From Deltaproteobacteria bacterium (GTDB lineage: Bacteria; Myxococcota; UBA727; VGSZ01), in contig JACOUT010000002.1 in assembly GCA_016177705.1 (NCBI GenBank), positions 213,604-277,603 of the forward strand: a DNA stretch of 64,000 nt, in the 5' to 3' direction. This document shows positions 1 to 64,000 of the stretch, one piece after another (positions within the stretch are counted from its first letter, which is position 1; each line of letters starts with the position of its first letter). The notes under the pieces were generated by a model. The model was not told where the DNA came from. It saw nothing but the letters and a program-made list of their open reading frames with translations, and did not search any database. The position numbers were made by a program, and so were the translations under genes.

Positions 1-58
1 GGCGGCGGGCAGGAGCGCACCGTCAAGGCGACGATCCACCTGGCAGAGTGACCTTGCC

Positions 59-1810
59 GTGACCCTGCAAGCGCGTGGCGCCGTCGACGACGTGTGGCCG
101 CGCTCCTCGGTGCTGCCCTGGACCGTGTTGGTCTGGGCCGCGCTCGCCGCAGCGATCGCTGCGGCGCCGGCGCGTGCCCAGACCTTCACCTGCGGAGACG
201 AGCACCTCGGCACCGAGGACGGCTGCGACTGCGGCTGCGGCGCGCTCGATCCGGACTGCGGCGCAGCACCGATCGCGCTCTCCCGCTGTGACTACGACGG
301 CTGCGCCGCGGGCCTGGTGCCGAGCGGCGCCGACCCCACGGTGTGCGTCGCCAACGCGTGCGGCGACGGCTACGTCGGCGGCGGCGAGGCCTGCGACGAC
401 GGCAACACCACCGACGACGGCGGCTGCGCACCCGACTGCACGCGCGCGCTCACCGGCTGGCTGTGCGGACCGCGTGGCGAAGGGTGCCGCAGGGAGCGCT
501 GCGGCGACGGCCTGCGCACCGCCTCCGAGCGCTGCGACGACGGCAACGCACAGGCGGGTGACGGCTGCGCGCCCGACTGCACCGACGAGCCCGGCTTCGT
601 CTGCTACGAGGGCCAGCCCTGCCGCCCCACCTTCTGTGGCGACCTGTACGCCGACTACGACCCCTACACGCGGACCGGCGAGACCTGCGACGACGGCAAC
701 AACGTTGCAGGCGACGGCTGCGACGACTGCGAGGCCGAGCCCGGCTGGTACTGCCCGCTGTGGGGCGGCACCTGCATGCGCTCGGACTGCGGCAACGGCG
801 TCGTCGAGGGCGACCCCTACTACCGGGTGGGCGAGACCTGCGACGACATGAACGACGATCCGAACGACGGCTGCGACCAGTGCGTTGCCGCGCCCGACGC
901 CATCTGCTGGAGCGGGCCGTGCCATTACGTCGCCTGTGGCGACGGCATCATCGACAACGACGGCGTCATCGCCTTCGAGGCGTGCGACGACGGCAACGCC
1001 ACGGGCAACGACGGCTGCTCGGGCACCTGCCAACTCGAGCCCGGTTATGACTGCATCTCGGTACCGCCGGGACAACCCTGCGTCGAGGTGCAGTGCGGCG
1101 ACGGCATCCTCAGCTACGACCAATTCGGCTACTACGAGGCCTGCGACGACGGCAACGAAGTCGGTGGCGACGGCTGTGACGCCAACTGCTCCTTCGTCGA
1201 GCAGGGTTTCATCTGCGACGCGCCGGGCCAGCCGTGCCGCGAGCCCGTGTGCGGCGACGGCTTCGCCGATCGCGACCCGATCTGGGGCACCATCTTCGAG
1301 GAGTGCGACGACGGCAACACCGCGAGCGGCGACGGTTGCTCGTCGTCGTGCGAGCCGGAGCCGGGCTTCGAGTGCATCACCGAGGGTCAGCCGTGCATCG
1401 ACCTGCCCGCCGGCTGGGTGTGCAGCGGCGCCTTCTTCGGCGCCGGCGACGGCTGCGACTGCGGTTGCGGCCGCGCCGACCCGGACTGCGACGCCGCCAC
1501 CGAGTCGGCCTGCGACTTCAACCACTGCTTCGAAGAGCCGGAGGAGGCGATCGACCCCTGCGATCCCTCGCAGTGCGTCACCGCCGAGGAGGCGGAAGAG
1601 GCGCGCTGCTCCGTCGATGGCGGTGACGACGATGACATTCCCGGCGCGCCGCCGCTGCGCTGCGACGAGCACGTCGCGGGTCGCGGCGCGCCCTCGGCGG
1701 CGCTCCTTCTCCTCGTGCTGGTAGCTGCGGCCGGCGCCCGACCGCGACCGCGGCGGACGGGCTATGCCGCGCGCGCCACCGACGCCACGGCCTCGACCGC
1801 GGGCCGCTGA
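59..1810 (+). CDS. Secreted cysteine-rich repeat protein (myxobacterial CGDG…CDDGN…DGC repeat type) with a hydrophobic, Arg-rich C-terminal tail
   Basis: N-terminal signal peptide (VLPWTVLVWAALAAAIAAAPARAQ). At least 10 tandem repeats of C-G-D-G-x(n)-E-x-C-D-D-G-N-x(4)-D-G-C. The C-terminus (GAPSAALLLLVLVAAAGARPRPRR) resembles a MYXO-CTERM sorting tail. Strong GC3 bias. Confidence 0.6.
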   Translation: MTLQARGAVDDVWPRSSVLPWTVLVWAALAAAIAAAPARAQTFTCGDEHLGTEDGCDCGCGALDPDCGAAPIALSRCDYDGCAAGLVPSGADPTVCVANACGDGYVGGGEACDDGNTTDDGGCAPDCTRALTGWLCGPRGEGCRRERCGDGLRTASERCDDGNAQAGDGCAPDCTDEPGFVCYEGQPCRPTFCGDLYADYDPYTRTGETCDDGNNVAGDGCDDCEAEPGWYCPLWGGTCMRSDCGNGVVEGDPYYRVGETCDDMNDDPNDGCDQCVAAPDAICWSGPCHYVACGDGIIDNDGVIAFEACDDGNATGNDGCSGTCQLEPGYDCISVPPGQPCVEVQCGDGILSYDQFGYYEACDDGNEVGGDGCDANCSFVEQGFICDAPGQPCREPVCGDGFADRDPIWGTIFEECDDGNTASGDGCSSSCEPEPGFECITEGQPCIDLPAGWVCSGAFFGAGDGCDCGCGRADPDCDAATESACDFNHCFEEPEEAIDPCDPSQCVTAEEAEEARCSVDGGDDDDIPGAPPLRCDEHVAGRGAPSAALLLLVLVAAAGARPRPRRTGYAARATDATASTAGR

Positions 1811-2535
1811 TCGAGCGGAAGCGCGGCGGCCATGACGCGCTCGACCTCGGCGATGTGCTGATCGAGCGTCTCGCGCCGCCACGCGCTGGTGTCGATGGGC
1901 GGCAAGAAGGTGACCTCGACATCGGCGCGCGCCAGGCGCAACGAGCGCGCCTCCCAGGCGCGGTGCGAGCCGGCGATCACCATGGGCACGATGGGCAGGC
2001 CCGTCTCGAGCGCGACATGGAAGGCGCCCTTCTTGAAGGGCCGCAGCCGACCGTCGCGTGAGCGGTGCCCCTCGGGCCAGATGAAGATCGAGAGCGCGTA
2101 CCGCTTCACCAACTCGGCAAGTGAGCGCAGCGAGGCGACCGCGCGCTCGTGATTGCCGCGATCGATGCGCAGGTGGCCCGCGAGCACGAAGAACTGACCG
2201 AAGAAGGGGTAGAAGATGATCTCCTTCTTGGCGACGCCGCAGGTGCCGGTGGGTGACAGCCAGGCGCCCAGGAAGATGTCGACCATCGAGGCGTGGTTGG
2301 CGACGTAGATGGCCGGACGAGCAGGGTTGGCGTGCTCGCGGCCCTCGATGGTGTAGCGGCTGCCGGTGAGCCAGGCGCAGCCCTTGCCGATGAAGCTGCC
2401 GTAGACGTTGCCGACCTTGATGCGCGCGGCGCGCGACGGCAGCAGCACGAACAGCGCCACCGTGAAGGCGAGCGAGCACAGCAAGACCCACAGCAGGCCG
2501 ATGCCGATGCGCAGCACCGTCTCGGCCAGGCTCAT
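1762..2535 (-). CDS. plsC: 1-acyl-sn-glycerol-3-phosphate acyltransferase (PlsC family lysophospholipid acyltransferase)
   Basis: NHASMVD (NHxxxxD) and IWPEGHRS (FPEG-like) acyltransferase motifs. N-terminal transmembrane segment. The start is placed at the internal Met (MSLAETV); the longest ORF runs to 2628. Confidence 0.65.
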   Translation of the reverse strand: MSLAETVLRIGIGLLWVLLCSLAFTVALFVLLPSRAARIKVGNVYGSFIGKGCAWLTGSRYTIEGREHANPARPAIYVANHASMVDIFLGAWLSPTGTCGVAKKEIIFYPFFGQFFVLAGHLRIDRGNHERAVASLRSLAELVKRYALSIFIWPEGHRSRDGRLRPFKKGAFHVALETGLPIVPMVIAGSHRAWEARSLRLARADVEVTFLPPIDTSAWRRETLDQHIAEVERVMAAALPLDQRPAVEAVASVARAA

Positions 2536-2705
2536 GGGTCCGCGCACCAGCGTCGCGGGCCCGAGCACCTCGCGCGCGGGCGCGGGCGCGGCGGAAAACG
2601 GTCGGCTGAGCGGCGCGGCGTGGGACACGAGAACCTCCCGGTCCTCGGACCATGCGCGCCCCGCGTCATGGCGTCGTCACGATGACGCGCCGCGTAGCGA
2701 CCTGA

Positions 2706-3605
2706 TCAGTTGCGGCACTCGCTGTCGCGGCAGGTCGGCTCCGTGGCGGGGCAGTCCTCGTCGACGCGGCACTGCTCGCACTTGGCGTCGACGCACACGG
2801 GGCGGTCGGCGTCCTGCACGCAGTCCGTGTCGGCGCGGCACTCCTCGCAGCGCTGGTCGACGCACACCGGCTTGTCGGCATCGGTGGTGCAGCTCGCGTC
2901 CTGCACGCACTCGACGCACGCGCCGCTGGCGACGTCGCAAGCGGGGCGATCGCCGCCACAACCGGCGTCGCTGGTGCAGGGCGCGAAGCACTCGAGGTCG
3001 GCGCCGCACAGGCCGTCGGACGGGCAGTCGGTGTTCTGCACGCACTCGCGGCACTCGCCTGTGACGCAGAAGGGCGCTGCCACGCCGCAGTCGTCGTTGC
3101 TCAAGCAGCGCTCGCAGCGGCCGGTCGGGCTGCACAGCGGGCCGTCGGCGCCGACGCAATCGTCCGCGAGCACGCACTCGACGCAGGCGGCGTACACCGG
3201 GTGACACACGCCACCGCCGCAGCTCGTGTCGTCCACGCAGGCCTCGACACACTCACCGCGCGGCGAGCAGCTAGGCGCCGCAGCGCCGCAGTCGTCGGCG
3301 GTGCGACACGCCGCGCAGCGGGCCTCGGAGGTACAGAACGGCTCGCCGGCCGGGCAGTCGGCGTCGCTGGCGCACTGCCCGCACATGCCGTTGGCGGCGC
3401 AGATCTCACCGCCGCAGCCCTGGTCCGCCTGGCACTCCACGCAGAAGCCCGCCGAACACAGCGGCGTCATGCCACCGCAGTCCTCGACCGCCGCGCAGGT
3501 GGCGCCGAGGCCGATGGTGCCGGCAGGGGTCGGATCGCCGCTGTCGGCAGGATCGGTGGGGCAACCTAGCACGAGCACGACGGCGAGCAGTCCAAGCCAA
3601 CGCAT
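2706..3605 (-). CDS. Cys-rich repeat lipoprotein (about 12 repeats of C-x-E-C-x2-D-x-D-C…P-x-C)
   Basis: Signal peptide plus lipobox (MRWLGLLAVVLVLGC). Regular roughly 24-aa repeats with conserved Cys spacing (CVECQADQGC…, CRECVQNTDC…, CEECRADTDC…, CEQCRVDEDC…). Confidence 0.6.
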   Translation of the reverse strand: MRWLGLLAVVLVLGCPTDPADSGDPTPAGTIGLGATCAAVEDCGGMTPLCSAGFCVECQADQGCGGEICAANGMCGQCASDADCPAGEPFCTSEARCAACRTADDCGAAAPSCSPRGECVEACVDDTSCGGGVCHPVYAACVECVLADDCVGADGPLCSPTGRCERCLSNDDCGVAAPFCVTGECRECVQNTDCPSDGLCGADLECFAPCTSDAGCGGDRPACDVASGACVECVQDASCTTDADKPVCVDQRCEECRADTDCVQDADRPVCVDAKCEQCRVDEDCPATEPTCRDSECRN

Positions 3606-3648
3606 GGGGACCTCCCACTGCTGCTACGTGCGCGGCCGAGGCGCGCGA

Positions 3649-4977
3649 TCACGCCGAGGTAGGGGCGTGTCGCAGGCGCCGCAGTACGACTCGCGCGCAG
3701 ATGGCGAGCACGAGCGCCATGCTCCACCAAAGCATGGCGCGCGCAGTATTCGGAGCGGTCGACGCGCACGCGCAGCCGACGTCGGTCGGCGACCCGCGCG
3801 CACTGTCCACCTCGCCGTCATCGTCGCTCGTGTCCGGCCCGACGCCTGCGTCCGGCTCGGGCTCGCGCGGACTGCCGGCGTCGGCGTCCACGGGCGGCAC
3901 GCCGCCGTCGACGTCGTCCTGCGGCGGCGGCGACATCGGCGAGTGGCAGCCGGTGTCGTCCCAGGTGCGGCCGAGCGCCACCGCGTGCTCGAGGTCCTGG
4001 CGCAGCGGTGCCGAGCAGCCGATGCAGAAGTCGCGGCCGCTGCCGTCGTCATTGCTGGTCCAGCGGTAGGGCGTTACCGCGCGGATCACCTGGTGCGGGT
4101 TCGCCTGGTTCCAGGAGAACACCTCCTCGTACAGCGCGACGAAGTAGCCGACGTCCTCGTCTCTGTAGGGGTCGCAAGGAGGGTCGCAGGCGCTGCCGGC
4201 CTCGGTGATGTAGAGCGGCAGGTCGAACAGCCCTCGCGCGGCGAGCAGCTCCGTGGTGTCGCGGTAGCCGCGGAAGTGCAGGCGCCACTTGCCCTCGCGG
4301 CCGGGGAACCACTCGTCGGAGGTGACGGCGGCGACGCTCATCTCGCGCGTGTAGGCGTGGATGGCCACGCCGTCGACGTCGCCACCTTGCGCGCGCACGC
4401 GGTCGATGGCGGCGGCCAGGCCGTCGTCCCAATCGCCCCAGTGATCGGTCCACGCCCACGGCGACATTGGCGCGAACAGGATCTCGTGCTCGCCGGCGTT
4501 CGGCAGCGCAGCGACCTGCTCTTGCACGGCCAGGTAGACGTCGGCGTACTCGGCCGGCGTGTAGGGGTAGCCCCAGCCGATGTTCGGCTCGTTGCCGACG
4601 ATCCACACCTTGACGCCGACGGCGTCGCGCACACAGCGCGCGAACTTGGCGGCGTAGCCGGCGACCGCCTCGGGCGTCGTCGGCAGCGGCGGTCCGCCGC
4701 CCCAGTCGAGCCGCAGGATGACGCCGTAGCCCTGGTCCGCGAGGCGCGAGTGCTCGATGGCGCAGTCGCCGCTGTCGCCGATGTACTCGAGCAGCGTGAC
4801 CCAGCCGCGAGCGCAGCCGCCCTCGGAGGGGAACAGCGACAGCTCGGGTTCATCGTGCATGCCGTAGAGGTACGGGCTCATGCCGGTCGGCACCGCCAAC
4901 GACGGCGCTGCGACGAGCGCGGCCACGAGCGCCGGGCCGAGCAGGTGCGGCGCTCGTGCTCGATCAATGAAAAACAT
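3649..4977 (-). CDS. Secreted glycoside hydrolase (GH-A clan, GH5-like) with a MYXO-CTERM sorting tail
   Basis: Signal peptide. WIVGNEPN (acid/base NEP motif) and LYITEAG (nucleophile TE motif). C-terminal GCACAS… followed by a hydrophobic helix and RRLRH, as in MYXO-CTERM. Confidence 0.6.
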
Positions 4978-5083
4978 TCGTTTTTTCTCGCGGGATGCGC
5001 GGCCGGGGTCAATCCCCCCTCTGGCGCCGCGCGCGCGCGTTCCCTACAACACCGAGGTCACCCGACGCGGAGAGCCAAGCGCC

Positions 5084-5314
5084 ATGCCCATCTACGAGTA
5101 CGTCTGCAAGAAGTGCCAACACGGCTTCGAGGCGCTGGTCGACTCGAGCGGCAAGGCCGCCTGCCCCAAGTGCGCGAGCGAGGAGCTCGACAAGCAGCTC
5201 TCGGTCTTCGCCGCCGGCAAGGCGAGCGCGGGCGCTGAGGCGTGCTCGCCGATGGGCGGCTGCGGCGGCTGCATGGACCCGCGCGGGCCGGGCGCCTGCC
5301 GTCTGGCCAACTGA
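5084..5314 (+). CDS. FmdB-family zinc-ribbon putative regulatory protein
   Basis: [19 protein letters not shown]…CPKC: two CxxC pairs on the FmdB/zinc-ribbon pattern. Start at the internal ATG at 5084; the longer upstream ORF extension is discussed in findings. Confidence 0.6.
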
Positions 5315-5721
5315 TGGGCGCCGACGGGCCCGTCGCACGCCACGTGCTGACCATCCTGGCGGTACCGGAGCTGGCGCCCGCGGCTGCGTTCTATCGCGCC
5401 GCGTTCGGCTTCGACGTCGAGGTCGAGACGCCGGTCTACTGCGAGCTGCGCATGCCGGGCGGGCAGCGGCTCGGTCTCTACCAGCGCGACGGCTTCGGGC
5501 GAAACACCGGCGCCGTGCCGGCGGCCATTCCGCGGGGCGAGCTGGCGCCCTGCGAGCTGTACTTCCATACCGACGACGTCGACGCGGCCGCCGCGCGCCT
5601 GACGGGCGCGGGCGCGCGTCTGCTGTCGCCGCGCGCGGTCCGTCCATGGGGCGACGAGGCCGCGTACTTCGCGGACCCGAACGGCAACGTGCTGGTGGTG
5701 GCGCGGCCGATCGCGCGCTGA
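5314..5721 (+). CDS. VOC-family protein (glyoxalase / bleomycin-resistance fold)
   Basis: Pattern typical of glyoxalase-like proteins (FGF…E.Y…DPNGN.L…). Its start overlaps the FmdB stop (TGATG). Confidence 0.55.
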   Translation: MGADGPVARHVLTILAVPELAPAAAFYRAAFGFDVEVETPVYCELRMPGGQRLGLYQRDGFGRNTGAVPAAIPRGELAPCELYFHTDDVDAAAARLTGAGARLLSPRAVRPWGDEAAYFADPNGNVLVVARPIAR

Positions 5722-5727
5722 CGGCGA

Positions 5728-6513
5728 TCAGTAGGCCAAGGGCGGCGCTGGCGCGGGCCGCTCTGCCGCCACAGGTGGCGCGATCTCTTGTTGCGGCGCG
5801 GGCGGCGCGGGCGGCGCGGGCACGGGCACGGGCACGGGCACGGGGGGCGATGCCGGCGCGTCGGCAGGGACATCGAGGAACGCGGCCCCCGCCCCGCCGC
5901 CAGCACCACCGCACGCCGCGCCTGCGCAGAAGCCGCCGAACATCACCGACAGCGCCGCCGACAGCCCGACCATCGACAGGATGCACCCCTCCGGCGACGG
6001 CTCACCGATGGCTGCGCCGAGCGCCTTGGTCGCCTCCCACGTGAGCCACGCGCCGGGTACCGCGGCCGCGGCCCCCGCGACGGTCGCGCCGCCCGTGGCG
6101 CCGAGGCCGCCCGCGACCGACAGCGGCTCACCGAGCACCACCGGCGAGAGCAGCGCGCCGAGGCCCGCGCCGGCGATGGTCAGCACCACCGGTGTGCCGA
6201 TGGCGACCGTCAGGCCCTCGGCGATGGGCGGCTCGCGCCGCGCCAAGGGGTAGACGCCGCCCGCGAGCGCGGCGCCGACCGAGAAGCCCGCCGCCGCGCC
6301 GAGCGCGCCGCCGACCGCGACCGCGCCGACGTGCAGCGCGGTGCGCGTGACGTCGTCGTCCTCGTCGGCCCCGTCGCTCTCGCCGCGGTCGACGGGGGTT
6401 GGCGGGGGAGGCGCGCCGCCCTCGTCGGCGCGGCACGGCAGCGCGCCGACGAGCAGGAGCGGCACGAGCGCAGTCGCGAGGGCCGTGGTGGTGGGACGGG
6501 GCAGGCTGCGCAT
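5728..6513 (-). CDS. Gly/Ala-rich secreted or membrane protein with a (VP)n/(AP)n C-terminal tail
   Basis: Signal-like N-terminus (MRSLPRPTTTALATALVPLLLVGALPC). Long GxxxG/Ala-rich hydrophobic stretches. C-terminal PVPVPVPVPAPPAPPAP. Codon bias favours the minus strand here. Confidence 0.45.
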   Translation of the reverse strand: MRSLPRPTTTALATALVPLLLVGALPCRADEGGAPPPPTPVDRGESDGADEDDDVTRTALHVGAVAVGGALGAAAGFSVGAALAGGVYPLARREPPIAEGLTVAIGTPVVLTIAGAGLGALLSPVVLGEPLSVAGGLGATGGATVAGAAAAVPGAWLTWEATKALGAAIGEPSPEGCILSMVGLSAALSVMFGGFCAGAACGGAGGGAGAAFLDVPADAPASPPVPVPVPVPAPPAPPAPQQEIAPPVAAERPAPAPPLAY

Positions 6514-6648
6514 CGTTCGCTCCGGTTCGATGCAAAACGTTCGTTTTTTTCGTGTCATGTCAATCGCCTCGCGCGCAAAGGCGCCGTCGGTGTGGCCGGG
6601 CTCACAGCGCCCTTGCCTGCGGTGGCGGGGCGCGCGCAATGTCGGCCC

Positions 6649-7908
6649 ATGGACCAGGCGCTGCTGGCGCGCTTCGCGCTCGATCCGGCCGTCACCTTCT
6701 TGAACCACGGCTCCTTCGGCGCCTGCCCGCGCGACGTGCTGGCAGTGCAGAGCGAGCTGCGCGAGCGCATGGAGCGCCAGCCGGTGCGCTTCTTCGCGCG
6801 CGAGCTGCCGGTACTTCTCGACGACGCGCGCGCGCCGCTCGCGCGCTTCCTGCACACCGCGCCCGAGCGCCTCGCCTTCGTGCCCAATGCGACCGCCGCC
6901 GTGAACGCGGTGCTGCGCTGGCTGCCGCTGTCGCCGGGGGACGAGCTGCTCACCACCGACCACATCTACAACGCGTGCAACAACGTACTCGAGGAGGCGG
7001 CGCGACACGCCGGCGCGCGCGTGGTGACGGCGCACGTGCCCTTCCCGCTCGCCAGCGACGACGACGTGGTAGCGCCGGTTTTGGCCGCGGTCACGCCGCG
7101 CACGCGCCTGGCCTTGCTCGATCACGTCACCAGCCCGACCGGCCTGGTGTTCCCGGTGGCGCGACTGGTGCGCGAGCTGCGCGCGCGCGGCGTCGAGTGC
7201 CTGGTCGACGCCGCGCATGCGCCCGGCCAGGTGCCGCTCGACGTCGACGCCATCGGCGCCGCCTGGCTCACCGGCAACTGCCACAAGTGGCTGTTCGCGC
7301 CCAAGGGCGCCGCGTTCCTAGCGGTGCGCGCCGACAAGCTCGAGGGCACGCGGCCCGCCGTGCTGTCGCACGGCGCCAACGCGCCGCCGGGCGCGCGCTC
7401 GCGCTTTCAGCTCGAGTTCGACTGGGTCGGCACCGTCGACCCGACGCCGTGGCTGGCGGTGCCGGCGGGGCTCTCCTTCGGCGAGCGGCTGTTCGAGGGC
7501 GGCTGGCCGGCGCTGATGGCGAGGAACCACGCGTTGGCGGTGGAGGCACGCGCGCTCTTGTGCACGGCGCTCGGCGTGCCCGAGCCTGCACCTGCCGCGA
7601 TGATCGGCGCGCTCGCGTCGGTGCCGCTGCCTGATGGCGACGGCACCACCGAGGGACCGCTCTACGGCGATCCGCTGCAGCGCGCGCTCGCCGAGCAGCA
7701 CGCCATCGAGGTGCCCATCGTGCCCTGGCCCCAGCCGCCGAGGCCGCGAGCTTCGCTCGCTCGCCATGGGCGGCCGTGCAGCGCAGCGCGGCCGCGGCGC
7801 TTGGTGCGCATCTCGGCGCAGGCCTACAACACGATCGAGCAGTACCGCAGGCTCGCCGACGCGCTCATCGCGTTGGTCGGTCGGGCTCGTGAGGCGCCGA
7901 CACGCTGA
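6649..7908 (+). CDS. Class V aminotransferase (isopenicillin-N epimerase / cysteine desulfurase-like, PLP-dependent)
   Basis: FLNHGSFGACP… N-terminus and typical fold-type I residues (…LVDAAHAPGQVPLDV…GNCHKWL…RISAQAYN…). Start at the ATG at 6649. Confidence 0.7.
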   Translation: MDQALLARFALDPAVTFLNHGSFGACPRDVLAVQSELRERMERQPVRFFARELPVLLDDARAPLARFLHTAPERLAFVPNATAAVNAVLRWLPLSPGDELLTTDHIYNACNNVLEEAARHAGARVVTAHVPFPLASDDDVVAPVLAAVTPRTRLALLDHVTSPTGLVFPVARLVRELRARGVECLVDAAHAPGQVPLDVDAIGAAWLTGNCHKWLFAPKGAAFLAVRADKLEGTRPAVLSHGANAPPGARSRFQLEFDWVGTVDPTPWLAVPAGLSFGERLFEGGWPALMARNHALAVEARALLCTALGVPEPAPAAMIGALASVPLPDGDGTTEGPLYGDPLQRALAEQHAIEVPIVPWPQPPRPRASLARHGRPCSAARPRRLVRISAQAYNTIEQYRRLADALIALVGRAREAPTR

Positions 7909-8035
7909 CGTCGCTCTCTTCGTCCGCACCTCCCGGCACGTCGTCCGCGAGCATCGGGACGTACCGCACGGTTGTGCTGCTGATCTATCTATCGCACGAT
8001 TTGTTGCCGTGGTATTCGCGATTCACGGAGGGACA

Positions 8036-8665
8036 ATGAAACGGATATCGCGTCTACTGATTCTCTTTGGGGCAGCCGGGCTCGCTGCTGGCGCTTCGTT
8101 ACCCCCCCCCCCCGTCGACACGCTGACGCCTGTCGACGGGCTTGGTGAGCCGCCTGGCAACGTCTGCGGCGACGAAGCCGCGCCATCACGAATTGCGGCA
8201 ATCGCCCCACTCGACGAACGCACCTACGACGCCGACGACGAGCCCGTGATGATGGTGGCGGTCGACCCGACCCTCCACTTCTCTGAGCTCGAGGTCCTCG
8301 CGACGCTGATTGACCCGCTCGGCTTCGTCCACGGGACCTTCCAGGTCCCGATCACTTCGCCGTCCGCCGACGCAGGCCTGGTCGAGGTCAAGCTGCCCAT
8401 CTGGCAGCTCTACCGCGGCAAGCCCGCGCTCCTGCACCTCCGCTTGCACGCCGTTGATAATGGCCACGTCGTCGCCAGCAACCACGTGGACGCAATCGCC
8501 CTGCTTCCCGTGGATGGGCTCGTTGCGGTCCTGGACTCCGATAACGCCCTACCGGTTTGGCCCACCGAGCGGACAGGGTCGCCGGCGGGTATCGCGGTTG
8601 TGGAGGACGGCGTAGCGCCGGCCCCGGTCTACGCGACCGAGGACGACGAGGAGGTGACGCCATGA
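8036..8665 (+). CDS. Secreted hypothetical protein, first gene of the accessory three-gene operon
   Basis: Signal peptide MKRISRLLILFGAAGLAAGA. AT-richer upstream region. Its stop overlaps the next start (ATGA). Confidence 0.55.
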   Translation: MKRISRLLILFGAAGLAAGASLPPPPVDTLTPVDGLGEPPGNVCGDEAAPSRIAAIAPLDERTYDADDEPVMMVAVDPTLHFSELEVLATLIDPLGFVHGTFQVPITSPSADAGLVEVKLPIWQLYRGKPALLHLRLHAVDNGHVVASNHVDAIALLPVDGLVAVLDSDNALPVWPTERTGSPAGIAVVEDGVAPAPVYATEDDEEVTP

Positions 8666-9873
8666 GCCTCATCGGCCTCACCGTGCGCGCGCTCTCGACC
8701 AGCACCCCTGCCCTGACGAGCAACGTGCGGCTCTGCTTCAAGGCGGCCGTCGTGTACGATGACGCTGCCCGCAATGACCTCGACGACGGCACCATCGAGG
8801 ACAACTGGGCCAGCGGGTCGTCGCAGACGCTGTTCGGCAGTCGCATCATCGCGACCAGCGGTGGGGTTGCCGTCCCTTTCGATACCCATCTCGGCGACGG
8901 GCTCGGCACCGGTGATCCGGGCTCGGGCTGTACGGCGAGCGTGCCGGTGACCCACTCGGGGCAGTTCTTCTCGGTCAGCTACACCGTCTACAGCAAGGGC
9001 ATCATCCAAGGGAACGAGCTCTACGTCCAGAACGCGGACTCGGGCAACTCCTATGCGAGCTTCCCCGGCACGCTCTACTACAGCTGCGCCGGCGGCGGGT
9101 GCAACCTCGCCACCACCGTCACCATCGCGCCCTCGGGGGCGATGCCGATCGCGATGTGGCAGGTGTACGCGGCCGATGCGTACTCGCTCTTCCGACATGC
9201 CGGCGGCCTAACCAGCAGCATCTTCACGGTGCGCCTGTCCAACGATCCGAACTACGACAGCGAATACAACCGGGGCACTGGCATCATCAGCATCCGACAG
9301 GTGGACGCAAAGGAGCGCTTCACCGATTCCCACGAGTTGGGCCATCGCATCGCCCACTTGAGGGGTTTGCCAACCGGGGACTGCGCCCTTGACGACGCCC
9401 AGTGTCCTTCCATCTCCGGGTCCCACTCCATGGGGTCAGAGGAGCACCAGTCTTGCTCGTTCAGTGAAGGCTTCGCGCATTTCTACGCCGCTGACGTCTG
9501 GAACTCTCACTACCAACAAGACTGCGTCTTCCAGTACTACAAGTACACGTCGCTTCCTGCCGTCGACTGCGAGGCGTCGCCTAACGACCTCTCGGACCCG
9601 GTGTCCTTCCCGCTCGCGATGCTTGAGAACACGTGCGGCAGCGGCATCAACGACCACGGGGTCGAGGTCGACTGGCTCAGGACCTTCTGGGATGTCCACA
9701 CCAACGGCAGCTCGCCTCCGACCTTCAACGACATGATGAACTGGATGCAGAGTGCGTTCTTCATCAACCTCACGCCACCGTTTGACGAGCTCGATGGCGA
9801 GGCCAACGCCGTTGGCGGCACGCTCAACCAGAACTGGGACGCAGCGGCGGACGGCAATGGCATCAATCACTAA
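8662..9873 (+). CDS. HExxH zincin-like putative metallopeptidase (no signal peptide)
   Basis: TDSHELGHRIAH zinc-binding motif with a downstream Glu-containing SEGFAHFY. Rich in Cys, Trp, Asn and Tyr. Lower GC than neighbouring genes. Translationally coupled to the genes on both sides. Confidence 0.5.
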   Translation: MSLIGLTVRALSTSTPALTSNVRLCFKAAVVYDDAARNDLDDGTIEDNWASGSSQTLFGSRIIATSGGVAVPFDTHLGDGLGTGDPGSGCTASVPVTHSGQFFSVSYTVYSKGIIQGNELYVQNADSGNSYASFPGTLYYSCAGGGCNLATTVTIAPSGAMPIAMWQVYAADAYSLFRHAGGLTSSIFTVRLSNDPNYDSEYNRGTGIISIRQVDAKERFTDSHELGHRIAHLRGLPTGDCALDDAQCPSISGSHSMGSEEHQSCSFSEGFAHFYAADVWNSHYQQDCVFQYYKYTSLPAVDCEASPNDLSDPVSFPLAMLENTCGSGINDHGVEVDWLRTFWDVHTNGSSPPTFNDMMNWMQSAFFINLTPPFDELDGEANAVGGTLNQNWDAAADGNGINH

Positions 9874-10531
9874 CCCCTGCGCCGTCACCACCGTCGCTGC
9901 TCTGGCACTGGTCTCCGCCTGCCCGTCGCCGCCTCCCTGCCCGGAGGTGGAGGGCGGGGAGGTCTCGGTGCGGGCCGGCTTCTCCACCGAGGACGGCGAA
10001 GTGACGCTCGCCTACGACGAGCCGACGCATCTCCGCGCTATCGCGGTTGCCACGGGGCAGCTCGTCGCCTACCTCGACGTCACGGCTCCGCCGGGCGTCG
10101 AGCTGGCCATCGCGCCGAATGAAGGCGCCACCTACCTGAGCGCCGCGAACGACGAAGAACGTGCCTATGCCCGGCTGACGGACTCACGCGGCACCCTCTT
10201 CGAGGGTGGCACGTTCTTCAGCCTCGCTCCGGTCATGAACCCACCCGCCCTGGTCGAAATCGAGGAGGACGGACAGTCCACCTGCATCGCCGCGAACGGA
10301 AGCCTGACCCGAAGCGTGGTGGCCCACCTGGGCCTCGACGAGCCCATCGACCTGCGCCGCGGGGAATATGCCTACGGGGAGCTCGGGGGGATACCGGCCT
10401 TCGCCATGCTCCCCGACGCTGCCGCCGTCGACCACCGCGGCGACCCGCCGACGGAGGACGGCGCGGATGTCGACACCAGCTACGGAGGCCACTCGGCCGT
10501 GTTCCGGCTGGCGGAGGCGGCCGCTCCCTGA
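9857..10531 (+). CDS. Lipoprotein of unknown function, third gene of the operon
   Basis: MASITNPCAVTTVAALALVSAC: signal peptide plus lipobox. Overlaps the previous gene by 17 nt. Confidence 0.5.
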   Translation: MASITNPCAVTTVAALALVSACPSPPPCPEVEGGEVSVRAGFSTEDGEVTLAYDEPTHLRAIAVATGQLVAYLDVTAPPGVELAIAPNEGATYLSAANDEERAYARLTDSRGTLFEGGTFFSLAPVMNPPALVEIEEDGQSTCIAANGSLTRSVVAHLGLDEPIDLRRGEYAYGELGGIPAFAMLPDAAAVDHRGDPPTEDGADVDTSYGGHSAVFRLAEAAAP

Positions 10532-10814
10532 GCGGGGGTGGCATGCTCGAGCGGCCCCGTGCGACCGCGCTCGAAGGGCCGGGGGGCGAGGGTGGGTCCG
10601 CCGCCGCGCCCATCCGGGCAGGACACCACACCGTTCGTTCACCACCAACCCGCCGATCGTGTCGGCGCGGCCCGCCACCGCGACAAGGGTCCGGACCGGC
10701 AAGGCGCGGAGGCGGACTCGCCCTCGCCCCCCGACCCGTCCCTCGCCTACGCCAGCTCCGTTGACGACGCGTGCGCGCAGCGGGTTGACCGAGATGGTCA
10801 TGAGCTCTATGATC

Positions 10815-11087
10815 ATGACCATGTCCTCGGAATGGAACGTCGCCGGCGCCAAGGCCGAGCTGTCGCGGCTGCTGCGCGAGGCGCAGCGCGAGCCGCAGGT
10901 GATCGAGAACCGTGGCCGGCCGGTCGCGGTGGTGCTCGGCGTGGACGACTACCAGGCGCTCACTGAGCGCGGCGCCGCCGTCGAGCGGTGGCAGCGACTG
11001 CTCGATACCAGCGCCGCCATTCGCGCCGCGGGCGGCGCGACACTGGTGGTCCCGCCGCGTCGTCCGCGCCGCTCGCCGTTCGCATGA
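10815..11087 (+). CDS. vapB: Type II antitoxin (Phd/YefM or VapB type)
   Basis: WNVAGAKAELSRLLREAQREPQVIENRGRPVAVVLGVDDYQAL is a typical antitoxin N-domain. Its stop overlaps the vapC start (ATGA). Confidence 0.6.
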   Translation: MTMSSEWNVAGAKAELSRLLREAQREPQVIENRGRPVAVVLGVDDYQALTERGAAVERWQRLLDTSAAIRAAGGATLVVPPRRPRRSPFA

Positions 11088-11494
11088 CCGCCCTCGTTGA
11101 CACCAACGTGCTGTCGGAGCTGCCTCGGCCGCGCCCGAACGCGAACGTGCTCAGATGGCTCGAGGGTCAGGGCGGACTCATGCTCAGCGTCGTCACGATC
11201 GAGGAGCTCGCGTTCGGCGTAGCGCGCACCCGCCCGGCCATACGGAGGCGCCTGGGTAGGTGGCTCGAGGAGCTCATCGCCGCGGCGGATCACACCTACG
11301 ACGTCACGCCGGCGATCGCGCGCGCGTCAGGCGAGCTGCGCGCGGCGCGGGAAGGCGCGGGGCGTCGGGTGGCACAGGCCGACATGTTGATCGCGGCCAC
11401 GGCGCTGGTCCACGGGCTACCGTTGGCGACGCGCAACACTCGCGACTTCCAGGGGTGCGGGATCGTCCTGGTGAACCCCTTCGGCGACTCGTAG
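11084..11494 (+). CDS. vapC: PIN-domain toxin VapC
   Basis: MTALVDTNVLSE… and later …DMLIAATA…TRNTRDF: the conserved PIN acidic residues. Confidence 0.75.
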   Translation: MTALVDTNVLSELPRPRPNANVLRWLEGQGGLMLSVVTIEELAFGVARTRPAIRRRLGRWLEELIAAADHTYDVTPAIARASGELRAAREGAGRRVAQADMLIAATALVHGLPLATRNTRDFQGCGIVLVNPFGDS

Positions 11495-12244
11495 GTTGGC
11501 TGACGCCGGCACCTCGTCCGACAGCTCAGGGACGTTCCGGCCCGGCAACGCCACGCTCGCGAGCGCTCGGCGCATGCGATCGGCAAGGCGCTCCGAGGGA
11601 TGGCGCACGACGCGCAACAGGCCGAGGATGATGGCGAAGGTGCGCACGAAGCTCGGCTGCTGATAGAGCACCAGCTCGTAGCGCTTGCCGCGCGCCCAGT
11701 AGTGCAGCTCGACCACCGGCCAGAGTTGGTCCTTGCGCGCCTTGACCTCGGGCTGCTGCTCGGCGCGCACCTCGGCGCGGCCGAGCACGCCCTCGAGGGC
11801 CAACCGGCCGCTGTTCGGCACCAGCTCGAGCACCGCGATCTCGTCGGGCACACGCTTGATTCTGTGCACGGTGACCACGGGCTCGACGTTGACGAGCGCG
11901 TGCACGCCGCCTGCGCCCCGCAACGCCGAGCCGGCCCGCCGCTCGAAGCGCCGCGTCATGAAACGCACCAGCGCCACCTCGCCGAACAGATCAAAGCAGC
12001 TCGATGCCGCCGCCAGCAACATGCCGGCGAGCGCACCCGTGACGCTGCCGCGGTCGAGCGAGAACACCAGCACACCGATACCGGCGGAGATGCCGAACAG
12101 CATGCCGATGAAGCCGAACACTCGCGCCAGCTCGATGACGCCGAGGCGCACGCCAGCGTTGTCGTGGAGGGGCTCTTCGAGCGGCGTCGGCACGGCGGGC
12201 TCCGACCGAGATGGTCCCACGCCGCCAGGAGAGCCAGCAAACAC
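11417..12244 (-). CDS. Membrane protein with two N-terminal TM helices and a cytoplasmic domain (possible bPH/YdbS-like DUF304)
   Basis: Two hydrophobic helices (LGVIELARVFGFIGMLFGISAGIGVLVF; GALAGMLLAAASSCFDLF) followed by a roughly 150-aa soluble domain. Strong GC3 bias. Its 3' end overlaps vapC convergently by 78 nt. Confidence 0.45.
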   Translation of the reverse strand: MFAGSPGGVGPSRSEPAVPTPLEEPLHDNAGVRLGVIELARVFGFIGMLFGISAGIGVLVFSLDRGSVTGALAGMLLAAASSCFDLFGEVALVRFMTRRFERRAGSALRGAGGVHALVNVEPVVTVHRIKRVPDEIAVLELVPNSGRLALEGVLGRAEVRAEQQPEVKARKDQLWPVVELHYWARGKRYELVLYQQPSFVRTFAIILGLLRVVRHPSERLADRMRRALASVALPGRNVPELSDEVPASANLRVAEGVHQDDPAPLEVASVARRQR

Positions 12245-12296
12245 CGACGCCGACCGCCCGCTTTCCCGCGCCGGCGCACGGTGGCAAGGAGCGCGC

Positions 12297-13148
12297 GTGG
12301 CGACGTGCCCGCACCCGATCCCCTACCAAGGCAGCAAGCGGCGCCTGGCGGCGCAAGTGCTCGCCTTCGTGCCGAACGACGTCGACACACTGTGGGAGCC
12401 CTGCTGTGGCTCGGCAGCCGTCTCGCTGGCGGCGGCGCGCGAACAGCGCGCGCGTCGCTTCGTGCTCGGCGACAGCCTGGCGCCCTTGTGCTCGCTGTGG
12501 CAGCGCATCCTCGACGAGCCGGGCGCGCTCGCCGACGAGTACCAGCGCCTGTGGTCGGCGCAGCGCGAGGCACCGCGCGCCTGGTACGACGAGGTGCGCG
12601 AGGCCTTCAACGCCGACCACGACCCGGCCAAGCTGTTGTTCCTGCTCGCGCGCTGTGTGAAGAGCGCGGTGCGCTTCAACGCCGCCGGGGCCTTCAACCA
12701 GTCGCCCGATCGTCGACGACGCGGTACGCGCCCCGAACGCATGCGCGAACACCTCCTTGGCGCGTCGGCGCTCTTGGCCGGACGCACCGAGGTGCGCGCC
12801 GGTGACTACGCACACGCGCTCGACGAGGCCACGGCCGGCGACCTCGTCTACCTCGACCCGCCCTGGCAGGGCACGAGCGGCGCGCGCGACCGCCGCTACC
12901 ACCAGCAACACGAGCGCGAGCGCTTCGTCGCCGACCTCGAGCGGCTGCTGGCGCGCGGCGTGCGTGTCGTCGTCAGCTACGACGGTCGCACGGGCGATCG
13001 CCGGTACGGCGAACCGCTGCCGGAGCGCCTGGGGCTGGTGCGCCGTGAGCTGTTCGCCGGGCGATCGACGCAGGCGACGCTGCACGGGCGCAGCAGCGAG
13101 ACCGTCGAATCGCTCTACCTGTCACCGTCGCTCGTGGGCGCCGGCTGA
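12297..13148 (+). CDS. Orphan Dam-family (D12 class) N6-adenine DNA methyltransferase
   Basis: PYQGSKRRLA (motif X/I) and DPPW (DPPY-like motif IV). In-frame GTG start at 12297. No adjacent restriction endonuclease gene. Confidence 0.7.
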   Translation: MATCPHPIPYQGSKRRLAAQVLAFVPNDVDTLWEPCCGSAAVSLAAAREQRARRFVLGDSLAPLCSLWQRILDEPGALADEYQRLWSAQREAPRAWYDEVREAFNADHDPAKLLFLLARCVKSAVRFNAAGAFNQSPDRRRRGTRPERMREHLLGASALLAGRTEVRAGDYAHALDEATAGDLVYLDPPWQGTSGARDRRYHQQHERERFVADLERLLARGVRVVVSYDGRTGDRRYGEPLPERLGLVRRELFAGRSTQATLHGRSSETVESLYLSPSLVGAG

Positions 13149-13181
13149 CGACGGCTGAGGACGGCTGACGTCGGCTGGCAG
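13142..13181. repeat. Four tandem copies of a 10-bp unit CGGCTGASGW
   Basis: cggctgacga cggctgagga cggctgacgt cggctggcag. Lies between the methyltransferase stop and the yebC-like start. Confidence 0.8.
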
Positions 13182-13224
13182 ACGTGCAACAAGGCCGCGA
13201 CAGCCGCTTGTAGGAGCACCGCCG

Positions 13225-13950
13225 ATGGGACGCATCTTCGAGACGCGCAAGGCCACCATGTTCGCCCGCTGGAACAAGATGTCCAAGCAGTTCACGCGCA
13301 TTTCCAAGGACATCGTCATGGCCGTCAAGTCGGGCGGCCCCGACCCCGGCAGCAACCCCTCGCTGCGTCGGCAGATTCAGAACGCGCGCGCGCTCAACAT
13401 GCCCAAGGACAAGATCGAGGCGGCCATCAAGCGCGCCCAGGGCAAGGACACGGCCAACTACGAAGAGCTGATCTACGAGGGCTACGCGCCGCACGGCATC
13501 GCCGTGCTCGTCGTCACCGCCACCGACAACCCGACGCGCACCGTCACCAACGTGCGCACCGCGTTCGGCAAGGCGGGCGGCAACCTCGGCAGCACGGGCA
13601 GCGTCGCCTTCGCCTTCACGCGCATGGGCGTGTTCCGGCTCGACCCAGCGAGCGTCAAGGACGCCGAGCAGCTCGAGCTCGAGCTGATCGATCACGGGCT
13701 CGAGGAGATGGGCGAGGGCACGGGCGAGAAGGGCGAGAAGCAGATCGTGATCCGCTGCGCGCTCGCCAGCTTCGGCGAGATGCAGAAGGCGCTCGAGGCG
13801 CGCGGCCTGACACCGCTGTCGTCGGAGTCCGAGTTCATCCCGCAAAACCCGATGACCTTGCCGGAGGAGAAGGCCACCGAGGTGCTCGCCATGGTCGACA
13901 AGCTCGAGCAGGACGAGGACGTCCAGCAGGTCTTCCACAACCTCGGCTGA
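13225..13950 (+). CDS. YebC/PmpR-family transcriptional regulatory protein
   Basis: [41 protein letters not shown]… is a highly conserved YebC N-terminus. Confidence 0.8.
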
Positions 13951-13971
13951 CCGCGCGGCACAGATGATGCA

Positions 13972-15033
13972 GTGGCGCGCGCCATGCGCGTCATTACCCT
14001 CATCGTCGTCACGCTGCTCGCCGTGCCTGCCGCACCCTCGTGCGCGCCCACCACCTACGTGGTGGCGCCCGATCCACCGCCGCCGACGCCGCTCGATCCG
14101 TTCTTCGACGACCTCGGCCCCTATGGCGATTGGTGGTGGAACGACACCTGGGGTTGGGTGTGGAGCCCCACGGTCGGCTACGGCTGGCGTCCGTACACCG
14201 TCGGCCACTGGGTCTGGACCGCGGAGTGGGGCTGGCTCTGGGCCTCGTCCGAGCCCTTCGGGTGGGCGTGCTTCCACTATGGCCGTTGGATCTGGCTCGA
14301 CGACGCCGGCTGGGTCTGGCTGCCCGGACGCACCTGGGGGCCCGGCTGGGTGATGTGGCGCAGCGGCCCCGGCTACGTCGGCTGGGTGCCGCTCGGCCCC
14401 GGGCCGTTCCACGAGCCGCACGTGCACCTCTGGTGGTGGGTGGTCGTCGAGGAGCGGCACTTCCTGGCGCCCAACGTGGTCGAGGTCGCCGTGCCGCCCG
14501 ATCGCAACCCGGTGGTGCTTCCGAGCACGCGCGTGCTGCATCGCCCCGAGCGCGACGACGGCGCGGCGTCGCCCAACCGCGACATCGACGTGCAGGCGAT
14601 CGAGCGCGCGACCTCGACCAAGGTGCTGCCCAAGCGGGTGCTCGAGGCCAAGGACGCCGGCGCCGAGCTGCCGGACGCGGTGACCGTGCGACGTGCGCCC
14701 GACATCGGGCCCGACCGCGTCGGCGGGCGGCAGGACCTGTTCGCGCCTACGCGCGAGCTGGCGCGTGACCGGCCCGTCGACGAGCGGCCGCTCTCGGCGC
14801 CGCCCGACGACGAGCTCGAGCGCTACTTCGGCGCCGCGCGCGCGCGCCTCGACGAGCGGCAGCGCGCCGAGCAAGGCGCCCCGCCCAAGGGTGTGCCGCC
14901 CGACAAGCTGCGCGCCATGCAGGAGGACGAGCGGCGCGTGCTCGAGGAGCAGGAGCAGAAGGAGCGCGAGGCCGCCGCCAAGAAGAAGGCGCAGAAGCGG
15001 CCGGCGCTCGTCAAGAAGACCAAGAAGCGCTGA
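13972..15033 (+). CDS. Trp-rich lipoprotein with a Lys/Glu-rich C-terminal tail
   Basis: Signal plus lipobox (LLAVPAAPSC). About 25 Trp in roughly 130 aa, in GW/WxW patterns. C-terminal EEQEQKEREAAAKKKAQKRPALVKKTKKR. Confidence 0.55.
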   Translation: MARAMRVITLIVVTLLAVPAAPSCAPTTYVVAPDPPPPTPLDPFFDDLGPYGDWWWNDTWGWVWSPTVGYGWRPYTVGHWVWTAEWGWLWASSEPFGWACFHYGRWIWLDDAGWVWLPGRTWGPGWVMWRSGPGYVGWVPLGPGPFHEPHVHLWWWVVVEERHFLAPNVVEVAVPPDRNPVVLPSTRVLHRPERDDGAASPNRDIDVQAIERATSTKVLPKRVLEAKDAGAELPDAVTVRRAPDIGPDRVGGRQDLFAPTRELARDRPVDERPLSAPPDDELERYFGAARARLDERQRAEQGAPPKGVPPDKLRAMQEDERRVLEEQEQKEREAAAKKKAQKRPALVKKTKKR

Positions 15034-15042
15034 CGCTCGGGC

Positions 15043-16614
15043 TCACTGGCAGTAGCCGGGATCGATCATCCACCAGCCGCGCCGCGCGCCTGGGCTCCAC
15101 ACCACGAGCGGCCCGCCGTAGTTACACACGTGGTAGCCGTACCAGCGGCCCGCGCAGCCGGTGTTGCTGACAGCGATCTCGTCGGTGTGGCCAACCTCGT
15201 GCTGCCCGGCGCTGTAGCCGCGCGCGCGCAGCTCGGCGGTCACGGCCGCAAACCAGCTCTGGCACTTCTCCTCCGCGTTGGCGCCCGCAAACGCGCTCAG
15301 GTCACAGCTGCTCGACACGCCGCAGCCGGTGAGCGCGACCATGGCCGCGTTGACCGCGGCGTCGACCTCGGGATCGGTGTCGGTGCTGGAGGTCGCAGCG
15401 GCGATGAAGCCCTCCTCGGGCACGCCCACCGGGAAGGCCGCCGCCGACGGCTCGCTGCACTGCTCGCCGAGCACAGCGAGCGACTCGTGGAGCTGCGCCT
15501 CGGTCTGCTCGTGTCGCCAGTACCAAAAGGCCGTGCCCTGCGTGCGCGCTGCGCAGAAGCGCTGCTCGAACTGGGCAGGGGTCAGCGCGGGCGACGGGTT
15601 GTACTCGTTGACCATGCAGGGCTTGCCGAGGCACTGCGCGGCGCTCGGCGCCTGCGTCTGGTGGAACTCGAGGTAGTCGACCTCGGCGAGCTGCATGGCC
15701 GCGTCCTCGCCGGCGTTGGTGCCGAACGGGTGGCGCAGGTAGCCGTGCCGCTGCTCCTCGTCGCGGATCAGGTCGTGCATCGATCGCGTCCACTCCGCGG
15801 TGTAGCCGGCGATCAGGCTCACCTCGTTGCCGTCCTGGTACAGCACGTTGTCGAAGCGGCCGGTCTCCAACACCACCTTGCGGATCCATGCCTCGTGCAC
15901 CGAGCCGGGCGCCACCGGCTCGCTCCCTGCGGCCGAGCACAGGTCGAGCCCTTGCACGTTGAAGGCGGCGTCCCACGCGCTGTAGCCGGGGATGTCGCCG
16001 GCCTGGCAGTGTTTGATCGACCAGCCGTCGACGACGTCGATCTCGACGTACTGGCCGTGGTCGCGCGCGAGCTGCACGAGCGCGCGCACGCGCGCCCAGA
16101 ACGCGTCGTTGAATTGCGCGAGGTCCGCGCGACCGTCCACCTCGAGGTAGCCGCCACCGGTCGCCGCCCAGTCGGTCTCGCCGTTGCCGGCGGTGAGGAA
16201 CGGGCCGAGGCGCGCGTGCAGGAAGTTGCCGTCGTTGTCCGCCACCAAGGCCGACCAGGCCTCGTCGAACAGAGGCCAACCATAGCCGCCGCCGCAGCAG
16301 GAGATCGCTCCCCGCACGTCGACCACGGCGCCGTCGACGCGGACGAAACGCCCGTCCTGCGCCGATAGCGCCATCGAGGTCGGCGGCACGCCGGCGTCGG
16401 GCTCGCCGTCCGTGCCGGCGTCCGGCTCGACCTCCTCGCCGGCGTCGCGCACCGGTCCCGCGTCGCTCTGAGTGCCGGCGTCCGTGAGGTGGCCGGCATC
16501 GCCCGCCTCGGCCGGGTCGGGCTGGTCGTCGTCGACGCCCGTCGGTGTGCAGCAGACGAACGCGAGAGGAAGCACCAGCAGGGCGAGGGATCTCATAGGC
16601 GGCGACGGTTTCAT
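15043..16614 (-). CDS. Secreted lipoprotein, glycoside-hydrolase-like (clan GH-A-like NE motifs)
   Basis: MKPSPPMRSLALLVLPLAFVCC signal. Acidic low-complexity linker. LYQDGNEVS and MVNEYNP motifs. Confidence 0.45.
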   Translation of the reverse strand: MKPSPPMRSLALLVLPLAFVCCTPTGVDDDQPDPAEAGDAGHLTDAGTQSDAGPVRDAGEEVEPDAGTDGEPDAGVPPTSMALSAQDGRFVRVDGAVVDVRGAISCCGGGYGWPLFDEAWSALVADNDGNFLHARLGPFLTAGNGETDWAATGGGYLEVDGRADLAQFNDAFWARVRALVQLARDHGQYVEIDVVDGWSIKHCQAGDIPGYSAWDAAFNVQGLDLCSAAGSEPVAPGSVHEAWIRKVVLETGRFDNVLYQDGNEVSLIAGYTAEWTRSMHDLIRDEEQRHGYLRHPFGTNAGEDAAMQLAEVDYLEFHQTQAPSAAQCLGKPCMVNEYNPSPALTPAQFEQRFCAARTQGTAFWYWRHEQTEAQLHESLAVLGEQCSEPSAAAFPVGVPEEGFIAAATSSTDTDPEVDAAVNAAMVALTGCGVSSSCDLSAFAGANAEEKCQSWFAAVTAELRARGYSAGQHEVGHTDEIAVSNTGCAGRWYGYHVCNYGGPLVVWSPGARRGWWMIDPGYCQ

Positions 16615-16829
16615 CCGCTGCACGCGCAGGCGTTCATCGCCGCGCCAAACGAGTGCGCGCCCGCGCCAGCGGCATCGAGCCACCTGCAGCGCCACACACC
16701 TCGGCGCGTGACGTGTGGCGCATTGCTGCACGCGAATGGCGCGCGTTCACCACGGAAAACACCGTGTCGACGTGGAAACGACGCACGCGCCGCTTGTGAG
16801 GTTGGATCGCATGTGCGTCGATCGCGCGC

Positions 16830-18653
16830 ATGAACCGCTTGAGCTGCACCGCCGTGCTCGCTTGCACCTTCGTGCTCTTCACCTCGATCGGCGTGCGCGC
16901 CGACGCCGCAGCCGACCTGCGCCTGCAAAAGGCGCTCGGCTACGAGGCACGTACGGCGGCCATGAGCCCGAACGGCCTGGTGCACCAGGCGGTGGTCGAC
17001 GGCGACACCGTGGTGGAGCTGCGCGCCACCTCGGACTGCGCCATCTGGACCGGCGTGCAAGCCGGCGCCGCCGCGCTGCGCTTCTCGCTCTACCGGGACG
17101 AGGCGTCGCGCGCCTCCTTGCGGCGCGCCGTGCTCGGCGTGCACCTGTTGTTTCAGGTGACCGGCGTGCCCGGCCTGTTCGGTCGCTGCGCCTGGCGCAA
17201 CGACGACGCCATCTTCGTCGACGACACCGCGGTGGTGCACCCGGGCGCGCCGCCGTTCGAGGACTACTCGTGGCGCGCGCGGGTCTCGCAAGACCAGGTG
17301 AGCGGCGTGCTGTTCGGCTACGCGCTTGCCTATGAGCTGACCGACGACGAGGAGCTGCGCGTCATCATCAGGGACGACCTGGGCGCGTTGGCGCGGCACG
17401 TACGCGATCACGACTTGCAGATCATCGACGTCGACGGCGAGCCTTCGCCCTTCACCGACTTCAACCCGACCACCGTCGAGCTGTTCGGCATCGGCGTCGG
17501 CGGCTTCCAGGCCGCCATGGCGCTGTCGCTGTTCAAGATCGCTGCGCACGTGACCGGCGACCCCGCGCTCGCGAGCTACTACCAAGACGAGCTGGTCGGC
17601 GCGCGTGGCTTCGCCGACCTGGTGCGAGACCAATTGCACGTCGAGGTGCCCGACGCGCTCCGCCTGTTCGACGCCGGCGTCGAGTGCGACACCAACTACA
17701 ACAACTACAACATGATGTTCCTGGTGATGCTGCCGCTGGCGCGCCTCGAGCAGGATCCGGCGCTGGCGGCGCTCTACCGGGACGCCATCCGCGATCACCT
17801 GTGGAACGACGAGGGTGAGCCGCCGCTCGTCGGCGCCTTCCCGCTCCCCGGCGGCGCCAATCACCGGCCCGTCCGAGGCCAACGGAATTCCTTCTGGACC
17901 TACCTGACCTATGCGGCCGGCGCCGAGGCGACCGACGAGGTCGTGCTCGGCGAGGCGCAGCACACGCTCGACGTGTTCTTCGCGCCGCCGGCGCGCGGGC
18001 CGGCCGAGGTGGACAACAGCGCGGACTTCCCGTCGCAGTGCCTCGACCGCTTCGAACAGCCCATGCACAAGGGAGCCGTCATCCCCTACGAGCGACGCGT
18101 GCCGGGCTTCTTCGCTTGGACCGGCAACCCGTACAGCGTCGCGTCGGGCGCGCCGCCCGAGGAGTTCCCCGGTGTCGACTACCAGATCGCCTACTGGCTC
18201 GGCCGCTGGACCGGGCTATTGCCGCACGGCGACGCCGACGGCGACGGGCTCGACGACGATCGGGAGCCCTACTTCGGCACCGACCCGAGCGCGGCCGACA
18301 GCGACGGCGACGGCGTCAGCGACGGCGTCGAGGTAGACGAGCTTGGCACCGATCCGACCGTCAGCGACGCGCCGCCCAGCGAAGGGGAAGGCGAAGGGGA
18401 GGGCGAGGGCGAAGGTGAAGGCGAGGGGGAAGGAGAAGGAGCGCAGCCCGCCGAGGGCGAGGGCGAGGACGGCGGCGAGGGCGAGGACGGCGACCAGGGC
18501 GCGCGCCCGCCCGGCGGCGGTGGTGACGAGGTGCCGTCCTGCGCGTGCGTGACGTCGGAGGGCGGTGAGCGCTCGCTCGCGCTCGGGCTCTTCGTGCTGC
18601 TCGCTGCGCGCGCCGCCGTGCCGCGGCGGCAGCCTCCGAAGGCCAGCGGCTGA
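16830..18653 (+). CDS. Secreted protein with thrombospondin-type-3-like Ca-binding repeats, a (GE)n linker and MYXO-CTERM
   Basis: Signal peptide. DADGDGLDDDREPYFGTDPSAADSDGDGVSDGVEVDELGTDP. (GE)11. C-terminal SCACVTSEGG… followed by a hydrophobic helix and RAAVPRRQ. Confidence 0.6.
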   Translation: MNRLSCTAVLACTFVLFTSIGVRADAAADLRLQKALGYEARTAAMSPNGLVHQAVVDGDTVVELRATSDCAIWTGVQAGAAALRFSLYRDEASRASLRRAVLGVHLLFQVTGVPGLFGRCAWRNDDAIFVDDTAVVHPGAPPFEDYSWRARVSQDQVSGVLFGYALAYELTDDEELRVIIRDDLGALARHVRDHDLQIIDVDGEPSPFTDFNPTTVELFGIGVGGFQAAMALSLFKIAAHVTGDPALASYYQDELVGARGFADLVRDQLHVEVPDALRLFDAGVECDTNYNNYNMMFLVMLPLARLEQDPALAALYRDAIRDHLWNDEGEPPLVGAFPLPGGANHRPVRGQRNSFWTYLTYAAGAEATDEVVLGEAQHTLDVFFAPPARGPAEVDNSADFPSQCLDRFEQPMHKGAVIPYERRVPGFFAWTGNPYSVASGAPPEEFPGVDYQIAYWLGRWTGLLPHGDADGDGLDDDREPYFGTDPSAADSDGDGVSDGVEVDELGTDPTVSDAPPSEGEGEGEGEGEGEGEGEGEGAQPAEGEGEDGGEGEDGDQGARPPGGGGDEVPSCACVTSEGGERSLALGLFVLLAARAAVPRRQPPKASG

Positions 18654-18669
18654 GCGGTCGCGGCTGCGC

Positions 18670-19254
18670 TCAGGGCAGCTCGATGCGGCCAGGCGCGCCG
18701 TTGTCGCCCACCGCCGTGTGGCACGAATTGCATGCGCCGCCGGTCTGCTCGCTCGCCATCTCGCGCGTGCGCCCGTCGTAGCTGATGCGCGCCGTGAAAG
18801 GGGTGTTCCCCTCCAGTGAGGCGTTCGAGGAGAAGTTGCCCGCCGCGTTGGTCTCGAGCGTCAGGAACACGGCGCCATCGGGGCCGATCAGCTCGATTCG
18901 CGCCCCCGGGATGCCGCGGCAGTCGTCCTCGTCGTCGAGCGCGCCCGCCACTGTGCCGGCCACCGTGAACGTCGGCCCCTCGCCACGGCTCGCGTGGCAG
19001 GCGATGCAGTTGCCGCCGGGGTGCATCGCCGAGGAGCCACGGTCACCGCGAGTCCACCACTGGCCGGTCGCACATGCATCACCCACGGCGCCGTCGGGCG
19101 GCGTTTCGGCATAGCCCGACGGCGGCGGCCCGACGTCGGGTAGCTCGCGCTCGCCCTCACCCTCCCCTTCGCCCTCGCCCGCGGGGACGGACGGGCACCC
19201 TGCGACGGCCCCGAGCACAGCCACCGTGACGACGACGATCGAACCTCGAACCAT
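18670..19254 (-). CDS. Di-heme c-type cytochrome lipoprotein
   Basis: MVRGSIVVVTVAVLGAVAGC lipobox. Two CxxCH motifs (CIACH, CNSCH). (GE)7 linker after the lipobox. Confidence 0.6.
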   Translation of the reverse strand: MVRGSIVVVTVAVLGAVAGCPSVPAGEGEGEGEGERELPDVGPPPSGYAETPPDGAVGDACATGQWWTRGDRGSSAMHPGGNCIACHASRGEGPTFTVAGTVAGALDDEDDCRGIPGARIELIGPDGAVFLTLETNAAGNFSSNASLEGNTPFTARISYDGRTREMASEQTGGACNSCHTAVGDNGAPGRIELP

Positions 19255-19385
19255 GCGCTCCTCCAGCCCTCGCGTGACGTAGCCAACGGCCGGTCGGTTG
19301 GCGAGTGATTTCAGGCCTGACAGCCCCCCTGCGTCGACTCGTCGCACCCCCTTCAACCTGTCGGCGCCGGTACTACGGTCGAGCG

Positions 19386-20837
19386 GTGCGAACCGCGATC
19401 GCCACCGGTGCCCAGCCCCTCGTACTGTCCTTGGTACCACCGCTTGTGCTGGCGCTCGCCGCCGGCTGCCCCGAGGCGCCGCCGCTGTCGCTCACCGTCG
19501 AGCCCGCCACCCTGGCGGCGGACGGCCTGACCCGCGCGGTGGTGATCGCGCGCACGCGCGATCCCATCGAGGGCGCGGTGGTGTCGTTCGCGGCGACCGG
19601 CGGTGCGCTCTCGTCCTCGACGGCGGCGCTGGTGGACGGCGAGGCCACCGTCGAGTTGGTGGCGCCGCTCGAGCGTGAGCTCGGCAGAAGCCCCGAGCGC
19701 GCCATCGCGCTGTCGGCGTTCCTCCAGCTCTCCGAGAGCGAGCGCCTCGAGGCGACCGCGGGCGTCGTCGCGCTCCCGCCGACCGACGGTCCGCCGCTGT
19801 TGTTCCTCGACGCCGAGCCGCCCGCCGCGGTGGCGGGCTCGGGCGGCGCCGTCGTGCTGCGCGTCTTGGCGCGACGGGTGGCCGCGGGAGCGTCCCTGAC
19901 CATCGACGTGCCTGGCTTTGATGCGGACGCTTCGGCAACCGTGGAAGCGGACGGCAGCGCGGTCGCCGCCCTGCAAGTGCCGGCGACCCCCGGGGACGCC
20001 ACCGTGACCGTCACGGAGCCCGCGAGCGGCGCTACGGCGCTCGTGGTCGTGCGCTTCGTCGCCGAGGGCGAACCGCTCTACGACCTGACGGGTGCCTTCG
20101 CCCAGATCGGCCCCGCGCGCGTCAAGCTGGTGTCGGGCGCGCTGGCGCCGAACCCTCAATGTGCCATCGCCCCCTCGATCATCCTGGCCACGTTCGTGCA
20201 GGCCGGCCTCGACGTGCAGGCGAGCTACCGCACCTGCGACGTCACCTTCCCGCCGGTGACCTCCATCGTCGGCACCATCACCAACCAGGCGACCGAGGCC
20301 TTCTACCAGGCCATCCCCGTCGTCGAGCAGCAGTTCGCGCTGCCGAACGGTGAGCTCGGCGCCGAGTACGCGCCGCCGCCGTCGATCGTGGTGGTGGGCG
20401 CAGCGCTCGGCGATCCGGAGCACGAGGCGTTGCCCACCGAGGCCGAGGACCCGCGCGTCGAGGACACCGACGGCGACGGGCGTCCCGGCGTCACGGTGGA
20501 GAATTCGCTCGGCGGCCTGCAGAACATCGTGTTTCGCAACATCGGCTATGCGGGCGGGCAGGTCCGGTCATCGAACCGCATCGTCGGCGACCGGCCCGGT
20601 GACCTGCTCGCCACCACCGAGACCTCGGTGTTCGGCATCGGCGGCGCCTTCTTGCCCGACACGACCGCGCTCGGCAGCGTGGTCGAGTTGGTGCGCATCG
20701 ACGGCCGCTTTGGTGCATGGGACGCCGACGTCGACGCGGACGGCGCCATCTCCTGCGCCGAGGCGAAGGACGCGGCCGCGGCGGTGGCCGAGCTGGTGGC
20801 GCCCGACACGCCCTTCGACTGCGGGGAGGAGCGATGA
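19386..20837 (+). CDS. Lipoprotein of unknown function
   Basis: …PLVLSLVPPLVLALAAGC lipobox. In-frame GTG at 19386; the longest ORF starts at 19305. Its stop overlaps the next start (ATGA). Confidence 0.5.
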   Translation: MRTAIATGAQPLVLSLVPPLVLALAAGCPEAPPLSLTVEPATLAADGLTRAVVIARTRDPIEGAVVSFAATGGALSSSTAALVDGEATVELVAPLERELGRSPERAIALSAFLQLSESERLEATAGVVALPPTDGPPLLFLDAEPPAAVAGSGGAVVLRVLARRVAAGASLTIDVPGFDADASATVEADGSAVAALQVPATPGDATVTVTEPASGATALVVVRFVAEGEPLYDLTGAFAQIGPARVKLVSGALAPNPQCAIAPSIILATFVQAGLDVQASYRTCDVTFPPVTSIVGTITNQATEAFYQAIPVVEQQFALPNGELGAEYAPPPSIVVVGAALGDPEHEALPTEAEDPRVEDTDGDGRPGVTVENSLGGLQNIVFRNIGYAGGQVRSSNRIVGDRPGDLLATTETSVFGIGGAFLPDTTALGSVVELVRIDGRFGAWDADVDADGAISCAEAKDAAAAVAELVAPDTPFDCGEER

Positions 20838-21208
20838 CGCGCGTGTCCCGCCTGCTCGACGCCAGGGCCGTGCTCGTCGCCGTCGCGCTCGTCGGCGCCA
20901 CGCTGCCGTGCGCATGCACGCCCGCGCCGCGCGCGCCCACGGTCAACCAGCCGCCGCTGCCGGTACTGGCGGTGCCGTCGAGCGCCCGCGTGGGCGAGCC
21001 GGTGCTGATCGACGGCGAGGCCAGCCACGACCCAGGCGGCGCCGTCAGCGATGCGCACCTGTTGTTCGGCGACGGCGGCGACCCGGCGACCGGACTCTCC
21101 GCCGAGCACACCTGGCAGGCGCCAGGGCTCTACCTGGTCGAGCTGTACGTCGTCGACAACGAGGGCGCCGCCGCGCGCGCGCGCGCCCGCATCCAGATCA
21201 CCCCCTGA
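20834..21208 (+). CDS. Small PKD-domain lipoprotein
   Basis: Signal with LPCAC. AEHTWQAPGLYLVELYVVDNEGA is a PKD-domain signature. Confidence 0.55.
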   Translation: MTRVSRLLDARAVLVAVALVGATLPCACTPAPRAPTVNQPPLPVLAVPSSARVGEPVLIDGEASHDPGGAVSDAHLLFGDGGDPATGLSAEHTWQAPGLYLVELYVVDNEGAAARARARIQITP

Positions 21209-21217
21209 CGAGGCACC

Positions 21218-22768
<1,551 letters not shown>

Positions 22769-22785
22769 CTGGCGGCCTCGACCTT

Positions 22786-25452
22786 TCAGCCCGTGACGGG
22801 GGCGAGGGCGACCGCCGTCACCTTGTACTCGGGCGTGTGCACCGAGGTGTCGCGCACGTCGCCGGTCAGGTCGTTCACCCGCGCCTTGACGTCGTGGAAG
22901 GTGGTGAAGAGCTCGCCCGGTTGCACCTCGGTGGTCAGGCGCGCGGGCAGCTCGACCTCGCCGCGCACGCTGGTGACGCGCACGCGCGCGCCGTCGTCGA
23001 TGCCGAGGCGACCGGCGTCCACCGGGTGGATGTCGAGCACGTCGGTGGGACGCAGCTCGAGGTTCTTGGTGCGGCCGGTCATGGTGCCCGCGTTGAAGGC
23101 GTGCAGCGTGCGCCCGGTGACGAGTAGGAACGGGAAGCGCTCGCTGACGCGCTCGGGTGTCTCGACGAAGCGCTCGAAGGCGAGCTTGGTGGTCTTGCCC
23201 ATCGAGAACGTCTCGCCGTGCAGCAGCGTGCTGCCCGGGTGGCTCTCGTCGGGGCAGGGCCACTGCAGGCCGTGCTGCTCGAGCCGGCGATACGCCATGC
23301 CCTGCCCCGCCGGCCAGGCGACGCGGATCTCGTCCCAGATTTGCTCCACGTTGGTCCACGCGAACTGCGCGCCGTGGCCGAGCGCGCGCGCCAGGTCCGC
23401 GAGCGGCACCCAGTCAGGCTTGCAGTCGGGCGAGGGCGGCGCCACCGCGGCGCGCACGCGCGAGACGCGCCGCTCGGCGTTCATGAAGGTGCCGTCCTTC
23501 TCGAACGAGGCCGCCGCCGGGATGACGACGTGCGCGGCCTCGGCGGCCGTCTCGTTGACGAACAGGTCCTGCACGACCAACAGCTCGAGCTTCTTGAGCG
23601 CCGCGATGGTCGCCTGGCGGTGCGGGTTGGTCTGCGCGACGTCGTAGCCCATGCACCACAGGGCGCGCAGCGAGCCGGCCGCGGCGTCGTCGAGCATCTG
23701 CATCAAGTCGCGGCCGGGCGCGCTCGGCAGCGTCGCTCCCCAGAGCGCCTCGTGCGCCGCCTTGCCTTTGGCGATAGGCAGGTAGCCGGTGAGCCGGCTC
23801 GGCTCGCAGCCCATGTGCGCCGAACCCTGCACGTTGTTCTGGCCGCGCAGCGGGTTCACGCCCGAGCCGGGCTTGCCCACGTTGCCGGTGAGCACGGCGA
23901 GGTCGGAGAGCGCGGCCACGCCGTCGCTGCCCTGGCGGTGCTCGGTGACACCAAGGCCGTGCACGATCAGGCCGGGCTTGCTGGTGGCGTACAGCCGCGC
24001 CGCGGCCACGATCTGCGCTGCCGGCACGTGGCAGATGGCCGACACGCGCTCGGGGGTGGCTTCGGCGAGCGCGGCGCGGAAGGCGCCGAGGTCGACGACG
24101 CGCTCCTGCAGGAAGGCCTCGTCGGCGAGCCCGTCCCGCAGGATGACGTGCGCCATCGCCTGCAAGAGCGCGACGTTGGTGCCGGGCTTGGTGGCGAGGT
24201 GGATGGTCGCCTCGGCTGCCAGCTCGATGCGGCGCGGATCGATGACGATGAGCGCGGCGCCCCTGCGCGCCGCCTGGCGGATGCGCGCGCCCACCACCGG
24301 GTGGTTCTCGGTGGCGTTGGCGCCGCACACCAAGATGGTGCGGGCCTGCTCGAGGTCGTCGTAGGAGCTGGTGGCGGCGCCGGTGCCGAACAGGCCCGCC
24401 ATGGCATACGCCGTGGGCGCGTGGCAGACGCGCGCGCAGCAATCGACGTTGTTGGTGCCGAGCGCCACGCGCGCGAACTTCTGCGCGACGTAGTTCTCCT
24501 CGTTGGTCGAGCGGCTCGAGCCGAGCACGCCCACCGCCGTCGGGCCGTGCTTGGCCAGGATGTTCTGCAAACGGCCGGCGACGAAGCCGATGGCCTCGTC
24601 CCAGGACGTGGGCACCAGCACGCCGTCCTTCCTGATCAGCGGTCGCGTCACCCGGTCGGACGCGTCGAGGAAGCCCCAGGCGTAGCGGCCTTTCACGCAG
24701 GTGTGGCCCTTGTTCACCGGCGAGTCCATCGCCGGCAGGATCTGCGTGATGCGTCCGCCCTTCACGCCGACCTCGAGCTCGCAGCCGACGCCGCAGTACG
24801 GGCAGGTGGTGCGCGTGAATCGCTCGGGCACGCCGAGGCGCAGCACGGTCTTGTCGTCAATGGCGCCGCTCGGGCAGGTGGACGCGCAGGCGCCGCACGA
24901 GACGCAGGGGCTGTCCTTGAGGCTGGTACCACCGGGCGTCGACAGCACCGTGGCCGCGCCACGCCCCACCGACGTCCAGACGTTTTGTCCCTGCACCTCG
25001 TCGCAGATGCGCTCGCAGCGGTAGCAGGTGACGCACTGGTTCATGTCGACGTGCAAGTAAGGGTGGCTATCGTCGCTGGCGAAGGAGCGGGCGCCCTTCG
25101 CGACCACACCGTGCGACGCGAGCAACCGGTGAAACGGCTTGTCGGGGCGCGCGGCGGGCGCGTCCGCCGGGTAGTCGGCCGCGAGCATCTCGAGCAGCGC
25201 GCGCCGCTCGGCCACCAGCGCGGGCGTGGCGGTCGCCACCACCGCGCCGTCCTTGGCGGGCGTGGCGCACGACGCCACCGGCACCGGCGAGCCCTGCACC
25301 TCCACCAAGCACATGCGGCAGGCGCCGATCGGCTTGATGCGTTCGTCATGACAGAGCGTGGGGACGTCTTTGCCGGCGCGTCGGCACGCTTCCAACAGCG
25401 TGGTGCCCGGCGTGACTTCCACGGCGACGCCGTCGATGGTGAGCTTGGGCAT
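22786..25452 (-). CDS. Formate dehydrogenase alpha subunit (Cys-type; fused N-terminal 2Fe-2S/4Fe-4S domains plus molybdopterin domain)
   Basis: N-terminal ferredoxin-like Cys clusters, CPYCGVGC Mo-bisPGD domain start, and CCARVCHAPT active site with Cys in place of Sec. GGAGG ribosome-binding site. The start overlaps the focA stop. Confidence 0.85.
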   Translation of the reverse strand: MPKLTIDGVAVEVTPGTTLLEACRRAGKDVPTLCHDERIKPIGACRMCLVEVQGSPVPVASCATPAKDGAVVATATPALVAERRALLEMLAADYPADAPAARPDKPFHRLLASHGVVAKGARSFASDDSHPYLHVDMNQCVTCYRCERICDEVQGQNVWTSVGRGAATVLSTPGGTSLKDSPCVSCGACASTCPSGAIDDKTVLRLGVPERFTRTTCPYCGVGCELEVGVKGGRITQILPAMDSPVNKGHTCVKGRYAWGFLDASDRVTRPLIRKDGVLVPTSWDEAIGFVAGRLQNILAKHGPTAVGVLGSSRSTNEENYVAQKFARVALGTNNVDCCARVCHAPTAYAMAGLFGTGAATSSYDDLEQARTILVCGANATENHPVVGARIRQAARRGAALIVIDPRRIELAAEATIHLATKPGTNVALLQAMAHVILRDGLADEAFLQERVVDLGAFRAALAEATPERVSAICHVPAAQIVAAARLYATSKPGLIVHGLGVTEHRQGSDGVAALSDLAVLTGNVGKPGSGVNPLRGQNNVQGSAHMGCEPSRLTGYLPIAKGKAAHEALWGATLPSAPGRDLMQMLDDAAAGSLRALWCMGYDVAQTNPHRQATIAALKKLELLVVQDLFVNETAAEAAHVVIPAAASFEKDGTFMNAERRVSRVRAAVAPPSPDCKPDWVPLADLARALGHGAQFAWTNVEQIWDEIRVAWPAGQGMAYRRLEQHGLQWPCPDESHPGSTLLHGETFSMGKTTKLAFERFVETPERVSERFPFLLVTGRTLHAFNAGTMTGRTKNLELRPTDVLDIHPVDAGRLGIDDGARVRVTSVRGEVELPARLTTEVQPGELFTTFHDVKARVNDLTGDVRDTSVHTPEYKVTAVALAPVTG

Positions 25453-26285
25453 CACGACCTCCGCAGGTAGATGGTCCAGTACGTGGCGCCGACCAAGAGG
25501 CCGCCGCCCACCATGTTGCCGAGCGTCACCGGCACCAGGTTCATCGCCATGCGGCCGACGGTGAGCCAGTCGGGCACGCCGTCGAGCGAGGCCGCTTGCT
25601 GCACGGTCGGCTCGTGCGCGGCGAACAACGCCACCGGCAACAGATACAGGTTGGCGACGTTGTGCTCGAAGCCGGTGGTGACGAAGGCGGCGATGGGCGG
25701 CACCACCGCGACCACGCGGTCGACCGTGGTGCGCGCCGAAAACGCCATCCACACCGCGAGGCACACCAGCACGTTGCACAAGACGCCGAGCACGAAGGCC
25801 TCGACGAAGCTCTCGTGCATCTTCAGCTTGGCGATGGCGATGGCCTGCGCGCCCACGGCGCCGCCGAGCAGCTTCGGCTGCCCCGACAGCACGATCAGCG
25901 CGACCATGCCGAAGGCACCGACACTGTTGCCGAGGAAGACCAACGCCCAATTGCGCGCCAGCGACGCCGTGGTGATGCGCCGGCTCGCCCATGCCATGGT
26001 GAGCAGGTTGTTGCCGGTGAACAGCTCGGCGCCGCCGATGACGACGAGCACCAAGCCGAGCGAGAACGCCACGCCGCCGAACAGGCGCACCACGCCGGGC
26101 GGCCAGGAGCTTTGCGCCGCCCCCGCCGTCACCGTGGTCATAAAGCAGGCGCCGAGCGCGATGAAGGTGCCGGCGAGCACACCGAGCGCCACCGCGCGGC
26201 CGGCGTCGAGCGAGGCCTTCTTGACCCCCACGTCTTCGGCCTTCTTGGCCATCTCGGGGGGGACGAGCGCGTCGATGCCTTCCAT
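25452..26285 (-). CDS. focA: Formate/nitrite transporter (FNT family, FocA-like)
   Basis: Six TM helices and FNT signatures (…AELFTGNNL…, …GFEHNVANLY…). Confidence 0.8.
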   Translation of the reverse strand: MEGIDALVPPEMAKKAEDVGVKKASLDAGRAVALGVLAGTFIALGACFMTTVTAGAAQSSWPPGVVRLFGGVAFSLGLVLVVIGGAELFTGNNLLTMAWASRRITTASLARNWALVFLGNSVGAFGMVALIVLSGQPKLLGGAVGAQAIAIAKLKMHESFVEAFVLGVLCNVLVCLAVWMAFSARTTVDRVVAVVPPIAAFVTTGFEHNVANLYLLPVALFAAHEPTVQQAASLDGVPDWLTVGRMAMNLVPVTLGNMVGGGLLVGATYWTIYLRRS

Positions 26286-26330
26286 GCACCGCGCAGACTA
26301 GCGTCTCCCCATGATCGTTACAGGCAGTTG

Positions 26331-27923
26331 TTAGAGGCAGTTGTTGCCGATGCTGTCGTCCTGCCAACCGCAGCTCTCGCATTGCGCGGTGCGCACCGTG
26401 TCGTCGGCGCACCAGATCAGCGTGTCGCCGTCGCAGCGGCCAAGCCAGGTCTCGCCGTTGCAGGGGTCCTCGGGCGGCGCCGCCAGGCAGTTGTTGCCGA
26501 CGTCGTCGTCCTGCCAGCCGCACACCTGCCCGGTGACGGCGCAGTCATAGCTGCGCAGCACCTCGGCGTCGCACCAGACGAGGTCGGTGCCGTCGCACAC
26601 GCCCGCGTAGTCGATGCCCTGGCAAGGATCGTCGGCCGGCGGTGGCTCGGGATCCTGCTGCTCCGGTGGATCCTGCTGTGGCGGTGGCTCCTGGGGCGGT
26701 GGGGTCGGCTCGTCGCCGGCCAGGCAGTTGTTGCCGACGGTGTCGTCCTGCCAGCCGCACACCTGCCCGGAGGCGCCACAGTCGACGCTCCGGAGCGCGC
26801 CGTTCTCGCACCAGCGGAGCTGTGCGCCGTCGCAGGCGCCGAAGTAGTCGAGGCCGTCACAGGCGTCGACCGTCGACGGCGGCGGCGGCGGCGAGCTGCC
26901 GTCCACCGGACCCTGCACCAAGGACATGAAGTAGTCCCAGTCCCAATGCCGCCCCGGATCGGAGTGGTCGTTGCCGGGCACCTCGACGTGGCCGACGATG
27001 TGCTGACGATCGATGGGGATGCCCCAGCGATCGCAGATGTCGCGCACCAAGCGCGCCGACGAGCGGTACATGGCCTCGGTGAACCAGGCGGGGTTCGACG
27101 AGATGGCCTCGTGCTCGATGCCGACCGCGCGCGAGTTCCAGTCGCGTGCGTGGTAGGCGGTGTCGGCCTCGCGCACCATCTGCGTGATCTCGCCGTCGCT
27201 CGAACGAATCACGTAGTGCGCGCTGGTCTGGTAGGGGTTTTCGGCCGAGCGGAACCACGAGATGGCGCCGTCGTAGCTGCCCTCGGTGGTGTGGATGACC
27301 ACGCGATCGACGGCGCGCGAGCGGCCGGAGTGCCAGTGGCCGCTGCGCGCCGGCAGGTAGCGCGCGACCAGCTCGCTGTCCGCGCCCGCCACCAGCGCCT
27401 GCGCTTTGGCCGAGCCGCGCTTGCCCCGCCCCTCGATGACCAAGACCTCGCCGGTGTAGGCGGGGGCGCGCACGCCGTCCTGCGCGGCCGACAGCACCGC
27501 GTTGGCGAACAGCTCGCCGGCCTCGAGGTCGTCGCCGGCCGCGTACCTGGCGAGCGCGCCGCGCCACGACGAGAGGCCATCGCCCTTCTCGTCGGGCGCG
27601 CGCAGCGACGCCAGCAGGCGGGCCGCGGCGTCGATGTGCGCGATCGGGTCGTCCGCCACCTCGGTGCCTGCGGGCAGACCGAGCAGGCCGACGCGCGCGG
27701 GGGCGTGCTCACCGTCAGCGTCCTGTTCCTGCTCCGTCGGCCGCTGGAAGCGCGTCTGCACCCACGCGGTCGCCACCAGCAGGTCGCGCGGCACGCCGGC
27801 CTGCTGGGCCGACTCGCGAAAGGCCGTCGCGAGCGGGCCCTCGGGCTCGGTGGTCTCGACCGTGTTGCTGCATGCCGTACCGGTGAGCAGGACCCCCGAA
27901 GCGATCAGCAGCAACGCGCGCAT
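26331..27923 (-). CDS. N-acetylmuramoyl-L-alanine amidase (Amidase_2/PGRP) lipoprotein with three C-terminal Cys-rich repeats
   Basis: GGAGG ribosome-binding site 6 nt before the ATG. Signal MRALLLIASGVLLTGTAC. Amidase_2 core (VDRVVIHTTEG…HY…HARDWNSRAVGIEHE). Three roughly 45-aa repeats ending GQVCGWQDDxVGNNCL. Confidence 0.7.
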   Translation of the reverse strand: MRALLLIASGVLLTGTACSNTVETTEPEGPLATAFRESAQQAGVPRDLLVATAWVQTRFQRPTEQEQDADGEHAPARVGLLGLPAGTEVADDPIAHIDAAARLLASLRAPDEKGDGLSSWRGALARYAAGDDLEAGELFANAVLSAAQDGVRAPAYTGEVLVIEGRGKRGSAKAQALVAGADSELVARYLPARSGHWHSGRSRAVDRVVIHTTEGSYDGAISWFRSAENPYQTSAHYVIRSSDGEITQMVREADTAYHARDWNSRAVGIEHEAISSNPAWFTEAMYRSSARLVRDICDRWGIPIDRQHIVGHVEVPGNDHSDPGRHWDWDYFMSLVQGPVDGSSPPPPPSTVDACDGLDYFGACDGAQLRWCENGALRSVDCGASGQVCGWQDDTVGNNCLAGDEPTPPPQEPPPQQDPPEQQDPEPPPADDPCQGIDYAGVCDGTDLVWCDAEVLRSYDCAVTGQVCGWQDDDVGNNCLAAPPEDPCNGETWLGRCDGDTLIWCADDTVRTAQCESCGWQDDSIGNNCL

Positions 27924-27954
27924 CCACACCTCCATCTGTCTGAACGGTACGAGG

Positions 27955-28776
27955 ATGTGCGCGACGCCCGGAATCCGCCCGAGCGCGGTCGGGCGATCAC
28001 CCAGGTCATCCGCCTGTCGACGGAGCTGCGGCGGCGCCGGCGACGGTCGCGGCCTGCCGCGGGGCGCCCCCTGGACGGCGCCGGCGCCGTGTGCGGCACT
28101 CGGCCCATGGACGAGCGGCGGCGCCTCGACGAGACGCGCGCTCGCCTTCGCTCGGCAGCTCGCGGACGACAGCGGCCTGCACGCGACCTTCCACCAGGCG
28201 GACATCAAGGCCTTTCTCGCCGGCGAGCTCGAGCCGCAGCCGTTCGACGTCGCCTTCGGCAGCTACGGCTGCCTACCGTGGATCGACGATCTGCCGGGCT
28301 TCTTCTCAGCGTTGCGCGCGCGCTTGGCGCCGGGCGGGCGCGTCGTCGTCGTCGAGATCCACCCGCTCGCCTGGTCGTTCGACGCGCGCTTCCAGCTCGC
28401 CGATCCCTACTTCGCGCCCGGGCGGCTGTTCTCGCAGCCCGTCGGCGACTACGTCGGCGCGGCTGCTGGCGCCCTGTCGCCCTCCGGCCACCTGCCGGGC
28501 GCCGCGCCCGACAACCCGCACCCGGCGCACGCGTTCCAGCACACGGTGGCGGACATCGTCACCGCGCTGCTCGACGCCGGCCTGGAGCTCGAGGCGCTGC
28601 GCGAGTGGCCGTACGTCAACGGCTGCCGCGTGCACGACGGGCTCGTGCCCCTCGAGGGCCGGCGCTTCACCACGCCGCCGGGCGTGCCGTCGTTGCCGCT
28701 GATGCTCGGCCTGGCTGCACGCAGCAGCGGACGCCCCGCGGTCAGTCGACCTGGATACGCGCCACCTCGTTCTTGA
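27955..28776 (+). pseudogene. Class I SAM-dependent methyltransferase, probably frameshifted at the 5' end
   Basis: The C-terminal half is clearly methyltransferase-like (FDVAFGSYGCLPWIDDLPGFFSALRARLAPGGRVVVVEIHP). A possible Gly-rich motif I (LDGAGAVCG) lies about 60 codons upstream but in a different frame (near 28063). Confidence 0.35.
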
Positions 28777-29536
28777 AGGTGAAGACATCCAAGTCGAGTC
28801 CCTCCAGCGCCAACTGCTGGGTCTCGACGCCACCGAAGTAGATGTTGGAGCTGAGCAGCAAATGGGAGGCGACCAAGTGCTCCAGCACGGTCGTCGGCAC
28901 GGTGGCGGCGCCGTCGGCGGCGGGCCAGGTGCACCAGATCCAGCGCTGTTTCCGCATGTCGTTCAGGGCGTCGAACTGCAGGAATAGCAGCAGCACCTCG
29001 CCATCGGTGGCGGTCCACTCCAGCTCGAGCGGCACCGAGCGATCCAGGTGCATCTCGTTCGCCGACAGCGCGGCGAGATCATGGGAGGTGAGCACGACCT
29101 GCTGCGGCATGGTGGCCTCAACCTCGAAGCCGGGCGCCTCGTCGCCCTCAGCAGTAACCCTGATGCTGTCGCCGCTATCCCACGCCAGGGTTCCGTCGGG
29201 CGCGCCCCAGCCGATGCCCTGCGAGTCCTCGGTCCAGGTCTCCTCCTCCTTGCCGTTGACGCTCATGCGAATGGTGCCGAACGAGGGCGGCCTGAAGGAC
29301 GAGTCGTCCCAGTTGCCATGTTGCACGCGGCAGCTCTCGTCGACGTCGAGCCAACTCGGCAGACGATCGTCGACGTGGAACGTGACGAGCCCCGTCATGG
29401 TGACCTCTCGGGCAGGATCCGTTCGATGCCAGCGCTCGAGCGCGAGGATGGAGTGGAACGGACCGGTGGAGGGCTCCTTGTCGCAGCCAAGCGTCAGGAA
29501 GGCAGCAAGCAGGGCGAGCAGCGTGAGCGTCTTCAT
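28742..29536 (-). CDS. Lipoprotein of unknown function
   Basis: MKTLTLLALLAAFLTLGC lipobox. GGGGG-rich ribosome-binding site. Lower GC than the flanks. Confidence 0.5.
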   Translation of the reverse strand: MKTLTLLALLAAFLTLGCDKEPSTGPFHSILALERWHRTDPAREVTMTGLVTFHVDDRLPSWLDVDESCRVQHGNWDDSSFRPPSFGTIRMSVNGKEEETWTEDSQGIGWGAPDGTLAWDSGDSIRVTAEGDEAPGFEVEATMPQQVVLTSHDLAALSANEMHLDRSVPLELEWTATDGEVLLLFLQFDALNDMRKQRWIWCTWPAADGAATVPTTVLEHLVASHLLLSSNIYFGGVETQQLALEGLDLDVFTFKNEVARIQVD

Positions 29537-29824
29537 TGCCGTACCCCCTGGCAAACGCGTCGAGCGGCCACGGCGGGTGGCCGTCACGTCCGCAAGTGCG
29601 TCATCGAGCCCACGCGCAAGCAGCAAATATGCCAGCGGACGCGACGCGCTCCTGCTTCGTCAACAACGCCTCGACGGCGCCGTAGCGGAAAGCGCCTGTG
29701 GCGCCAAGAGCAGCGAGTGGTCATTCCGGCACACGGCCGCTGAAGAAGCACTCGGAGGGAGGCGTCACCCAGCGGGCGCTGTCGCGGTCGCACAAGGGAC
29801 GGTTGCAGCAACTCAGACGGGCTC

Positions 29825-30694
<870 letters not shown>

Positions 30695-30767
30695 GGCAGC
30701 ATCACTGTAGCCGGTCGACGTCGCGACGGTCGATCAACGCCGCGCGCGCGGCATCGACGAGACACCG

Positions 30768-31412
30768 TCAGCGCGGCACCGGCAGGTAGCCGAGATCGTG
30801 CAGCCGCTCGTCGTCCGCGAGGCCCGCCGGCGTGACGATGCGCTGCTCGACCACCACCGCGAGGCACGCGCGCGCGTCCGCGAGGCCGCGGCATGCCGGG
30901 TGGCGCCGCCAACGCTTCGCGAACAGCGCGCGCACCGGCGGCGCCTGCACGTCGAGGTCGCCCACCTGCTGCGCCACGCCGAGCGGCAGCCCGGCGCGCC
31001 GCCACGCCTCGACCAACAGCTCGCTGCAGTACAGCTCGTCAGCGCCCTCGGCGAAGGCGCCGTCATACGGCGTGCCGACGAGCGCGAGCACCTCGCGCTG
31101 CACCCGCGCGCGCAGCTCGTCGTCGTCGAGGCGGGCGTCGCGCAGCACCGTGCTCGACGAGCGCCCGCGGCGCAGGAACTCCGCGAGCGGCGTCCGTCGC
31201 GCGCGCCCAGCCGCTTCGACCACCCAGACCGCGTCACCCTCGCGCACCACCACGCCGACGTGCGTGAAGCTCGAGCGCGTCGCCACCGCGACCGCCAGCG
31301 CCTGGGCAGAGGAGCTCGTGTGCAGCAGCAGGTCGCCGGTGCGCAGCTCATCGGCGTCGACGGTGGGGACGGCGGCGGCCGCGAGCAGCAGGGCGAAGGC
31401 AGGCAGGTGCAT
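30768..31412 (-). CDS. Secreted protein, possibly a permuted-papain/NlpC-P60-like (YiiX-like) hydrolase
   Basis: Signal MHLPAFALLLAAAAVP. GDLLLHTSSSAQALAVAVATRSSFTHVGVVV…VWVVEA pattern. Confidence 0.35.
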   Translation of the reverse strand: MHLPAFALLLAAAAVPTVDADELRTGDLLLHTSSSAQALAVAVATRSSFTHVGVVVREGDAVWVVEAAGRARRTPLAEFLRRGRSSSTVLRDARLDDDELRARVQREVLALVGTPYDGAFAEGADELYCSELLVEAWRRAGLPLGVAQQVGDLDVQAPPVRALFAKRWRRHPACRGLADARACLAVVVEQRIVTPAGLADDERLHDLGYLPVPR

Positions 31413-31481
31413 GGTTCAAGCGCAACCAGGCGCGCTGCGCGGCCATTTCCGCCGGCCGGGTACTCGCGCTACAGCGACGTG

Positions 31482-32306
31482 ATGCCGCACACCACGGACC
31501 CGCTCGACGAGCTCGATGCCTTCCTGCTCGAGCTGAACCGCGCCGCCGCCGACGTCATCCTGCCGGTGTTTCGCAACGCGGCGCAGCTCGCGATGGAGGA
31601 CAAGGGCAGCGTGGGCGCCTTCGACCCCGTCACGGCCGCCGACCGCGGCGCCGAGGCGGCCATCCGCAAGCGGGTGGCGGCGCGCTACCCGAGCCACGGC
31701 GTGCTCGGCGAGGAGTACGGCGCCGACCGCACCGACGCCGAGTGGGTCTGGGTCATCGATCCCATCGACGGCACGCGCGCCTTCGTCGCCGGTCTGCCGG
31801 TGTGGACCACGCTGATCGGCCTGCGCCACCAAGGGCGGCCGGTGCTCGGCTCCATCGGCCAGCCGGTGCTCGGCGAGGTCTTCATCGGCACCGCGGGTGG
31901 CGCGCGCTGCGTCACCGCTGGCGGCGAGCGCGCGCTACGCGTGCGCCCGTGCGCGCATCTGGCGGACGCGGTCGTCGCCACCACCGATCCCTTCAAGTTG
32001 CTCGACGAGCGCGAGCTGGCGGTCTGGCAGCGCGTGCAAGCGGTCGCGCGCTTCGCGCGCTACGGCTGCGACGCCTACGCGTACGCCATGGTCGCCGCCG
32101 GCTTCGTCGATCTGGTGGCCGAGAGCAGCCTCAAGCCCTGGGACATCGACGCCGCCGTACCGGTGTTGCAGGGCGCGGGCGGCCTGGTCACCGACTGGCG
32201 CGGCGGCGGCATCGGCACCAACGGCGGCCAGATGCTGATCGCGGGCGACCGCCGCGTGCTCGACGAGGCGCTCGTGCTCACGCGCGAGGTAGCGCGCTCG
32301 CCCTGA
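31482..32306 (+). CDS. Inositol monophosphatase family protein (histidinol-phosphatase HisN-like)
   Basis: WVIDPIDGT and WDIDAA motifs of the IMPase superfamily. Confidence 0.7.
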   Translation: MPHTTDPLDELDAFLLELNRAAADVILPVFRNAAQLAMEDKGSVGAFDPVTAADRGAEAAIRKRVAARYPSHGVLGEEYGADRTDAEWVWVIDPIDGTRAFVAGLPVWTTLIGLRHQGRPVLGSIGQPVLGEVFIGTAGGARCVTAGGERALRVRPCAHLADAVVATTDPFKLLDERELAVWQRVQAVARFARYGCDAYAYAMVAAGFVDLVAESSLKPWDIDAAVPVLQGAGGLVTDWRGGGIGTNGGQMLIAGDRRVLDEALVLTREVARSP

Positions 32307-32315
32307 CCCAAGGAG

Positions 32316-34742
32316 TCAGGCCTTGGCGCGGCGCGCCTCGAGCGCGGCGATGCGCGTCTTCACCTTCAGGAAGCTGTCGGGGTTGAGCGAGAGCGAGTCG
32401 ATGCCGGCCTCGACCAAAAGCTCGGCGAAGTCGGGGTGGTCGCTCGGGCCCTGACCGCAGATGCCGATGGGGCGCCCCACCTTGTGCACGCGCGCGATCA
32501 CGTCGCGAATCATGCGCGTCACCGCCGGGTTTCGCTCGTCGAACAGGTCGGCGAGCAGCTCCGAGTCGCGGTCGACGCCGAGGATGAGCTGCGTCAGGTC
32601 GTTGCTGCCGATGGAGAAGCCGTCGAAGCGCTCGGCGAATTCCTCCGCGAGGATGACGTTCGAGGGGATCTCGCACATGACGTAGACCTTGAGCCCGAAC
32701 TTGCCCCGCTCGAGGCCCGCCGCCTTCATCACCGCCAGCACCCGGTCGGCCTCGTCGGTGGTGCGGCAAAACGGGATCATCACGATCAGGTTGTCTGCGC
32801 CGATCTGCTCGCGCGCCCTGCGGATGGCGCGGCACTCGAGCAAGAAGCCGTCCTGGTAGCGCGGGCTCGAGTAGCGCGAGGCGCCGCGAAACCCGATCAT
32901 CGGGTTCTCCTCGTCGGGCTCGAAGGCGGCGCCGCCGATCAGGTTGCGGTACTCGTTGGTCTTGAAGTCACTCATGCGCACGATGACGGGCCTCGGGTAC
33001 TGCGACGCTGCGATGAGCGAGATGCCGCGCGCCAGGCGCTCGACGAAGTACTCGCCCTTGTCGGCGTAGCCGCGCGTAAGCTCGGCGATCAGCGCGCGGT
33101 CCTTGTCGCCGCTCACGCGCTCAGGGTGGGCCAGCGCCATCGGGTGCACGCGGATGTCGTCGGTGACGACGAACTCCATGCGCAAGAGGCCCACGCCGTC
33201 GGTGGGCAGGCGCCAGTACTTGAGCGCCGACGCGGGGTCCGCCAGGTTGATCATGATGCGCGTGGCCGTCTTCGGAACGGTGTCGAGCGCGGTCTCTTCG
33301 CGCGTGAACGGCAGCGCGCCGCGGTAGACGACGCCCTCGTCGCCGCCGGCACAGGAGAGCGTGACGGGCGCGCCGTCGGCGATGACGCGGGTGGCGTCGG
33401 GTGCGCCGACGACCGCGGGGATGCCGAGCGCGCGCGACACGATGGCCGCGTGGCAGGTGCGGCCGCCGTGCTCGGTGACGATGCCCGCCGCCACGCGCAT
33501 GGCCGGTACCCAGTCGGGGTCAGTGCTCTCGGCGATGAGGATCGAGCCGGGCCGGAAGCGCTCGAGGTCGGCGACGCTCCTGATGACGCAGGCGGGCGCC
33601 GCCGCGATGGCGGAGCCGACCGCGCGGCCTTTCACCAGCACCTCGCCCTGGCCGTCGAGCCGCCAATTGACCAGTCCCACCGCGCCGGCGCGCGACTGCA
33701 CGGTCTCGGGCCGCGCCTGCACGATGTACAGCTCGCCGGAGACGCCGTCCTTGGCCCACTCGATGTCCATCGGCATCGGCCGGCCGGCGCGCTCGCTCAT
33801 GTGCCGCTCGATCTGCACGGCGAAGCGGCCGATGGCGATGGCGTCGTCGTCGGACAGGCACAGGCGGCGGCGCTTCTCGAGCGGCGTGTCGACGTTGCGC
33901 GTGGTGGCGCTGCCGCCCTGCGCCAGCACCATGGTGCGCTCCTTGTCACCGACTCGCGCGCGCAGGATCGGGCGCTTCTTTGGGTCATCGAGCGCGCGTT
34001 TGAACAGCAGTACCTCGTCGGGCGAGACCGTGCCCTTGACCACGTTCTCGCCGAGGCCCCAGGAGCCGGTCACCATGACGACGTCGGGGAAGCCGGTCTC
34101 GGTGTCGAGCGTGAAGGCGACGCCCGCGCACGCGAGGTCGCTGCGCACCAGCTTCTGCACGCCCACCGACAGCGCCACCTTGTCGTGCGCGAAGCCGTGC
34201 TCGTCGCGGTAGGCGATGGCGCGGTCGGTGAACAGCGACGCCACGCACGCGCGCCAAGCGTTGACCACCTCGACGTCGCCGCGCACGTTCAAGAAGGTCT
34301 CCTGTTGGCCGGCGAAGCTCGCCTCGGGCAGGTCCTCCGCGGTGGCGCTCGAGCGCACCGCGACGCTCGCGTGCTCCTCGCCGCACTGGCGCGACAGCTT
34401 GCTGTACGCCTCGAGCAACGCGGCCTTGATCGCCGGCGGTATCTCGCCCGAGGCGACGCGTCGCCGGATGGCCGCGCCGGTCTGCTGCAGCGTGGCGCCG
34501 CCGGCGGCGAGTGCGGCGAGCGCCGCGGCGATCGGTGCCTCGAGCGCGTTGTGCGACAGGAAGGTGCGGTAGGCGGCGGCAGTGACGGCGAAGCCGGGCG
34601 GCACGCGCACGCCGGCGCCGGTGAGCGTGCGGGTCATCTCCGAGAGCGAGGCGTTCTTGCCGCCCACCGAGGCGACCTGGGTCGCGCGCTCGTCGTCGAA
34701 CCACAAGATCAACGGCTCGCTCGCCATGGCACCCTCCATCAC
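32316..34742 (-). CDS. ppsA: Phosphoenolpyruvate synthase (pyruvate, water dikinase)
   Basis: N-terminal ATP-grasp segment (GGKNASLSEM), phospho-His domain (GGRTCHAAIVSRALGIPAVVG) and PEP-utilising C-terminal domain. Confidence 0.85.
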   Translation of the reverse strand: MMEGAMASEPLILWFDDERATQVASVGGKNASLSEMTRTLTGAGVRVPPGFAVTAAAYRTFLSHNALEAPIAAALAALAAGGATLQQTGAAIRRRVASGEIPPAIKAALLEAYSKLSRQCGEEHASVAVRSSATAEDLPEASFAGQQETFLNVRGDVEVVNAWRACVASLFTDRAIAYRDEHGFAHDKVALSVGVQKLVRSDLACAGVAFTLDTETGFPDVVMVTGSWGLGENVVKGTVSPDEVLLFKRALDDPKKRPILRARVGDKERTMVLAQGGSATTRNVDTPLEKRRRLCLSDDDAIAIGRFAVQIERHMSERAGRPMPMDIEWAKDGVSGELYIVQARPETVQSRAGAVGLVNWRLDGQGEVLVKGRAVGSAIAAAPACVIRSVADLERFRPGSILIAESTDPDWVPAMRVAAGIVTEHGGRTCHAAIVSRALGIPAVVGAPDATRVIADGAPVTLSCAGGDEGVVYRGALPFTREETALDTVPKTATRIMINLADPASALKYWRLPTDGVGLLRMEFVVTDDIRVHPMALAHPERVSGDKDRALIAELTRGYADKGEYFVERLARGISLIAASQYPRPVIVRMSDFKTNEYRNLIGGAAFEPDEENPMIGFRGASRYSSPRYQDGFLLECRAIRRAREQIGADNLIVMIPFCRTTDEADRVLAVMKAAGLERGKFGLKVYVMCEIPSNVILAEEFAERFDGFSIGSNDLTQLILGVDRDSELLADLFDERNPAVTRMIRDVIARVHKVGRPIGICGQGPSDHPDFAELLVEAGIDSLSLNPDSFLKVKTRIAALEARRAKA

Positions 34743-34830
34743 ATCGTCGCCGAGGTATAGCGCACCGCCGCGCAGGTACCCCAGGTCGACGGGGCTTCCG
34801 GTCGCGCGCGGGGGACACTAGCGTGGCCCC

Positions 34831-35859
34831 ATGAACGCCATCGCCGGCCGCCGGTCGGTCGCCACCTGGCTGTTCCTGTGCGCCGGCTGCGTGCTGGCCA
34901 TGGTGGTCGTCGGCGGCGTGACGCGGCTGACGCGCTCGGGCCTGTCGATCGTCGAGTGGAAGCCCATTACCGGCGCGCTGCCGCCGCTCTCCCATGCCGA
35001 CTGGCTCGCCGAATACGGCAAGTACCAGGCGTCACCCGAAGGCCGCCTGGTCAACGCCGGCATGGACCTCGCCGGCTTCCAGCGCATCTTCCTGGTCGAG
35101 TGGGCGCACCGGCTGCTCGGCCGCCTCACCGGCGTGGTGGTGCTGGTGCCGTTCGTGTGGTTCCTGATCACGGGCGCGCTGCGCGGCGCGCGCGCGCTCC
35201 GCGTCGCCGGCCTCTTCCTGCTCGGCGGCCTGCAGGGGTTCGCCGGCTGGTACATGGTGGCGAGCGGCCTGGTCGACGAGCCGCGCGTCAGCCACCTGCG
35301 CTTGGCGTTGCACCTCGACCTCGCGCTCGTGATCTTCGCGCTGCTCTTGTGGGCCGCCCTCGACGAGGTCTTCGGCCAACGCACCGCCTCGTTGGCGCCG
35401 CGCCCGCGCGGCGCGCTCGCGCGCCCGTTCGCGCTCGCCACGCTGGCGCTCGCCGCGCTGACGCTCACCTGGGGCGCGTTCATGGCCGGCCTGCATGCCG
35501 GCCACGTGGCACCGACGTTCCCGAGCATGAACGGCGACGTCATCCCCTCGGGCATGGCGCTCGGCGCGGCCACCGATCTGGTGAGCCAGCCGCTGCTTGT
35601 GCACTTCCTGCACCGCACGCTCGCCTACTGCACAGCCGCCGGCGCGCTGCTCACCGCTTGGGTGACGCTGACCAGCGCCGCACCACCGCGCGCGCGCACC
35701 GCCGCGGTGCTGCTGGTGCTCGGGCTCGTCGTGCAGGTGGCGCTCGGCGCGTGGGTGGTGCTGGCGCACGTGCCCGTCGTCGCCGCCACGCTGCATCAGG
35801 CAAACGGCGTGCTCGTGATCGCGGCCTGCGTGGCGCTGCTGCACGGCGTTCGCCGGTAG
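34831..35859 (+). CDS. ctaA: Heme A synthase (CtaA/COX15 family)
   Basis: Eight TM helices and conserved His pairs in …VEWAHRLLGR… and …HFLHRTLAY…. Confidence 0.7.
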   Translation: MNAIAGRRSVATWLFLCAGCVLAMVVVGGVTRLTRSGLSIVEWKPITGALPPLSHADWLAEYGKYQASPEGRLVNAGMDLAGFQRIFLVEWAHRLLGRLTGVVVLVPFVWFLITGALRGARALRVAGLFLLGGLQGFAGWYMVASGLVDEPRVSHLRLALHLDLALVIFALLLWAALDEVFGQRTASLAPRPRGALARPFALATLALAALTLTWGAFMAGLHAGHVAPTFPSMNGDVIPSGMALGAATDLVSQPLLVHFLHRTLAYCTAAGALLTAWVTLTSAAPPRARTAAVLLVLGLVVQVALGAWVVLAHVPVVAATLHQANGVLVIAACVALLHGVRR

Positions 35860-35874
35860 CAGGCAAAAGGACCG

Positions 35875-37767
35875 TCAGCGGAAGCTCGAGCCGTGCTTGA
35901 GCTTGGGCGCGCGCCCCTCGAGAGCGAACATGAGCGCCGAGGCGTCGATGGTGTCGCCCAGGCTGACGGTGCCGCCCGTCCGATCGTGGATGCCGCGCGA
36001 GGGCACGAAGTGGATCACGGTGCCGTCGGCCGGGTTTTGCCACCACCAGCGCTCGACGACGAGCGCGCGCTCGCGATCGGAGAGCCCGAAGCGCGCCTGC
36101 AGCGCGTCGGCGAAGCGGTGCAGCGCCGCCAGGCCGGTGCCGCGCACCGAGGGCACCACCGGCCAGACGTCGTCGGCGCTCTTGATCTCGCCGGTGTCGT
36201 TGGCCGCCTTGTTGGCGGCGAGCTGGCGCGCCTTGACGAGCGCGAGCGTCTGGCGCTCCGGGTCCTTGGCGCCCGGCGTGCCCTTGGCCGAGACCACCAG
36301 GTCGCCCTCGAGCCCGTGCAGGTGGACGCGCGGCAACGACAGCCCGTCGGCGATCATGAGCGCGCCCTCGAGCATGTGCAGCGGGTCCTCCGCTGCCTCG
36401 CGCGGCACCTCCACGGGCACCTTGCCGGTCGAACGCTTGCCCTGGCAGAGGCCGCCGTCGACCAGCGCGTCGACGAAGGGCGCCACCTCGACGACGTTGA
36501 GCGCAAGCGAGTCGAGCGCGCCCTTGAGCGCGCCCCACACGACCGGCTCGTTCTCGAAGGCCTTCGGCACCACGTACTGCGCGTGGATCACGAGCGCGGG
36601 GTTCGCCTTCTTCATGGTGGCGAGCGCGGCGGCGAGCTTCTTTGCTTCCTCGGCGGCGGCCTGCTCGCTTGGCGCCTGTGTAAGGTAGTGGGCGCCGACG
36701 AAGAAGAACAGGTCGGTGTCCTTGGCGAGCTTCGTGAGCGTGGCGTCGTCGACCCCCTGCAGGCCGGGCCGCACGTCCTTGGCGAGCGCGCCCACGATGA
36801 CGCGGCTGTTGCCACCAGGCACGAGCGCGACGTCGGCGCCGTTGACGCGCACGCTAGTGCGCCCGCACAGCTCGAGCGCCAGACCGGCGCCGTACTCGAG
36901 GCTCAAGTTGACCCGCGCAGGCGTCTGGTCGGCGAAGGCGTCGGGCGCGTGGCGCGCGCCCGCCTTGTCGACGAGCGTGACCCCCGGCGCGAAGCGATCG
37001 GCGATCGCCTCTGGGATCTGCTCCGCCGAGAAGAAGCGCGCGTCGGCGCCGACCGCCGCGGCGAGGTTGGCGGCGAACGCGCCGGCGCCGCCCATGGCTT
37101 TCTTGGGGGAGAAGCCCGCGGCCGCGAGCGTTTCATCGAGCCAGCGCGACAGCTCGGGCGCGACCGCGAGCTGCTTGGAGGCGCCGTCGCCGAGCGCGAT
37201 CTGGCGGACCAGCGAGGCGATAAGCTCGACGGGGTTGCCTGGACGGGCCCAGACCGTGCCGCCGCCCGGCGGCCCCTGGTCGATGGCGACGAGCAGCGCG
37301 GCTTCGTCGCCGCAGCCGCTGACCAGCGCCCCGAGTGAGGCCGAGGTGAGCGGCACCTTGGCGTCCACCACGCGCGTGAAGCCGAACAGATCGGTCTGCG
37401 GTGAGGCCTTGAGGTGCTCGGCGCGCTTGGAGCGTGCGACCGCGCGCTCCATGTCGGCCGCGGTCACTCTCGTGTCCGTCGTCTGTCCCTGTACCAGCTC
37501 GGCGGCCTGGATGGCGCCGGCGACATCGCCGGTGACCGGTACGCCGAGCTCGACCGCGTGCAGCAAAAGCTCGCGCGCCGCCGCTGTTCCCCCTTGCGGC
37601 GGCGCGTCGAGCCCGGTCGACCCCCCGACCACGTCGACGACGACGGGCTTCACCTCCGTCGTCACCGACGCGACCCCGTTGTGCGCCGACGGGACGACCT
37701 TGGCATCGCTGCCAAGGCCGACCCGCTGCTCGACGTGGATCGGGGGGCTTCGCCGACCGAGTTTCAC
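35875..37767 (-). CDS. ADP-dependent sugar kinase family protein (ADP-glucokinase/phosphofructokinase type, ribokinase-like fold) with an N-terminal extension
   Basis: MGGAGAFAANLAAAVG (compare the GGNAGIMANVLA family motif) and C-terminal TVSLGDTIDASALMFAL (compare the GLGDTISAGAF catalytic motif). The true start is uncertain. Confidence 0.45.
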   Translation of the reverse strand: MKLGRRSPPIHVEQRVGLGSDAKVVPSAHNGVASVTTEVKPVVVDVVGGSTGLDAPPQGGTAAARELLLHAVELGVPVTGDVAGAIQAAELVQGQTTDTRVTAADMERAVARSKRAEHLKASPQTDLFGFTRVVDAKVPLTSASLGALVSGCGDEAALLVAIDQGPPGGGTVWARPGNPVELIASLVRQIALGDGASKQLAVAPELSRWLDETLAAAGFSPKKAMGGAGAFAANLAAAVGADARFFSAEQIPEAIADRFAPGVTLVDKAGARHAPDAFADQTPARVNLSLEYGAGLALELCGRTSVRVNGADVALVPGGNSRVIVGALAKDVRPGLQGVDDATLTKLAKDTDLFFFVGAHYLTQAPSEQAAAEEAKKLAAALATMKKANPALVIHAQYVVPKAFENEPVVWGALKGALDSLALNVVEVAPFVDALVDGGLCQGKRSTGKVPVEVPREAAEDPLHMLEGALMIADGLSLPRVHLHGLEGDLVVSAKGTPGAKDPERQTLALVKARQLAANKAANDTGEIKSADDVWPVVPSVRGTGLAALHRFADALQARFGLSDRERALVVERWWWQNPADGTVIHFVPSRGIHDRTGGTVSLGDTIDASALMFALEGRAPKLKHGSSFR

Positions 37768-37784
37768 CCCTTGACGCTAGCAGC

Positions 37785-38246
37785 TCAGCCGATGCGGATC
37801 TCCTTCGGCTGCGCGCTGCCCGACGTCGACTTGGGCACGAGCACGTTGAGCACGCCATCCCGATAGGTGGCGGTCACCTTGTTCTCGTCGACGGCGGTGG
37901 GGAGGGTGAAGGACCGCTGGAAGCGCCCGTAGCTGCGCTCCACGCGGTGGTAGCGCTTGTTCTTCTCTTCCTTCTCCATCTTGCGCTCGCCCATCAGCGT
38001 CAAGAGACCATCTTGCACCGTGATCTTGATGTCCTCCTTCCTCATGTCCGGCAGCTCGGCGTGCACCGAGTACGCCTCCGGCGTCTCCGAGATGTCGCAG
38101 GCGGGGAGCCACTGCGGCGACGAGAGCTGCTCGTTCAAGAACGAACCGAAGCTCGGCGTCGAGGTGTTCGGCGTCGAGAAGTAGCTCTGGAAGCGGCGCT
38201 GCATGTCTTCCAGCTCCCGCATCGGGTCCCAACGAATGATCGACAT
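37785..38246 (-). CDS. Small heat-shock protein (Hsp20/alpha-crystallin family)
   Basis: Alpha-crystallin domain (…PACDISETPEAYSVHAELPDMRKEDIKITVQDGLLTL…GVLNVLVPK). GGAGG ribosome-binding site 5 nt upstream. Confidence 0.8.
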   Translation of the reverse strand: MSIIRWDPMRELEDMQRRFQSYFSTPNTSTPSFGSFLNEQLSSPQWLPACDISETPEAYSVHAELPDMRKEDIKITVQDGLLTLMGERKMEKEEKNKRYHRVERSYGRFQRSFTLPTAVDENKVTATYRDGVLNVLVPKSTSGSAQPKEIRIG

Positions 38247-38382
38247 AGAACCTCCCGTTTCGGTTTGGTGCTCCACGCAAGACGCGGTGGAGCCGATCGC
38301 CGCGTGAGCAATCGATGTGCCACCGCTCACGTCGCGCGCTGACGCCGCTCGACGCGAGGGGTCATGACAAAACACACACGGC

Positions 38383-39048
38383 TTGTGGGCTGATCAGCAC
38401 CGTGCGAATGGTCAATCCGTGGCCACTGCCAAGACCGGGCGCACAGGGAAGCGCAAGCGCAAGAAGCCGACCGCCGACGGCATCCTGCAGGCGGCCGAAC
38501 GGGTGTTCGCCGAGCAAGGCTACGGCGCCACCTCGCTGCGCGAGCTGATGACCGCCGCCAAGGTCTCGACCACCGCCTTCTACGCGCGCTTCCCCTCCAA
38601 GGAGGCGGTGCTCGACGAGCTGATTCGCGGCCTGGTGGAGTCGCTCTCGAAGACCGTGCTCGAGGCCGCCGCGCGCGCGCGCGACGTCGAGAGCGGCCTC
38701 GGTGTCGGCACCGAGGTGCTGGTCGAGTCGCTCGTGCCCCACAAGAACCTGGTCCGCTTGTTCTTCACCGAGGCTACCACCAGCGCCGCGTCGAAGGAGC
38801 TGGTGCGCACGCTGCACGTGCAGCTCGCCGCGCTCTTGGTCGCGCGCCTGGTCAAGCTGCGCGAGAAGGGCGCGGTCAAGACCAACGACCCGAGCGCGCT
38901 CGGCTGGGCGCTCCTCGGCGCCATGGAGCTGCAGCTCATTCGCTGGGCCGTGCTCGGCGATCTCGCCGACAGCGCGCTCAGCGCCTCGCTGCGCGCCACC
39001 GCGCTCGCGGTGCTGCCGGGCGCGGTCGCGCCCAAGTCGGCGGCGTGA
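38383..39048 (+). CDS. TetR-family transcriptional regulator
   Basis: HTH segment ILQAAERVFAEQGYGATSLRELMTAAKVSTTAFYARFPSKEAV. Confidence 0.65.
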   Translation: MWADQHRANGQSVATAKTGRTGKRKRKKPTADGILQAAERVFAEQGYGATSLRELMTAAKVSTTAFYARFPSKEAVLDELIRGLVESLSKTVLEAAARARDVESGLGVGTEVLVESLVPHKNLVRLFFTEATTSAASKELVRTLHVQLAALLVARLVKLREKGAVKTNDPSALGWALLGAMELQLIRWAVLGDLADSALSASLRATALAVLPGAVAPKSAA

Positions 39049-39785
39049 TGCGCGCGGTCCTGCCCCGGCTGACGGCGGGCGCCGCGCTGTGCGCGCTCGC
39101 GCTCGTGGGTTCGTGTGCGAGCGCACCCAAGGAGCGCCCGCGCGCACCACCGCCCGATCCTGGCGAGCTCTTGTTCCTCGATCTCGAGAGCCGCCTGACG
39201 CGTGCCCGGACGGTGCACGTGAAGGGCCGGCTGACGGCGACCGGCGCGATCACGGCGGATCTGAGCGCGGAGCTGTGGCTCAAGGAGGGCAACCGCGCGC
39301 GCCTCGACGTCGACGGCGTGTTCGAAGGCAAGCGCCAACGCGCCAGCTTCTCGTGCGACGGCGAGCGCATGCGTGTGGGCAGCTCCCCCGTCGTCGTCGC
39401 CGAGCCCGAGCTGCGGGACGCCCTAGTGTACGGCCTGACGCGCATGGGTCTGCTGCACAACGCCGCGCTCCTCGTCGCCGGTGAGGCGCCCGATCACGGC
39501 GCCGGCGGCGCGCACGCGTGGGTCAAGGCGGAGCGCGCCCGATCGCTCGTGCCAGCCACCCGCATCGCCTTCGACATCGTGGTCGCCACCAAGCCGGCCG
39601 GCGACGCCATCCTCCAGCTCGACGACCAGGGCCGCGCGCACGAGCGCGTGCAAGACGTGCGCTTCGACGTCGGCGCCATGCACGTGGTCGAGCGCTACGC
39701 GGTCTTCGAGGTCGACGTGGACATCGACGACGCGCGCTTCGCGCTGGCCACGCCAGACACCACCGCACCGCCGCCCGCGCCCTGA
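39048..39785 (+). CDS. Lipoprotein of unknown function, co-transcribed with the TetR regulator
   Basis: AALCALALVGSC lipobox. Its start overlaps the TetR stop (GTGATG). Confidence 0.5.
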   Translation: MRAVLPRLTAGAALCALALVGSCASAPKERPRAPPPDPGELLFLDLESRLTRARTVHVKGRLTATGAITADLSAELWLKEGNRARLDVDGVFEGKRQRASFSCDGERMRVGSSPVVVAEPELRDALVYGLTRMGLLHNAALLVAGEAPDHGAGGAHAWVKAERARSLVPATRIAFDIVVATKPAGDAILQLDDQGRAHERVQDVRFDVGAMHVVERYAVFEVDVDIDDARFALATPDTTAPPPAP

Positions 39786-39794
39786 CCGCCGCCG

Positions 39795-41072
39795 TCAGTG
39801 CTTCTGGTCGCGCCACGCCTTGGCGAGGCCCTCGCGATCGTCGGGGTGCGCGAGCGCGATCAACGCGGCCGCGCGCTCGTGCAGCGTGCGTCCGAACAGG
39901 TTGGCGGCGCCGTGCTCGGTGACCAGCCAATGCAGGTGGGCGCGCGTCGTCACCACGCCGGCGCCGTCCTGCAGGCGCGGCACGATGCGCGCACGCCCGG
40001 TGCGCGTGCGGCTCGGCAGCGCGAGGATCGGCTTGCCGCCCTCCGACATGGCGGCGCCGCGCAGGAAGTCCATCTGCCCACCCACGCCCGAGATGACCCG
40101 CGTGCCGATGGAGTCGGCGCACACCTGGCCGGTCAGGTCGATCTCGACCGCCGAGTTGATGGCCACCACCCTCGGGTTCCTCGCGATCACGTTCGGCCGG
40201 TTGACGTAGCCGCAGTCGAGCAACACCACCGCCTGGTTGTCATCGACGTAGTCGTAGAGCGCGCGCGAACCGAACAAGAACGACGACACCGTCTTGCCCG
40301 GGTGGATCGCCTTCTTGGTGTTGTCGACCACGCCGCGGTCGATCAGCGGCAGCAGACCGTCGGAGAACATCTCGGTGTGCACGCCGAGGTGGCGATGGCC
40401 GCCGAGCGCCGCCAGTACCGCGTCAGGGATGGCGCCGATGCCCATTTGCAGCGTGCTGCCGTCCTCGATGAGCGCGGCGACGTGCCTGCCGATGGCGCGC
40501 TCGACGTCGTCGAGTTGGTGCGGCTCGGGCTCGGGCAGCGCCGCATCCACCTCCAGGAAGCGCGCGATGCGGCGCTGATCGATGAAGCCGTCGCCGTGGG
40601 TGCGCGGCATGCGGGGATTCACCTCGGCCACCACCACCTTGGCGACATCGACGGCGGCCTTGGCGGTGTCGACCGAGGTGCCGAGCGAGCAGAAGCCGTG
40701 CGCGTCGGGCGGCGACACCTGCACGAACGCGACGTCGACCGGACGCACGCCCGAGCGGAACAGGAACGGCATCTCGGAGAGGAAGCACGGCAGATAGTCG
40801 ACGCGCGCGCCGTCGAGCCTGCCGCGCAGGTTCTCACCGACGAACAGGCTGGCGACGCGGAAGCTCTTGGCGTAGCGCGCATCGGCGTAGGCCGCCGGGC
40901 CTGCGGTGTGCAGGTGAATCAGCTCGACGTCCAGCAACGAGTCGGCGCGCGAGTCGGCGCGCGCCACCAGCGCCTCGAGCAGACGAAGCGGCGTCGCCGC
41001 CGCGCCATGCACGAACACGCGCTGGCCGCTTCGCACCAGCGCGACCGCTTCTGCCGCATCCTTGACCTTCAT
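39795..41072 (-). CDS. Acetyl-CoA hydrolase/transferase family protein (succinyl-CoA:acetate or 4-hydroxybutyrate CoA-transferase-like)
   Basis: LQMGIGAIPDAVLAAL… and …EIDLTGQVCADSIGTRVISGVGGQMDFLRGA family signatures. Confidence 0.7.
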   Translation of the reverse strand: MKVKDAAEAVALVRSGQRVFVHGAAATPLRLLEALVARADSRADSLLDVELIHLHTAGPAAYADARYAKSFRVASLFVGENLRGRLDGARVDYLPCFLSEMPFLFRSGVRPVDVAFVQVSPPDAHGFCSLGTSVDTAKAAVDVAKVVVAEVNPRMPRTHGDGFIDQRRIARFLEVDAALPEPEPHQLDDVERAIGRHVAALIEDGSTLQMGIGAIPDAVLAALGGHRHLGVHTEMFSDGLLPLIDRGVVDNTKKAIHPGKTVSSFLFGSRALYDYVDDNQAVVLLDCGYVNRPNVIARNPRVVAINSAVEIDLTGQVCADSIGTRVISGVGGQMDFLRGAAMSEGGKPILALPSRTRTGRARIVPRLQDGAGVVTTRAHLHWLVTEHGAANLFGRTLHERAAALIALAHPDDREGLAKAWRDQKH

Positions 41073-41081
41073 GCGGCCACG

Positions 41082-41519
41082 CTACGCCGTCTGGCGCACG
41101 ATGGTCACCGGGACGGTCGCTTCCTTGGCCACCTTCTCGGCGACGCTGCCGAGCACCAGGTGCTCGAGCCCCTTGCGCCCGTGGGTGCCCACCACCACGT
41201 GGTTGACGCCGAGCCGCGCCGCCTCGTCGATGATGCCACGCGCCGGGTCGCGTGCAGGCACCACGTCGACTTCGATGGCGACCTTCGGGTAGCGCTCACG
41301 CAGCGCGCTGGCCACGCCTTGTAGGCGCATGCGCAGCTCCTCTTGCAGGCGGTTGGTCTCCTCGCCCCACGCCTCCTCGGGCCGCAACTGCGGCAGCGGG
41401 TGCACGTGGAGCAGCACCACCTTGCCGCCCAGCTTCTCGACGACGCGCGCGCCCTCCTTTGCAGCGGCGTCGCCGCAAGGGGAGAAGTCGTGCGCCACCA
41501 GCCAGGTCTCGGTTGCCAT
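41082..41519 (-). CDS. Universal stress protein (UspA family)
   Basis: …VGVNHVVVGTHGRKGLEHLVLGSVAEKV… ATP-binding motif. Confidence 0.7.
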   Translation of the reverse strand: MATETWLVAHDFSPCGDAAAKEGARVVEKLGGKVVLLHVHPLPQLRPEEAWGEETNRLQEELRMRLQGVASALRERYPKVAIEVDVVPARDPARGIIDEAARLGVNHVVVGTHGRKGLEHLVLGSVAEKVAKEATVPVTIVRQTA

Positions 41520-41734
41520 CGCTGCCTCCAGGGGTCGGTAGTCTCACGACCTCGCTCCGGCCAAGCGCAAGATCAATGCCTGGATGCCGGCTCGCGATGC
41601 CGTGGCGCGATATCGCCCCCGGGCAGGGCCGCGCGGGCTTCTCGCAGCACCCCCGTGTGCAAAACGGCCCAGCTCCCTTGTCGACTGCGGGTGAAGAAAC
41701 ACGATCGGGCGGCCGTCCCACGCTAGCGTTGGCC

Positions 41735-42535
41735 ATGCGCGTCGCTGCCTGTTTGCTCGTCGCCGTCGGCATGGCCCTCGCTGCCGGTCCCGCGGCCGCC
41801 ACGTCGTCGCCGGGCACGAGCGCGGCGGCGGTCGGCGCCGGTGAATCCGAGGCCACCGTGGCCGCCGCCAAGAAGAAGGCGCCGCCCAAGAAGAAGCGCC
41901 GGACGCCACCGCCGGATCGCAGGAAGGCGCCACCGGTGCCGCGGGTGGATCCGCTTATGGTATCGGCCGCTGCTGCCGGCGGCGCGGCCGGCGGCGCGTG
42001 CATCGGCGCGGCCACGGTCACCACCGCCGCCATCATCGGACTCGGCGTGTTCGCGGCGCCGACGGTGCCGGTAATGATCGCCGCCGCCGTCATCGGCATC
42101 GGCGTCGCGGTCGCCACTCCGTTCATGGCTGCGCTCGGCGGCGGCGCCGCGGTCCTGCTCGCCGACCCGAGGAGCAAACCCGACGAGTGGTCGTCGCTGC
42201 TGCAGTGCGCGGCCTCCGGCTACTGCATGGGCCTGTCCCTCATCGGTGGCACGCTGCTCGGCGCCACCGGCTGCGGGGGGCTGCCGGGGTGCGGCATGGG
42301 GCAGACCCCCGACAAGATTCCCGGCCCGGACAAGGCGGCGGAGTGGACCGCGGGCTCGGCCATCGCCGGCCTGATCGGTGGCACCGTCGTCGGCGGCCTG
42401 CTCGGCTGGGCCGTGTCCCCCGACCCGAATGCGCCCTTCGTCCCCATCGCCATCGGCGCAGGCGCGGGCGGTGTGCTCGGCGCGGGCGCCCTCGCCGGCG
42501 CGGGCGCCGCCATCGCCACCGCCGTCCGGCGCTAA
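41735..42535 (+). CDS. Gly/Ala-rich membrane or secreted protein with a Lys-rich segment
   Basis: Signal MRVAACLLVAVGMALAAGPAAA. KKKAPPKKKRRTPPPDRRKAPP. Repeated G/A-rich hydrophobic segments resembling glycine zippers. Confidence 0.45.
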   Translation: MRVAACLLVAVGMALAAGPAAATSSPGTSAAAVGAGESEATVAAAKKKAPPKKKRRTPPPDRRKAPPVPRVDPLMVSAAAAGGAAGGACIGAATVTTAAIIGLGVFAAPTVPVMIAAAVIGIGVAVATPFMAALGGGAAVLLADPRSKPDEWSSLLQCAASGYCMGLSLIGGTLLGATGCGGLPGCGMGQTPDKIPGPDKAAEWTAGSAIAGLIGGTVVGGLLGWAVSPDPNAPFVPIAIGAGAGGVLGAGALAGAGAAIATAVRR

Positions 42536-42539
42536 CGAG

Positions 42540-44147
42540 TCACAAGCAGACCATCGAGACCGGGCAGCAGTAGGGCTCGCCCTCGCCCTCGGCGGGTAAC
42601 CCGCCCCCCCGAACGCAGGTGCCGCCGTTGCAGTCGAAGTCGTTGATGCAGCCGACGCAGGTACCGGTGGACTCGTCGCACACGCCCGAGCTGCAGTTGG
42701 CGTCGCTCAGGCACTGCACGCACGCCCCGCCGGGAGCGCACAGCAAGCCGAATTGCGCGCACGGGTTGACCCAGTCGGGCGAGCAGGAGAGGTCGTTGCC
42801 GCAGAGGTGCTGGCCGTTGCAAGGGTCGTTGTCGTCGGCGCAGACGGTGCCGGGGTTGCATGCGCAGGCGTCCTGTCCCTCCTGGCACACCGGCTGATAG
42901 GGGTCGCTGCACGGGTTTGTGCCTGCGCTGCACGCGTCGCCGGCGCAGCTCTCGGCGCCGTTACAGAACAGGCCGTCATCGCAGTCGCTGTTGGTGAAGC
43001 AGGCGACGCAGCGGTCGTCCGACTCGCGGCACAGGCCGGCGCACGGCGACGTGCCGGGCTGGCAGTTGGCGCCGCCGTCGCAAGTCTCGTCGCCGTTGCA
43101 GAAGAGCCCGTCGCTGCACTCGACGTCGTTGGTGCAGCCGGTGCAGCTCTGCGTGCCCTCTTGGCAGTTGGCGGCGCCGCACGGGTTGACGCCTGGCGTG
43201 CAATCGCCGGCGACACAGGTCTCGACGCCGTCACAGAAGACGCCGTTGCCGCAGTCGTCGTCACCGGCGCACTGCGCACAGCGGTCGTCGGCCTCGAGGC
43301 AGAGCGGCCGCGCACCGGCGCACGGTTCGCTGCCCGGCTGGCAGGTATTGGCGCTGCAGGTCTCGATGCCGTTGCAGTACAGGCGGTCGTCGCAGTCGCC
43401 GTCTGACTGACAGGCGACACAGGTGTTGGTGTCCTCGACGCAGATGTTGCCAGCCACGCATGGTTGGCCACCGGGGATGCACAGGCTCGACTGGCATGAC
43501 GCCACACCGTTGCAGTACAGGCCGTCGTCGCAGTGCAGGTCGCTGCTGCACTGTTGGCAGGTGTCGGCGACCTCATTGCAGATCGGGGTCACGCCGAAAC
43601 AGACGGCGCCAAGCGTGATGCACGCGCCCGTGTCGCAGCGCTCCTCGCCCGTGCAATAGAGCGCGTCGTCGCACTCGGCGTCGTCCGTGCAGGTGCCGCA
43701 TTGGTCGGCTGCCTCCAGGCAGTTGCTGTCACACGGCGCCGTGCCGGGGCCGCAGGTGGCGCTCGCCGCGTCGCACAGCTCGGCGCCGTTGCAGAACTGC
43801 TCGTCGTCGCAGTCGCCGTCGTCGAGGCAGTCGACACAGTGGCCGGCTTGCTCATCGCAACCCATGGCGTCGGGACACGGGTCGGCGCCGCCCTGACAGG
43901 TGCCCTGCACGCAGCGCTCGACACCGTTGCAGAACGCGCCATCGTCGCAGGGCTCGTCGCTGGTGCAGCGGTTGTCGCCCTCGCCCTCGCCTTCGCCGAG
44001 CTGCGCCGCCAGCACACACATGGCGCCGTTGCACGCGTAGCCCTGGTCGCACTCGGTGGTGGCGGTGCAGGGACGGCCGTAGCCGACGTCCGCCGGCAGG
44101 TCGCAGGTTGCGAGCGCGAGCACGCCGCCGAGGAGCATCGCCCTCAT
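42540..44147 (-). CDS. Secreted Cys-rich repeat protein (about 13 repeats of C-x-xD-x-D/E-C-D-D-G-x-F/Y-C-N-G-x-E-x-C…PC)
   Basis: Signal MRAMLLGGVLALATC. GGAGG ribosome-binding site. Roughly 38-aa tandem repeats. Its start overlaps the upstream gene's stop (ATGA). Confidence 0.6.
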   Translation of the reverse strand: MRAMLLGGVLALATCDLPADVGYGRPCTATTECDQGYACNGAMCVLAAQLGEGEGEGDNRCTSDEPCDDGAFCNGVERCVQGTCQGGADPCPDAMGCDEQAGHCVDCLDDGDCDDEQFCNGAELCDAASATCGPGTAPCDSNCLEAADQCGTCTDDAECDDALYCTGEERCDTGACITLGAVCFGVTPICNEVADTCQQCSSDLHCDDGLYCNGVASCQSSLCIPGGQPCVAGNICVEDTNTCVACQSDGDCDDRLYCNGIETCSANTCQPGSEPCAGARPLCLEADDRCAQCAGDDDCGNGVFCDGVETCVAGDCTPGVNPCGAANCQEGTQSCTGCTNDVECSDGLFCNGDETCDGGANCQPGTSPCAGLCRESDDRCVACFTNSDCDDGLFCNGAESCAGDACSAGTNPCSDPYQPVCQEGQDACACNPGTVCADDNDPCNGQHLCGNDLSCSPDWVNPCAQFGLLCAPGGACVQCLSDANCSSGVCDESTGTCVGCINDFDCNGGTCVRGGGLPAEGEGEPYCCPVSMVCL

Positions 44148-44902
44148 TCCGCACCTCCCGAGGTCAAGCCCCAGACCGCGCCGCCCGCCGCGGCGACAAC
44201 GCCGACCGCCGCGAACGCCAAACCGGCCGCGAGCGACGCCTGCCCCCAACCGACCCAATCAGCCCGTGCCTGCTGCTGCGCCGCGTACAGCCCGTCGACC
44301 CCGTCGGTGGCGCCTTGCTTCTCGGCCGCGGCGAGCGCGTCGCGTGCGGCGCCGTGCGCGAACCACGGCTGCGCGCCGACGACGGCGAGCGCCGCGCCGG
44401 CCAGCACGGCCGCGCCGCCAACGCCGGCCGTCACCCAGGGCCACGGCGTCGAGGGCGGGGGCGCCGCCGGCTCGTCGCGCGACGGCGGCGCTGGCGTCGG
44501 CGCGGCTGGAGCGGGGGCCGAGGCGGCAGCGGTCGGCACGGCGCTCGGAGGCGCCGGCAGCGGGCAGGGCGTGCCGGGGCCGCCCTTCTCGACCAGCTTG
44601 GTGAGCGCCGCGATGCGCCCCTTGGCCTCGGTCTTGCGGGCGGCGCTGGTCGTGGTGCCGAGCAGCTGCGTGTACAGCTGCATGGCGCGCGCGCGATCGG
44701 CGCCGAGCTCGGCGGCCTGTGCGGCGTTGAAGACCAGGTCGGGCGTGGGCGCCAGTCGATCGGCGTCGAGGAAGAGCGCGAGCGCGTCGCACCAGCGTTT
44801 CTCACCGACGGCCGCGAAGGCGGCCTCCTCGCTGGCGCGCGCGCGCACGGCCGCGTCGTCGTCGGCGGTAGCGACCAGCAAGAGCGCCGCCGCGACGATC
44901 AC
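44144..44902 (-). CDS. TPR-like membrane-anchored protein, co-transcribed with the Ser/Thr kinase
   Basis: GTG start overlapping the kinase stop (GTGA). Helical N-domain. Pro/Ala-rich linker. C-terminal TM helix (WPWVTAGVGGAAVLAGAALAVVG). Confidence 0.45.
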   Translation of the reverse strand: MIVAAALLLVATADDDAAVRARASEEAAFAAVGEKRWCDALALFLDADRLAPTPDLVFNAAQAAELGADRARAMQLYTQLLGTTTSAARKTEAKGRIAALTKLVEKGGPGTPCPLPAPPSAVPTAAASAPAPAAPTPAPPSRDEPAAPPPSTPWPWVTAGVGGAAVLAGAALAVVGAQPWFAHGAARDALAAAEKQGATDGVDGLYAAQQQARADWVGWGQASLAAGLAFAAVGVVAAAGGAVWGLTSGGAE

Positions 44903-46371
44903 CCGCCCTCCTTGGTGCGCACGCGCACGAAGCCGGAGGGCTCGGTCGGCGGCTCGGCCTCCGTGGGCTTCGGGGCCGGCTTGACCTTGGGCTTCGGCTT
45001 CACCTTGGTGGCGGTCTTGCTCGGCGTGGCCGGCGCGGGCGGCGCCTCGACGGGCGGCGCCTCGACGACGGCTGCCGCGGGCACCAGCGGCTGCTCGATG
45101 GCCGAAGCGGGCGACGACGGCTCGGTCGTCGCGGCCGCGGTCCTCGGGGCCGCGGTCGTCGGTGCCAGCGTCGCGGTCGCCGGCAGCACGGCGGTCGGCA
45201 CCGCGACCACGGGCGGCGTCTCGCGGCCGACCAGCAGGAGGCCGACGCCGATGCCGACCGCCGCCACCACCATCAGCCCGGCGGCGACAGGAAGCCAGCG
45301 TGAGGTCGGCCGGCGCCGCTCGAGCGCCGTCGGACCAGACGTGTTGACGGCACCGGCGATCCGGGTGGGCGCGCCGGCCAAGGTCGAGGAGCTCGGCTCG
45401 CTCTTTGGCTGCGCCAGCTCGGTCGGCCCGTCGTGGCTCGCCAACATCTCGACCTTGAAGCCGGTCGGCAGCGTCTCCTCGACGCTGCGCCGACGTGGGC
45501 CGCTCACCGAGGTTTCGTCGCCCATGGCGCTCGCGAGCGCGGCCTCGAGCGCGCGCATCGAGGCGAAGCGCTTGGCCGGGTCCTTCTCCAGGCACTTGAG
45601 CACGGCCGCTTCGAGCGCGTCGGGGATGTCGACCTTGCCGACGGCGCGCTCGGCGATACGCGGCGCCGGCGTCGAGACCTGGTGCCGCACCAGGTCGGAG
45701 AGCGACTCGACGTCGAACATGGGCGCGCCGGCCAGCATGCGAAACAGGATGACGCCGAGCGAGTAGACGTCGGTGCGGCCATCGACGGCCTGGCCGTTCA
45801 CCTGCTCGGGCGCCATGAACGGTAGGGTGCCGAGCAGGGCCCCTTGCTGGGTGAGCCCGCCGGTGGCGTCGTTGGTCATCTTGGCGACGCCGAAGTCGAG
45901 CACCTTGGCGATGTCCTCCTCGCCGTCGATGGTGCACAGCATGACGTTGGCCGGCTTGAGGTCGCGGTGCACGATGCCAAGGTCGTGCGCCGCCTGCATG
46001 CCCTTGGCGATGTGGCGCGCGATGCGCACGGCGCGGGTCGGCGGCACCTTGCCGTGGAGCAAGAGCTTGTCGAGCGGCTGGCCGTCGAGCAGCTCCATGA
46101 CGATGTACAGCTCGCCGGTCTCGGTCTTGCCGTACTGGATCACCTGCGCGACGTGGCGGCTTTGGATGCGCGCCGCAGCCTTGGCCTCGAGCGTGAAGCG
46201 CGCGGTCTGCTCGGCGACGACGGCGTCATCGCCCGCCGGCACCATCATCTTGATGGCCACCTGGCGATCGAGCGTGGTGTCGACGGCGCGGTACACGACC
46301 CCCATGCCGCCGCGCCCAAGGCGCTCCTGTACCAGATAGGGGCCAATGCGCCGGCCCTGCCACTCGGACAT
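44899..46371 (-). CDS. Hanks-type Ser/Thr protein kinase with TM helix and Pro/Ala/Lys-rich extracellular tail
   Basis: [11 protein letters not shown] (P-loop), AIKMM (VAIK), HRDLKPANV (catalytic loop), DFG, APE. Confidence 0.8.
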
Positions 46372-46488
46372 GCCCGGCAGGTTACCAAGAAGGTCGCGCC
46401 GCGCCGCGTCGCGGCGACACCGCGCCCGCGACGCGAGACACTTCCGAAAAGCCGGCGAATGCGCCAGACGCTCTCCCCGGAGGCTCAC

Positions 46489-48348
<1,860 letters not shown>

Positions 48349-48393
48349 GCGCGCGCACGTCGGGACGATGGGCGGGGCGTGGTAGCTTGAGCT

Positions 48394-49377
48394 ATGAGCA
48401 CCATCGCCCCCCAGAAGCTCAACAGCCTCGCCACGCTGCGCGCGAAGGATCCGGCGGCGTTCGACGCGAGCGTCGCCACGATCGCCAAGGGCGGCAGCGC
48501 CGGCAACCTCGAGGCAGCGGCGCTCGCCAAGAGGGCCGGCGTCGGCGTGCTCGACGTCCTCGAGCTCGCGACCGCCGGTATCGAGCTGCTCGCCAAGCAC
48601 AGCGGCGTGCAGACGATGCTGAAGGAGGGCAGCACCTTGGGAAGCGCGCCCACGTTTGGCGGCGTCGGTGCGGGCGGCACGCTCAAGCTGAAGGGCTTCG
48701 TCGGGCGCGAGGTCGAGCGCGTGCAGCACGAGGCGCGCAACGTGCTCGACGCGTTGCGCGAGTTCGCCCCGCTCACCAACGCCTCCTTGATCGACAAGCC
48801 CGGCGCCGACCTCGGCTCGAAGGTCGGCCACTTCATGCAGCGGGTGGGCGCGTTCTTCGCCGATACCGGCAACGCCATGCTGCGCGAGTCACCGGTGAAC
48901 GCCGACCACCTGACGGCGGACGAGGCGACGCGACTGCTCGGCATGATCAAGGGCGCGGACGCGGTGGTGCTCGCGGCGCTTCGGCCACGTTTCGAGGCGC
49001 ACCTCGCACGCCTGGCGCCGGAGCGGATCGACGGCGGTGCCAAGGAGCCGCTCGCCGAGATTCGCAAGCTGCTCGAGGGGGTGCCGCCCGAGGCGCGCGA
49101 GGCCGCAGCGCTGCTCTCCTCGATCGCCAGGGCCGGCTACGACTTCGAGTCCAACCCAGGGCCGAGCCGAGCCGCGCAGGCCGCCGTCTTGAAGCTCGAG
49201 GTGCCCCTGCCCTTGCAGAAGGAGGCGATCGAGGTGCTCGAGCAGAGCTTCAAGGGGCAAATCGAACAGCGACGCACGGCCGATGCCCAGTGGGCAAACG
49301 ACTACTTCAACCCGCTCAACCCGATGAGCCCCTACAGCGCTGCCAACCCTGCCAACTGGGGCAAGCCAGGCGAGTAG
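48394..49377 (+). CDS. Hypothetical cytoplasmic protein
   Basis: ORF with coding-like composition and GC3 bias. No recognisable motif. Confidence 0.45.
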   Translation: MSTIAPQKLNSLATLRAKDPAAFDASVATIAKGGSAGNLEAAALAKRAGVGVLDVLELATAGIELLAKHSGVQTMLKEGSTLGSAPTFGGVGAGGTLKLKGFVGREVERVQHEARNVLDALREFAPLTNASLIDKPGADLGSKVGHFMQRVGAFFADTGNAMLRESPVNADHLTADEATRLLGMIKGADAVVLAALRPRFEAHLARLAPERIDGGAKEPLAEIRKLLEGVPPEAREAAALLSSIARAGYDFESNPGPSRAAQAAVLKLEVPLPLQKEAIEVLEQSFKGQIEQRRTADAQWANDYFNPLNPMSPYSAANPANWGKPGE

Positions 49378-49547
49378 CGGGGCCGGCCTACGCGCGCGAC
49401 GGCCGACCGAACGCTCGTCTTGCATCGTTGAGCCCGATGCTGGTCGTCACCGGGGCGATCTCCCGCAACTCCGTTCACGGCACCGCATCCGATGACCCGG
49501 CAGCGCCGGCGACCGGATGACAGACCCGACTCGAGACGAGGGGATCG

Positions 49548-51170
49548 ATGGGTGCAGTGACAGTCCGCGCCAGGCAGGCCGGCGTCGGCCACGCGAGCGA
49601 GGCGCCGTTGGCGGCCGCGTTTGCGCAAGCACCGCTCGCCATGTCGATCAACGCGCTGCCCGACGGCGTCTTCGTCGACGCCAACGACGCCTTCCTCCGC
49701 CTCTTCGAGGTCACCAAAGACGAGCTGTCCGGCAGGAGCGGCGTCGAGCTCGGCCTCTTTGACGACGCCCTGCAACGGCAGCTGCGGGAGCGGCTCGCGG
49801 GCGAAGGCCGGGTGCTGGATCTCGAGTGCACGAGGACCACGTGTCGCGGCAAGCCGGTCCGGGTGGCGCTTACCATCACCATGATCGACATCGACGGCGT
49901 GCCCCACGCCCTGAGCATGATGAGAGACTTGACGTATCGCCGCCCCCTCGAGGGTGAGACACGACGCGAGAAGTTTCTCGTGGACGTTGGCGCGACGCTT
50001 GCTTCTACGCTCGACTACCAGGAGACCGTCGCCAACATCGTTCGGCTGGCGGTCGGGCCGGTCGGCGACCTGTGCGCGCTCGGCCTGATCGATCAGGCCG
50101 GCATCCTTCGGAACCAGGCCATTCACTGCGGCGATCCCGACAAGGCTCGGCTCGTCGAAGCGCTGCGCGCCATCCCCGTCGACGCCAACCCGGCGCACGT
50201 GGTGGGCGCATTGGTCGAGTCGCGTCGGCCGATGCTGCTGTCGGAGGTCACGCCCGAGATCATCGACGCGGTGACCACCAACCCCGAGCACCGGCGGGTC
50301 CTTCGAGGCATCGGCGCCCAGTCCGCCATGGGCGCGCCGCTGGTCGCGCACGGCGAGGTGCTCGGCGCGCTCTTCATCGTGTCGTGCAGGCCCGAGCGCC
50401 GCTACGCGGCGGAGGATCTGCCGCTCCTCGAAGCGCTGGCGCTGCGCGCGGCGCTCGCGGTCGCCAACGCGCGCCTTCACCAGCAGCTCCTGCGCGCAGT
50501 GCGCGCGCGGGACGACGTCCTCGGCGCGGTGGCGCACGACCTGCGCAACCCGCTCGCGGCCATCGTCATTCACGCGTCCCGCCTGCGCGCGGCCGTTCCG
50601 GCCGGTGGCGCGGAGAATTCGGCCGAGGCCATTCGCCGCGCCGCGATGCGCGTGAGCCGGCTGGCCGAGGACCTGCTCGACGTTGCGCGCGTCGACGCGG
50701 GGCGCTTGTGCATCGAACCGAGCCCGCTTCGCCCTGATGCCGTGGTGGCGGACTGCGTCGAGGCGCAACGACCCATCGCGGAGGCCGCATCACTCGAGCT
50801 GATCGTCGACATCGGACAGGACCTGCCCGAGATCGTGGCCGACCGCGATCGCGTGCAGCAGGTGCTCGAGAACCTGGTCGGCAACGCGATCAAATTCACG
50901 CCGGCCGGCGGCAGCGTCACGGTGGGGGCCGCGCAGCGCGAGCGCGAGGTGACGTTCTGGGTGTCGGACTCCGGGCCGGGCATCCCGCCCGAGGATCTGC
51001 CGCGGGTCTTCGACCGCTACTGGCAGGCGAGCCCGAAGAGCAAGGTCGGCGCCGGGCTCGGGCTCGCCATCGCCAAGGACATCGTCGCGGCACACGGTGG
51101 CCGCATCTGGGTCGAGAGCACGCTCGGGCAGGGCAGCGCCTTCGCGTTCACGGTCCCCGCGCGTCGCTGA
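49548..51170 (+). CDS. PAS-GAF sensor histidine kinase (cytoplasmic)
   Basis: HisKA H-box (AVAHDLRNPLAAI). N, G1 and G2 boxes (NLVGNAIKFT, SDSGPGI, GAGLGLAIAK). Confidence 0.75.
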   Translation: MGAVTVRARQAGVGHASEAPLAAAFAQAPLAMSINALPDGVFVDANDAFLRLFEVTKDELSGRSGVELGLFDDALQRQLRERLAGEGRVLDLECTRTTCRGKPVRVALTITMIDIDGVPHALSMMRDLTYRRPLEGETRREKFLVDVGATLASTLDYQETVANIVRLAVGPVGDLCALGLIDQAGILRNQAIHCGDPDKARLVEALRAIPVDANPAHVVGALVESRRPMLLSEVTPEIIDAVTTNPEHRRVLRGIGAQSAMGAPLVAHGEVLGALFIVSCRPERRYAAEDLPLLEALALRAALAVANARLHQQLLRAVRARDDVLGAVAHDLRNPLAAIVIHASRLRAAVPAGGAENSAEAIRRAAMRVSRLAEDLLDVARVDAGRLCIEPSPLRPDAVVADCVEAQRPIAEAASLELIVDIGQDLPEIVADRDRVQQVLENLVGNAIKFTPAGGSVTVGAAQREREVTFWVSDSGPGIPPEDLPRVFDRYWQASPKSKVGAGLGLAIAKDIVAAHGGRIWVESTLGQGSAFAFTVPARR

Positions 51171-51415
51171 ACGCCCGGGCGGTACTCGCCGAGCCAAAAG
51201 GCCGGGCCGCGCGCTAGAAGCTCACGATGGTCAGGCGTGCGCAGCGGGACACCCACAAGCAGATCCGCCACAAGACGAGCGGGCAGCTCGACGTCGGCCG
51301 CACCAGCGGCGTTCAAGGCAAGCGCGAGCAGCCCAAAGGCGAGGTCAAGCACGCGCTCGCGAGCGACGCCTATCTGACCGCGCAAGGGAAGGCCGAGCTG
51401 CCCTCGAACGCAACC

Positions 51416-52681
51416 ATGGGCCGAGGCGGACCCTCGTCGATCGTCGCGGTGCGGCAGCGCGAGGTCGCGCGCGTCACCGGGCGCAAGGCGCTCGTGCTCA
51501 ATTCCGGCTCGAGCTCCATCAAGTTCCAGGTGCGCCAGGAGGGGGGCAAGACGCTCATCAGCGGCAAGGTGGAGCGCATCGGCGAGGACGAGAGCAAGCT
51601 CACGCTCAAGGTGGGCGGCACGAGCTTCGAGATCGCGCGGCCCATCAAGAACCACGAGGAGGGGCTGCGCCTGCTCGTCGAGGCGCTGACCGACCCCAGC
51701 CGCGGCGCCATGAAGCTCGAGGACATCTCGGCCGTGGGCCACCGGGTGGTGCACGGCGGCCCGCGCTTCAAGGAGCCGGTGCGCATCGACGCCGACGTCG
51801 AGCAGGCGATCGCCGACTACGCCAAGCTCGCACCGCTGCACAACCCGCCCGCGCTCGCGGGCATCAGCGCCGTCCACAAGGTGCTCGGCGACCTGCCGCA
51901 GATCGCGGTGTTCGACACCGCGTTCCACGCCACCTTGCCCGAGGAGGCGTCGTCGTACGCCCTACCCAAGGAGTGGCGGGAAGAAGGCGTACGCCGCTAC
52001 GGCTTTCACGGCATCTCGGTGGAGAACGCCACCGCGCGCGCGGCCAAGATGCTCGGGCGCCCGCTGGAGGCCACCAACCTCATCGTCTGCCACCTCGGCA
52101 ACGGCGCCTCCATCACCGCGGTCGAGCACGGCAAGTCACGCGACACTTCCATGGGCATGACGCCGCTCGCGGGCATCACCATGGGCACGCGGCCGGGCGA
52201 CGTCGACGTGGGCGTTATCTTCCACCTGCTCAAGCAGGGCCACACCATCGAGCAGATCGAGAAGGATCTGAACAACCGCTCGGGCCTGCTCGGCCTGTCG
52301 GATGGACTATCGAACGACGTGCGCGAGTTGCTCGCCGCCGAGGCCACGGGCGACCCGCACGCCAAGCTCGCGCTCGAGAAGTACACCGAGGACATCACCG
52401 AGCAGATTGGCGCCTTCTTGGCCAAGCTGCGCGGCGACGTGCACGCCATCGTCTTCACCGGCGGCGTAGGCGAGAACTCGGGCGTGCTGCGCGAGCGTAT
52501 CGTCTCGCACCTGAACGCCTTCGGCTTCTCGCTCGACAAGAAGAAGAACGGCGGCGAGGGCTCGCTCGGCGTCGACGAAGCCAACATCTCGCCTGGCCGC
52601 GCCGCCAAGAAGGTGCTGGTGATCCGCGCCGACGAAGAGGGCGCCATCGGCGAGGCTGCCTTCAAGCTCACGCGCGAGTGA
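51416..52681 (+). CDS. ackA: Acetate kinase
   Basis: ALVLNSGSSSIKFQV N-terminus. Later FHGISVE and VFTGGVGENS. Alternative GTG start at 51449. Confidence 0.8.
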   Translation: MGRGGPSSIVAVRQREVARVTGRKALVLNSGSSSIKFQVRQEGGKTLISGKVERIGEDESKLTLKVGGTSFEIARPIKNHEEGLRLLVEALTDPSRGAMKLEDISAVGHRVVHGGPRFKEPVRIDADVEQAIADYAKLAPLHNPPALAGISAVHKVLGDLPQIAVFDTAFHATLPEEASSYALPKEWREEGVRRYGFHGISVENATARAAKMLGRPLEATNLIVCHLGNGASITAVEHGKSRDTSMGMTPLAGITMGTRPGDVDVGVIFHLLKQGHTIEQIEKDLNNRSGLLGLSDGLSNDVRELLAAEATGDPHAKLALEKYTEDITEQIGAFLAKLRGDVHAIVFTGGVGENSGVLRERIVSHLNAFGFSLDKKKNGGEGSLGVDEANISPGRAAKKVLVIRADEEGAIGEAAFKLTRE

Positions 52682-52701
52682 CGACGGCGCCCGCGGGTGC
52701 G

Positions 52702-53316
52702 TTACCAGCCGATGCCCGCCGAGATCGCCACCGAGGGCTGAAACGGATCGTGCGCCGTGATCAGGCGCGGCGCCTGCGCGAAGTAGGCGACGCTGAGCGA
52801 CAGCTCGGCCACCGCCTCGAAGCCGAGCCCGAGCGGCAAGGCCCAGCCGAGCGCGGCGCCCACCTCGGGGCCCGCGGTCTCGACGCCGCCGGGGCCGGTG
52901 TCGGCGAAGAAGAAGCCGGGCGCGTCGGGCCCGAGCTGCAGCTCGGCGAAGCCCGCCGACACGGTCGGCTCGAGGTAACCAAGCTCGGTCGCCACCGAGG
53001 TGACGCGCACGCGCCCGCGGAAGTGCGCGATCTCGGGCGCATTCTCTTTGTGGAGGAAGCCCGAGCCGTTGCCGCACGCCTCGACCCCGAGCGCCGCATG
53101 GAGCTCGCCCACCTCGACGGGCGCCGGCATCGCCGTCGCGCACACCTGCACCGGCGCGCTGCCGCCACTCGCGAGCCCGCCGCGGAGCGCGAGCCAGGTA
53201 TGCGGCGGTGCCTCCACGCGCCCGCGCACCTCGGGGACGACGGTGTCGCGCGGCTCGGCCGGTGCGGGCGGAGCAGCGAGCATGGCGACGAGCAGGGTGA
53301 AGATCATCGCCGCCAT
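52702..53316 (-). CDS. Secreted hypothetical protein
   Basis: MAAMIFTLLVAMLAAPPAPA signal peptide. Confidence 0.4.
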   Translation of the reverse strand: MAAMIFTLLVAMLAAPPAPAEPRDTVVPEVRGRVEAPPHTWLALRGGLASGGSAPVQVCATAMPAPVEVGELHAALGVEACGNGSGFLHKENAPEIAHFRGRVRVTSVATELGYLEPTVSAGFAELQLGPDAPGFFFADTGPGGVETAGPEVGAALGWALPLGLGFEAVAELSLSVAYFAQAPRLITAHDPFQPSVAISAGIGW

Positions 53317-53323
53317 TCCATGC

Positions 53324-54349
53324 TCATGGTTGCCCGCCCGCAATGCCCGGCGACGGCTCCGTACCGGTTGCCGGCGCTTGCGTCGCGACCATCACGACGG
53401 TGGCGGCCACCGGCACCAGCGGCCGCAGCAGCAGGCGCACGCCCGGCAGGTTGGTCGAGAGCTGCACGAGGGCGAGGCCGATCGCCTCCCACGGCGCGCG
53501 CGCGACGACGGCGGCCGGGCGGTGCAGCAGTCCCATCGGGCGCGCGATCGCCCGCACCCACAGGCGCGCCGGCCCGTAGAGCGCGGGGTGGCGCGCGCTG
53601 CCGGCCTCGACCCATCGCAACGGTGCCCACGCGGGCGCTCCCCCGTCACGCCAGGCGTGGCCCGTGCGGCCGATGGTGAGCACCGCCAGCCAATAGAGCG
53701 AGATGGCGAGCAGCGCGGCGTTGGGCAGTTGCGCGAGCGCCCACTGGGCGGCGAGCGCGACGGCGCGCAGCGCACCATCGTCGTGACGGGCGAGCCAGCG
53801 CGAGGGGCCGAGCACGATGGCACCCAGCAGCAGCACCGCCGGGGCGGCCGAGACGGCGAGCACGAGCGCGGCTTGCACGCGTCGCTGGAAGCCCTCGAAC
53901 ACCCAGCCGAGATCGAGGGACAAGCGCGGTCGCTCGACGATCTCGTCGGGCTCGACCCCGGCGGCGCGCGCGAGGCGCATGGAGATCTCGTCGTGGAACT
54001 GACGCGAGATCGCGATGACGATCCACTGTGTCACCACCACGGTCGCGTACAGCGTGAGCGCGAAGCGCGCGAAGCGGCGCCAGCTCGAGGTGACGCGGTG
54101 CAGGTCGCCGTCGAAGGCGAGCCAGCCGACCGCGGCCGCCAGCACGACGGCGAGCTGGATGCCGAGCACCCAAAGGTACCGGCGCCGCAGCGCGGGCTCG
54201 CGCCAAAGGACACGCGCCAGGCCGCCGACGACGGCCGCGCCCCACGCCACGCGCGCGAGCCGACCAGCGCCGTGCGACCGCTGCAAGCTGCCGGCGCGCA
54301 ACGCGGCGAGCGGCCCGGCAGGTGCGTCGACGACGGCGGCGCCCTTCAC
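53324..54349 (-). CDS. Polytopic membrane protein of unknown function
   Basis: Multiple hydrophobic helices. GTG start 2 nt after the gpmI stop. Confidence 0.4.
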   Translation of the reverse strand: MKGAAVVDAPAGPLAALRAGSLQRSHGAGRLARVAWGAAVVGGLARVLWREPALRRRYLWVLGIQLAVVLAAAVGWLAFDGDLHRVTSSWRRFARFALTLYATVVVTQWIVIAISRQFHDEISMRLARAAGVEPDEIVERPRLSLDLGWVFEGFQRRVQAALVLAVSAAPAVLLLGAIVLGPSRWLARHDDGALRAVALAAQWALAQLPNAALLAISLYWLAVLTIGRTGHAWRDGGAPAWAPLRWVEAGSARHPALYGPARLWVRAIARPMGLLHRPAAVVARAPWEAIGLALVQLSTNLPGVRLLLRPLVPVAATVVMVATQAPATGTEPSPGIAGGQP

Positions 54350-54351
54350 CG

Positions 54352-56007
<1,656 letters not shown>

Positions 56008-56073
56008 GGGCGCTCCTGATCCGGGGTTTGACCGGGATCCCCTTCGTACCTACCTTGCCCGGAGGAGGTTTGC

Positions 56074-56298
56074 ATGAGCGACGCGCCCTTCGCCCTGAAG
56101 ATCGAGGGCATGCACTGCGGCAACTGCGTCAAGCGGGTCATGACCGCGCTCGAGGCCGTCGAGGGCGTGACGGTCGACCAGGCGGAGGTAGGCCGCGTCA
56201 CCGGCTCCTTCGATCCCGACGACACGAACCCGCAGGCCCTCGCCGAAGCGGTGACGCGCGCCGGCTACCCGGCCACCGTCGACGGCGCAGCGAGCTAG
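56074..56298 (+). CDS. copZ: Copper chaperone (HMA domain)
   Basis: GMHCGNCV metal-binding motif. Confidence 0.8.
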   Translation: MSDAPFALKIEGMHCGNCVKRVMTALEAVEGVTVDQAEVGRVTGSFDPDDTNPQALAEAVTRAGYPATVDGAAS

Positions 56299-56301
56299 CA
56301 C

Positions 56302-58674
56302 ATGTCCGACGAGGGATCCGCCCTCGAGTCGGTCACGCTGCCGGTCGGCGGCATGACGTGCGCGTCCTGCGTCGCACACGTCGAGGGCGCGCTCAAAGAG
56401 AACCCGGGCGTCTCCGATGCCACCGTCAGCTTGATGACGCGCAGCGCGACCGTGAAATTCGCGCGCGCCGTGACCACCCCCGAGGCGCTCGTCGAGGCCG
56501 TGCGCAAGTCCGGCTACACGGCCGACTTGCCTCGGCGCGATCTGCTCGCCGCCCAGCGCGCCGACGACGCGGCGCACGCGCGCGAGGCGCGCTCGCTGGT
56601 GGTGCGCGCGCTGCTGCTGCTCGGCGGCATGGTGCTCACCATGTTCGCCTCCATGCCGCTCATGACCGCGCATGCCGGCCACGCGCAGGCCGACCCGTTG
56701 ATGGCGGCCTTCGCGCGCGCGCTCGATCCGCCGACGCGAGCCGCGCTGCCCTGGCTCTACCGCCTCGACACGCAGCTCCTTGGTGTTGCGCTGCTGGTAG
56801 CCAGCGTGGCGCTGGTCGCGGTGGGCGCGCGCACCGTGTTCCTGCGCGCGTGGTCGGCGGCCCGGCACAAGGGCACCGACATGAACACGCTGGTCGCGCT
56901 CGGCGCGCTCGCCGGCCTCGGCATGTCGGCGTTCTCCGTGCTCTTTCCCCACGTGCTCGTCGACAACGGGGCCGCGCCCGACGTGTATTTCGAGGGCGTG
57001 CTCGGCATCCTCGGCTTCGTGCTGCTCGGCCAGGGGCTCGAAGCGCGAGCGCGCAAACAGACCACGAGCGCGCTCGCCGCGCTCGCCTCGCTCGAGGCCA
57101 CGCGCGCGCGCATCGAGACCGAGGAGGGCGAGCGCGACCTCCCCATCGACGACCTGCGCCGCGAGGATCTGCTGGTCATCCGGCCGGGCGAGCGCGTGCC
57201 CGCCGACTCCACGGTGGAGGAGGGATCGAGCAGCGTCGACGAGGCCATGCTGACCGGCGAGAGCGCGCCGGTGAAGAAGGAGCGGGGCGCGCGCCTGGTG
57301 GGCGGCACGGTCAACGGCTCGGGCGTGCTCAAGGCGCGCGTCAGCGCGCTCGGTGACGACAGCGTGGTCGCCAAAATGGTGCGCCTGATGCGCGACGCGC
57401 AGGCGCGGCGCGCGCCCATCCAGCACCTCGCCGATCGCGTGAGCGCGATGTTCGTGCCCTCGGTGATGGTGCTGTCGGCGCTCACGCTGGCGGCGTGGCT
57501 CGTGTTCGGCGTGGGCGGCGCGCCCGGCGCGGTGCAGGCCGTGCACGCGGCCGTCGCGGTGCTGGTGGTGGCGTGCCCGTGTGCCATGGGCCTGGCGGTT
57601 CCGACCGCCGTGATGGTCGCGACCGGCGTGGCCGCGCGGCGCGGCGTGGTGCTGCGCGGCGGCGACGCCCTGCAGCGCGGCGCCGGCATCGACACCATCG
57701 TGTTCGACAAGACCGGCACCTTGACGGTCGGGCACCCCGTGCTGGTCGACGTCGTCGAGGCCGTGGACAGCGCCGTCGAGGACAGCGCCGTCGAGGACAT
57801 CGGCGCCACCGACGCCGCGCTCGCACTGGCGGCCGCCGTCGAGAAGAGCTCGGAGCACCCGCTGGCCCGCGCCCTGGTGGATGCGGCCGCGTCGCGCGCG
57901 CTCAAGCTGCCGCGCGCGAAGGAGGTGCGCGCGCTGCCGGGCGCCGGCGTCGAGGGCATGGTCGAGAAGCGGCCCGTGCAGGTGTTGAGCATTCGTGCTG
58001 CCACCCAGATCGCGCCGCTGCCCGAGCGTTTGCGTGAGGCGGCGGCGCGCCACGAGAGCACCGGCGCCACCTGCGTGGTGCTGATCGACAAAGGCGCACC
58101 GAGCGCCCTGTTCGCGCTCGCCGACGCGCTGCGGGACAGCGCCGCGCCCACGGTGGCGGCGCTGCGAGCCGCAGGGGTCGAGAGCGTGATGCTGACCGGC
58201 GATCGCCGCGCGGTGGCCGAGCACATCGCCAAGCGCGCGGGCATCGCGACTGTGCACGCCGAGACCCTGCCGGCCGACAAGGTCGAGGTGGTGCGCGCGC
58301 TCAAGGCGCAAGGCAAGAAGGTCGCGATGGTCGGCGACGGCGTCAACGACGCCGCCGCGCTTGCCGCCGCCGATCTTGGTGTGGCGCTCGCGAGCGGCAC
58401 CGACGTCGCGCGCGAGGCGAGCGACGTAACGCTGATGCGCCCCGACCTCGCCGCCATTCCCTCGGTGCTCGGCCTCTCGCGCGCGGCGCTCTCGACCATG
58501 AAGCGCAACCTGCTCTGGGCAGCGGGCTACAACGTGCTCGCCATCCCGGTCGCCATGGGGGTGCTGGTGCCGCTGGTCGGTGTGCCCATGAGCCCGGTGA
58601 TCGCGAGCCTAGCCATGGCCTTCTCGTCGGTCAGCGTGGTGCTCTCGAGCCTGTGGCTGGCGCGCTTCCGATAG
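56302..58674 (+). CDS. copA: Copper-translocating P1B-type ATPase
   Basis: N-terminal GMTCASCV, CPC in TM6, DKTGTLT, GDGVNDAAAL. Confidence 0.9.
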   Translation: MSDEGSALESVTLPVGGMTCASCVAHVEGALKENPGVSDATVSLMTRSATVKFARAVTTPEALVEAVRKSGYTADLPRRDLLAAQRADDAAHAREARSLVVRALLLLGGMVLTMFASMPLMTAHAGHAQADPLMAAFARALDPPTRAALPWLYRLDTQLLGVALLVASVALVAVGARTVFLRAWSAARHKGTDMNTLVALGALAGLGMSAFSVLFPHVLVDNGAAPDVYFEGVLGILGFVLLGQGLEARARKQTTSALAALASLEATRARIETEEGERDLPIDDLRREDLLVIRPGERVPADSTVEEGSSSVDEAMLTGESAPVKKERGARLVGGTVNGSGVLKARVSALGDDSVVAKMVRLMRDAQARRAPIQHLADRVSAMFVPSVMVLSALTLAAWLVFGVGGAPGAVQAVHAAVAVLVVACPCAMGLAVPTAVMVATGVAARRGVVLRGGDALQRGAGIDTIVFDKTGTLTVGHPVLVDVVEAVDSAVEDSAVEDIGATDAALALAAAVEKSSEHPLARALVDAAASRALKLPRAKEVRALPGAGVEGMVEKRPVQVLSIRAATQIAPLPERLREAAARHESTGATCVVLIDKGAPSALFALADALRDSAAPTVAALRAAGVESVMLTGDRRAVAEHIAKRAGIATVHAETLPADKVEVVRALKAQGKKVAMVGDGVNDAAALAAADLGVALASGTDVAREASDVTLMRPDLAAIPSVLGLSRAALSTMKRNLLWAAGYNVLAIPVAMGVLVPLVGVPMSPVIASLAMAFSSVSVVLSSLWLARFR

Positions 58675-58690
58675 CGGCGCACGCGACGCG

Positions 58691-59893
58691 CTACTCGAGC
58701 CGAGCGCCCGCCGCGATCCACGCACCCAGCTCCGCCCGCTCCGCCTCGGTCATCTGCGTCTTGTTGACGAACGGCATGGTGCTGGTCTTGACCGCGCGCT
58801 CCAAGATGCGAGGCGCCATCGCCTGGATCTGCGCCGCCGAGTCGAACACGACGTTGTTGGGCGCGACCTTGAACACGTCGTCGGTGGGGACGGCCGCGTG
58901 GCAGGAGGCGCACCGTTTGACGATGATTTCTTGCGCCCGCGCGAAGCCGACGGGGCCGCTCGCCTGGACCCGTGTCGCCGACACGCGCGTCAGTCCGACC
59001 AGCCCGCCGATGCCGACGGCGGCGGCCACCGCGGCGGGCAAAAGCCAACGCGCGCGCGGCAGTTCAGCGCCGGCGCCGAGGTAGCGCACGTTCATGAAGT
59101 GCCGCACACCGGCGCCGCCGAGCATCACCACGCAGAGGATCAGCCAGTTGAGCTGATGGCCGTAGGCGCTCGGGAAGTGGTTCGACAGCATGATGAACAG
59201 GAGCGGGTACGTCAGGTAGTTGTTGTGGATGCTGCGCTGCTTGGCGCGGATCGAGAACGACGGATCCTGGTCGCGCCCTTCCTTGGTGGCAGCCATCAGC
59301 TCGCGCTGCGACGGCACGATGACCATCCACACGTTGCCGGTCATGACCGTGCCGATGAGGACGCCGATCTCGATATAGGCGGCGCGGCCGCTGAATAGCT
59401 GTGAGAAGCCCCAGGCGGCACCGCAGAGGGCCGCAAAGGAGAGCGCCGCCGCGAGCGCAGGCATGCGCGCGCCGAGCAGCCGCCACACCAGGTCGTAGAC
59501 CAGCCATGCGACGACGAGGGCGCCGACCGAGATGGCGATGGCCACGGTGGGCGTGAGCGCGCGCACGCTCGGATCAACCAGGAAGGCGGCGCCGTTCAGG
59601 TAGTAGACCACCACCATCAGCGAGATGCCGGTCGCCCAGGTAGCGAAGTTCTGCCACTTGAACCAGTGCAGCGTCGCCGGCATCTCGCCCGGCTCGAGCA
59701 GCTTCTTCTCGACGTCGTAGAAGGCGCCCGAGTGGACCATGAAGATCTTGCCCTGCGAGAGACGCGGCAGCGACGCGCCCTTCTCCAGGTTGCGGTCCAA
59801 CCAGTTGAACAGCATCGAGTTGCCGATCCACATGATGCCGGCGATCAAGTGCGCCCAGCGAAACACCACGTCGAGCAACTCGGTGAGGCCCAA
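58691..59893 (-). CDS. Membrane protein with C-terminal c-type heme site (urate hydroxylase PuuD-like)
   Basis: Several TM helices. C-terminal CASCHA heme-c motif. The start is uncertain (TTG at 59893; the longest ORF runs to 60037 but begins with Arg-rich junk). Confidence 0.45.
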   Translation of the reverse strand: MGLTELLDVVFRWAHLIAGIMWIGNSMLFNWLDRNLEKGASLPRLSQGKIFMVHSGAFYDVEKKLLEPGEMPATLHWFKWQNFATWATGISLMVVVYYLNGAAFLVDPSVRALTPTVAIAISVGALVVAWLVYDLVWRLLGARMPALAAALSFAALCGAAWGFSQLFSGRAAYIEIGVLIGTVMTGNVWMVIVPSQRELMAATKEGRDQDPSFSIRAKQRSIHNNYLTYPLLFIMLSNHFPSAYGHQLNWLILCVVMLGGAGVRHFMNVRYLGAGAELPRARWLLPAAVAAAVGIGGLVGLTRVSATRVQASGPVGFARAQEIIVKRCASCHAAVPTDDVFKVAPNNVVFDSAAQIQAMAPRILERAVKTSTMPFVNKTQMTEAERAELGAWIAAGARLE

Positions 59894-59945
59894 AGCGGCG
59901 GCAGTATAGGGCCGCCTGCCGCGCCCGCAAGGGTCGCCCTCGTGT

Positions 59946-60689
59946 TCAGCCGGACGGCGGCGCCGACGCGGGGTCGATGACCGGCGGCGGCGGCGGCACC
60001 GAGGCCGGCGGTGACGCGATCGGCGCTGCCGGCGCAACGGCGGGCGTCGAGGTCGCCGCCGCCTTGATGCGCTCCGTCAGATCCTTGTTGAACGCGCGCG
60101 TCGCCTTGCGGTAGTCGCCGGCCGCCAGCCCCGACGACAGCGGCACCGCCGTCAACTGGAACACGAACCCCACCGGCACGGCGAGCATGAGGCCGGCGAA
60201 GGCGCCGCTGATGGCGCCGTTCACCATCGCGTTGGCGTCGTCGCCGGTGAAGCCGTCGGCCGTACCCGCGAGCGCGCTGGCGGCGCCAGCCGCCGCCGCG
60301 ATGCCGACGGTGCCGGCGTAGATCATGCCGAGCGTGGTGGGCGCATGGGTGAAGCGGTCGAACGCGACGAAGCCCGTGTCGGCCGCCTCCTCGGCGGGCA
60401 GCGACGTCGCCACGTAGGCCTCGGCGTTCTCCGAATAGGCCGGGGTCGCGACCTGCGCCACGGTCTCGCCGATCTCGACGCCGACCTCGATCGGATCGAC
60501 CCCGGGCCGCCGGAACAACCCGTCCTTGAGCGCCAGCTCGTACTTGCGCTGGAGCGCCGCCTGCTTCTCGGTCGAGCCGTCGTTCACCAGATCGAGCTCG
60601 GTGGGGCCACGACCGATCGACAGGGTGCCGCAGCCGGCGAGCGGCGTGGTCAGGAGCGCGAGCATGCTGGCGAGGAGAAGGGCGCGCAT
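59946..60689 (-). CDS. Lipoprotein of unknown function
   Basis: MRALLLASMLALLTTPLAGC lipobox. C-terminal Pro/Ala-rich tail. Confidence 0.5.
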   Translation of the reverse strand: MRALLLASMLALLTTPLAGCGTLSIGRGPTELDLVNDGSTEKQAALQRKYELALKDGLFRRPGVDPIEVGVEIGETVAQVATPAYSENAEAYVATSLPAEEAADTGFVAFDRFTHAPTTLGMIYAGTVGIAAAAGAASALAGTADGFTGDDANAMVNGAISGAFAGLMLAVPVGFVFQLTAVPLSSGLAAGDYRKATRAFNKDLTERIKAAATSTPAVAPAAPIASPPASVPPPPPVIDPASAPPSG

Positions 60690-60798
60690 TTGACGAATCC
60701 TCCAAACGGCGTCTCGCGCGGGTGTGCGAGTCATCACCAGTGCGAGCGGCGCCGACACCAGGCAGACGTGCGCCACCTGGAACCGATTCAGGCCCGAT

Positions 60799-62382
60799 TC
60801 AGCGCCGCAGCACCTGGCCGAGCGCGCGCACGCCGAGCACGGCGCCTGCGGCCATCACGCCGCCGAGCAGCGCCCCGGCAACGCCGGCGGTGGCGACATC
60901 GGCGCCCGCGAGCAAGAGCCCCGGCAGCGGCGTCTGCGGCCGAAGCGGCGAGGTGTAGCGCGCAGGCCCATGGTCGATGCCGTACAGCTCACCGCGCGCG
61001 AAGCCGCCGAAGTGCGCGGCCGACAGCGGCGTCGACAACTCGGCGACGTCGACCTTGCCGCGCAACTGCGGCCGCTGCGCGTAGAGCGCTTCGAGGAGGC
61101 GGTCGGTGACGTGGCGCTTGTGCGCCTCGTAGTCGGCGCCGCGGTGGCGCCACCTCGTCCCCTGCCAACGCTCCGTCCACTGCCAGCGCGCCATGGTGAC
61201 GAGGTCGACGGTGGCGCGCCCAGGGTGGCGACGCGCGAAGTCGGGATCCTTCGCCGAGGGGAAGGAGGCGTAGACCACGGGGAACGGCGCCTCGGGGTCC
61301 TCGGTGTAGCGGCGCACGTTCTCGTCGTGTCGCTCGTCCGGGTAGAGCCAGAGGTTGGTGCCGGTGAGCCCGAGGTGCTCGTCGGTCTCGCGGAAACCGA
61401 GATAAAGGGCGTACCAGCTTATAGACGGAGTGGCGCGAGCGAGCGCTTCCTGCCAACGAGCCGGCAGCGAATCGCGCGGCACCAGGCGGCCGAAGGTGTT
61501 GTGCACGCCCGCGTCGCTGATGACGAGCGGCGCGCGCAGCTCCTCGCCGCTCGTAAGCACGACACCGACGGCGCGGCCGCGCTCGACCAGCACGCGGGCC
61601 ACCTCAGCGTTGACCGCGAGGTGGCCGCCCCGCTGCTCGATGACCGGCGCGAAGGCGCGGGCGATGCGCTCGGCGCCGCCCACGGGGTAGAAGGCCCCGC
61701 TAAGGTAGTGCGACACCAGCGCCGCGTGCATGGCGAAGCTCGACTGCGACGGCGGCAGGCCATAGTCGCCGTACTGTCCCGTGAGCACCGCGATCAGCTC
61801 TTCGTCCCTGGTCAGCTCGAGCAGCACCTCGCGCGTGGTGCGGGCGGCCAACGCCGGGAAGCCACGCAGCGCGACGCCACGCGCGAGCAGGTCGAGGCCG
61901 CGCGGTAGTGCGCGCGCGGCGAAGTGCATCGAGCTCTGCCGCGCGGTGGCGCGCACCAGCTCGACGTAACGCGCGATCGCGCCGGCCTCGCGCGGGAAGT
62001 AGCCGGTGAGGCGCTCGACGAAGCGGCTGCGTCCGGCCACCAGGTCGTAGCTGCGCGTACCGAGCACGACGCGGTCATAGACGTCGGGCAAGGGCGCCCA
62101 CTCGACGCTCCCGTCGCTGACCCGATCGAGCAGCGCGCGTACCGCGCCGCCCCTGCCGACCTGACCGACATAGTGGACGCCGACGTCCCAGTCATAGCCG
62201 GCGCGCGCGAAGCTGTGGCTGTAGCCGCCGATGCGGTAATGGCGCTCGAGCACCAGCACGCGCTGGTCGCCGAAGCGCGACAGCATGGCGGCGGCGCTGA
62301 GCCCGCCGATGCCCGAGCCGATCACGATGGCGTCGAAGGCACCGGCCGGCTTGCGTTGCTTCCAGGGGTGCCCGACCTGCAT
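60799..62382 (-). CDS. FAD-dependent oxidoreductase, phytoene desaturase (CrtI) superfamily
   Basis: FDAIVIGSGIGGLSAAAML…VLVLERHYRIGG dinucleotide-binding motif. Confidence 0.7.
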   Translation of the reverse strand: MQVGHPWKQRKPAGAFDAIVIGSGIGGLSAAAMLSRFGDQRVLVLERHYRIGGYSHSFARAGYDWDVGVHYVGQVGRGGAVRALLDRVSDGSVEWAPLPDVYDRVVLGTRSYDLVAGRSRFVERLTGYFPREAGAIARYVELVRATARQSSMHFAARALPRGLDLLARGVALRGFPALAARTTREVLLELTRDEELIAVLTGQYGDYGLPPSQSSFAMHAALVSHYLSGAFYPVGGAERIARAFAPVIEQRGGHLAVNAEVARVLVERGRAVGVVLTSGEELRAPLVISDAGVHNTFGRLVPRDSLPARWQEALARATPSISWYALYLGFRETDEHLGLTGTNLWLYPDERHDENVRRYTEDPEAPFPVVYASFPSAKDPDFARRHPGRATVDLVTMARWQWTERWQGTRWRHRGADYEAHKRHVTDRLLEALYAQRPQLRGKVDVAELSTPLSAAHFGGFARGELYGIDHGPARYTSPLRPQTPLPGLLLAGADVATAGVAGALLGGVMAAGAVLGVRALGQVLRR

Positions 62383-62404
62383 GTGCCTCCCTGTGCGCGT
62401 TGTC

Positions 62405-63661
62405 ATGCCCGGCCCCGTCGAGCAACACTTGCGCGCCGTGCCCGCGACCTTCTTGATTGGCGCGCTCTGGGGCGACGAGGGCAAGGGCCGCGTCGCCGCC
62501 GCGCTCGCGCCCGGCTTCGCGCTCACGGTGCGTGCCACCGGCGGCGGCAACGCCAAACACACGGTGCTGGTCGACGGACAGGCGCTGGCGCTGCGGCACG
62601 TGCCCTGCGGCATCGTCGCCGGCGTCCCCGCGCTGCTCGGCCCCGGCATGTTGGTGCACCCGCTCGCGCTCGTGGAGGAGCTGGCGCTGCTCGATCGCAC
62701 GGGCATCGACGCCGGCCTGGTGCGCGTGTCGGCGGGCGCGACCGTGGTGCTGCCGGAGCACGTGGACGAGGACGTCGCGCGTGAGCGCATGCGTCCGCTC
62801 GGCACCACGAGGAGCGGCATCGGCCCGGCGCTCGTCGACAAGGCGCGCAGGGTCGCGCTGCGCATGCACGAGCTGACCGACGCGCAGCGCGTGCGGCACG
62901 CGCTGCAATCGCGGACCGTGCGCGCGCGCCCCAAGAGCGAGATCGAGCGACAGGTGCGCGCGCTGGTGCGGGCTGGCCGCGCGCTCGCGCCGCGCCTGGT
63001 CGACGGCGGAGCGTTGGTGCGCGCGGCGCTCGCCCGCGGCGACGACGTGCTGGTGGAGGGCGCGCAAGGCACCTTGCTCGACGTCGATCACGGCACCTGG
63101 CCGCACGTCACCGGCACGCACCCGACCGTCGGCGGGGCGATGGCCGCGCTCGGGCTGCCGGCGCGCGAGGTGGCCCGCGTCATCGGCGTCACGCGCGCGT
63201 ACGCCACGCGGCAGGGTGCCGGGTTGTTCCCCACCGAGGTGCACGGCCGCGAGGAGGGCGCGCTGCGTGCCGCCACTCGGGAGTATTCGGTGCGCATCGG
63301 CTGGCTCGACCTGCAAGCGCTGCGCTACGCCCACGTGCTGAACGGCTTCGACGAGCTGGCCGTGACAGGCCTTGATCGCCTGCGAGGCCTCGAGGTCGTG
63401 AAGCTGGGCGATGGTTGGCTCGACGCGCGCGGCCGCACGCTGACAACGCTGTCGACGGACGGGCCGATAGGCGCCCGTCTCTGCGAGCTGCCGGGCTTCC
63501 TCGACGACGTCACCAACGTGCGTAGCGCGCGCGGCATGCCGCCGGCCGCGCGCGGCTTCCTCGACTTCGTGGAACGATCGGTCGCAGTGCCGGTGCGGCG
63601 CTTCTCGGTCGCGCGTGCCGGGCGTCTTGCCACCCGCCGATCGTTGCTCGGCGCCCGCTGA
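62405..63661 (+). CDS. Adenylosuccinate synthetase-like protein
   Basis: GDEGKGR P-loop-like. VLVEGAQGTLLDVDHGTWPHVT (family motif GAQG..LD.DHGTYP.VTSS). Confidence 0.65.
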   Translation: MPGPVEQHLRAVPATFLIGALWGDEGKGRVAAALAPGFALTVRATGGGNAKHTVLVDGQALALRHVPCGIVAGVPALLGPGMLVHPLALVEELALLDRTGIDAGLVRVSAGATVVLPEHVDEDVARERMRPLGTTRSGIGPALVDKARRVALRMHELTDAQRVRHALQSRTVRARPKSEIERQVRALVRAGRALAPRLVDGGALVRAALARGDDVLVEGAQGTLLDVDHGTWPHVTGTHPTVGGAMAALGLPAREVARVIGVTRAYATRQGAGLFPTEVHGREEGALRAATREYSVRIGWLDLQALRYAHVLNGFDELAVTGLDRLRGLEVVKLGDGWLDARGRTLTTLSTDGPIGARLCELPGFLDDVTNVRSARGMPPAARGFLDFVERSVAVPVRRFSVARAGRLATRRSLLGAR

Positions 63662-63711
63662 TCGGAGAAACTGCGCCTCCGACCTCACGGTCGCAACCAA
63701 GGAGCTCGACC

Positions 63712-64000
63712 CATGCCGCCCGTCACTACCAGGCCGCACAAGCCGCCCAAGGTCCCGCGCGCCCCGAGCCACGTCGGCAGCACGCGCAACAAGAACCTGT
63801 CCGCGCGCGGCATCAAGCTGCTCGAGAAGCTCGAGAAGCTCGGCGCCGACTACAGCCCCGGCGCCTTCAGCCTGACCTTCCAAGAGGTGAAGCACACCGG
63901 CCGCGGCGGCTGGATGAGCTCGCTCGTCGGCGTCAAAGCCGTGGACAAGCTCCAGCACGGCATCGAGGGCGGTCGCAAGATGCGCGTGTACCTGATGGTG
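63712..64000 (+). CDS. Hypothetical protein, truncated by the window end
   Basis: ATG start with coding-like composition. Runs off the window. Confidence 0.3.

Follow-up and report, generated by a model that had tools for sequence, protein, structure and literature searches.

An AT-rich dyad at the 5' ends of two minus-strand envelope genes, tentatively read as an operator of a Myxococcota-like lineage

The window, i.e., the whole stretch of 64,000 nucleotides that was analysed, contains two minus-strand genes for putative envelope proteins, the secreted hydrolase-like gene HYS27_00990 (3649..4977, a 442-aa ORF) and the gene HYS27_01005 (5728..6513), which encodes a Gly-rich secreted or membrane protein. 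Their 5' ends face the plus-strand genes fmdB (start at 5084) and an aminotransferase gene (start at 6649), respectively, and it is here that two related 21-mers are located, copy A (ATGAAAAACATTCGTTTTTTC, 4967-4987) serving the hydrolase-like gene and copy B (ATGCAAAACGTTCGTTTTTTT, 6530-6550) serving the Gly-rich gene, both given as read on the plus strand. Their positions and their identity of 18 out of 21 were correctly described in the sequence-only reading, as was their location upstream of the two plus-strand genes, which start 97 and 99 nt downstream. Likewise, the GC content estimated at roughly 70% amounts to 71.6%, and the only runs of six or seven T of the window were indeed found within the motif, since runs of at least six T occur at 4981-4986 and 6544-6550 alone. 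The overlap with the 5' ends of the minus-strand genes holds true for copy A, which covers the ATG (4977..4975) of the hydrolase-like gene, but not for copy B, which lies outside the Gly-rich ORF. A degenerate version of the 21-mer, allowing for up to three mismatches, matched the 64 kb in two places, copies A and B only, and gave no match in 100 dinucleotide-preserving shuffles, hence no copies are expected by chance. Within both copies an inverted repeat, AAAAC-N4-GTTTT, was identified which had gone unmentioned before.

The core of copy A reads AAAACGAATGTTTTT in gene sense (4970..4984, minus strand) and contains the dyad AAAAC-GAAT-GTTTT. This block of 15 nt is invariant in four of four hydrolase orthologue loci and represents the longest invariant run of columns in their alignment A1 (p<=5e-5 by column shuffling), whose mean column identity is 67% and in which the sequence flanking the block diverges. 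The 3' arm of the dyad comprises the ATG of the hydrolase-like gene (4975..4977, minus strand), which is the first start codon past an in-frame stop, and orthologues with 78-83% amino-acid identity all start with MFF, followed by a signal peptide. Alignment A1 revealed no conserved Shine-Dalgarno sequence upstream of this ATG. It did reveal an invariant -35-like pentamer, TTGAC (5008..5012, minus strand), located 30 nt upstream of both the ATG and the dyad centre, whereby the spacing between TTGAC and ATG amounts to 30, 30, 30 and 29 nt in the four loci despite differing spacer sequences. As TTGAC is also present in L166, which is devoid of the hydrolase gene, the pentamer was assigned to the conserved backbone of the locus. 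The hydrolase-like protein itself gave no match to Pfam, NCBIfam or PDB sequences; its AlphaFold model (pLDDT 76.7), however, matches the (beta/alpha)8 clan GH-A enzymes PslG, GH39, GH128, GH79 and GH5, and its NEP and TE motifs are invariant. The gene product is predicted to be a secreted clan GH-A-like hydrolase that may resemble exopolysaccharide hydrolases.

The core of copy B, AAACGAACGTTT in gene sense (6535..6546, minus strand), is part of a fuller dyad, AAAACG-AA-CGTTTT, at 6534-6547. Copy B is located 17-37 nt upstream of the Gly-rich ATG (6513..6511), directly 5' of the Shine-Dalgarno sequence GGAG (6520..6523, minus strand, 6 nt before the ATG). That the ATG at 6513 is the actual start was confirmed by the Gly-rich orthologues (63-69% identity), which share the N-terminus M-x-...-signal peptide. 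Alignment A3, comprising five Gly-rich lineages, revealed AAACGA-W-CGTTT to be invariant and a CC-G-G block to be conserved at the Shine-Dalgarno region. In two of these lineages (L167 and L173) the site is a perfect 12-bp palindrome, AAACGATCGTTT, and in a third (L172) it is kept though the gene neighbourhood differs. The distance between dyad and ATG amounts to 20, 19, 15, 15 and 13 nt. A CRP/FNR-like dyad, TGTGG-CCGGGC-TCACA (6591..6606), which is the window's only match to TGTGA-N6-TCACA with at most one mismatch, precedes copy B by 58 bp, centre to centre, on the side of the Gly-rich gene. Such a site was found in five of five Gly-rich lineages, 58, 60, 58, 58 and 58 bp away from the AT-rich dyad, and is absent upstream of the hydrolase gene. 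The TTGACA hexamer earlier pointed out beside copy B does exist (minus strand, 6559..6564), but it is not conserved in relatives, reading CTGCCA in L166 and TGGACA in L167 and having no counterpart in L172; it is probably incidental.

The comparison of the motif with nearby genes in relatives, as earlier proposed, revealed that it tracks the hydrolase-like and Gly-rich genes. The motif is present in four of four hydrolase-bearing and in five of five Gly-rich-bearing lineages, and all of these nine instances read AAAC-N4-GTTT (alignment A4), the common invariant core being AAACGA-W-Y-GTTT in gene sense, usually extended by A and T runs. Where the respective minus-strand gene is missing, the sequence preceding fmdB or the aminotransferase gene carries no motif (L164/165, L166 site A, L167/168 site A, L169), even though the own upstream sequence of these two genes is still conserved at such loci. 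Presence and absence among relatives hence assign the motif to the minus-strand genes, with which it travels, and not to fmdB and the aminotransferase gene. As a consequence, the idea of a shared transcription-factor site turned out to be the best supported of the options raised from the sequence alone, but it had been attributed to the wrong genes. The motif is real and under purifying selection. It was not found in distant hydrolase orthologues (54-56% identity), which identifies it as lineage-restricted, and neither was it found at aminotransferase homologues from metagenome loci (<=64% identity), which are too far removed and do not possess the Gly-rich gene.

Wider searches did not extend this set. 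In about 0.5 Mb of high-GC loci the 12-mer core was found nowhere besides the orthologous positions and two pattern-selected loci, and when AAACGNNCGTTT was searched in the window and its relatives with up to two mismatches, the known sites alone stood out, matches with two mismatches being at shuffle level. Scanning 185,579 species genomes for the exact pattern TGMAAAACRTTCGTTTTTT returned 78 single matches, none of them in Myxococcota; these matches come from unrelated, mostly AT-rich taxa and correspond approximately to the chance level estimated in advance. Two high-GC matches were inspected (L082 and L097), of which that in L097 (Altererythrobacter) lies between fdsB and a mobA-like gene and looks unrelated. 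A literature search for the exact 12-mers yielded unrelated primer and miRNA matches only.

The dyad is a real but ordinary cis-regulatory site, operator-like and orphan. Tentatively, we prefer to read it as the operator of a putative homodimeric regulator, i.e., as an ordinary repressor-binding site with PsrA/TetR-like geometry, a reading for which the balance of probabilities falls slightly short of even. The dyad would thereby belong to the 5' control region of both minus-strand envelope genes, and a putative homodimeric helix-turn-helix protein would occupy the region of transcription start and core promoter at both genes, whereby RNA polymerase would be blocked and the hydrolase and Gly-rich genes would be repressed and co-regulated. 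Several findings favour this reading: the conserved core is symmetric, up to the perfect 12-bp palindrome in two lineages; the 64 kb contain the two copies and no others, with none expected by chance; the 15 nt remain invariant among the hydrolase orthologues while their flanks diverge; and AAACGA-W-CGTTT is kept in all five Gly-rich lineages, including the one with other neighbours. Against it stands that the 5' A run is longer than the 3' T run, which a purely symmetric operator does not require, and that the orientation relative to the gene is identical in nine of nine instances, a constancy for which a symmetric operator has no need. The sites known from the window and the orthologous loci amount to two per genome and hence give no indication of a wider regulon.

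The motif is placed relative to promoter landmarks and not relative to the start codon, and a role at the level of transcription is suggested by the constant distance to the CRP/FNR-like site (58-60 bp) as compared to the variable distance to the ATG (13-20 nt), and equally by the constant spacing of 29-30 nt between TTGAC and ATG at the hydrolase loci. Transcription would start near the dyad in both cases, as judged from these spacings, the predicted positions being the A of the hydrolase ATG (4977) and, for the Gly-rich gene, a nucleotide within about 6528-6541. For the hydrolase gene, the dyad centre lies 30 nt downstream of the conserved TTGAC, with the start codon forming the first triplet of the 3' arm, hence the mRNA is probably leaderless or nearly so. 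Promoters of leaderless mRNAs follow the arrangement TTGACA-N17-TANNNT-N6-7-ATG, and the hydrolase gene resembles them in possessing TTGAC 29-30 nt before the ATG, a distance that would make the A of the ATG the first transcribed nucleotide, and in having no conserved Shine-Dalgarno sequence. It differs from them in that the hexamer at the -10 position reads AGAAAA, AGAGAA, ACAGAA or CAAAAA and not TAnnnT. For the Gly-rich gene, the dyad is located between the Shine-Dalgarno sequence, which it closely precedes, and a CRP/FNR-like activator site at a fixed distance of 58 bp on its upstream side. At class I CRP/FNR-dependent promoters the activator site is centred near -61.5; if the TGTGA-N6-(T/C)CACA-like site of the Gly-rich gene occupied this position, the fixed spacing would place the dyad at about -3. 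Unlike in such promoters, the Gly-rich site carries one to two mismatches and the hydrolase gene is without a site.

A known operator of comparable geometry is the box of the TetR-family regulator PsrA, C/GAAAC-N2-4-GTTTG/C, as found in the Pseudomonas psrA, rpoS and fadBA5 promoters, which in the psrA promoter spans -18 to +20 and mediates repression by occlusion of RNA polymerase (PMC13104628). The dyad shares with it the half-sites AAAC and GTTT at a distance of 4 bp, and the GAAAC-GATC-GTTTG of L167 and L173 fits the published consensus exactly. As at psrA, the dyad is located over the predicted core promoter, approximately 20-30 nt before the ATG. On the other hand, the window copies read AAAAC..GTTTT and thus possess A/T as outer base where the PsrA box possesses G/C, their central CGA-W-YG is conserved, which the PsrA consensus does not demand, and the targets are envelope proteins instead of fatty-acid and stress genes. 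Further, the host belongs to an uncultured Myxococcota-like lineage, and no PsrA orthologue was found within the window. The lone TetR-family gene there (38383-39048) encodes a TetR_N protein without a link to the motif; it reaches 32 bits as compared to the PsrA cut-off of 300 bits, and the box is missing from its upstream region. To name the neighbouring FmdB-like zinc ribbon as the regulator would be a pure guess. When compared by eye with the ECF, sigma-54, LexA, Fur/Zur, LacI-family and parS consensus sequences, the dyad fits none.

Instead of an operator, the motif might be a core-promoter element, whereby the A-rich tract, CGA and A-Y-G-TTTT would make up the -10, discriminator and initiation region of a certain class of promoters, possibly recognised by an alternative sigma factor, and the dyad symmetry would be incidental. 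We consider this unlikely, although it is well in line with the constancy of the 29-30 nt that separate the motif from TTGAC and of the 58 bp that separate it from the CRP/FNR-like site, by which a start inside the motif is predicted, as well as with the uniform orientation of all nine instances and their longer A tract on the upstream side. The motif, however, lacks a -10 of the TAnnnT type, and a sigma-70 consensus scan between 4700 and 6900 (TTGACA, 16-18 nt spacer, TATAAT with A2 and T6) identified no site; neither was ECF (GAAC-N16-17-CGT) or sigma-54 spacing seen by eye. Further, in L167 and L173 the A tract is reduced to AAA while the symmetric 12-mer is perfectly kept, which is more in keeping with a dimer site than with an asymmetric -10.

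Of similarly low probability is a function at the RNA level, with the motif serving in the 5' region of the mRNA as an AU-rich translational enhancer, as a protein-binding site (for ribosomal protein S1, an Hfq-like or another protein) or as an unstructured zone favouring initiation on mRNAs of secreted proteins. Translation is known to be enhanced by AU-rich tracts that precede the start codon, and like these enhancers and S1 tracts the motif provides an A/U tract 5' of the Gly-rich Shine-Dalgarno sequence and around the hydrolase AUG. Consistently, it always resides at the start codon or directly 5' of a Shine-Dalgarno sequence and keeps a fixed sense orientation, the A tract preceding the U tract, and the hydrolase gene, devoid of a Shine-Dalgarno sequence, would need another initiation aid. 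Such enhancers, however, are conserved in composition, whereas here a specific symmetric 12-mer is constant in sequence but variable in its spacing to the AUG, which ranges between 13 and 20 nt while the distances to the DNA landmarks are constant; AU-richness explains neither the invariant central CGA-W-YG nor the perfect palindrome of L167 and L173. The proposal of a structured RNA element was not supported, as hairpin stability is no better than that of shuffled sequence (z-scores of +0.6, +0.6, +0.7 and -0.3) and no Rfam match was obtained in or near either copy, the sole match at E<=5 within 3000-9000 being sub-threshold and located inside the hydrolase ORF (4352-4440). Four of the six hairpin pairs never vary, and covariation was not above shuffle controls. 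No intrinsic terminator, i.e., a GC-rich stem followed by a T run, was identified, the stem of the dyad being made of A-T pairs.

More speculative, and clearly improbable, is the idea of a portable module of operator plus start, which would accompany accessory envelope genes upon their entry into a hypervariable locus, at a place directly following promoter elements already resident there. With the hydrolase AUG lying within the dyad, and on an mRNA that would be leaderless, one regulator could control both the initiation of transcription and the loading of ribosomes through the same 14 bases.

Very unlikely is that the motif represents a functionless relic of common origin, such as a duplicated or mobile 5' end, or a chance resemblance. 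In favour of a relic, the locus is hypervariable and both genes represent accessory insertions there, but the nine invariant instances across diverged lineages and in a different genomic context, next to randomised adjacent bases, and the expectation of no chance copies argue against it. No second copy, as might mark a mobile-element end or recombination site, was found at 3616-3648 or 5710-5727, and the empty sites in L166, L164 and L169 carry no motif.

There is scarcely any probability left for the plus-strand readings, by which the motif would encode the leader peptide M-(K/Q)-N-(I/V)-R-F-F or would serve fmdB and the aminotransferase gene as operator or UP element. The ORFs MKNIRFF... and MQNVRFF... 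do exist as reported, beginning with an ATG in both copies, the first being in frame with fmdB, and the plus-strand genes follow at the distances given above. The leader peptide fails nonetheless, as orthologues possess GGT, GTC, GTG or CAG in place of the plus-strand ATG and the peptide similarity stops after seven codons. L160 and L161 do not keep the distance between motif and fmdB, and a function as UP or -35 element for the plus-strand genes is refuted by the absence of the motif from loci that contain fmdB and the aminotransferase gene but not the minus-strand genes. UP elements are AT-rich and precede the -35, at -40 to -60; the motif lies, on the gene-sense strand, downstream of the sole conserved -35-like hexamer and is unlinked to the plus-strand genes, therefore it was rejected as such.

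The motif is non-coding in function, and the least probable reading is a conserved N-terminal peptide on the minus strand (MTRKKRTFCIE... in copy B, ..EKKR-MFFID in copy A) or a rare-codon cluster of the signal peptide. In its favour, each window copy shares the frame of the gene that follows it, and copy B possesses an in-frame ATG (6558). The reading is dismissed as the motif starts of the Gly-rich lineages (-33, -32, -28 and -26 from the ATG) fall into three frames and the L166 sequence translates to HASKKTNVLL. Further, the hydrolase ATG is preceded by a stop but by no start codon, and the orthologous proteins start at the downstream ATG.

With respect to method, a site located between divergent genes can be assigned to the correct one from the presence and absence of genes in close relatives. 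The outcome is a motif of nine instances for an uncultured Myxococcota-like lineage whose promoters and regulators have hardly been described, and the prediction derived from it is that the exopolysaccharide-hydrolase-like enzyme and the Gly-rich envelope protein of this lineage are subject to common regulation.

The two 21-mers reported by the sequence-only reading at 4967-4987 (copy A) and 6530-6550 (copy B; plus-strand coordinates) were both found as described, as was their identity at 18/21 positions. When searched as a degenerate 21-mer with up to 3 mismatches, the element occurred at these two places only in 64 kb, and 100 dinucleotide-preserving shuffles yielded 0 matches. The window has a GC content of 71.6% and, as had been claimed, just two T runs of at least six, each within a motif copy. 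Absent from that earlier description is the inverted repeat AAAAC-N4-GTTTT, which is present in both copies. The proposed overlap with the 5' ends of minus-strand genes holds for copy A, which covers the minus-strand start codon (ATG, 4977..4975) of the ORF encoding a 442-aa hydrolase-like protein (identical to HYS27_00990), but not for copy B, which lies 17-37 nt upstream of the ATG (6513..6511) of the gene for a Gly-rich protein (identical to HYS27_01005), immediately 5' of GGAG.

Closer relatives were found via protein searches and contig look-ups, and blastn comparison of their contigs with the window revealed a common backbone encoding a DUF4215 protein, an acyltransferase, FmdB, a glyoxalase, an aminotransferase, a D12 methyltransferase and YebC. 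Pfam places the FmdB-type zinc ribbon at 5084-5314, the glyoxalase-fold gene at 5314-5721 and the class-V aminotransferase at 6649-7908. Against this backbone the window carries three insertions. The first (2694-5015) holds copy A with the hydrolase-like gene and a Cys-rich lipoprotein gene, the second (5710-6629) copy B with the Gly-rich gene, and the third (7870-11525) is a lower-GC segment. Copy A occurs in each of the four lineages with the hydrolase-like gene (window, L160, L161/162, L163) and copy B or a variant in all five that bear the Gly-rich gene (window, L166, L167/168, L173, L172), including L172, where the neighbour genes differ. L164/165 and L169, which are without both minus-strand genes, have the motif nowhere in these loci. 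L166 lacks both copy A and the hydrolase-like gene but possesses the lipoprotein gene as well as copy B with the Gly-rich gene, and its fmdB upstream region is alignable with that of the window through TTGACC, this element included. As the motif follows the minus-strand genes across relatives, it is to them that it belongs, judged by co-occurrence, and the earlier assignment to plus-strand fmdB and aminotransferase is not supported. The remark that the copy A ORF is in frame with FmdB is correct insofar as an upstream in-frame extension (4880-5314) exists, of the same kind as that by which the gene caller lengthened the L166 FmdB-like gene (777-1175) to 132 aa; the MPIYEY start typical of the family lies at 5084 in the window.

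The three insertions lie within 9 kb relative to the L164/L169 backbone and relatives have other insertions at the same junctions; accessory envelope genes seem to have an insertion hot spot here. The third insertion (8000-10400 and 10368-11087) has a lower GC fraction, 0.60-0.68 as compared to 0.72; an unannotated secreted protein is encoded at 8036-8665, and another ORF in it carries a Phd/YefM antitoxin domain. The Cys-rich lipoprotein (2706-3605, minus strand), which matches Myxo_Cys_RPT and the outer-membrane-exchange protein TraA weakly and below threshold, is encoded directly downstream of the hydrolase-like gene in the window and directly after the TTGACC backbone element in L166.

The element is a genuine cis-regulatory site under selection. 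Alignment of the hydrolase upstream regions revealed the gene-sense block AAAACGAATGTTTTT to be invariant across 15 columns (p<=5e-5, column shuffling) at a mean column identity of 67%, with TTGAC as second-longest invariant run. Invariant stretches upstream of the Gly-rich genes are AAACGA-W-CGTTT, the Shine-Dalgarno region and GTGAGC, the last belonging to a CRP/FNR-like site, and all nine instances share the core AAACGA-W-Y-GTTT, which in L167 and L173 forms the perfect 12-bp palindrome AAACGATCGTTT. Within about 0.5 Mb of high-GC loci the 12-mer core was found at orthologous positions only, plus in two loci chosen by the pattern itself. The motif is absent from hydrolase orthologues at 54-56% identity and is hence lineage-restricted; it is likewise absent from metagenome loci of aminotransferase homologues (up to 64% identity). 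Scanning one genome per species for the exact pattern gave 78 isolated matches in unrelated, mostly AT-rich taxa and none in Myxococcota, about the number estimated from composition. A near-perfect palindrome, TGAAAAACGTTCGTTTTTTCA, found by pattern scan in Altererythrobacter sp. CC-YST694 (L097, 4893-4916) in the gap that separates a mobA-like gene from the stop of a formate dehydrogenase beta-subunit-like gene, is probably unrelated.

Upstream of the Gly-rich gene, TGTGG-CCGGGC-TCACA (6591-6606) is a CRP/FNR-like dyad resembling TGTGA-N6-(T/C)CACA, conserved in all five Gly-rich lineages, and is the sole match to TGTGA-N6-TCACA with at most 1 mismatch in 64 kb. Its centre lies 58, 60, 58, 58 and 58 bp from the dyad centre in the five Gly-rich lineages, while the dyad-to-ATG distance is variable, at 13-20 nt. 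For the hydrolase-like gene, the four lineages have TTGAC 30, 30, 30 and 29 nt ahead of the ATG and dyad centre, the spacer sequence being unconserved. The dyad is thus held in position relative to promoter-type DNA landmarks and not to the ribosome-binding site. This geometry suggests that transcription likely starts inside or beside the dyad in both genes: the dyad centre would fall near -3 for a class I activator site at about -61.5, and a -35 hexamer whose first base is 35 nt ahead of the A in the start codon would imply a leaderless hydrolase mRNA. A consensus scan returned 0 sigma-70 promoters and 0 terminators.

Among the options of the sequence-only reading a shared transcription-factor site fares best. 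The most likely function, tentatively put at slightly less than an even chance, is that of an operator at which a homodimeric helix-turn-helix regulator would bind the dyad across the core promoter of both genes, because the core is symmetric, is fully palindromic in one lineage in which the A/T flanks shrink, and occupies the usual repressor position. The box of the TetR-family regulator PsrA, C/GAAAC-N2-4-GTTTG/C, which occupies positions -18 to +20 in the psrA promoter, 28 nt ahead of the psrA ATG, represses through occlusion of RNA polymerase (PMC13104628). The window dyad has the same half-site spacing, a likeness which may serve as a model for how the site works and not for family membership; a PsrA orthologue was not found, and the window's single TetR gene is unrelated to PsrA and devoid of a PsrA-type box. 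The intergenic region (38247-38383) between this divergent gene and an HSP20 gene (minus strand, start probably at 38247) contains the inverted repeat GTGAGC...GCTCAC, a candidate operator for the adjacent TetR-family regulator.

A core-promoter or initiation element, favoured by an orientation that stays constant and by an A tract that is longer on the upstream side, is a less likely alternative. About as likely as the latter is a 5'-UTR RNA element, such as an AU-rich enhancer or protein-binding site, for which the proximity of the start codon and the hydrolase-like gene being without a Shine-Dalgarno sequence (none is conserved in the hydrolase upstream alignment) would speak; the AAAAC/GUUUU hairpin does not exceed shuffled sequence in stability (z = +0.6), Rfam has no match in or near either copy, and since the stem pairs never vary, pair counting is uninformative. 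A minus-strand coding segment was rejected, as the first base of the motif falls at -33, -32, -28 and -26 relative to the ATG across Gly-rich lineages. By coincidence both window copies are in frame with the minus-strand genes (A, ..EKKR-MFFID; B, MTRKKRTFCIE from the ATG at 6558); L166 reads HASKKTNVLL in place of the latter, and the orthologous Gly-rich proteins start at the downstream ATG. The 'MFF' N-terminus retained by hydrolase orthologues, although their signal peptides are otherwise unconserved, is best explained by nucleotide-level constraint on a dyad holding the start codon. The suggested MxNxRFF leader peptide fails, its plus-strand ATG being replaced by GGT, GTC, GTG or CAG in orthologues, and the UP-element idea is not supported.

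As to the regulated proteins, comparison with Pfam, NCBIfam and PDB sequences gave no match for the 442-aa one. Its AlphaFold model (21 homologues as input, mean pLDDT 76.7) resembles (beta/alpha)8 clan GH-A enzymes, with a Croceicoccus glucosidase and the exopolysaccharide hydrolase PslG as top structural matches, followed by GH39, GH128, GH79 and GH5; together with invariant NEP and TE motifs, this predicted structure supports the earlier 'GH' label at fold level. The C-terminus (3649-3780; orthologues P0002-P0014) has G-C-x-C followed by hydrophobic residues and a final Arg-rich tail, an arrangement that resembles the MYXO-CTERM sorting signal; the NCBIfam scan reported no match for it. The Gly-rich protein is without domain match and its orthologues are confined to this clade. 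The site represents a familiar kind of element in a new instance, found in a poorly known lineage.

Follow-up and report, generated by a model that had tools for sequence, protein, structure and literature searches.

The DNA analyzed here is a stretch of 64,000 nt from a Deltaproteobacteria bacterium (the window), in which an initial annotation had taken positions 7909-13224 for a single island with the look of a defense or mobile-element remnant. The genes and features of this span, numbered from the first letter of the window, are as follows.

7881..11521, no strand: window-specific insertion of ~3.64 kb at the convergent aminotransferase/membrane-protein junction (blastn)
8036..8665, + strand: g1, exported protein, 209 aa (ORF call)
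8662..9873, + strand: g2, thermolysin-fold gluzincin-like metallopeptidase, 403 aa, with HELGH at 224-228 and E269 as putative third ligand
9857..10531, + strand: g3, lipoprotein, 224 aa (lipobox LVSAC)
10573..10740, no strand: imperfect hairpin (repeat search) in the spacer between modules, with 52-nt arms that are 81% complementary and a 64-nt loop
10785..10813, + strand: promoter-like site TTGACC-17-TATGAT (10/12 matches), shortly before the antitoxin start codon, ATG 10821
10821..11087, + strand: Phd/YefM-family antitoxin, 88 aa (PF02604, 5e-13; TIGR01552, 1.8e-10)
11084..11494, + strand: PIN-domain VapC-type toxin, 136 aa (PF01850, 2.4e-17)
11417..12193, - strand: two-TM membrane protein, 258 aa, a core gene whose start is probably GTG 12193
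12297..13148, + strand: D12-class N6-adenine DNA methyltransferase, 283 aa, with a GTG start (PF02086, 1.7e-23), a core gene beside yebC

The ORF calls agreed with the gene positions given initially, apart from the membrane protein, which had been drawn as 11417..12244 and is shortened here to 258 aa. The first three genes form a cassette (module A) with overlapping reading frames, g1 and g2 being joined by ATGA and g2 and g3 by 17 nt, as had been annotated; the signal peptide proposed for g1 (a Sec-type leader, MKRISRLLILFGAAGLAAGA, followed by S) and the lipobox of g3 were likewise borne out. The three genes also travel together. A second cassette (L022) shares 83% nucleotide identity with window positions 8125-10543 and lies between unrelated flanks (a 273-aa gene, an Asp/Glu racemase, and EF-Ts), and a third (L004), at 74% amino acid identity, has another left flank again, namely the one found in L034-L037. 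Across these three diverged cassettes (57-84% amino acid identity), g1, g2, and g3 are kept together with overlapping frames.

The central gene, g2, encodes a thermolysin-fold gluzincin that belongs to a large but unannotated and previously undescribed sequence family. Its tertiary structure is two-lobed and thermolysin-like, with the fold of clan MA(E) gluzincins, and its HELGH motif lies within a predicted helix spanning residues 219-233. Among 145 representatives of the family, H224 is conserved in 99% and E225 and H228 in 98% each, and the HExxH residues noted initially are thus maintained in homologues; E269, located six residues into helix 263-280 and part of a SEGFAHF motif that resembles thermolysin's NEAISD, is conserved in 100%. 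H224, H228, and E269 are the putative zinc ligands, and E225 would act as the general base in a putative zinc-dependent proteolysis. Three cysteine pairs (C25/C90, C248/C325, and C288/C303) are 88-100% conserved and probably stabilize the protein by disulfides. Searches of g2 against Pfam and NCBIfam gave no match at E <= 0.1, Peptidase_M4, M4_C, and M36 included, and 10 further family members were likewise without a match; phmmer and profile searches against the PDB returned marginal metzincin matches only. The absence of a signal peptide ascribed to g2 in the initial annotation is not a family trait, as most homologues carry clear leaders. Even in g2 itself, the 21 residues ahead of a conserved VRLC strand look leader-like, with Arg9 in place of the Leu found in the 84% and 74% relatives. 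This arginine in the hydrophobic core of the leader, together with a frameshift inside the leader of the L022 copy, makes the export of these copies uncertain.

To the 5' side of g2, g1 is composed of the Sec leader, a disordered stretch, an all-beta domain of ~120 aa, and an acidic disordered tail; in an AF2 model of the g1+g2 concatenate (pTM 0.64), the beta strands of g1 fall at positions 53-167 with a pLDDT of 62-84. g1 has no match in Pfam or NCBIfam and only 5 close homologues. Elsewhere in the family, roughly a third of the representatives (44/144) belong to a long form, in which the protease is extended at its N-terminus by a fused lipoprotein N-domain of ~200 aa. The N-domain also occurs as a separate upstream gene overlapping the protease start, at g1's position, and an HMM built from 42 extensions matched such separately encoded genes with 96, 73, 43, 39, and 37 bits, which documents gene fission/fusion within the family. 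In 10 of the 11 short-form loci that were inspected, an ORF on the same strand precedes the protease gene and either overlaps its start or lies within ~100 nt of it; the exception (L014) has an upstream protein of another sort, 505 aa long. Together, g1 and g2 amount to 612 aa, compared with 611-618 aa for the fused forms. g1 sits at the position where other members have the N-domain, and the suggested equivalence draws solely on where it lies, its size, its export signal, and its predicted all-beta fold.

On the opposite side of g2, lipoprotein genes lie downstream of the protease in 7 of the 11 short-form loci. From one subfamily to another these lipoproteins share no homology, falling into three or four unrelated sequence families at the least, and none lies beside a fused form, so that any conserved role of the g3 type is tentative. 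g3 itself has homologues only in the two closest cassettes (70% identity in L022 and 57% in L004), and a search of JGI metagenome contigs yielded none. It could be argued that g1 and g3 are merely cotranscribed, with g1 a non-orthologous replacement devoid of any N-domain-like role, and that g2 acts alone as a secreted protease. The narrow distribution of g3 speaks for this possibility, as does the lack of detectable homology between g1 and the fused or split N-domain (5.8 bits by HMM; hhalign probability below 1%), and the upstream genes of L016, L017, and L019 do not match the N-domain family either. Nevertheless, we find it doubtful, given that the overlapping frames have been retained through three diverged cassettes, that an exported, start-overlapping upstream ORF recurs in 10/11 short-form loci, and that g1 and g2 together are as long as the fused forms.

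A second alternative, close to one of the two functional guesses of the initial annotation, is that g2 is a protease toxin directed against competitors or prey, with g3 as the matching lipoprotein for immunity or inhibition and g1 as a delivery or chaperone factor, in the manner of polymorphic toxin-immunity systems. A lipoprotein whose position is constant while its sequence family varies is often seen with immunity genes, the cassette occupies differing genomic contexts at which assemblies tend to break, a toxin-antitoxin pair lies next door, and the family is found mostly in Myxococcota-like MAGs, that is, in predatory or social bacteria. We still consider a toxin improbable: secretion-system, Rhs, CdiA, and other delivery markers are absent from the window and from the homologue neighborhoods, PADLOC defense-system models found nothing meaningful in the three-gene operon (a marginal capP match, E = 0.004), no lipoprotein follows the fused forms, the conserved part is the protease domain instead of a C-terminal tip, and ordinary Sec leaders suggest simple export. 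The other initial guess, that of a secreted protease and its accessory partners, agrees better with the thermolysin fold and with the exported character. The likely product of module A is an exported zinc protease, with partners that would tether or regulate it. All three proteins would be exported via Sec; at the envelope, the partner proteins might tether the protease, restrain it, or both, like a pro-domain, inhibitor, or anchor; and g2, once active, would degrade envelope or extracellular proteins.

Module A is followed by a spacer hairpin that is unique in the window, has an RNA fold z of -4.08, and gave no match in Rfam. The promoter-like site beyond it is the sole one found in 7700-13400. 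The antitoxin gene starts at ATG 10821, with an alternative start at 10794, and overlaps the toxin gene by ATGA; the acidic residues D6, E42, D100, and D121 of the toxin are all present in the translation. The pair had been called VapBC, which holds for the PIN/VapC toxin and its ATGA-overlapping partner but not for the antitoxin, as this is of the Phd/YefM type (PF02604) and not a classical VapB. Judged by these sequence features, the pair (module B) is an intact, ordinary type II toxin-antitoxin system.

Both modules lie within DNA that is specific to the window. In blastn comparisons, the window is colinear with L026-L030 up to ~7880 and again from ~11522, this being the only break within the span, and at the corresponding site these relatives have a gap of merely tens of bases. 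For L031-L033 the comparison was made on gene tables, in which the genes for the membrane protein and the aminotransferase overlap and there is no insert. Altogether, six distinct relatives (~80% nucleotide identity) have yebC and the genes for the D12 methyltransferase, the membrane protein, and the class-V aminotransferase in this order with nothing between them, and among the window and these six the ~3.64-kb insert is present in the window alone. Neither an integrase nor a transposase ORF marks the insert, a tRNA search of positions 1-25000 found none, and a repeat search at the insert borders gave no convincing direct repeats or target-site duplications; no mobility gene or repeat accounts for its arrival route.

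Base composition follows these boundaries only in part. Over the 64 kb, GC is lowest in the 2.5 kb from 7751 (0.659, versus a mean of 0.715 and an sd of 0.016), and the lower GC that had been attributed to the whole block is limited to ~7750-10000 (0.60-0.68), whereas 10250-13250 is flank-like at 0.70-0.74. The L022 cassette is low in GC as well (0.60-0.66 versus 0.72-0.81). In GC3, the cassette shows a modest drop (g1, 0.80; g2, 0.86; g3, 0.85) relative to the window gene mean (0.915; sd, 0.034), and the toxin-antitoxin pair, membrane protein, and methyltransferase (0.86-0.89) are inside the host range. The many AAT codons noted initially did not hold up: g2 has 3 AAT versus 20 AAC, and TAC and TTC, being C-ending, are typical of the host. 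Since g2 has a GC1 of 0.55 and consists of N, Y, F, S, and T for 32% of its residues, its low GC is mainly a matter of amino acid composition, to which the GC dip as a whole owes much.

An alternative to insertion is an ancestral 3.6-kb segment that the related genomes have lost by deletion. Borders free of target-site duplications and mobility genes would be compatible with such a history, as would the 83% nucleotide identity to the L022 cassette, which is about the core-gene divergence among relatives; it would, however, have to explain why six distinct relatives, whose membrane-protein identities cover a range of 58-75%, all lack the segment and have a tight junction instead, why near copies of the cassette occupy other loci, why the cassette GC3 is below that of the host, and why modules A and B were not found together elsewhere. 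We regard deletion as very improbable and insertion as the better account of the segment.

To the right of the insertion, the chromosome is core. The membrane protein, encoded on the opposite strand with two hydrophobic helices as initially described, has 13 homologues, all 56-87% identical, and its gene occupies the same position in six relatives; it is a lineage-restricted core protein outside the insert, the conserved part ending at LPGRNVPE so that only a variable C-terminal tail enters the inserted DNA. The bPH-like domain ascribed to it was not recovered, either in Pfam (no match at E <= 0.1) or with a 13-homologue profile against the PDB (nothing relevant). The adjacent methyltransferase, called Dam-class in the initial annotation, does have a D12-class adenine domain with LDPPW as its DPPY-like motif IV, but at 92.3 bits it scores below the Dam-family NCBIfam cutoff (TIGR00571, 114.85). 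In L026-L032 the gene adjoins yebC, in L033 a contig-end ORF. Its amino acid identity of 79-86% (measured for L026, L028, and L030) compares with 78-80% for the aminotransferase, and methyltransferase and membrane protein thus diverge like the flanking housekeeping genes. As had been noted, there is no restriction partner, the neighbors in the window and in L026-L032 being yebC and the membrane protein. The synteny between yebC and the aminotransferase in six relatives identifies the methyltransferase as a lineage-conserved orphan and not a mobile-element remnant; most likely, it would supply constitutive, restriction-independent m6A methylation in the clade. The GATC observed/expected ratio in the window is 1.00, a value uninformative for specificity.

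That the whole 7.9-13.2 kb is one defense or mobile-element remnant island, including the membrane protein and an orphaned restriction-modification methyltransferase, is hardly credible and already contradicted by synteny: the best PADLOC model of the methyltransferase is a Type II R-M methyltransferase cluster (MTase_II PDLC03341, 250 bits), L033 has an additional unannotated 351-aa gene beside it, and GC3 is slightly below the window mean (membrane protein, 0.86; methyltransferase, 0.89), yet both genes behave like flanking housekeeping genes in six relatives, the GC of 10250-13250 equals that of the flanks, and searches with the 351-aa gene gave neither a nuclease nor a defense match. Core synteny across related genomes, which the initial annotation had set against its own island, was found for the membrane-protein/methyltransferase half only; the lineage-variable insert with the HExxH operon and toxin-antitoxin pair, about half of the proposed span, stands. 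We therefore favor, with moderate confidence, a reading in which 7909-13224 holds two different things, inserted DNA and core chromosome. Positions ~7881-11521 would be a 3.6-kb lineage-specific insertion where the 3' ends of two core genes converge, built of two independent modules: a translationally coupled operon encoding an exported zinc metallopeptidase system (A) and a standard type II pair in which a Phd/YefM antitoxin accompanies a PIN/VapC RNase (B). Positions 11522-13224 would be core chromosome, with the gene of the lineage-restricted two-TM protein diverging from that of the orphan D12 adenine methyltransferase.

Compared with known systems, g2 is closest to the thermolysin-like M4 peptidases (thermolysin and LasB/pseudolysin) and the M36 fungalysins, with which it shares an HExxH motif carried by the active-site helix, a conserved Glu in the helix that follows, set within an (S/N)E(G/A)xxx motif, and the character of a secreted enzyme with disulfides. 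It differs from them in its low identity (8-12%) and missing Pfam M4/M36 match, in a Cys-containing loop of ~35 residues that separates the two helices and has H255 and E261 as invariant residues, and in having, instead of an FTP/PepSY propeptide (Pfam detected none in g1, in g2, or in any long form), an all-beta partner domain that is either carried by the protease itself as a lipoprotein N-domain or has a gene of its own. Protease-plus-partner operons are familiar from M4 propeptides, which serve as chaperone and inhibitor, and from the serralysin AprA with its periplasmic beta-barrel inhibitor AprI/Inh. Module A likewise sets an exported metalloprotease gene beside small exported beta-rich proteins, and the fused or split N-domain recalls a pro-domain able to work in trans; the cassette partners show no homology to FTP, PepSY, or AprI/Inh in Pfam/NCBIfam, and in many g2-family members the partners are lipoproteins. 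Any inhibiting or chaperoning role is hypothetical. Module B resembles VapBC in its PIN toxin with four acidic residues, encoded after a small ATGA-overlapping antitoxin and with a promoter-like site immediately upstream, but it has a Phd/YefM antitoxin rather than an AbrB, MazE, or RHH VapB, and the toxin scores below the NCBIfam VapC equivalog cutoffs; the combination of Phd/YefM antitoxin and PIN toxin is a common, already known hybrid pairing. Finally, orphan adenine methyltransferases include Dam of gamma-proteobacteria and clade-conserved orphans such as CamA of C. difficile (PMC8187626). The enzyme described here is, like these, of the D12 class, without an adjacent endonuclease, and conserved in position across related genomes; unlike Dam, it stays below the family cutoff (92 versus 114.85 bits), and its gene has yebC and the gene of a lineage-specific membrane protein as conserved neighbors.

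The ORF listing and translation bore out the gene map of the initial annotation, which had treated positions 7909-13224 as a single accessory island:

6649-7908: class-V aminotransferase
8036-8665: g1, first gene of the three-gene operon, 209 aa, Sec-type leader
8662-9873: g2, second gene of the operon, 403 aa, HELGH at residues 224-228
9857-10531: g3, third gene of the operon, 224 aa, lipobox LVSAC
10821 (or 10794) to 11087: small antitoxin gene, PF02604
11084-11494: PIN toxin, PF01850
ends at 11417, minus strand: membrane protein
12297-13148: D12 methyltransferase, PF02086
13225-13950: yebC

The overlaps described for the operon are real, with an ATGA between g1 and g2 and 17 nt shared by g2 and g3; an ATGA also joins the toxin-antitoxin pair. 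Pfam and NCBIfam assign the antitoxin to Phd/YefM (PF02604, 5e-13), the toxin to the PIN family (PF01850, 2.4e-17) and the methyltransferase to the D12 class (PF02086, 1.7e-23), and hold no match for g1, g2, g3 or the membrane protein.

Against a window mean of 71.6% GC, the 2.5 kb from 7751 have the lowest value of the whole 64 kb (0.659, compared with a mean of 0.715 and an sd of 0.016). The lower GC attributed to the whole block is found at about 7750-10000 only, whereas 10250-13250 lies at 0.70-0.74, as do the flanks. In g2 the dip mostly reflects amino acid composition (GC1 of 0.55, with N, Y, F, S and T making up 32% of residues), and the supposed wealth of AAT codons comes down to 3 AAT against 20 AAC. 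GC3 is a fairer measure: it amounts to 0.80 in g1, 0.86 in g2 and 0.85 in g3, compared with 0.915 ± 0.034 for the 41 putative genes of the window, with the toxin-antitoxin pair, the membrane protein and the methyltransferase at 0.86-0.89. On composition alone, the g1-g2-g3 block stands out modestly and the remainder of the span not at all.

The extent of the insertion becomes clear from six distinct related genomes, found via the contigs of membrane-protein homologues (L026/27, L028/29, L030, L031/32 and L033). All six share the order yebC, D12 methyltransferase, membrane protein on the opposite strand and class-V aminotransferase, with a contig-end ORF standing at the yebC position in L033; a glyoxalase and a Zn-ribbon gene follow the aminotransferase in all relatives except L033, with one extra gene between in L030. 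By blastn, colinearity of the window with L026-L030 runs to about 7880 and resumes at about 11522, the gap in those relatives measuring only tens of bases. At the amino acid level, the relatives are 79-86% identical in the methyltransferase, 78-80% in the aminotransferase, 91-93% in yebC and 66-76% in the membrane protein. Given this synteny, colinearity and identity, both the methyltransferase and the membrane protein belong to the core of the lineage, and the accessory DNA is limited to 3.64 kb, from about 7881 to 11521, holding g1-g2-g3 and the Phd/VapC pair. This DNA sits at the exact 3' junction of two convergent core genes; of the membrane protein, nothing but the variable C-terminal tail extends into it. 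At the insert we found neither an integrase nor a transposase, no tRNA and no convincing repeat at the boundaries, where the repeats detected were short, chance-level matches. What survives of the island proposed earlier is therefore a small insertion of two modules, whereas the half made up of an "orphan Dam" and a membrane protein, read as a defense or mobile-element remnant, is core chromosome; the observation was largely accurate and the interpretation half right. The practical result is a corrected map, with 3.6 kb of accessory DNA and no more. Two further segments, 2693-5016 (ORFs 2706-3623 and 3649-5043, neither with a Pfam match) and 13957-18654 (a DUF6600 protein at 13972-15033 that is present in L030, a 562-aa ORF without a Pfam match and a TSP3-repeat protein), are missing from L026-L029 at the same positions; this neighborhood has several indel hotspots.

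The methyltransferase carries a DPPW motif, scores 92 bits against the NCBIfam Dam-family model (cutoff, 114.85) and finds its best PADLOC model in a type II R-M methyltransferase cluster (250 bits). It stands beside yebC in those relatives whose contigs extend that far, and is an orphan D12 enzyme conserved in the clade; as such, it is a candidate for housekeeping or regulatory m6A methylation in this Myxococcota-like lineage rather than defense debris. Its phage matches are distant only, with less than 30% identity, and the sequence comparison accordingly gives no sign of a recent phage origin. The observed/expected ratio of GATC in the window is 1.00, neither avoided nor enriched, and hence no pointer to the specificity of the enzyme; a literature search on Myxococcota orphan methyltransferases returned nothing specific. 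Methyltransferase and membrane protein (11417-13148) are transcribed divergently from a shared region of about 100 bp and keep together in each of the six relatives. Pfam and PDB profile searches gave no match for the membrane protein, which has only 13 homologues among 5.8 billion proteins, all 56-87% identical; its family appears to be restricted to this clade. In L033, an extra 351-aa gene (1670-2725) lies between the two; it has no Pfam, PADLOC, nuclease or defense match, and could be a lost restriction partner or an unrelated insertion.

The insert itself consists of two modules, not one. The g1-g2-g3 cassette (window 8125-10543) shares 83% DNA identity with contigs L021-L025, where its flanks (a 273-aa gene, an Asp/Glu racemase and EF-Ts) are unrelated to those in the window, its GC is below that of its surroundings (0.60-0.66 compared with 0.72-0.81) and no toxin-antitoxin pair lies beside it. 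All three genes are also kept in L004, the relative with 74% amino acid identity, which is a 2.85-kb contig holding the cassette alone and binned as Chloroflexota; the L004-type left flank, seen in L034-L037, differs again from the other cassette flanks. Assemblies often break at or inside the cassette, with contig ends (L021-L025 and L034-L037) lying 170 bp before the g1 homologue or some 100 bp inside the g2 homologue, a pattern typical of strain-variable or multicopy DNA. Separately, positions 1-351 of L034, part of the L004-type left flank, are 78% identical to L008 3191-3541, about 4 kb upstream of a far more distant (36% amino acid identity) g2-family operon in a Polyangiaceae MAG, a match that may reflect the replacement of one cassette by another at a common locus. 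At another locus, that of the g2 homologue P0008, the protease gene is followed after about 380 nt by an IS66-family element (L002 3056-5305) comprising a small ORF and, after it, genes for TnpB_IS66 and DDE_Tnp_IS66.

The second module, the Phd/VapC pair, is an ordinary and apparently intact type II toxin-antitoxin module. The 260-nt spacer between it and the cassette contains an imperfect hairpin, unique in the window (10573-10740; 52-nt arms, 81% complementary, 64-nt loop, MFE z = -4.1), which could be an operon terminator or a scar where two separately acquired modules join; an Rfam scan of 7000-14000 returned no match, hairpin included. In 7700-13400 there is a single sigma-70-like site, TTGACC-17-TATGAT. 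It ends 7 nt ahead of the antitoxin ATG (10821), a placement that points to a toxin-antitoxin transcript with little or no leader and to the 88-aa version of the antitoxin, the shorter of the two.

The noteworthy element of the insert is g2, which belongs to an unannotated family of thermolysin-fold proteases with a split or fused partner architecture. About 250 residues of g2 align with thermolysin-like enzymes at 8-12% identity, and a PDB sequence search gave no significant match, g2 being an orphan at the sequence level. HELGH lies on helix 219-233, and E269, within SEGFAHF, falls six residues into the next helix, in the position and context of the third ligand of thermolysin in the NEAISD motif of M4 enzymes, and would serve as the third zinc ligand here. 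A word-indexed search had yielded 23 relatives; a HMMER profile run against 1.84 billion cluster representatives matched 1,814 clusters at E ≤ 1e-3 (1,480 at E ≤ 1e-10), far above the family size suggested by the first search. Conservation among 145 representatives reaches 98-99% for H224, E225 and H228, confirming that the HExxH motif is kept in homologues, 100% for E269 and N281, 99% for H255, E261 and D337, and 88-100% for the cysteine pairs C25/C90, C248/C325 and C288/C303. Added to the clear leaders that most homologues carry, these residues mark an exported, disulfide-bonded family of zinc peptidases in clan MA, and we confidently regard the family as thermolysin-fold zinc peptidases with predicted activity. 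H255 and E261 (window 9424-9426 and 9442-9444) lie between the two active-site helices, in a loop that contains Cys; nothing in thermolysin obviously corresponds to them, and they may form a second metal site or play a transition-state role.

The lack of a signal peptide, as had been proposed for g2, is not shared by most of its homologues. The 21 residues preceding its conserved VRLC strand (MSLIGLTVRALSTSTPALTSN; window 8662-8724) resemble a weak signal peptide; Arg9 is replaced by Leu in the 84% and 74% relatives, and the same region of L022 (826-890) has a one-base frameshift in a C run. At most, the "leaderless" state is thus an oddity of this small clade or the result of decay in it, and either a decaying leader or assembly errors would account for Arg9 and the L022 frameshift.

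Among 144 representatives, 100 are short forms of about 400 aa and 44 are long forms of about 550-720 aa with an N-terminal extension, which opens with a lipobox in those examined. An HMM of 42 extensions matches separately encoded genes upstream of short-form proteases in L002 (96 bits), L008 (73), L011 (43), L015 (39) and L018 (37), all at E ≤ 1e-7 even with a nominal database of 1e6. The N-terminal lipoprotein domain is thereby shown to undergo natural fission/fusion in the family. In 10 of 11 short-form loci examined, the protease start is overlapped by a same-strand upstream ORF or has one within about 100 nt, the exception being L014, whose upstream ORF encodes a 505-aa protein of a different kind. 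The upstream genes of L016, L017 and L019 have no detectable homology to the N-domain. Nor does g1, by BLASTP against the fused forms P0009 and P0010, by hhalign of the g1 family against split and fused N-domains or by the HMM of 42 N-domains. It occupies the upstream-partner position nonetheless, and g1 plus g2 add up to 612 aa, compared with 611-618 aa in fused forms. A model of the g1+g2 concatenate (overall pTM, 0.64) shows residues 53-167 of g1 as an all-beta domain (pLDDT, 62-84) between disordered segments. Downstream of the protease, a lipoprotein gene is present in 7 of the 11 short-form loci and in none of the fused-form loci examined. At least three families with no relationship to one another account for these lipoproteins: g3/L004/L022, L016/L019, and the Cys-rich proteins of L008 and L015. 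Relatives of g3 did not turn up in JGI metagenomes, in either a single-protein or a three-sequence-alignment scan.

In the mechanism that we consider most likely, g1, g2 and g3 would be cotranslated and exported, with g2 as a catalytic zinc endopeptidase, g1 as the probable counterpart of the cis or trans N-domain and g3 as a lipoprotein; g1 and g3 may tether and/or restrain g2 at the envelope, like a pro-domain, an inhibitor or an anchor. Besides a secreted protease with its chaperone and inhibitor, the initial annotation had suggested a toxin with delivery and immunity partners, a less likely reading. The variability of the downstream lipoproteins is suggestive in this respect; delivery-system and defense markers are absent, PADLOC and PHROGs giving no cassette match beyond a marginal capP hit at the HExxH region. 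A bolder and rather improbable version is that the family comprises unrecognized, widespread envelope-tethered proteases with a regulatory or anchoring domain in cis (the fused lipoprotein N-domain) or in trans (the separate upstream gene), the rapidly replaced downstream lipoproteins being cognate inhibitors or immunity proteins, and the whole a mobile "protease weapon plus safety catch" cassette of Myxococcota-like bacteria in predation or kin competition. The protease family and its partners would be a new kind of biology only if the partners proved to be an immunity or delivery system.

On the proposed tethering or restraint, g1-g2-g3 offers a defined, testable three-protein system for tethering or inactivating exported proteases; we found nothing specific in the literature on trans-acting thermolysin propeptides. 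The family is sizeable (about 1,800 clusters at 50% identity), without a Pfam or NCBIfam model and without Pfam domains in the ten members tested, and its description provides an annotation handle for these clusters of "hypothetical proteins." Compared with M4 and M36, the g2 family lies outside both sequence families and lacks their FTP/PepSY propeptide.

Follow-up and report, generated by a model that had tools for sequence, protein, structure and literature searches.

This locus raises the question of how a membrane Ser/Thr kinase that lacks a built-in sensor domain obtains its input, and which of the two proteins encoded with it takes part. The kinase gene, the gene that follows it (gene 2) and a gene for a Cys-rich repeat protein form one compact minus-strand operon in the window, the 64,000-nucleotide stretch of DNA that was analysed. 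The source genome is uncultured and myxobacterium-like. The genes and the signals at their junctions, the latter read from the sequence, are as follows.

44899..46371, minus strand: Hanks-type Ser/Thr kinase gene, 490 aa (NCBI MBI1944273.1; Pkinase PF00069, E=1.2e-44; GC3 0.94)
44144..44902, minus strand: gene 2, TPR-like membrane protein, 252 aa (MBI1944272.1, HYS27_01180)
42540..44147, minus strand: Cys-rich repeat lipoprotein gene, 535 aa (87 Cys, 90 Asp+Glu, 11 Arg, 0 Lys)
44902-44899, minus strand: GTGA, 4-bp overlap of the kinase stop codon with the GTG start of gene 2
44147-44144, minus strand: ATGA, 4-bp overlap of the gene 2 stop codon with the ATG of the Cys-rich gene
44907..44913, minus strand: AAGGAGG, ribosome-binding site of gene 2, inside the last kinase codons (K-E-G)
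44154..44158, minus strand: GGAGG, ribosome-binding site of the Cys-rich gene
46372..46488, no strand assigned: divergent intergenic region of 117 bp between the kinase and PEPCK genes, presumed promoter region

All three ORFs are coding-like (GC3 0.90-0.94), and their start codons are consistent with the N-termini of orthologs (MSEWQG..., MRAMLL...); those of the kinase and gene 2 also match the NCBI records. The AAGGAGG site stands 4 nt ahead of the GTG start. The operon ends with the Cys-rich gene, whose stop codon lies 4 bp from that of a convergent neighbour (41741-42535, plus strand). Since 4-bp overlaps are found at both junctions, each downstream gene is preceded by a Shine-Dalgarno site, a convergent gene follows and a divergent gene lies upstream, the sequence supports a single operon that would be translationally coupled. 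The first-pass annotation had proposed such a unit from the GTGA at 44899-44902, the ATGA at 44144-44147 and the GGAGG site of the third gene (44158-44154); all of these are present, and both overlaps were also called in four related loci (L001, L002, L004 and L005). No sigma-70-type consensus was found in the divergent intergenic region, which contains a perfect 10-nt inverted repeat (46405-46414 / 46426-46435).

The product of the first gene was divided into three parts.

45544..46335, minus strand: kinase catalytic domain, aa 13-276, catalytic motifs complete
45226..45297, minus strand: single transmembrane helix, aa 359-382, the sole Kyte-Doolittle peak in the protein (2.54)
44902..45216, minus strand: extracytoplasmic tail by predicted topology, aa 386-490, Pro/Ala/Thr-rich

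The identical protein MBI1944273.1 is annotated by NCBI as a Ser/Thr kinase. The catalytic domain, 85-92% identical to that of close relatives, has its G-loop at 19-26, VAIK at 38-41, HRDLKPAN at 135-142, DFG at 159-161 and APE at 187-189. Besides it the Pfam scan found no domain in the kinase, and hence no folded sensor domain. The tail, with 24 Pro, 22 Ala and 14 Thr in 105 residues, diverges fast, and its last 10 aa are kept in L001, L002, L004, L005 and L007 and end in a conserved FVRVRT peptide. The C-terminal KEGG coincides with the ribosome-binding site of gene 2, so this conservation may be at the nucleotide level.

Gene 2 has no direct Pfam or NCBIfam match, and a search of 5.8 billion clusters returned 17 close homologs. 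Its predicted parts are listed here.

44573..44845, minus strand: TPR-like five-helix domain, aa 20-110, AF2 pLDDT 96-98
44444..44572, minus strand: Pro-rich disordered linker, aa 111-153, AF2 pLDDT 64-68, no secondary structure
44162..44443, minus strand: two hydrophobic helices and a conserved 45-aa connecting hairpin, aa 154-247, from Kyte-Doolittle and AF2

Against a Pfam-TPR-positive Myxococcota family, gene 2 was aligned by hhalign over its whole architecture (99.8%, E=6.9e-28, 229 columns). The AF2 model places helices at 2-33, 37-50, 54-66, 70-83 and 87-107, and the top Foldseek matches of the model were all small peptide-binding TPR domains (target TM 0.6-0.73, best E=0.045). A sequence search of the PDB with the near-clade profile by itself returned no TPR structure. 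The TPR-like character, as first annotated, therefore holds on remote evidence from hhalign and AF2/Foldseek. In the alignment, N59, Q62, E65, D69, R89 and K94 are invariant, as is a Cys38/Cys113 pair that is confined to the near clade, and the linker varies in length. The hydrophobic segments (Kyte-Doolittle peaks 156-182 and 220-247; AF2 helices 155-196 and 202-251) enclose a loop with a conserved QPWFAH...ARADWVGWGQ motif. Signal peptides of the near clade have no basic n-region and those of the relatives are canonical; in distant relatives the inter-helix loop also carries a Cys pair, and the second hydrophobic helix is followed by an Arg-rich segment. Judged from sequence and model, gene 2 belongs, as a diverged member, to a Myxococcota family built of signal peptide, two TPRs, Pro-linker and helical hairpin, and would be exported by the signal peptide and held in the membrane by the hairpin.

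The third gene, with orthologs in L001, L002, L004, L005, L009, L057 and L058, encodes a mosaic of Cys-rich units.

44103..44147, minus strand: lipoprotein signal peptide with lipobox (MRAMLLGGVLALAT-C15), assigned by inspection
43974..44102, minus strand: N-terminal small Cys knot (aa 16-46) and acidic (Gly-Glu)n spacer of variable length
42864..43967, minus strand: eight canonical repeats, aa 61-428, 45-47 aa and 8 Cys each, mean pairwise identity 44%
42714..42863, minus strand: degenerate ninth repeat, aa 429-478, from the repeat alignment
42543..42713, minus strand: two short TraA-stalk-like Cys units (aa 479-512) and a GEGE...CC tail, TIGR04201 below cutoff

Across the orthologs the lipobox Cys is conserved, after LTGC, ALSC, LCAC or AAAC and followed by DLPAD or TLPPD, which argues for a lipid anchor and against free secretion. 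The first-pass annotation had described a secreted Cys-rich protein; as far as sequence can tell, the protein is lipid-anchored to the membrane. About 13 CDDGxFCNGxExC repeats had been reported, and the count is corrected here to eight plus one degenerate copy, with two short units of another type. The canonical pattern is C-x5-C-DDG-x-[FY]-C-N-G-x-E-x-C ... C-x-E-x-x-D-x-C-x2, and each unit was modelled by AF2 as two beta-hairpins and a short helix (pLDDT 85-96); Foldseek found no solved structure with this fold (best E=1.0). A GE hexamer array was detected by TRF at 43975-43997, and GYGRPC...C..GY.C of the N-terminal knot is conserved between the window and L005. Extreme acidity and Lys depletion are found in every ortholog. 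The C-terminal units, whose position is shared by the window, L001, L002 and L004, scored 15-19 bits with TIGR04201 (cutoff 25) and matched the TraA model NF033759 locally (E=1e-5). Profile scans detected neither a MYXO-CTERM tag nor PA14 or any other recognition domain in the protein. The assignment to Dictyostelium repeats was rejected: neither Dicty_CTDC (PF00526) nor TIGR02232 matched the whole protein or single units even at E<=10.

Which of these genes belong together was judged from their neighbourhoods elsewhere. The triad, overlaps included, is kept in L001, L002, L004, L009, L057 and L058, which says little because the whole neighbourhood of these close relatives is conserved. It is also kept in the distant L005, where the flanks have changed (a PP2C phosphatase gene and others) and identity to the window is 57% for the kinase domain, ~40% for gene 2 and ~42% for the Cys-rich protein. 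In L007 and L056 the kinase tail (GFVRVHTKEDQG and AFKRVLTR) and gene 2 are retained and the Cys-rich gene is absent, so the three-gene arrangement expected at first is seen in the close relatives and L005 and fails in these two lineages. The 46 distant gene-2-like loci, drawn from GTDB genomes and 474 kb in total, all lack a Cys-repeat gene; in six of them a same-strand kinase gene stops 1-37 bp ahead of the gene-2-like gene, and in a seventh a kinase lies 760 bp upstream. Two further kinase/gene-2 adjacencies, L006 and L059, came from sources other than the GTDB set. By chance well under one adjacency would be expected, a rough estimate from ~10 non-adjacent kinase domains in the 474 kb. From these comparisons, the kinase and gene 2 are the conserved core, in place of the kinase and Cys-rich protein that had first been taken as partners, with the Cys-lipoprotein gene as a third, accessory component that only this clade has.

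The most likely function of the operon is an envelope-associated signalling or sensing unit, to which we give about an even chance, with gene 2 and the lipoprotein acting as an envelope input complex for the kinase. The kinase, catalytically intact by its motifs and anchored by one transmembrane helix, would expose its disordered Pro-rich tail outside the cytoplasm. Because it has no sensor domain of its own, the TPR adaptor is proposed to supply its extracytoplasmic input: the adaptor may bind the kinase tail, the lipoprotein or both, and through this binding would govern how the kinase clusters and how active it is. The lipoprotein, strongly acidic, almost Lys-free and built of about nine modules locked by disulfides, would be an accessory input, such as an envelope or cell-surface probe, and not an output. 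The gene structure, the signals for translational coupling, the domain identities and the pattern of a core pair with an accessory third gene are shown by the data, and from these the topology, contacts, signalling direction and substrates are inferred. No FHA or PP2C partner gene was found within ~15 kb in the window. The absence of the Cys-rich gene from two lineages counts against such a unit, since that gene may be functionally unrelated, and so do the remoteness of the TPR identity of gene 2 and its signal peptide without a basic n-region, which leaves its topology tentative.

The lack of the Cys-rich gene there leads to the strongest rival, which we regard as unlikely yet worth serious weight: the kinase and gene 2 would be a functional pair, and the lipoprotein an unrelated structural protein of the surface or envelope, such as a stalk, spacer or Ca2+-binding coat component, that in this clade just happens to share their transcript. 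Its absence from L007, L056 and all 46 distant loci fits this, as does the promiscuity of the repeat as an extracellular module: the first half of the CDDGLFCNGxExC unit is common to more than 800 proteins of Planctomycetota, Myxococcota and other phyla, and the repeat is found fused to PKD domains, peptidases, cohesin, nucleases and other domains. The repeat number is also labile, with orthologs of 490 to 697 aa and a recent tandem array (150-bp x 5.2) in the L005 gene. However, L005 keeps the triad and both 4-bp overlaps despite its changed flanks and ~40-57% identity, and it retains the N-terminal knot and the lipobox that are specific to the orthologs.

It is improbable that the kinase mainly controls neighbouring enzymes of the PEP/pyruvate node, with genes 2 and 3 only tethering or tuning it, and such a role would be compatible with the envelope unit on the input side. 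The kinase gene is divergent from a PEPCK_GTP gene, and within +/-15 kb lie genes for PEP synthase/PPDK-type, ADP-PFK/GK-like, acetyl-CoA hydrolase, acetate kinase, iPGM and FBPase/IMPase-like proteins. PEPCK adjoins also in L001 and L002, a Kofleriaceae locus (L006) has PEPCK_ATP 1.8 kb upstream, and there is a precedent in Pkn4 of M. xanthus, which activates phosphofructokinase (PMC6213207). However, the adjacency to PEPCK carries little weight because the close relatives conserve the neighbourhood as a block, L005 has no PEPCK within the 2.6 kb of upstream sequence covered, and the kinase substrates would be putative, assigned from gene neighbourhood.

Still less probable is the original proposal that the Cys-rich protein is the output or ligand of the kinase, acts in a matrix or in adhesion, is secreted or deployed under kinase control and affects cell-cell behaviour: co-transcription, the weak TraA/TIGR04201 match of the C-terminal units and the Cys-rich repeats of TraA, the cell-cell recognition and outer-membrane-exchange receptor of M. 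xanthus in which they were proposed as a rigid stalk (PMC3325183), speak for it, but a gene in the same operon is expressed together with the kinase and is not under its downstream control, an exported protein is out of reach of the cytoplasmic kinase domain, the protein is a lipoprotein with no PA14, other recognition or adhesin-type domain and no MYXO-CTERM tag, some lineages have the kinase and gene 2 without it, and no evidence for roles in adhesion or in myxobacterial cell-cell behaviour was found.

Among known systems, the closest solved structures to the kinase are PknE (E=1.6e-44) and PknB. M. tuberculosis PknB/PknE, S. pneumoniae StkP and M. xanthus Pkn6/Pkn8 have the same N-terminal catalytic domain with complete motifs, and likewise a juxtamembrane linker, one transmembrane helix and an extracytoplasmic C-terminus. 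The kinase here differs in that folded sensors, whether PASTA, beta-propeller, PEGA or other, are missing (262 bits with the PknB_PASTA_kin model, cutoff 450) and a 105-aa Pro-rich tail stands in their place.

A small Myxococcota 'TPR repeat protein' family, which includes P0207 of Nannocystis exedens and Kofleriaceae/Polyangia MAG proteins, is built like gene 2 throughout: a signal peptide, a pair of TPR motifs plus capping helix, a linker rich in Pro and a pair of hydrophobic helices. Its members are often directly downstream of a kinase. In contrast to this family, near-clade gene 2 no longer matches the Pfam TPR models, has gained the Cys38/Cys113 pair, has lost an Arg-rich, Phe-terminated C-terminal extension and lacks the Cys pair of the inter-helix loop. 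For aa 20-110 the AF2 model also matches the fold of Hop TPR1/2A, SGT, Tah1 and the peptide-substrate-binding domain of collagen prolyl-4-hydroxylase, superposing on three-helix-pair TPR domains with an rmsd of ~2 A over ~90 residues at 14-21% identity; these domains, however, are cytosolic and eukaryotic, and their Foldseek E-values are weak (>=0.045). The invariant Asn (helix A2) and Arg/Lys (last helix) of gene 2 may resemble a carboxylate clamp.

TraA and the Cys-rich lipoprotein are alike as myxobacterial envelope proteins with tandem disulfide-rich repeats. The window protein differs in being anchored by an N-terminal lipid and in its eight main repeats, which are a 46-aa, 8-Cys unit different from the TraA stalk (TIGR04201). 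Among the relatives that carry CDDGLFCNGxExC, a precomputed PF00526 match was present in 9 of the 120 listed, and one (P0026) gave nine PF00526 stretches on scanning, whereas the second half of the window repeat has no CTxDxCDE, the Dicty-like part of their consensus.

In the Rcs envelope-stress relay of enterobacteria, the lipoprotein RcsF, the membrane adaptor IgaA and the kinase RcsC/D work together. The operon may follow the same logic, in which a lipoprotein acts as the probe, an adaptor in the membrane carries a periplasmic domain and the kinase is membrane-bound, although the Rcs components are unrelated to its proteins, use a His-kinase phosphorelay and have neither TPR nor Cys repeats. 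The likeness is offered as a hypothesis on working mode and not on membership, and the operon would be a modest variation on a familiar theme.

Since the window is about 70% G+C, which makes long spurious open reading frames common, the real frames were chosen by codon-position G+C. Three minus-strand frames showed coding-type GC3 values of 0.90-0.94. These genes and the signals at their junctions, the latter read directly from the DNA, are listed below.

Genes and junction signals of the triad
44899-46371, minus strand: kinase gene, 490 aa (NCBI MBI1944273.1)
44913-44907, minus strand: AAGGAGG, RBS of gene 2, within the last kinase codons
44902-44899, minus strand: GTGA, kinase stop over the GTG start of gene 2
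44144-44902, minus strand: gene 2, putative TPR-like membrane protein, 252 aa (MBI1944272.1, HYS27_01180)
44158-44154, minus strand: GGAGG ahead of the ATG of the third gene
44147-44144, minus strand: ATGA, gene 2 stop over the ATG of the third gene
42540-44147, minus strand: Cys-rich gene, 535 aa

The overlapping stop and start codons at both junctions and the GGAGG site, which had been noticed in the first-pass annotation, were borne out by this reading. The start codons match the N-termini of orthologs and the NCBI records of the kinase and gene 2, which belong to a MAG labelled 'Deltaproteobacteria bacterium'. Neighbouring genes delimit the unit at either end: on one side the PEPCK_GTP gene, which starts at 46489 and diverges from the kinase across a 117-bp intergenic region, and on the other a convergent plus-strand gene (41741-42535) whose stop lies 4 bp from that of the Cys-rich gene. 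No promoter-like or terminator-like consensus was found inside the unit in a scan of 42300-46700, and no Rfam family in a scan of 40000-49000. The genes share a strand, their stops and starts overlap, the RBS lies inside the upstream gene and the layout is kept in relatives; on this gene layout the triad is predicted to be one compact, translationally coupled unit. GC-rich inverted repeats were noted at 46392-46435 in the divergent kinase/PEPCK region, among them a perfect 10-nt pair, CGCGTCGCGG / CCGCGACGCG, with an 11-nt spacer; they could be an operator or mere chance in GC-rich DNA.

Myxococcota genomes encode hundreds of Hanks-type kinases, many of them without a recognisable sensor domain, and we know of an input signal for almost none of them. 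The kinase of the triad matched Pkinase PF00069 at aa 13-276 (153.2 bits against a gathering cutoff of 31.7, E=1.2e-44), and its closest solved structures are PknE, PknB and StkP. It is expected to be catalytically active because every catalytic motif is intact: the G-loop (19-26), VAIK (38-41), the HRD motif (135-142), DFG (159-161) and APE (187-189). A single hydrophobic helix (aa 359-382) is followed by a Pro/Ala/Thr-rich tail of 105 residues, which gave no domain match and ends in a conserved 10-residue motif. Identity to relatives is 85-92% over the catalytic domain; the tail diverges freely save for this final motif, which was found as FVRV[RH]TKEGG, FIRVRT..., GFVRVHTKEDQG and AFKRVLTR. 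The KEGG residues overlap the RBS of gene 2, and therefore only F-V/I-R-V-x-T is clearly conserved as protein. Two candidate assignments were rejected. A PASTA kinase was set aside on a score of 262.5 bits against a cutoff of 450 for NF033483 (PknB_PASTA_kin) and the absence of a PASTA Pfam match, and a PEGA remnant in the FVRVRT tail on the finding of Pfam PEGA in one (L055) of the eight kinases paired with gene-2-like proteins.

Gene 2 gave no direct match to Pfam TPR, to the whole of Pfam or to NCBIfam even at E<=10, and its 17 close homologs among 5.8 billion clusters were all from uncultured samples. A single-sequence search matched it to a small relative (P0018) that carries PF13432 (E=2.9e-9), and in Kofleriaceae, Polyangia and Nannocystis a profile search found proteins of about 250 aa that form a continuum and are named 'tetratricopeptide repeat protein' by their sources. 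When the near clade, that is the close homologs of gene 2, was aligned with 15 of these TPR-positive proteins by hhalign, a probability of 99.8% was obtained (E=6.9e-28, 229 columns), and the alignment spanned the whole architecture, from the signal peptide through the TPR part and the Pro-rich linker to both hydrophobic helices. The broad family profile matched consensus TPR structures. The near-clade profile alone found no TPR chain among the PDB sequences, so that the TPR identity is set via the intermediate relatives. In the AF2 model, aa 2-107 fold into five helices (pLDDT 96-98 over the TPR part), aa 111-153 are a disordered linker, and 155-196 and 202-251 make up a helical hairpin. The top Foldseek matches of this model were all small peptide-binding TPR domains (Hop, SGT, Tah1, the peptide-binding domain of prolyl-4-hydroxylase, YbgF and BamD), with target TM values of 0.6-0.73 and weak E-values, the best being 0.045. 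The hhalign result supports gene 2 as a diverged member of the TPR-like membrane proteins, and the original description of it can be upheld in this sense.

The TPR part of gene 2 is predicted to be periplasmic, because the signal peptides of its relatives are canonical and a Cys38/Cys113 pair is conserved in the near clade. A longer gene 2, with a basic n-region supplied by an in-frame start further upstream, was considered and rejected: the 13 codons before the GTG at 44902 include no ATG, GTG or TTG, and for about 50 codons beyond them the translation contains no Met, Val or Leu, which leaves no candidate for these start codons. The distant gene-2-like proteins at four loci (L006, L013, L038 and L042) show three features missing from the near clade: two Cys in the loop that joins the two hydrophobic helices, a segment rich in Arg beyond the second of these helices, and a C-terminal Phe (...TAGFAF, ...TLGMAF, ...WTIRF and ...LLESRF); such features do not easily fit a simple topology of a signal peptide and two transmembrane helices.

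The Cys-rich protein contains 87 Cys, 61 Asp, 29 Glu, 11 Arg and no Lys. Its orthologs in L001, L002, L004 and L005, which are 490-697 aa long, have 0-2 Lys each, compared with 2.5% Lys in the other proteins of the window. The net charge is roughly -79. From the N-terminus the protein consists of a signal peptide with a lipobox Cys15, the sequence DLPAD, a small Cys knot and a length-variable (Gly-Glu)n spacer, after which come eight canonical units, one degenerate unit, two short units of another type and a GEGE...CC tail. By inspection, the lipobox reads LALAT-C15 in the window and LTG-C, ALS-C, LCA-C or AAA-C in the orthologs, and (D/T)LP(A/P)D directly follows the lipobox Cys in every ortholog. 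The protein is accordingly predicted, on inspection of these features, to be a lipoprotein and a signal peptidase II substrate, in place of the secreted protein first proposed. The earlier figure of about 13 repeats was likewise an overcount, there being eight canonical units of 45-47 aa with eight Cys each (mean pairwise identity 44%), besides the degenerate and the two short ones. In the AF2 model of the repeat (pLDDT 85-96) each unit forms two beta-hairpins and a short helix, for which Foldseek found no counterpart in the PDB (best E=1.0); phmmer of the repeat protein against the PDB gave nothing meaningful either. The window gene contains no tandem repeats at the DNA level beyond short Gly-Glu hexamer arrays, which indicates that the protein repeats are old. 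The L005 gene carries a recent tandem array at 6285-7066 (150 bp x 5.2 copies, 79% matches), and together these facts suggest that repeat number is evolutionarily labile. The exact 535-aa protein was absent from a collection of 15 billion proteins, and its own homology search returned neither itself nor close orthologs; public annotations may set the start of this gene differently or leave it uncalled.

For family assignment, Pfam and NCBIfam were scanned at E<=10 with the protein in full, with six of its sub-segments and with several relatives. The suggested Dictyostelium-type repeat (Dicty_CTDC, PF00526) was not matched by the whole protein or by isolated units, while the identical scan detected it in two relatives (P0026 and P0046), and the suggested Myxococcus cysteine-rich repeat TIGR02232 gave no match in NCBIfam with either the whole protein or isolated units. 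DUF4215 (PF13948) was rejected after the same result with the whole protein and isolated units. The repeat consensus of the relatives contains CTxDxCDE in the second half of the unit; this motif, similar to the Dicty repeat and lacking in the window protein, is the probable reason for the PF00526 matches in some of them. TIGR04201 (Myxo_Cys_RPT), a model defined from the Cys-rich stalk of TraA, a receptor of M. xanthus (PMC3325183), stayed below its cutoff of 25 bits: the whole protein scored 15.0 bits, the isolated C-terminus 19.4 bits, and three orthologs 14-19 bits at the matching position. This resemblance is sub-threshold yet reproducible, and is confined to the two short units at aa 479-512. 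A TraA outer membrane exchange receptor was rejected: the TraA model NF033759 gave a 40-residue local match of 24 bits against a cutoff of 750, and neither PA14 nor MYXO-CTERM was matched. The main repeat is a widespread extracellular module: it was found in over 800 proteins, most of them of Planctomycetota and other uncultured bacteria, where it is fused to PKD domains, peptidases, cohesin, nucleases and others.

The identical triad with both 4-bp overlaps was found in the close relatives (L001, L002/L008, L004, L009, L057 and L058; gene 2 65-76% identical), but since their whole neighbourhood is syntenic, this says little on function. At the more distant locus L005 (identity 57% for the kinase domain, about 40% for gene 2 and about 42% for the Cys-rich protein), the triad and both overlaps are kept, the flanks differ and a PP2C phosphatase gene lies nearby. 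L007 and L056 retain the kinase tail and gene 2 and have no Cys-rich gene, with convergent unrelated genes coming next. A GTDB scan found 48 loci, almost all in Myxococcota MAGs, of which L008 and L009 are close and the other 46 distant. None of these 46 has a Cys-repeat gene. In six of them a kinase gene on the same strand ends 1-37 bp upstream of the gene-2-like gene, and in one more a kinase lies 760 bp upstream. The 474 kb of distant loci contain about 10 kinase domains that are not adjacent, a density from which, by rough estimate, well under one adjacency would be expected by chance. Two more kinase/gene-2-like pairs (L006 and L059) came from other sources. In a metagenome scan with the near-clade profile, at least three loci were found, comprising two close triads and one distant pair. 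Because the Cys-rich gene is missing from L007, L056 and all 46 distant loci and kinase adjacency recurs, the conserved core is the kinase and the TPR-hairpin protein, with the lipoprotein an accessory third member in one clade. The convergent gene at 41741-42535 was rejected as a fourth member and is regarded as a neighbour, as it adjoins in L001, L002, L004 and L007 and is absent from L005 and L056. Its 264-aa product has no Pfam match; the N-terminus is signal-like, and the protein includes a basic stretch rich in Lys and Pro as well as long hydrophobic segments rich in Gly and Ala. In L007 its homolog directly follows gene 2.

The kinase is intact and membrane-anchored and has no sensor domain, its TPR-like partner is predicted to be exported, and the third product is an acidic repeat protein predicted to be rich in disulfides and anchored by a lipid. 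We propose, with even confidence for and against, that the TPR-like partner gives extracytoplasmic input to the kinase and that the lipoprotein is an accessory probe. The TPR domain would bind a peptide, for which the invariant C-terminal motif of the kinase is the obvious candidate and the acidic Gly-Glu spacers of the lipoprotein a second one, and this binding would supply the input to a kinase that has no sensor domain of its own. The lipoprotein would be a probe and not an output because it would be co-expressed with the kinase, lies outside the cytoplasm by prediction and is dispensable in some lineages. The main rival is that it is a co-transcribed passenger, which we consider rather unlikely. 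A metabolic role for the kinase, which would be compatible with envelope input through the TPR-like partner, seems improbable to us; in its favour are the precedent of Pkn4 and PFK (PMC6213207) and the striking position of the operon within a dense cluster of PEP/pyruvate-node and glycolysis/gluconeogenesis genes (window 30711-56049).

Metabolic genes around the operon
30711-32306: IMPase/FBPase-like
32316-34817: PEP synthase/PPDK-type
35875-37776: ADP_PFK_GK-like
39795-41072: acetyl-CoA hydrolase
46489-48348: PEPCK_GTP, divergent from the kinase
51218-52681: acetate kinase
54352-56049: iPGM

Genes for Usp, HSP20, TetR and a PAS-GAF histidine kinase lie in the same cluster. Directly downstream of PEPCK, a 327-aa plus-strand ORF (48394-49377, coding-type GC3 of 0.92) has no Pfam match, and a similar-sized gene with no Pfam match on record lies a few genes from PEPCK in L001 (318-1316). 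In the Kofleriaceae locus L006, PEPCK_ATP lies 1.8 kb upstream of the kinase and gene-2-like pair. The first reading of the lipoprotein as the output of the kinase or an adhesion protein is very improbable, given its predicted co-expression and its dispensability.

A search of the literature on the repeat motif and on kinase/TPR/lipoprotein modules returned nothing specific except the TraA papers, and no description of the recurrent kinase/TPR-hairpin pairing, or of its Cys-repeat lipoprotein extension, was found in the literature searched. If true, the recurrent pair would offer a testable model for extracytoplasmic signal input to sensor-less kinases, which one clade extends by a lipoprotein. 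The Cys-rich unit is a very common bacterial extracellular module, with no Pfam family matching the window protein and no solved structure sharing its fold, and a defined genetic context could help to give it a role. In a bolder form, which we regard as a long shot, the triad would be a trans-envelope Hanks-kinase relay with a logic like that of Rcs. The lipoprotein would form a rigid, disulfide-locked and highly acidic rod of about nine modules, with which the envelope or cell surface is probed for spacing, Ca2+/metal or redox state; this rod would signal to a TPR-hairpin adaptor holding the C-terminal FVRVRT of the sensor-less kinase, and the kinase would then tune the PEP/pyruvate-node enzymes encoded nearby. 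The kinase and TPR-hairpin pair would in that case represent a sensor design of two proteins that is general in Myxococcota and has so far not been described. Since the genome is an uncultured MAG, the functional steps are inferred and membrane Hanks kinases with accessory envelope proteins are already familiar, the triad is best regarded as a useful rather than surprising lead on the sensor-less kinases of myxobacteria.
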